A stretch of 32,000 nucleotides of DNA, from positions 1-32,000 of the forward strand of contig NZ_AP014521.1 of NCBI RefSeq assembly GCF_000828815.1. The letters are read 5' to 3'. How positions within the stretch are numbered: the stretch's first letter is position 1; every line of letters begins with the position of its first letter. The notes under the pieces are model-generated. The model saw only the letters and a program-made list of their open reading frames with translations. It had not been told where the DNA came from and did not search any database. The position numbers and the translations under genes are program-made. This document shows positions 1-32,000 of the stretch, one piece after another. The DNA is from Candidatus Tachikawaea gelatinosa. Lineage in GTDB: Bacteria; Pseudomonadota; Gammaproteobacteria; Enterobacterales; Enterobacteriaceae.

Positions 1-14
1 ATTTTACTTTTCAT

Positions 15-1904
15 ATGAATAATACAAAAAATTTTTTTGATGTTATTGTAGTAGGTTGTGGTCATGCTGGAATAGAAGCTTCTATGGCTTCAGCTAGATT
101 AGGAAAAAAAACATTAATATTAACTCAAAAAATGAACACTATTGGTCAAATGTCATGTAATCCTGCAATTGGAGGTATAGGAAAAGGACAACTTGTTAAA
201 GAAATAGATGCACTTGGTGGAGTGATGGCAAACGCTATAGATAAAGCTGGAATTCAATTTAAAAAATTAAATTCTAGTAAGGGTATGGCAGTTAGATCAA
301 CTCGTGCTCAAGCAGATCGTATAATTTATTCAACAACAGTTAAAAATTTTTTAAAAAATCAAAAAAATTTATATATTCAAGAACATGTTGTTGATGATTT
401 AATTATTAAAAATAATAAAGTTATTGGGTTAAAAACACAAAAAAAAATAAAATTTTTTTGTAAATCTATTGTATTAAGTGTAGGAACGTTTTTAAACGGT
501 ATTATCCGTATTGGATTATCTAGTTATCAAGGAGGGCGTGAGAACGATCCATCAGTAATTAAGTTAGCTAACTTTTTAAAAAGTTTACCATTTAAAATTA
601 GTAGATTAAAAACTGGTACTCCACCTCGTCTTGCTAAAGATACTATTAACTTTAATAATTTAGATATACAGCATGGAGACGTTCCTATTCCATTTTTTTC
701 ATTTATTAATCAAAACTTACAACCTTTACCTCAAATACCATGTTGGATTACTCATACTAATCAAATAACACATAAAATTATTAGTGATAATTTTTATAAA
801 AGCCCTGTATATTTAGGATTAATTAAAGGCATTAGCCCGAGATATTGCCCGTCTATTGAAGATAAAGTTATACGTTTTTCTGATAAAAAAAGTCATCAAA
901 TTTTTTTAGAGCCTGAAGGATTAAATAGTAACGTAATATATCCTAATGGTATTTCAACCAGTCTTCCTTTCGATATACAAAAAAAAATAGTTCAATCAAT
1001 AAAAGGATTAGAAAAAACCACAATTATACGTCCAGGCTATGCTATTGAATATGATTTCATTGATCCTCGAGTATTAAAATCGACATTAGAAACAAAAAAC
1101 ATACATGGATTGTTTTTAGCAGGACAAATAAATGGTACAACTGGTTATGAAGAAGCAGCAGCTCAAGGATTAATAGCTGGTTTAAATGCTGCTCGATTTG
1201 CTATGGATAAAGAAGGTTGGTTTCCCCGTAGAGATCAAGCATATATTGGAGTATTAATAGATGATTTATGCACGCTTGGTACAAATGAACCATATCGAAT
1301 GTTTACTGCTAGATCGGAACATCGTTTAATATTAAGGGAAGATAACGCTGATTTAAGATTAACTAAAATTGCTCATTCTCTTGGATTAATAAATGATTAT
1401 CGTTTAAAACTTTTTGAAAAAAAAGTTGAAATAATAGAAAAAGAATCTCAACGATTAAGAGCACTTTGGATTGATCCACAATGTAATAATATAAAAGAAA
1501 TCAATTGTAAGCTTAATATAAAAATAAAAAAAAAAACTAATGCAGAAAACTTACTAAAAAGACCTGATATTGATTATAATCAACTAACTAGTTTGAAAGA
1601 ATTTGGTCCTCCGCTAACTCATTTAGATATGTCAGAACAAGTGGAAATACAAATAAAATATGCAGGATATATTTTAAGACAGCAAAAAGATATAGAACGT
1701 TATAAATTTTATGAAAAAGTTTATCTTCCCCAAAATTTTGATTATAGTAAAATTACAGGATTATCAAATGAAGTTGTTCAAAAATTAAACAATTGCCAAC
1801 CTCAATCTATTGGACAAGCTTCAAGAATTTCCGGTATTACACCAGCTGCTATTTCGATTCTTTTAATTTATCTTAAAAAAAAACAGTTGCTAATTAAAAG
1901 TTAA
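15..1904 (+). CDS. mnmG: tRNA uridine 5-carboxymethylaminomethyl modification enzyme MnmG (GidA)
   Basis: The 629-aa ORF is the same length as E. coli MnmG and aligns along its full length. It has the N-terminal FAD fold VVGCGHAG plus [40 protein letters not shown] and the C-terminal [18 protein letters not shown] motif. Only 14 nt lie upstream inside the window. Confidence 0.97.
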
Positions 1905-2257
1905 TATATTTTTTAATAGTTAATAACTGCAATTAACATATTGCAAAAGTATGAATTTTTTAGTATACAATGTTGCTTTTTATAGAAAAAAAAGATTTTA
2001 TAAACATTTTTGATTATATGTTAAAAAATGTCATTTAAAAAAAGTCAGCAAAAAAAAATAACGATTTTGTAATTAAATAATATAAAATAGTTTCTTTATA
2101 CTACGATAAATGCTAATGTTTTTTATAAGTTTGAATAGAAAATTATATTATATAAAGATATGTAAAATTAATTCTATCAATTGAAAACTGTAAAATTTAT
2201 AAGTTATCATTATATAATAAATATATATCTAATTTTATTAAATTAATGTTTTGATAA

Positions 2258-2287
2258 TTGCAAAAATTTTTAAAATTTGCATACAAT
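2258..2287 (+). promoter_or_regulatory. Candidate sigma70 promoter for the atp operon
   Basis: TTGCAA (2258-2263), an 18-nt spacer and TACAAT (2282-2287) lie about 90 nt upstream of the atpB start. A similar TTGCAA-N19-TACAAT occurs at 1941-1971. Support is weak because such hexamers arise by chance in AT-rich DNA. Confidence 0.25.
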
Positions 2288-2327
2288 ATCAATTGATCTT
2301 ATCAAGATTATTAAAGAAAAATTATAA

Positions 2328-3455
<1,128 letters not shown>

Positions 3456-3548
3456 AGTTATTTACTACTCTTCTACAAGTAATAGCGTACTTTCTGTTAT
3501 TCAATTTTCATCTAACATTTTATACACTTTTTAAAAAGGCAATATCTC

Positions 3549-4022
3549 ATGAATATTAATGCAACTATTTTAGGTCAATCTATTGCATTTTTTATATTTT
3601 TAATATTTTGTGCAAAATATATATGGCCACCTATTATTAACACAATAGAGAAGCGACAAAAAAATATTATTAAGGAATTTGAATCTATTGCAAATACTAA
3701 AAAAAAGTTAACATTAAAAAAAATTGGTCTTAATGAGACTATTCAAAAATCAAAAGAAGATGCAAAAGATATAATATTAAAAGCACAAATTTTACAACAA
3801 GAAATATTAGAAGAAGCTAAAAAAAAAGCTGTATTGGAGTACCATAGAATAATTAAAAAAGCTCATATAGAAATTAATAATGAAAAATTGAAATTACAAG
3901 AGGAATTGCAAAAAAATACGATATGTTTAATTATTAATAGTGTGAAAAAAATAATGACAAATTATTCTATGGATCATGTAATGAATAATCAAATGATAAA
4001 AAAAACCATTAAAGATTTATAA
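3549..4022 (+). CDS. atpF: F0F1 ATP synthase subunit b
   Basis: The 157-aa product (E. coli 156) starts [28 protein letters not shown], matching the E. coli [28 protein letters not shown]. It has one N-terminal TM helix followed by a long charged helix, and it sits in the expected operon position. Confidence 0.93.
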
Positions 4023-4573
4023 TGGAATTATCAATGAATAACAAAAATGTTACTATCGCACGTTCTTATGCAAAAGCAATTTTCCATTTTTCAAAAGAAC
4101 ACAATCAAATTGAATATTGGCAAGAAATATTAAAACTTTTATCTAATATTTTTTGCGAGAAAGAAATAAAAGAACAATTACAGCACAATATTGTTTCAGA
4201 AAAAAAGATAGCAGAACTGTTAATATTAGTTTTAAACAATAAAATTAATAATTTTATTAAAAATTTTATTAAAATTTTATCAGAGAATAAACGTTTACTA
4301 CTAATTCCATTCATATTAAAAGAATTCAAAAAATTGTATTATCAGTATAAAAATATTTTATATATAAAAGTATTTTCTGCTAATCAATTGAATGAAAAAC
4401 AAATAACTATTTTAAAAAATAGCCTTAAAAAAAAATTTTGTATAAATATTAAATTAAAAAACGAAATAAACAAAAATATAATAGGAGGATTTTTAATAAA
4501 AATAAACGATCTAGTCATTGATTGTAGTATTAAAAATATAATTAATAACTTAAACAAAAAAATGCAATCTTAG
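4022..4573 (+). CDS. atpH: F0F1 ATP synthase subunit delta
   Basis: Its position in the operon fits, and TIARSYAKAIF matches the E. coli TVARPYAKAAF. The C-terminal GGFLIKINDLVIDCSIKN matches AGVIIRAGDMVIDGSVRG. The start overlaps the atpF stop (TAATG). The ATG at 4034 is an alternative start that fits the E. coli N-terminal length better. Confidence 0.9.
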   Translation: MELSMNNKNVTIARSYAKAIFHFSKEHNQIEYWQEILKLLSNIFCEKEIKEQLQHNIVSEKKIAELLILVLNNKINNFIKNFIKILSENKRLLLIPFILKEFKKLYYQYKNILYIKVFSANQLNEKQITILKNSLKKKFCINIKLKNEINKNIIGGFLIKINDLVIDCSIKNIINNLNKKMQS

Positions 4574-4594
4574 TCTTAAAGGAAAAAATCATAT

Positions 4595-6154
4595 ATGCAA
4601 CTAAACTCTACTGAAATTAGCAATTTAATTAAACAGAGAATTGCTGAATTCAATTGTTTTAAAGAAACGTATTCAGAAGGAGTTGTTACTGCAATTAGTG
4701 ATGGAATTATTCGTATTTATGGTTTGTTTGATGTTATGCAAGGTGAAATGATTGTTTTAGAGAATAATCAATACGCAGTTGCTTTAAATTTAGAACGTGA
4801 TTCAGTAGGTGCTGTAGTTATGGGTTCTTTTTATGGAATTACTGAAGGTATGAAAGTAAGATGCACTGGTCGTGTTCTTGAAGTTCCTGTAGGAAAAAGT
4901 TTGCTGGGTAGAGTAGTTAATGCTTTAGGTGAACCAATTGATGGATGTGGAAAAATAAAAAATTCATCCTTTTTACCAATTGAAAGAAATGCACCTGGAG
5001 TTATTGATCGAGAACCAATTAATGAACCATTACAAACAGGTTACAAATCTATAGATGCAATGATTCCTATTGGTCGCGGACAAAGAGAATTAATTATTGG
5101 TGATCGTCAAACAGGAAAAACTACAATCGCTATTGATACAATTATTAATCAAAAAAATTCATCTATTAAGTGCATTTATGTAGCTATTGGACAAAAAATT
5201 TCTACAATTACCAATGTAGTGAAAAAATTAGAAGAACATGATGCTTTAAATCATACTATAATTGTTGTAGCTACTGCTTCTGAATCAGCAATTTTACAAT
5301 ATTTAGCACCTTATTCAGGATGTTCTATGGGAGAGTATTTTCGAGACATAGGTGAAGATGCATTAATTATCTATGATGATTTATCTAAACAAGCAATTGC
5401 CTATCGTCAAATTTCTTTATTACTACGTAGACCTCCTGGTCGAGAAGCTTTTCCCGGAGATATTTTTTATTTGCATTCCAGATTACTAGAACGAGCATCA
5501 AGAGTAAACAAAGAATATGTAAATAATTTTAATGATGGAAATATTATAAATAAAACTGGATCATTAACCGCTTTACCAATTATAGAAACCCAAGCAGGTG
5601 ATGTTTCTGCGTTTATTCCAACTAATGTAATTTCGATTACAGATGGACAAATATTTTTAGAATCAAATTTATTTAATTCTGGAATCCGCCCAGCAGTAAA
5701 CCCAGGTATTTCAGTTTCTAGAGTAGGTAGTGCAGCACAAACTGAAATAATAAAGAAATTATCTAGTGGAATTCGTACTGCGCTTGCTCAATATCGTGAA
5801 TTAGAATCTTTTGCACAATTTGCATCAGATTTAGATGAAGTTACTTTAAAACAGTTAACATATGGTCAAAAAATCACCGAATTACTAAAACAAAAACAAT
5901 ATTCAACAATGTCTGTTGCTGAACAAAGCTTATTACTATTTGCTGCTGAAAATAATCATTTAGATAATGTAAAGGTTTCAAATATTAGTCTTTTTGAAAA
6001 CGAAGTTATCAATTATGCAAATTTAAACCATAAAGAATTTATGCAAGAAATTAATGAAAATTTAAAATATACAGAAAAAGTTAAAAAAGGATTTCAAAAA
6101 ATTTTTAATATTTTTAAAGAAACTATTTTTTTTAAAAATTTAAATGAATGTTAA
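4595..6154 (+). CDS. atpA: F0F1 ATP synthase subunit alpha
   Basis: It aligns along its full length with E. coli AtpA and has the Walker A motif GDRQTGKT, plus [27 protein letters not shown] and ITDGQIFLE. Confidence 0.97.
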
Positions 6155-6172
6155 AAATGTAAGAGCAATAAT

Positions 6173-8486
<2,314 letters not shown>

Positions 8487-8519
8487 AAAACAAAAATAAC
8501 TAAAAAAATAAGAGTTATT

Positions 8520-8936
8520 ATGAACTATTGTTTAAATATAGTAAGTGCAGAAAAACAAATTTTTTTGGGATTAGTAAAAAAGATTCAAGTTTCCGGAACC
8601 GAAGGAAATTTAGGTATTTATCCTAGACATTCCCCTTTATTAACTACTATACAACCAGGAATGGTTTTTTTAGTTAAAGAATCAGAAGAAAAAGAATATA
8701 TTTATATTTCTGGTGGGATATTGGAAGTTCAACCTAAAAATGTAATAATTTTAGCGGATACTGCTATTCGAGGTGAGGAACTAGATGAACAACGCGTTTT
8801 AAAGGCTAAAAATATAGCAGAAAAAAATATAAAACTTAAAAATAATGATATAAATTATACAAAAGCCGTAATACAACTTGCAAAAGAAATAGCGAAACTA
8901 CGTGTTATTGAATTAACAAAAAAATTAAGGCAATAA
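8520..8936 (+). CDS. atpC: F0F1 ATP synthase subunit epsilon
   Basis: The 138-aa product (E. coli 139) is the last gene of the operon. [22 protein letters not shown] and GGILEVQP match AtpC. Confidence 0.93.
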
Positions 8937-8988
8937 TTTTATTTACGGTTTTTAGAAAATTAATAGGTATTTTTATATAAGGAAAAAT

Positions 8989-10359
8989 ATGTCTGATAGA
9001 AAGATAATTGTCTTAATACTTGCTGCAGGAAATAGCAACCGTATGAATTCTGATTTATCTAAAGTTTTACATAATTTTTCAGGTAAACCATTAATTCAAT
9101 ATGTATTAGACGCAGCAAAATCAATAAATCCGTATATAATATATTTAATACATAATAAAAATAATGAAAAATTGTTAAAAAATTTATTATCTTATTCTAA
9201 GTTATATTGGATTCTTCAAAAGAATAATTTAGGTACTGCAAATGCAGTTAATATGGTATGTCCTTATTTTAAAGATAAGGAAGAAGTTTTAATTCTTTAT
9301 GGTGATGTCCCACTTATTTCTCAAAAAACTTTAAAAAAATTAATAAAATTTAAAAAAAATAACGATCTTGTAATTATAACAAAATATCTAAAAAAAAATA
9401 ATGATTATGGACGAATTTTACGAAAAAATTCAAAAGTAGTTAAAATTATTGAATCTAAAAATGCAACTAAAGAGCAGCTATCTATTAGTGAAGTTTATAC
9501 TGGTATATTAATAGCTAATTCTGCAGATTTAAAACGTTGGATTCCAAATGTTAAAAGAGATCATATAAATAATGAATATCTTTTAACTGATATTATTCAT
9601 TTTGCATATCAGGAAAATAAAAAAATTGCTGTTATTCATCCTCAATTTATTGAAGAAACAGATGGTATCAATAATCAATATGAATTGAAAAAACTTGAAA
9701 AAATTTATCAAAAAAAAAGAATTAAAAAACTTTTAATTGATGGAGTTATACTTAACGATCCTGATCATTTTTATTTAAAAGGAGAAATGATATATGGAAA
9801 AAATTTAGAAATAGATACAAATGTTAAATTAAATGGTAAAGTTATTTTAGGTAAAAATGTAACTATTTCATCGGGATGTATTATTTCGAATAGTACAATA
9901 GGTGATAATTGTCAAATAAAGCCATTTTCAATTATTGAAGATACAATAGTTTCTTCTTTTTGTATTATTGGTCCTTTTGCGCATTTACATTCTAACAATA
10001 TAATTAATTCTAATTCTTATATTGGTAATTTTGTTGAAATGAAAGAAGTAACTTTTGGTGATAATTCAAAAACTAAACATCTTTCGTATGTAGGTAATGC
10101 TTCAATAGGGAAAAACGTAAATATTGGAGCTGGAACAATCACATGCAATTTTGATGGAAAAAACAAACATCCTACAACAATTGGAAATAATGTTTTTATT
10201 GGTTCTAATACAGAAATTATTGCTCCACTTGTTATTGAAGATAATGCAATAATAGCAGCTGGTACCACTGTTAAAAAAAATGTTAAAGAAAAGGAATTGG
10301 TATACAACAAAAAAAAACAAATTCATATATCTAATTGGAAAAATATAAAAAAATCTTAA
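8989..10359 (+). CDS. glmU: Bifunctional UDP-N-acetylglucosamine pyrophosphorylase / glucosamine-1-phosphate N-acetyltransferase
   Basis: The 456-aa product is the same length as E. coli GlmU. It has the N-terminal nucleotidyltransferase motif LAAGNSNRM (LAAGxGTRM), YGDVPLI, and a C-terminal left-handed beta-helix with hexapeptide repeats. Synteny atpC-glmU-glmS matches E. coli. Confidence 0.93.
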   Translation: MSDRKIIVLILAAGNSNRMNSDLSKVLHNFSGKPLIQYVLDAAKSINPYIIYLIHNKNNEKLLKNLLSYSKLYWILQKNNLGTANAVNMVCPYFKDKEEVLILYGDVPLISQKTLKKLIKFKKNNDLVIITKYLKKNNDYGRILRKNSKVVKIIESKNATKEQLSISEVYTGILIANSADLKRWIPNVKRDHINNEYLLTDIIHFAYQENKKIAVIHPQFIEETDGINNQYELKKLEKIYQKKRIKKLLIDGVILNDPDHFYLKGEMIYGKNLEIDTNVKLNGKVILGKNVTISSGCIISNSTIGDNCQIKPFSIIEDTIVSSFCIIGPFAHLHSNNIINSNSYIGNFVEMKEVTFGDNSKTKHLSYVGNASIGKNVNIGAGTITCNFDGKNKHPTTIGNNVFIGSNTEIIAPLVIEDNAIIAAGTTVKKNVKEKELVYNKKKQIHISNWKNIKKS

Positions 10360-10397
10360 ATAGAAAATTTTATTAGTATAAATTAGGAAAAAATATT

Positions 10398-12236
10398 ATG
10401 TGTGGAATTATAGGTATATTTTCAAAAAAAGACGTTGTTTATAAATTATTAGAAGGACTAAAACGTTTATCTTATAGAGGTTATGATTCAGCTGGATTAG
10501 TTGTTATTAAAGAAAAAGGGATTTTTACACGTTTAGCTCGTGCAGGAAAAATAGAAAATTTAATAAATTTAGTAAAAAATAGCAATTTTCCAGCAGGAGC
10601 TATTGGAATTGCACATACAAGATGGGCTACACATGGAAAACCGTCTGAACAAAATGCACATCCTCATATTTCACAAAATATTATTGTAGCTCACAATGGT
10701 ATTGTAGAAAATTATGAAGTTTTAAAAGAAAAATTAATAAAAAATAAATACGTGTTTACTTCTGAAACTGATACTGAAGTAATTACACATTTAATACATT
10801 TTGAACAAAAAAATGGAGGAAACTTAAAAGAAATAGTTTTACGCGTTATTAATCAAATAGTAGGAACATATAGTTTAACAGTGATGGATCTGTTAAATCC
10901 TACAGTATTAGTAGGTGTTTGTTTAGGAAATCCTTTAGTTATTGGTATAGGAAAAGAAGAAAACTTTATTGCTTCAGATCAAATAGCTTTATTTCCATTT
11001 ACAAATAAATTTATATATTTAGAGTACAATGATATTGTAGAAATAACACATTCTCGTATCACAATTTTTAATGAAAATAATGAAATTGTTAATAGACCTG
11101 AAATAGTTCAAAAAAATCAAGATGTATATCAAAATAAAGGAAAATATCGTTATTACATGAAAAAAGAAATCCATGATCAACCATATGTTATTACAGAAAC
11201 TATTAATTATTATTTAAAAAATAAACAAGTTAATATGAGAAATTTAGAAAATAATAATATTTTAAATACGGTAAAAAAAATTCAGATAATAGCATGCGGC
11301 AGTTCTTATAATTCTGGTATGATTGCACGTCATTGGTGTGAATCTTTAGCTAATATTTTTTGTAATGTTGAATATGCTTCTGAATTTCGTTATAAAAAAA
11401 ATATTTTAATAGATAAAGATAGTTTATTTATATTTTTATCTCAATCAGGAGAAACAGCAGATACATTGCAATCTTTAAATTTATTGAAAAAAAAACATAA
11501 AAAAATAATATCATTATCAATTTGTAATGTTGAAAATTCATCACTAGTACGTGCATCTGATATTTCTTTAATTACAAAAGCAGGACATGAAATTAGTGTT
11601 GCTTCTACTAAAGCTTTTACTACTCAATTAATTGTACTTTTTTTATTAATTATTAGAATTGGTGTACTAAACGGTAAAATTTCTCAACAATCGGAAAAAC
11701 AACTAATTTTTGAATTAAAAAATTTACCTCAAAATATAAATAAAATTTTTCATCAAAAAGATTCAATAAAATTTTTAGCTAATAAGCTCTATAAAAAAAA
11801 ACATATCTTATTTATTGGTAGAGGAAATCAATATCCAATTGCTATAGAAGGTGCGTTAAAAATAAAAGAAATCACTTACATACATGCAGAAGGATATGCA
11901 GCAGGTGAATTAAAGCATGGTCCTCTAGCTTTGATTGATCCAGAAATTCCTGTAATAGCTTTATTATCTAAAAATAATCAAATAGAAAAATTAAAGTCTA
12001 ACATTGAAGAAATATGTGCTAGAGACGGTGTAATATATATATTCGCTGATGAAGAAATTAATTTTATAAAAAACAACAAGAATGTTCATGTAATTTCTCT
12101 TCCTAAAACTTCTGAAGAAATTGCTCCTATTTTATATGTGATACCTTTACAACTCCTATCATATTATATTGCTTTAATAAAAGGAAACGACATTGATCAA
12201 CCAAGAAATCTTGCAAAATCAGTTACAGTAGAATAA
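10398..12236 (+). CDS. glmS: Glutamine--fructose-6-phosphate aminotransferase
   Basis: It has the N-terminal nucleophile MCGI, HTRWATHG, two SIS domains (SQSGETADT) and the canonical C-terminus LAKSVTVE. Length is 612 aa against 609 in E. coli. Confidence 0.97.
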   Translation: MCGIIGIFSKKDVVYKLLEGLKRLSYRGYDSAGLVVIKEKGIFTRLARAGKIENLINLVKNSNFPAGAIGIAHTRWATHGKPSEQNAHPHISQNIIVAHNGIVENYEVLKEKLIKNKYVFTSETDTEVITHLIHFEQKNGGNLKEIVLRVINQIVGTYSLTVMDLLNPTVLVGVCLGNPLVIGIGKEENFIASDQIALFPFTNKFIYLEYNDIVEITHSRITIFNENNEIVNRPEIVQKNQDVYQNKGKYRYYMKKEIHDQPYVITETINYYLKNKQVNMRNLENNNILNTVKKIQIIACGSSYNSGMIARHWCESLANIFCNVEYASEFRYKKNILIDKDSLFIFLSQSGETADTLQSLNLLKKKHKKIISLSICNVENSSLVRASDISLITKAGHEISVASTKAFTTQLIVLFLLIIRIGVLNGKISQQSEKQLIFELKNLPQNINKIFHQKDSIKFLANKLYKKKHILFIGRGNQYPIAIEGALKIKEITYIHAEGYAAGELKHGPLALIDPEIPVIALLSKNNQIEKLKSNIEEICARDGVIYIFADEEINFIKNNKNVHVISLPKTSEEIAPILYVIPLQLLSYYIALIKGNDIDQPRNLAKSVTVE

Positions 12237-12246
12237 TATTTGATCA

Positions 12247-13617
12247 CTATTTTCCTATACAAAAACTATTGAAAATATCTGTAAGAATTTCATCGCGTGA
12301 TATATGTTTTCCAATAATTTCATTTAATAAATTTTCTGATAAACGAAGATCTTCTGCTATTAATTCATAATAATTATATTGACTATTATTCTTTGCTTTT
12401 ATTATTTCGTTAGAAGCTTTTTTAAGTAAGTTTAAATGACGCTCTCTAACAAAAAAATTACAATTAGTATTTTTAAACAAAATGTTTTTTTTTAGATATT
12501 GATATAAAATTTTTATACCTTTTCCTGTATATGTAGATAAACGTATAACATATCGGTTGTTAATTTTTATGATTTCTTCTTTTTCTTGAGTAAGATCAAT
12601 TTTATTATGTATAATCGTTATTGGTACTTTGTTAAATATCACTGAAAATTCAGGACAAATTTTTTCTATTTGATAATTTGGTTTAGTAGTATAAGCATCA
12701 ATTACAAAAAAAATATGATCAGCTGTTTTGATCTCATTACAAGCTTTTTTAATACCAATTTTTTCAATTTCATTTTTACTTAAAAAATTTAATCCTGCAG
12801 TATCAACTATAGATACTTGTTTTTCATCTATATAAATATTTTCACGTAAAACGTCTCTAGTTGTACCAGAAATTTTGCTTACAATAGCTGCTTCATATTT
12901 TAATAATGTATTAAACAAACTAGATTTACCAGCATTCGGAAAACCTGCAATAACGATTTTCGTGTTTGCTGTTGTTAAATGATTTTCAGAAGCTTTTTTA
13001 TAAAGATTAATCAATTTTTTATGAATACTGTTTATTTGGTTATGAATATTTTGATCGCTTAAATGGCTGATATCTTCTTCTGGGAAATTAATAATTGATT
13101 CCAAATTAATACGTAATTTTTTAATTAAATGAATTATCTCTTTTAAAAAATTAGAAAAAAAACCTTGAAGAGAGTTTACAGCTGCACGTATTTCTTGTAT
13201 TGAACTTGCGTTTATAAAATCAATAATCGATTCTGCTTGAGTTAAATCTAATTTGTTATTAAGAAACGCACGTTTACTAAATTCTCCAGGTTGAGCTATT
13301 CTAATATTAGGTATAGAAATAATTTCTTTTAATAATATTTTTAAAGCTAAAGGACTACCATGTCCTTGTAATTCTAATAAATCTTCTCCAGTAAAAGAAT
13401 TAGGTTTTTTAAACCATATAGCAATACCTTTGTCAATAACAATACCTTTAATATTTTTAAACGATGAATAATGTGCATAACGAGCTTTAGGAATATTTCC
13501 TAATATTTTTTGAGCAACATATGAAGATAAAGCACCAGATACTCTTATAATACCTATCCCAGATCTACCAATATTTGTAGAAATCGCTGCAATAGTATCA
13601 TTCTTTTCATTATTCAT
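12247..13617 (-). CDS. mnmE: tRNA modification GTPase MnmE (TrmE/ThdF)
   Basis: The 456-aa product has DTIAAISTNIGRSGIGIIRVSG at the N-terminus, the G-domain motifs GFPNAGKSSLFN, DTAG and NKID, and the C-terminal FCIGK motif. Confidence 0.96.
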   Translation of the reverse strand: MNNEKNDTIAAISTNIGRSGIGIIRVSGALSSYVAQKILGNIPKARYAHYSSFKNIKGIVIDKGIAIWFKKPNSFTGEDLLELQGHGSPLALKILLKEIISIPNIRIAQPGEFSKRAFLNNKLDLTQAESIIDFINASSIQEIRAAVNSLQGFFSNFLKEIIHLIKKLRINLESIINFPEEDISHLSDQNIHNQINSIHKKLINLYKKASENHLTTANTKIVIAGFPNAGKSSLFNTLLKYEAAIVSKISGTTRDVLRENIYIDEKQVSIVDTAGLNFLSKNEIEKIGIKKACNEIKTADHIFFVIDAYTTKPNYQIEKICPEFSVIFNKVPITIIHNKIDLTQEKEEIIKINNRYVIRLSTYTGKGIKILYQYLKKNILFKNTNCNFFVRERHLNLLKKASNEIIKAKNNSQYNYYELIAEDLRLSENLLNEIIGKHISRDEILTDIFNSFCIGK

Positions 13618-13649
13618 TTTATTTTTAATATTCCTTGTACAGTTAATTA

Positions 13650-15281
13650 TTAGATTTTTTGCTGATAGATTCCTTTTTTCTCTAAATTTTTATAGATTAT
13701 TTGTTGTTGTAATATAGTAAAAAAATTACTAATTATATAGTATAGTACTAAACCTGCTGGAAACCATAAAAAAAAGATAATAAAAACTACTGGGATAAAA
13801 TTCATAATCTTTTTTTGCATAGGATCAGATGAATTATTCGGTGATATTTTTTGAATTACAAACATAGTAATCCCCATCAAAATAGGAAGAACATAATAAG
13901 GATCTTTTTCTGAAAGATCGTGAATCCAAAAAATAAAATGTGCGTGACGTAACTCTATTGAATCCATTAACATATAATAAAGCGCAAGGAAAATAGGCAT
14001 CTGAATAATTAATGGTAAGCAACCTCCTAAAGGATTAACTTTTTCAGTTTTATATAAATGCATAATTTCTTGACTCATTTTTTGTTTATCATCACAAAAA
14101 CGATCACGAATTTTTTGCATTTTAGGTTGCAACATTCTCATTTTTGCCATAGAAACATATTGAGTTTTAGTTAAAGGATATAAAAGTCCTCGAACTATAA
14201 ATGTTATAATTATAATAGATAATCCCCAGTTTCCAACAAAACTATTGATTAATCTTAATAATTTAAATAATGGTTGTGAAATAAACCATAACCAACCATA
14301 ATCCACAGTTAAATCAAGATTTTTAGCTACTTTAGACATTTTATCTTGAATTTCTGGACCAATCCATAAAGTTGATTTTACTGATTTTTCAGAATTTTGA
14401 GGAATATTTATTATAGATGATCGATATCCTATTGTTACGAAATCTGTTCCCGAATAATTTGTATAAAAATAATTCTTACCTAAAGTATGAGGTATCCAAG
14501 CTGTAGCAAAATATTGTTCTAACATTGCTACCCAACCGTGATTTGTTTGTATATTGAGTTTTTTGTTTTTTATTGTTTCAAATTTGTATTTTTCGTATTT
14601 ATTATTCTCTGTAGAATAAGCAGCACCACGAAAAGTACGTATAGAAAATTTTTTGTTATCACGATTTTTAGGTAAATTTATACTTTGTTTTAATTGACCA
14701 TATATAGAAACTTCTATTGGTTTCTCCGTTAAGTTTTTAATATTATAGACTAAATCTATATCATAATCTCCTCGTTTAAATATAAATGTTTTTTTATAGA
14801 TTATACCTTCTTTATTTTTCCAGATTAGTGGTACACTAATTTTATTTTCATTTTTCTTCATTTCAAATTTATCTTGTTGCACACTATAAGTGGGTCTTTT
14901 ATTTTCTCCATATTTAGGATTATCAGGTCCATTTTTACCGGTAAAACCACTTTGAGCTTGATAAATAAAAAATGGGCTAGTTTCTAATAATGATAAAGGT
15001 TTATTAGAACCTAATTTTTCTTGATAATTGATTAACTTAGCTTCTTCAATATCGCCCCCTTGAGTATTAATTTTTATAGAAAAAACATCAGTATTTACTG
15101 TAATAATTTTTTTATGATCATTGATATAATGAGAATTGATAGTATTATTTTTAATATTGTTGTTTTGAACAAACGGCTGTTTTTTAACAGCAATAATGTG
15201 ATCTTTCTGCCAAGTTTCCCACATAATCAAAGAAATAAAGATAAAAAAAACTAAAAAAAGGTTACGTTTTAAATCCATCAT
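13650..15281 (-). CDS. yidC: Membrane protein insertase YidC
   Basis: It aligns along its full length with E. coli YidC through [56 protein letters not shown] and [21 protein letters not shown]. The second Met (15278) is an equally plausible start. Confidence 0.96.
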
Positions 15282-15302
15282 TCTTTATTTTTTTATTTTA
15301 GT

Positions 15303-15533
15303 TTATGGTACTGGATCATAGCCACCTAAATTTAGAGGATGACATCTTAATATACGTTTTATAATTAACCAATTGCCTGTAATAATATTTGATTTTTTTA
15401 ATGCTTGTAATGCATATTCAGAACAAGTTGGTTGAAAACGACAATGAGGGCCAAGCATAGGACTAATAATTTTTTTATATAAAAAAATTAAAATAATTTC
15501 TATTTTTTTTATATTTTTTGTAAGTAATACCAC
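15303..15533 (-). CDS. yidD: Membrane protein insertion efficiency factor YidD
   Basis: The 76-aa product carries [19 protein letters not shown]...[17 protein letters not shown], matching E. coli YidD. The annotated start overlaps the 3' end of rnpA by 25 nt, so the exact start is uncertain. Confidence 0.85.
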
Positions 15534-15862
15534 ATTTGCTCCATTAAATTAGTAATTTTTTTATTACTAAAATTACAAATATCTTTTTTTATCATAATAA
15601 CAAAATCTACGTTAGGAAGTCGATGTTGAAATAATCGAAAATTTTCTTTAATTAATCTTTTAATACGATTTCTATCATGGGAGTATTTTATATATTTTTT
15701 TCCGATTATAATTCCTATTCTAGGATTCTTAAATAAATTAAATGAAAAAAAAACAGTAATTTCTTTAGTATGTATTTTTTTTGACTGTTTAAAAACGTTA
15801 TAAAAATCTCGTTTTTTTAAAAGTTTTAAATTTTTAGGAAAAGTTAAATTTAAATTTTTCAA
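15509..15862 (-). CDS. rnpA: RNase P protein component
   Basis: The 117-aa product has the RNR motif [15 protein letters not shown] and [10 protein letters not shown]. It sits in the conserved rpmH-rnpA-yidD-yidC-mnmE cluster. Confidence 0.93.
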
Positions 15863-15864
15863 AT

Positions 15865-16011
15865 TTATTTACAATCTGAAATTGTTAACCGTGTTCTATT
15901 TTTTAAACGACGATTTGATAAAATTTTACGACCGTTTTTTGTTTTCATGCGTATGCGAAAACCATGTGAACGATTACGTTTAATTAAAGATGGTTGAAAA
16001 GTTCGTTTCAT
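15865..16011 (-). CDS. rpmH: 50S ribosomal protein L34
   Basis: [42 protein letters not shown] is the canonical L34 sequence. The track ORF (to 16077) adds 22 non-homologous residues; the internal ATG at 16011 gives the normal product of about 48 aa. Confidence 0.95.
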
Positions 16012-16049
16012 TAAATTTTTATTCCAATGTTGAAAAAATAAATAATTAC

Positions 16050-16077
16050 AGGATACTATCCTGACAATAAATGTCAA
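16050..16077 (-). promoter_or_regulatory. Candidate promoter for rpmH-rnpA
   Basis: On the minus strand, a perfect TTGACA (16077-16072), a 16-nt spacer and TATCCT (16055-16050) lie about 40 nt upstream of the rpmH ATG. The 7-bp palindrome CAGGATA-C-TATCCTG (16049-16063) overlaps the spacer and the -10 element. Confidence 0.3.
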
Positions 16078-16280
16078 TTATCTTATGATATTTAATACAT
16101 AGTATTAAAAATATAATATTATTAGTGTACTTAACATTTATGAAAAGTTTTTGATCTTGATATTTACATATAATATATTTTGATTACTTGTATAAATTTT
16201 TTAATAATTAATAAAGCTTAAAATAAATTTATATAGATTGTACAATGAAATATCAATAATAAAAAAGCTTTTAGATATGT

Positions 16281-17384
16281 ATGAAATTTGTTATAGAACG
16301 TAATAATTTTACAAAATCTTTACAAAAAATTGTGAGATTAGTCGTATCACGTCCTCTATTTCCTATTCTTAATAATGTTTTATTAAAAACTGAAGAAAAC
16401 AATTTATTATTAACTGTTACTGATTTAGAAATAGAGCTTATTGCAAAAATTGAATTATACGAAATTTATGAATATGGAGAAATAAGTGTTTCAGCAAAAA
16501 AGCTCTTTAATATTTGTCGATCTTTTTCTGAAAATATCAAAATAACCCTTTCTTTACAAAAGAATATTATTTTTTTATCATTTAAAAATAGTCGTTTTTC
16601 TCTTGCTACTTTACCAGCAAAAGAGTTTCCATATTTAGAAAAGTGGGAATGCAAACAAAAACTTTTTGTTGATAAAGAAAAATTTAAAAAAATCATTGAA
16701 TCTACTTTTTTTTCTATGGCGAATCAAGATATACGTTATTATTTAAATGGTATGTTTTTTTTATTTGAAAAGAATAAATTACAAGTTGTAGCAACTGATG
16801 GGCATCGCATGTCAATTAATTCAATGCCTATTAACGATTTTTATGATAAATATTCTATTATTGTTCCTCGTAAAGCGATTATAGAACTTTTATATTTATT
16901 AAAAAGTTTTCATGAAGAAATAATAGAAATTAAAATTGGTAAAAGTAATATTCGTATTTATATAGGAAACATCATTTTTACTTCAAAATTAGTAGATGGC
17001 AATTTTCCAGATTACAATACATTTTTATCAAATATTCCAACAAAAACTATGGATATTAATCGTTTATTGTTTAAAGAAGCTTTATTACGAATATCAATTC
17101 TTTCTAATGAAACAAATAACAGTATAACTTTAGATATAAAAAAAAATTTATTAAGCATTTTCTCTAGTAATTCTATTCAAGAAAAAGGAGAAGAAGTATT
17201 AAAAATTTATTATAATTATGACAACTTCAAAATTGCTTTTAATGTTAGTTATATGATTGACATTTTACATACATTAGATTGTCAAAATGTACGTTTATTA
17301 TTTACTGATGAATTATCTAGCATAAAAATTATTGATATTAATAATCCATTTTTATTTTATATCATTATGCCAATTAGATTATAA
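16281..17384 (+). CDS. dnaN: DNA polymerase III beta sliding clamp
   Basis: The 367-aa product (E. coli 366) has MKFVIER, RPLFPILNNVLL, LTVTDLEIE, YYLNGMFF, VATDGHRM and the C-terminal MPIRL (E. coli MPMRL). Confidence 0.96.
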   Translation: MKFVIERNNFTKSLQKIVRLVVSRPLFPILNNVLLKTEENNLLLTVTDLEIELIAKIELYEIYEYGEISVSAKKLFNICRSFSENIKITLSLQKNIIFLSFKNSRFSLATLPAKEFPYLEKWECKQKLFVDKEKFKKIIESTFFSMANQDIRYYLNGMFFLFEKNKLQVVATDGHRMSINSMPINDFYDKYSIIVPRKAIIELLYLLKSFHEEIIEIKIGKSNIRIYIGNIIFTSKLVDGNFPDYNTFLSNIPTKTMDINRLLFKEALLRISILSNETNNSITLDIKKNLLSIFSSNSIQEKGEEVLKIYYNYDNFKIAFNVSYMIDILHTLDCQNVRLLFTDELSSIKIIDINNPFLFYIIMPIRL

Positions 17385-17437
17385 TAAAGTTAATTCTTAT
17401 ATATAAAATTTAGAAAACTTATATATAAAATAAATAG

Positions 17438-19870
<2,433 letters not shown>

Positions 19871-19895
19871 AAACTTTTAAAAGTTTTTAAAGATG

Positions 19896-19934
19896 ATATA
19901 TCTATCTAAAAGACATTTTTTTAGATAGATATAT
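19896..19934 (+). terminator. Hairpin downstream of gyrB (candidate intrinsic terminator)
   Basis: A perfect 16-bp inverted repeat, ATATATCTATCTAAAA (19896-19911) and TTTTAGATAGATATAT (19919-19934), has a 7-nt loop. It starts 26 nt after the gyrB stop. The trailing tract is T-rich but interrupted. Confidence 0.45.
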
Positions 19935-20205
19935 TCTATATTTATTCTAAAAAAACATTTGATTCTTTAAAAATAAAATGTTTTTTGAGATTATTTAATG
20001 GAATTTTTTATATTTATTCACTCTTATGAAAATTAACAAATTATATTTATATTGTTTTAATACATTTGCTTGTATGGTATTTCTTATTTACTAAAATAGT
20101 ATTATTTAATCCCTCCTTTTTTAGTTGTTTTTTCAGTTACTAATTCATTTTAAATACATTAATTTTTAAAAAATTTCATTTATATAGAATATTTAAGGAA
20201 AAATA

Positions 20206-22479
20206 ATGACCATTGTAAATCATATACTTGGTTTTCCACGTATTGGATTAAATCGCGAACTAAAAAAAGCACAAGAAATTTATTGGAATAATAAGATTTC
20301 AAAAGAGGATTTGTTTTTAGTTGGTTATAAACTTCGAAAACATCATTGGAATTTACAAAAAAAATCTGGTATTGATTTAATATCAGTCGGAGACTTTGCA
20401 TGGTATGATCATGTTTTAACTACTAGCTTAATGTTAGGAAATATTCCTAAACGTTATAAAAATAATGAAAATATTGATATTGATACTATTTTTAAAATAG
20501 GGCGAGGTTTTACTACTAAAGAAGGTCAATCTATTCCAGCATCTGAAATGAAAAAATGGTTTAATACTAATTATCATTATATAGTGCCAGAATTTTATAA
20601 AAATCAAAAATTTGAATTTATTTGGACTCAGTTATTTGATGAAATAGATGAAGCAAAAAAAATTGGATATCGAGTAAAACCAGTTATATTAGGACCATTA
20701 ACTTATCTTTGGTTAGGAAAAATGGTAGGAGAAAAAACAAAATCTGACCGATTATCCTTGCTATCTGAATTAATTCCTGTTTATCAAAAAATTATTTATG
20801 AATTAGAAAAACGTAAAATTGAATGGATACAAATAGATGAACCTATATTAGTTTTAGAACTATCTCAAGATTGGAAAAAATGTTTTAAACAAGTTTATGA
20901 AGCTTTATATAATAAAAATATTAAAATACTAATAACAACTTATTTTGATAGTATCAATCATAATATAGATATTATTAATCAATTGCCTATTCAAGGTTTA
21001 CATGTTGATTTAATTTATGGTAAATATGATATTAATAACCTCAAACAATCAATTCCTGAAAATTGGATTTTATCTTTAGGAATAATAAATGGACGTAATG
21101 TTTGGCGATCTGATTTAATCAAAATTTTTAAAGATTTTTTTCCGATTATCAATAAATATAAAAATATTTGGATTGGACCATCATGTTCATTCTTACATAT
21201 ACCTATTGATATTAATGCAGAAAATAATTTTGATAAAAAAACACAACAATTATTTTCTTTTGCTATACAAAAATGTGAAGAAATTGCATGTTTAAGTCTT
21301 GCTTTAAAAGAAAATAATATAAAATATTTAGAACAATGGGAAAATGTTAGTTTTTTACAAAAATCTTTACATGTTAAAAATAAAAAAATATATGATAGAA
21401 TTGCTAATATTAATATATATGATATAAAACGAAAAAATTCTTATAATATCCGTTCTATCAAACAAAAAAATAAATTAAAGTTACCGTTATTACCGACTAC
21501 AACTATTGGATCTTTCCCTCAAACAACAGAAATAAGAAAAACACGCTTTGATTTTAAAACAAATCAAATTAATAGCGAACAATATAATCATATGATGAAT
21601 AATCATATTAAGAACATTATTAAAAAACAAGAAAAAATTGGATTAGATGTATTAGTTCATGGAGAACCCGAAAGAAATGATATGGTTGAATATTTTAGTG
21701 AAAATTTAGAAGGTTTTTTAATTACAAATAATGGTTGGGTGCAAAGTTATGGTTCAAGATGTGTAAAACCTCCTATTATTATTAGTGATATTTATAGATC
21801 TAAACCTATTACTATTAAATGGACTAATTATGCACAATCTTTAACAAAAAAACCAATAAAAGGTATGTTAACTGGTCCAGTTACTATTCTACTTTGGTCA
21901 TTCCCTCGTGAAGATATTTCCTATGAATTAATTGCAAAACAAATTGCATTAGCATTACGAGATGAAGTAAAAGATTTAGAAAAATCTGGAATTAGCATTA
22001 TTCAAATTGATGAACCTGCATTAAGAGAGGGATTACCTCTTCATAAGTCTGCATGGAAAAATTATTTAATGTGGGCAGTAAATTCCTTTAAATTGAGTGC
22101 TTGTGTAGTTAAAGATACCACTCAAATTCACACGCATATGTGTTATTGTGAATTTAATGACATTATGGAATCAATATCTTTACTAGATGTAGATGTAATT
22201 ACAATTGAAAATTCTCGTTCTAATGAAAATTTATTAAATATTTTTAAAAAAAATAAATACTTTAAAGATATTGGTCCAGGAATTTATGATGTGCATTCTA
22301 TGAATATTCCAAGTGTTATTGATTTTGAACACTGTATTAGCAAAATAACGAAATACATACCAAAAAATCAATTATGGATAAATCCAGATTGTGGTTTAAA
22401 AACAAGAAATTGGAAAGAAACATATATAGCATTAAAAAATATGGTCACTGCAACAAAAAATTTTCGTAAAAAACTTTAA
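20206..22479 (+). CDS. metE: Cobalamin-independent methionine synthase (5-methyltetrahydropteroyltriglutamate--homocysteine methyltransferase)
   Basis: The 757-aa product (E. coli 753) has ILGFPRIG..RELKKA at the N-terminus. The C-terminal domain has TTTIGSFPQT, HGEPERNDMVEYF and the zinc ligands in HTHMCYCEF and NPDCGLKTR. An AAGGA ribosome-binding site precedes the ATG. Confidence 0.96.
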   Translation: MTIVNHILGFPRIGLNRELKKAQEIYWNNKISKEDLFLVGYKLRKHHWNLQKKSGIDLISVGDFAWYDHVLTTSLMLGNIPKRYKNNENIDIDTIFKIGRGFTTKEGQSIPASEMKKWFNTNYHYIVPEFYKNQKFEFIWTQLFDEIDEAKKIGYRVKPVILGPLTYLWLGKMVGEKTKSDRLSLLSELIPVYQKIIYELEKRKIEWIQIDEPILVLELSQDWKKCFKQVYEALYNKNIKILITTYFDSINHNIDIINQLPIQGLHVDLIYGKYDINNLKQSIPENWILSLGIINGRNVWRSDLIKIFKDFFPIINKYKNIWIGPSCSFLHIPIDINAENNFDKKTQQLFSFAIQKCEEIACLSLALKENNIKYLEQWENVSFLQKSLHVKNKKIYDRIANINIYDIKRKNSYNIRSIKQKNKLKLPLLPTTTIGSFPQTTEIRKTRFDFKTNQINSEQYNHMMNNHIKNIIKKQEKIGLDVLVHGEPERNDMVEYFSENLEGFLITNNGWVQSYGSRCVKPPIIISDIYRSKPITIKWTNYAQSLTKKPIKGMLTGPVTILLWSFPREDISYELIAKQIALALRDEVKDLEKSGISIIQIDEPALREGLPLHKSAWKNYLMWAVNSFKLSACVVKDTTQIHTHMCYCEFNDIMESISLLDVDVITIENSRSNENLLNIFKKNKYFKDIGPGIYDVHSMNIPSVIDFEHCISKITKYIPKNQLWINPDCGLKTRNWKETYIALKNMVTATKNFRKKL

Positions 22480-22512
22480 TAAATAATAAATATCATATAA
22501 TAATAATTAATG

Positions 22513-22548
22513 TCAGCAGATTTCAAAGAAATTCTGCTGATTTATATA
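22513..22548 (+). terminator. Candidate intrinsic terminator downstream of metE
   Basis: TCAGCAGA (22513-22520) pairs with TCTGCTGA (22533-22540), with further A-T pairs inside the loop, and is followed by TTTATATA. This is a GC-containing stem in an otherwise A/T spacer, 34 nt after the metE stop. Confidence 0.55.
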
Positions 22549-22646
22549 CATTTATTTTAATATTTAATGAAAGAAATAAGATTACTAATATAAAAAAAAT
22601 TATAAAATACTTTTTATAAAGAAAAATGTAATAAATATTAAAATAA

Positions 22647-24089
22647 ATGAATAAAACATTCATCATATATCCTTTATTAATTTTATTAAGTATTAGTTTG
22701 ACATTAATTTTTTCGTATTTTCGTATTCAGTATTTGAAAAAATATTTTTTTTATAAATATCGTTTTTTAAAAAAAAATGAAAATATCTTCGAAAAGAAAT
22801 ATGATCTTCAAAGAAAATTTTTAGAAAAACAAGAAAAAGAATTGCTAAATTTAAAAAATTGTTTATTACAAAAAGATGAAAAAATACAAGAATTAAAATA
22901 TTGGCGTAAAGAATATGAACAAATATGTCAAAAATTGCAAGAACAAGTAGAAATAAATAATATACAAGAAACTGAATTACGAGAATCTATTAATCATATT
23001 CAAGAAATAAAATTTGATAAAAAAGCACATAAAAATCTATTGTTTGAAAGTGAACAAAGAACAATTAATAAATTTGAAAATATCATAAAAGAAAAATTAG
23101 TGAATAATGATTCTAAAATAGAAGAAAAAAATCAACAAAATTTAAACAATTTTTTTATTCCATTTAAAGAGCAATTAGAAAGTTTTCGTCGTGAAATCAA
23201 CGATAAATTAGGTCAAGATTCTTGTGAACGTAACATATTAAAGTATGAAATAAATCAATTACAGCAATTAAACAGTCAAATCACAAAAGAAACTATTAAT
23301 CTTACTAAAGCTTTAAAAGGAGATATTAAAACACAAGGTAATTGGGGAGAAACTGTTTTAAGTCGCGTTCTTGAATGTTCTGGATTAAGAGAAGGTTATG
23401 AATATGAAAAACAAGTAACTATTCATCTTAAAGATAAAAATCGTATACAACCAGATATTATTGTACGTCTACCTCAAGGTAGAGATGTTGTTATAGATGC
23501 TAAAACAACTCTTATTGCTTACGAAAAATATTTTAACACAGACGATAAGCTAATTCGTGAAAAAGCTCTTCAAGAACACATAAAATCAATTCGTAATCAT
23601 ATTCGATTATTAAGTAGCAAGAATTATCAAAAATCTCCTGGATTAAGATCATTAGATTATGTATTAATGTTTATTTCAATAGAACCAGCGTTTTTATTAG
23701 CCATTAATCATCAACCAGATTTATTAAATGAAGCTTTACAACAAAATGTTATGTTAGTAAGCCCAACTACTTTATTAGTTGCATTAAAAACTATAAATAA
23801 TCTTTGGAAATCAGAATATCAAAACAGGAATTCTCAATTAATTGCTAAGCGTGCATCTCGTCTTTATGACAAAATTCGATTATTTGTTGATGATATTATA
23901 AATATTGGACAAAATATTGATAAAGCACAAAAAAGTTATGAAAATGCTTTAAAAAAACTAATTCAAGGACGAGGAAATCTCATTTCACAAACTGAAAATT
24001 TTAAAAAGTTAGGTGTTGAAATTAAAAGTTCTATTAACCAAAAAATTTTAAATCAAACAGAATTTTGGAAAGAAGATAACTTAAAATGA
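22647..24089 (+). CDS. rmuC: DNA recombination protein RmuC
   Basis: The 480-aa product (E. coli 475) has an N-terminal TM helix, a long coiled coil, and the conserved RmuC core (TQGNWGE, PDIIVRLPQGRDVVIDAKT, DYVLMFI, VMLVSPTTLL). It sits between metE and tatA, as rmuC does in E. coli. Confidence 0.9.
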   Translation: MNKTFIIYPLLILLSISLTLIFSYFRIQYLKKYFFYKYRFLKKNENIFEKKYDLQRKFLEKQEKELLNLKNCLLQKDEKIQELKYWRKEYEQICQKLQEQVEINNIQETELRESINHIQEIKFDKKAHKNLLFESEQRTINKFENIIKEKLVNNDSKIEEKNQQNLNNFFIPFKEQLESFRREINDKLGQDSCERNILKYEINQLQQLNSQITKETINLTKALKGDIKTQGNWGETVLSRVLECSGLREGYEYEKQVTIHLKDKNRIQPDIIVRLPQGRDVVIDAKTTLIAYEKYFNTDDKLIREKALQEHIKSIRNHIRLLSSKNYQKSPGLRSLDYVLMFISIEPAFLLAINHQPDLLNEALQQNVMLVSPTTLLVALKTINNLWKSEYQNRNSQLIAKRASRLYDKIRLFVDDIINIGQNIDKAQKSYENALKKLIQGRGNLISQTENFKKLGVEIKSSINQKILNQTEFWKEDNLK

Positions 24090-24210
24090 TAATTAATAAA
24101 ATATAAAGATTTCTAAAAAAGAAAATTATATTTTTATTATATATAAATGTAAAATTTGTTAGTTATTAAAAAAAATTAATGAAAAATCAATAATAAAATA
24201 GGTGAATTTT

Positions 24211-24441
24211 ATGGGAAAAATTAGTATTGGAAAATTGTTAATTGTTGCTGTTATTATTTTACTTGTGTTTGGTACTAAAAGATTACGTAATCTAGGATCT
24301 GATTTAGGAACATCCATTAAAGATTTTAAAAAAGCAATGCGTGAAGAAGATGTGCAAGATCATAAAAAAAATCATATAAATAAAGAAAATATTAATTATG
24401 ATAAGAATCATATAGAAACAGAAAAAAACAAAATTAATTAA
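24211..24441 (+). CDS. tatA: Twin-arginine translocase subunit TatA
   Basis: [43 protein letters not shown] matches E. coli TatA ([43 protein letters not shown]). The track ORF starts at the GTG at 24202. The ATG at 24211 lies 5 nt after an AGGTGA ribosome-binding site and reproduces the E. coli N-terminus. Confidence 0.92.
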
Positions 24442-24470
24442 CAATAATTATTTTATAAATAGGTATAAAT

Positions 24471-24815
24471 ATGTTTAATATTAGTATTAGTAAAATTTTT
24501 TTAGCTTTATTAATTGGTTTAGTTGTTTTAGGTCCAAAAAAATTTCTTTCTGCTTTTAAATGTATAATATTTTTTTTTAAAAAAATACGTCTTTTACTAA
24601 TTAATACAAGAAATGAGTTTGAAAAATATTCTACAATGCAAGAATTACAAAACAATATAAATCAAATTAGCAATATAAAAAATAATAATATGATATTTAA
24701 TGAACTAATAAATTGTGTTAATGATTTAAAAAAAGAAATCCATTACTTTCATTTAAAAAATAAAAGCTATTTTTCTAACAATACTTATAAAGATGAACAT
24801 AATGTACAAATATAA
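24471..24815 (+). CDS. tatB: Twin-arginine translocase subunit TatB (shortened C-terminus)
   Basis: [24 protein letters not shown] matches the E. coli TatB [24 protein letters not shown]. The product is 114 aa against 171 in E. coli, so the non-essential C-terminal tail is lost or divergent. Confidence 0.85.
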   Translation: [114 protein letters not shown]

Positions 24816-24894
24816 GAACATGAATTTTATAAAACTTTATTAATAAAATATCATTAAAACTTTTAAAAAAGTTTTAAAATAATTTGAATAAAAA

Positions 24895-25614
24895 ATGAGC
24901 TTAAAAACGCAATCTATTATCGATCATTTACTTGAATTAAGAAAACGTATTATTAACTGTTTAATTACAGTTTTATTATTTTTTTTATTTTTAATATGTT
25001 TTTCTAATAATATATATATCATAATTGCTAGTCCTTTGATAAAAAAAATGCCGCCTGGTACAAGTATGATTTCCACTGATCTTTCTGCTCCATTTTTTGT
25101 TCCAGTTAAATTAACAGTTTTTGTATCTTTTTTTTTAAGCGCACCAATTATAATTTATCAATTTTGGCAGTTTATTGCACCTGCTTTATATAATAATGAG
25201 AAAAAAATAGTTTTTCCTATTTTATTTACAAGTATTTGCTTATTTTATATTGGTGTTATTTTTTCATATTTTTTTATTTTACCGTTTTTTTTTCATTTTA
25301 TAATTAATAATATGCCTACAGGAATTAAAATAGCTACTGATATTGAAAAATATCTTGATTTTATTACATCGCTATTTTTAATTTTTGGTAGTATATTTGA
25401 AGTACCTATTGTTATAGTTATATTATGTTGGGCAAAAGTTTTGCATTTAAAAAAACTTAAAAAAAAACGTTCCTATTTTTTTTTAAGTTCATTTATAATT
25501 AGTATCTTCTTAACTCCTCCAGATATTATTTCTCAAACTTTTCTTGCGATTTTCATTTACTTATTATTCGAGTTAGGTATATTATTCGCTTACTTTTTTT
25601 GTAAAAATTGTTAA
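24895..25614 (+). CDS. tatC: Twin-arginine translocase subunit TatC
   Basis: The 239-aa polytopic membrane protein has IDHLLELRKRIINC, ASPLIKKMPPG, FFVPVKLT, FIAPALY and LTPPDIISQT, matching E. coli TatC. Confidence 0.94.
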   Translation: MSLKTQSIIDHLLELRKRIINCLITVLLFFLFLICFSNNIYIIIASPLIKKMPPGTSMISTDLSAPFFVPVKLTVFVSFFLSAPIIIYQFWQFIAPALYNNEKKIVFPILFTSICLFYIGVIFSYFFILPFFFHFIINNMPTGIKIATDIEKYLDFITSLFLIFGSIFEVPIVIVILCWAKVLHLKKLKKKRSYFFLSSFIISIFLTPPDIISQTFLAIFIYLLFELGILFAYFFCKNC

Positions 25615-25684
25615 AAAGTTTATAAAAAACAACATTTTTTAAAATTTTTAATTATATAAAGTTTATATAAAGTATATAAAAGTA

Positions 25685-25712
25685 TTGTTTTTTTTATTTT
25701 TCAATATATAAT
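25685..25712 (+). promoter_or_regulatory. Candidate rrn promoter (TTGTTT-N16-TATAAT)
   Basis: The -35 element TTGTTT (25685-25690) and the perfect -10 element TATAAT (25707-25712) have a 16-bp spacer, the geometry typical of rrn P1. An A/T-rich UP-like tract lies upstream. The boxA-like element starts about 19 nt downstream of the predicted +1. Chance matches are common in such AT-rich DNA. Confidence 0.4.
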
Positions 25713-25737
25713 GAATATGTTTTTTTTTAATAAAAAC

Positions 25738-25750
25738 TGTTCTTTTATAA
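25738..25750 (+). promoter_or_regulatory. boxA-like antitermination element in the rrn leader
   Basis: TGTTCTTTTATAA matches the E. coli rrn boxA TGCTCTTTAACAA at 10 of 13 positions. It has the same spacing and order relative to the conserved AATCTGTGTGGGCA that follows. Confidence 0.55.
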
Positions 25751-25760
25751 TTAACTAAAT

Positions 25761-25793
25761 AATCTGTGTGGGCATTTTTCAAGGAAATATCTT
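25761..25793 (+). promoter_or_regulatory. rrn leader boxC / 5' half of the 16S RNase III processing stem
   Basis: AATCTGTGTGGGCA is identical to the E. coli rrn leader segment following boxA. The segment 25766-25793 can pair with 27445-27473 downstream of 16S, and the differences are G-U wobbles or single-nucleotide bulges. Confidence 0.65.
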
Positions 25794-25876
25794 CATAAAA
25801 ACAGATATTTTTAATGCATGTTAAAGTTACGTTATATAGTAAGTTTAAAAACATGAATTAAAAGAAAAGTCAATAA

Positions 25877-27434
<1,558 letters not shown>

Positions 27435-27444
27435 ACTTTGTTAA

Positions 27445-27473
27445 AAGGTATTCCTGAAAAGTGCTCACAACAA
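27445..27473 (+). promoter_or_regulatory. 3' half of the 16S RNase III processing stem
   Basis: AAGGTATTCCTGAAAAGTGCTCACAACAA is complementary to leader 25766-25793. It contains GTGCTCACA, which is also found at the corresponding site of the E. coli spacer. Confidence 0.6.
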
Positions 27474-27514
27474 ATTATTTAGTAAATATATTAATGAATA
27501 ATCGTTATATATCA

Positions 27515-27558
27515 TAGTCCTCCTTTTATCGTAAAAGGAGGACTACTTTTATTTTATT
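27515..27558 (+). terminator. Perfect 14-bp hairpin plus U-tract inside the 16S-23S spacer (intrinsic-terminator-like or boxB-like)
   Basis: TAGTCCTCCTTTTA (27515-27528), a TCG loop and TAAAAGGAGGACTA (27532-27545) are followed by CTTTTATTTTATT. This is the strongest secondary-structure signal in any non-rRNA segment of the window. The structure is certain; its function is not. Confidence 0.5.
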
Positions 27559-27587
27559 AAAATATATCAGTTATTTTTTTAGTACAC

Positions 27588-27600
27588 GATCTTTAACATT
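27588..27600 (+). promoter_or_regulatory. boxA-like element in the 16S-23S spacer
   Basis: GATCTTTAACATT resembles the E. coli spacer boxA GCTCTTTAAAAAT and the leader boxA GCTCTTTAACAAT. It is located upstream of the 23S processing stem, as in E. coli. Confidence 0.5.
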
Positions 27601-27671
27601 TTTGGCAAATCAAAATATTCAACAAAAAACGCTGTATAGATAAATGTTGAATAGCATACAACATATTAAAA

Positions 27672-27690
27672 AGAAATTTTTGAGTTGTAA
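27672..27690 (+). promoter_or_regulatory. 5' half of the 23S RNase III processing stem
   Basis: AGAAATTTTTGAGTTGTAA plus the first 8 nt of 23S is complementary to 30594-30621 (GCTTAATCTTACAACATCAAAAATTTTT), with one bulge and one mismatch over about 27 bp. Confidence 0.65.
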
Positions 27691-30603
<2,913 letters not shown>

Positions 30604-30621
30604 ACAACATCAAAAATTTTT
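30604..30621 (+). promoter_or_regulatory. 3' half of the 23S RNase III processing stem
   Basis: ACAACATCAAAAATTTTT pairs with 27672-27690 immediately outside the mature 23S ends. Confidence 0.6.
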
Positions 30622-30692
30622 TATGTTATTTTGATTTGCAGAAATGTTGTTCGCTTACTATAAATGATATAGATAAGAATCTATTTATGTTT

Positions 30693-30812
30693 TACTTGGT
30701 AAAAATAGCGTAGTGGTACCACCTGATCCCATTTCGAATTCAGAAGTGAAACACTATGGCGCCGATGGTAGTGTGGGGTCTCCCCATGTGAGAGTAGGAA
30801 TTTGCCAAGTAA
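30693..30812 (+). rRNA. rrf: 5S ribosomal RNA
   Basis: The 120-nt sequence TACTTGGTAAAAATAGCGTAGTGGTACCACCTGATCCCATTTCGAATTCAGAAGTGAAAC...GATGGTAGTGTGGGGTCTCCCCATGTGAGAGTAGGAATTTGCCAAGTAA aligns base for base with E. coli 5S. Helix I shows compensatory changes. Confidence 0.96.
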
Positions 30813-30859
30813 AACTAATTCTTGTTTTTTATTGATTTTATGGTTTAAAACAATACTTT

Positions 30860-31741
30860 ATGAAAAAAAAAAATGACAATATTTTTTTATTAATTGATGG
30901 ATCATTTCATTTATATAGAGCTTATTATTCTTATCCTTTTATGGTTAACACGGAAAAAAAACCTATAGGTGCAATATATGGTTTTATTTATGTACTCAAT
31001 TTTTTAATAAAAAAATATCAACCTATTAATGTAGCTGTTGTTTTTGATCATAAAGGAAAAACATTTAGAAATGAGTTATACGAAAAGTATAAATCACATC
31101 GTTTACCAATGCCTAACGAACTATCTATTCAAATTAAACCCTTACATGATATTATTCAAGCAATGGGTATTCCAATTATTTCTATTCCAGGAGTTGAAGC
31201 AGACGACGTTATTGGCACTATTGCTAAATTAGCTGAATTTCAAAAAAAACCTGTACTAATTAGCACAGCTGATAAGGATATGACTCAATTAGTTTCAAAT
31301 AAAATTAATATATTTAATATTATAAATAAAGAATTAATTGGACCAAAAGAAGTTGAAAAAAAATATGGTATAACCCCTAATTTTATTGTTGATTATTTCG
31401 CATTGATTGGTGATATATCAGATAATATTCCAGGTGTACCTGGAATAGGAAAACAAAGAGCAAAAGATCTTATACAAAAATTTGGTAATATAGAATCTAT
31501 TTATGATAGCATTGAGAAATTTGATATATACAATAAAAATTGTTCTAATTTTGTCTTCAAGCAATTAAAAAATCATAAAAAAATCGCATTCTTATCTTAT
31601 CAATTAGCTAAAATAAAAACAAATGTAGTTATTAAAGATAAGTATAATAATTTTTTTATTCGAAAATGTGATAAAAAGAGGTTATTCTTTTTATTAAAAG
31701 AATTAAATTTTAAAAAAAACGTTATTAACTTTTTAAGTTAA
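30860..31741 (+). CDS. polA: DNA polymerase I reduced to its 5'-3' exonuclease (FEN) domain
   Basis: The 293-aa product aligns with about the first 300 residues of E. coli PolA through LIDGSFHLYRAYY, VVFDHKGKTFRNELYEKYKSHR, GVEADDVIGT, ISTADKDMTQL, GDISDNIPGVPGIGKQRA and LSYQLAKIKT. It then stops. The 3'-5' exo and polymerase domains (about 630 aa) are absent, and engB begins 6 nt after the stop. Confidence 0.93.
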   Translation: MKKKNDNIFLLIDGSFHLYRAYYSYPFMVNTEKKPIGAIYGFIYVLNFLIKKYQPINVAVVFDHKGKTFRNELYEKYKSHRLPMPNELSIQIKPLHDIIQAMGIPIISIPGVEADDVIGTIAKLAEFQKKPVLISTADKDMTQLVSNKINIFNIINKELIGPKEVEKKYGITPNFIVDYFALIGDISDNIPGVPGIGKQRAKDLIQKFGNIESIYDSIEKFDIYNKNCSNFVFKQLKNHKKIAFLSYQLAKIKTNVVIKDKYNNFFIRKCDKKRLFFLLKELNFKKNVINFLS

Positions 31742-31747
31742 AAAATT

Positions 31748-32000
31748 TTATTGTGATAAGTTTTTATTGATAGTATTAATAAGTTTTTTCATTCCTATTT
31801 TAATTTTTGACGAAAAAATTATTATACTTATTTTATCACTAATCATGCTTATTTCTTTTTTAAGACATTCATATTGAACATTCTTCTTCGCAGAAGAAAC
31901 CTTATCAGATTTTGTTAATACAATGGTAATAGAAACTTTTCTAAGCATTAATTTATTTAAAATTTCTCGATCTATATCCTTTAAAAGAAATCTAATATCT
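31748..32000 (-). CDS. engB: Ribosome biogenesis GTPase EngB/YihA (3' part; continues past the window end)
   Basis: The reading frame stays open to position 32000. DIRFLLKDIDREILNKLMLRKVSITIVLTKSDK matches the E. coli EngB [34 protein letters not shown], and FSSKIKIGMKKL matches FSSLKKQGVDKL. It is convergent with polA, as in E. coli. Confidence 0.88.
   Translation of the reverse strand, partial: DIRFLLKDIDREILNKLMLRKVSITIVLTKSDKVSSAKKNVQYECLKKEISMISDKISIIIFSSKIKIGMKKLINTINKNLSQ

Follow-up and report, generated by a model that had tools for sequence, protein, structure and literature searches.

dnaA has been cleanly deleted in place from the conserved rpmH-dnaA-dnaN-recF-gyrB cluster of Candidatus Tachikawaea gelatinosa; the slot is empty and the neighbouring genes are intact. 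The explanation that best accounts for the locus as a whole, to which we assign a probability of roughly 0.85, is that both dnaA and recF were deleted in place, that dnaA is absent from the entire genome and that the chromosome replicates from a fixed, DnaA-independent origin near mnmG. Tachikawaea is an obligate extracellular symbiont of urostylidid stinkbugs that inhabits the crypts of the midgut and is passed on in egg jelly (PMC7926433), and its 0.71 Mb genome has a G+C content of 25.1% and 613 CDS (PMC5822708). The stretch of DNA analysed here, referred to as the window, makes up the opening 32 kb of the 708,439-bp chromosome; its coding regions have a G+C content of about 25%.

No dnaA lies between rpmH and dnaN

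The features on either side of the slot are the following.

15865 to 16011, minus strand: rpmH (ribosomal protein L34), 48 aa, intact; TIGR01030, 80.5 bits, profile positions 1-44 of 44
16012 to 16280: divergent rpmH-dnaN spacer, 269 bp, 15.6% G+C, occupying the place of dnaA
16281 to 17384, plus strand: dnaN (beta sliding clamp), 367 aa, intact, the product sharing 100% identity with the T. gelatinosa protein; TIGR00663, positions 1-367 of 367, 303 bits
17385 to 17446: dnaN-gyrB gap, 62 bp, from which recF, found here in E. coli, has been cleanly deleted
17447 to 19870, plus strand: gyrB, intact; NF011501, 1198 bits

A sequence-only reading of this DNA had described an A/T-rich, non-coding gap of 269 bp between the rpmH start at 16011 and the dnaN start at 16281, with intact genes on both sides and no dnaA pseudogene inside. 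These coordinates and this description are correct, and both rpmH and dnaN match their equivalog models end to end. No open reading frame of 25 aa or more is contained within 16012-16280, and an Rfam search of the spacer returned no match and no RNA gene. Searching the window and the contigs L004-L007 by tblastn with E. coli DnaA and RecF recovered no remnant of either gene (best E ~4), and nhmmer with a dnaA DNA alignment found no dnaA remnant in the spacer. A DnaA profile built from E. coli DnaA and two symbiont DnaAs likewise gave no hmmsearch match, either in the six-frame translations of all sizeable spacers or in the stop-to-stop pieces of the window and of the contig immediately upstream (L006). 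We regard the rpmH-dnaN spacer as a deletion scar and a presumed bidirectional promoter region.

The chance that dnaA really lies between rpmH and dnaN and was lost from the record through a collapsed or mis-joined contig is practically negligible. The Logan assemblies of DRR014315 and DRR014316, probably made from libraries of one project, each span the rpmH-spacer-dnaN junction with identical sequence, and a 17 kb contig from DRR014315 matches the window at 100% over its full length. As two separately assembled read sets agree exactly, the junction is no assembly gap, which is what the sequence-only reading had maintained. Direct repeats that could have caused a collapse were not found in or around the spacer, and recF is missing just as cleanly.

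The deletion lies in a block colinear with E. coli

The gene order of the window was established from the open reading frame map and NCBIfam models. Apart from the junction genes listed above, it comprises the following features.

15 to 1904, plus strand: mnmG (gidA), the gene flanking oriC in E. coli
1905 to 2345: mnmG-atpB spacer, 441 bp, 14.5% G+C, where rsmG and atpI stand in E. coli; no DnaA box
2346 to 8936, plus strand: atpBEFHAGDC
8989 to 10359, plus strand: glmU
10398 to 12236, plus strand: glmS
12247 to 13617, minus strand: mnmE
13650 to 15281, minus strand: yidC
15303 to 15533, minus strand: yidD, a separate intact gene; TIGR00278, 81 bits
15509 to 15862, minus strand: rnpA
20206 to 22479, plus strand: metE
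22647 to 24089, plus strand: rmuC
about 24202 to 25614, plus strand: tatABC
25877 to 30810, plus strand: rRNA operon
30860 to 31741, plus strand: truncated polA, of which the 5'-3' exonuclease domain remains (293 aa); matches positions 3-277 of the 889-position Pol I profile

The deposited record begins 14 bp before the mnmG start codon. Because Logan contigs (L006 and L007) continue upstream of this point, the beginning of the window appears to be the start of a deposited circular record. rpmH is the first gene of the rpmH-rnpA-yidD-yidC-mnmE block, in which the yidD and rnpA frames overlap by 25 nt (15509-15533), as they do in E. coli. Enterobacterial rRNA operons normally carry tRNA-Glu, or tRNA-Ile and tRNA-Ala, in the 16S-23S spacer; the spacer in the window (27435-27690, 256 bp) is without a tRNA gene, and ARAGORN detected no tRNA anywhere in the 32-kb window.

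From mnmG to gyrB, the order mnmG-atp-glmUS-mnmE-yidC-rnpA-rpmH-(dnaA)-dnaN-(recF)-gyrB, with the missing genes in brackets, is colinear with the 84-min region of E. coli. The latter runs gyrB-recF-dnaN-dnaA, then in divergent orientation rpmH-rnpA-yidD-yidC-mnmE and, further on, glmS-glmU-atpC..B-atpI-rsmG-mnmG-oriC-mioC. The two differ by deletions only, namely of rsmG, atpI, the genes between glmS and mnmE, dnaA and recF. Given this colinearity, the absences of dnaA and recF are simple deletions.

dnaA is kept between rpmH and dnaN in all four relatives examined: E. coli, a symbiont with 23% G+C (L009), Pantoea sp. Aalb (L012) and P. carbekii (L013). In the last three the gene in the slot encodes a protein of 460-470 aa. 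Since every relative examined keeps dnaA in this position, its presence is the ancestral state and Tachikawaea carries an in-place deletion. Beyond the T. gelatinosa protein itself, the next-best matches to its DnaN are 48-49% identical, and the two of highest identity are carried by L009 and by Aalb. The contigs L009, L010 and L011 (Logan SRR25867713, SRR25867569 and SRR25867714) belong to an enterobacterial symbiont of 22-24% G+C whose DnaN is 49% identical to that of Tachikawaea. The reduced genomes of Aalb, in which the locus has 29% G+C, and of P. carbekii, an extracellular primary symbiont of a stinkbug, share with Tachikawaea the mnmE-yidC-rnpA-rpmH and dnaN-gyrB neighbourhood and have no called recF between dnaN and gyrB. 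Unlike Tachikawaea, both still have dnaA in its slot next to dnaN, intact and encoding 467-470 aa.

dnaA is very probably absent from the whole genome

The search for DnaA covered the window, about 10 kb upstream of it (L006) and 2 kb downstream (L014), in total about 44 of the 708 kb, and no DnaA match was found; the DnaC encoded on L014 is a paralogue of DnaA and not DnaA itself. The claim of a precise gene loss made from the sequence alone therefore stands locally as an empty slot, and its second part, that the gene was not relocated, rests on the roughly 44 kb scanned. We consider a genuine, genome-wide loss of dnaA very probable.

It is unlikely that a functional dnaA has instead moved elsewhere in the 708-kb chromosome, where it would fire a DnaA-dependent origin outside the examined sequence. 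Such a move gains some room from the search having covered about 6% of the genome, and from the presence of queC-queF upstream of mnmG, which records at least one rearrangement at the origin-proximal end. The region from mnmG to gyrB speaks against it, being strictly colinear with E. coli and differing by deletions only, as does the position of dnaA beside dnaN in all four relatives. The deposited record also starts at mnmG, whereas the paper describing the Aschnera genome orients the sequence on dnaA when that gene is present (PMC10841577). A further point against a relocated dnaA is that neither the ancestral oriC site nor the skew minimum, both described below, has a cluster of DnaA boxes.

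The canonical oriC next to mnmG is lost or replaced

In E. coli, the spacer between mnmG and mioC is 378 bp long and contains oriC, with 14 GATC sites and four DnaA boxes (at most one mismatch). Tachikawaea instead has queC followed by queF upstream of mnmG, and the gap of only 72 bp between queF and mnmG (L006 9929-10000) has no DnaA box at up to one mismatch and no GATC. The canonical oriC next to mnmG is thus lost or replaced, and queC-queF takes the place of the oriC/mioC side.

DnaA boxes with at most one mismatch are absent from the qmcA-queC, queF-mnmG, mnmG-atpB and rpmH-dnaN spacers, each of which has no more than one GATC. The sequence-only reading, which had reported no boxes in the rpmH-dnaN and mnmG-atpB spacers, is borne out in this respect. 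It had also proposed a genome-wide search for boxes. Run on the window and L006, this search returned counts equal to chance, with 10 boxes in the window against 11.0 ± 3.4 expected, and sites with up to two mismatches did not cluster. Two candidates for relic DnaA boxes, TTTAGATAT beside the dnaN ATG and AGTGGATAT in the queF-mnmG gap, were rejected; with 2-3 mismatches each, they are no denser than expected by chance.

The lack of boxes in a single spacer is not diagnostic, because the symbiont on L009 has an intact dnaA of 460 aa and yet a rpmH-dnaA spacer (7.6% G+C) without a recognisable DnaA box. Taken by itself, the absence of DnaA boxes is weak evidence. For comparison, Aalb retains in the corresponding spacer a perfect autoregulatory DnaA box, TTATCCACA, which aligns with the E. 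coli box and which Tachikawaea does not have.

GC skew places a local minimum upstream of mnmG

A cumulative GC-skew analysis had been suggested as a way to locate the origin. We joined the 10 kb upstream Logan sequence (L006) to the window and profiled the resulting 42 kb. The cumulative curve is V-shaped, with its minimum at about 8000-8630 of L006, or 1.4-2.0 kb before the window start, and we place the skew switch some 1.4-2.2 kb upstream of mnmG. The outcome is therefore a clear local minimum upstream of mnmG within 42 kb, and not a whole-genome profile. The stretch of the minimum takes in the qmcA-queC spacer and the first part of queC. This spacer separates qmcA (minus strand) and queC (plus strand) divergently at L006 7820-8319, is 500 bp long with 14% G+C (86% A+T) and lies at the left edge of the minimum. 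Searches for repeats or iterons in it gave only low-identity, A+T-rich matches, and no RNA gene was found at the skew minimum.

Part of the V is a coding-strand effect: the minimum coincides with a switch in gene orientation, and the two effects are confounded. The skew of minus-strand genes is about -0.16 upstream of the minimum against about -0.035 inside the window (mnmE to rpmH). Because genes on the same strand differ across the switch point, the skew switch is not purely a coding-strand effect. The local V near mnmG, over the 42 kb profiled, argues for a single fixed initiation site.

The spacer as a presumed promoter region for dnaN

Several elements were recognised in the rpmH-dnaN spacer.

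16049 to 16063: perfect palindrome CAGGATAcTATCCTG, 15 bp, the sole G+C-containing element of the spacer
16050 to 16077, minus strand: promoter-like site TTGACA-16-TATCCT facing rpmH; 10 of 12 positions match, by consensus only
16061 to 16089, plus strand: promoter-like site CTGACA-17-TATGAT facing dnaN; 10 of 12 positions match, by consensus only
16218 to 16246, plus strand: promoter-like site TTAAAA-17-TACAAT, 35 bp before the dnaN ATG; 9 of 12 positions match, by consensus only

A palindrome of this type was produced by only 2 of 5000 shuffles of the spacer. CAGGATAcTATCCTG overlaps the best promoter-like sites in both directions, namely the -10 element of the one facing rpmH and the -35 element of the one facing dnaN, and it may be an operator or an element of the rpmH promoter. 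MAFFT aligns it with GGATATCC upstream of E. coli rpmH, an alignment without statistical support. The promoter-like sites in the spacer number 9, against 5.6 ± 2.4 in shuffles, and are not clearly more frequent than expected.

Homology of the spacer as a whole to the rpmH-dnaA spacers of the relatives was considered and rejected as evidence on the source of the dnaN promoter. The MAFFT alignment was suggestive, but local-alignment scores against shuffles gave z values of -1.5 to 0.4, whereas the control comparisons of Aalb with P. carbekii and with E. coli reached z = 6.0 and z = 7.9, respectively. With no significant similarity in the spacer and promoter-like sites near the shuffle level, the sequence favours neither an inherited nor a new dnaN promoter. 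The sequence-only reading held that dnaN must have gained a promoter of its own, but this is not a necessary conclusion, as deletion of the dnaA reading frame would leave the old dnaA promoter region in front of dnaN. Whatever its history, the 269-bp A+T-rich promoter region would now serve rpmH-rnpA-yidD-yidC-mnmE in one direction and dnaN-gyrB in the other.

Proposed initiation without DnaA

We propose that replication would still start at one fixed position close to mnmG, in or next to the qmcA-queC spacer (500 bp, 86% A+T). This spacer may open without DnaA through melting driven by transcription or supercoiling, after which DnaB would be loaded by a primosome-type loader (DnaT, DnaC). Melting at the divergent spacer followed by primosome loading is our best guess at the mechanism, drawn from gene content and base composition. 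Such a mechanism would be the symbiont's own and not host-supplied, because the bacterium lives in the gut lumen.

A dnaT-dnaC operon is present just to the right of the window and near yihA (L014 1963-3218, equivalent to about 32794-34049 in window coordinates); yihA/engB itself is convergent with polA and lies 6 bp after it. DnaC is full length, with a score of 373 bits that exceeds the curated cut-off; DnaT reaches 160.6 bits, below its 201-bit cut-off, and its open reading frame is truncated by the contig end. To our knowledge, DnaT has been described only as part of the PriA-type primosome, which in E. coli loads DnaB without DnaA. Buchnera, which retains dnaA, also keeps DnaT and DnaC.

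The same genes bear on a different proposal, that after the loss of dnaA no fixed origin remains and replication starts either at dispersed R- or D-loops (resembling cSDR or iSDR and using RecA and PriA) or with the help of host factors, as proposed for Blochmannia and Wigglesworthia. Retention of DnaT and DnaC fits such a scheme, and E. coli lacking RNase HI, Topo I, Dam, RecG or RecD can grow without DnaA. The idea of host control is also still current (PMC8611330).

We nevertheless judge dispersed or host-driven initiation improbable in Tachikawaea. The skew shows a clear local switch adjoining the ancestral origin position, and the symbiont is extracellular, so that it is not evident how host proteins would enter its cytoplasm. 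Its polA lacks the polymerase domain, the product matching Pfam 5_3_exonuc_N and 5_3_exonuc only, without a Klenow part. The polymerase activity of polA is needed for R-loop-primed stable DNA replication (cSDR) in E. coli, and the domain that would provide this activity for the extension of R-loop RNA is absent from the Tachikawaea protein. The polA of Buchnera is likewise reduced to the 5'-3' exonuclease.

Taken one step further, the preferred reading of a fixed origin near mnmG would make Tachikawaea an extracellular bacterium without dnaA that keeps a skew-defined origin by mnmG and initiates there autonomously, site-specifically and independently of DnaA, not under host control. We put this forward tentatively, at rather less than even odds.

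Discussion

Tachikawaea fits the class of dnaA-less symbionts in every feature tested except its extracellular residence. Its dnaA slot is empty, its genome is that of an insect mutualist, reduced and A+T-rich, and the origin placed by skew has no box cluster. The two traits of a canonical gammaproteobacterial replicon, a dnaA in the rpmH-dnaN cluster and a boxed oriC by mnmG, are both missing. Residence inside host cells (bacteriocytes) is common to the known dnaA-less members and not shared by Tachikawaea, and it is a trait of those members, not a strict definition of the class.

The likening to Wigglesworthia and Blochmannia in the sequence-only reading was apt. The Blochmannia symbionts of Camponotus (B. 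floridanus, B. pennsylvanicus, B. vafer and B. chromaiodes) are obligate enterobacterial symbionts with very A+T-rich genomes of about 0.7-0.8 Mb that lack dnaA, as Tachikawaea does (PMC4389277). They also resemble it in an origin placed by skew next to mnmG, in the lack of diagnostic DnaA boxes and in a record that starts at mnmG (PMC4389277). Blochmannia is intracellular, whereas Tachikawaea inhabits the gut lumen and the egg jelly. Decay of the gene can be followed in Blochmannia, where B. turneri has an intact dnaA and B. obliquus a pseudogene (PMC4389277); Tachikawaea, by contrast, has no sequenced sister and no dnaA remnant in the slot.

Both sequenced species of Wigglesworthia glossinidia share with Tachikawaea a genome of about 0.7 Mb, with 22-25% G+C, and the absence of dnaA (PMC3280448). 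Their origin has been assigned, putatively, to the A+T-rich sequence upstream of gidA/mnmG, where no diagnostic DnaA boxes are present (PMC3280448). Wigglesworthia has no clear GC skew, in contrast to the clear local switch of Tachikawaea, and it is mainly intracellular in bacteriocytes, with an additional population in the milk-gland lumen. Baumannia cicadellinicola also lacks dnaA, but it is intracellular, with 33% G+C and a weak skew (PMC1472245). The authors of that genome noted that no dnaA-less symbiont in their comparison had complete routes based on priA plus recA, and proposed that recBCD may play a part (PMC1472245). Buchnera aphidicola is comparable to Tachikawaea in genome size and A+T bias, but has kept both dnaA and an oriC, the latter with two DnaA boxes (as cited in PMC4389277).

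The loss is more widespread than the "few" insect endosymbionts to which the sequence-only reading had confined it. Blattabacterium, Carsonella and Sulcia are listed in addition to Baumannia (PMC4389277), and dnaA has also been lost from several symbiotic and a few free-living cyanobacteria (PMC7198777). An open-access literature search returned no paper naming both Tachikawaea and dnaA.

Loss of dnaA is therefore already known in insect symbionts, the locus is an ordinary deletion scar and the Tachikawaea genome has been public since 2014; the unusual point is life outside host cells. How dnaA-less bacteria initiate replication has been a standing question since the Wigglesworthia genome of 2002. 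The favoured idea of host control, still cited (PMC8611330), was developed for symbionts that live inside cells. Should dnaA indeed be absent from the whole Tachikawaea genome, a bacterium outside host cells would be replicating without DnaA, which would point to an intrinsic mechanism. An autonomous origin, if true, would undercut host control as the explanation for the loss of dnaA. Tachikawaea would then also be a tractable system in which to study such initiation, as its cells can be collected from the egg jelly and the crypts and their marker frequencies mapped.
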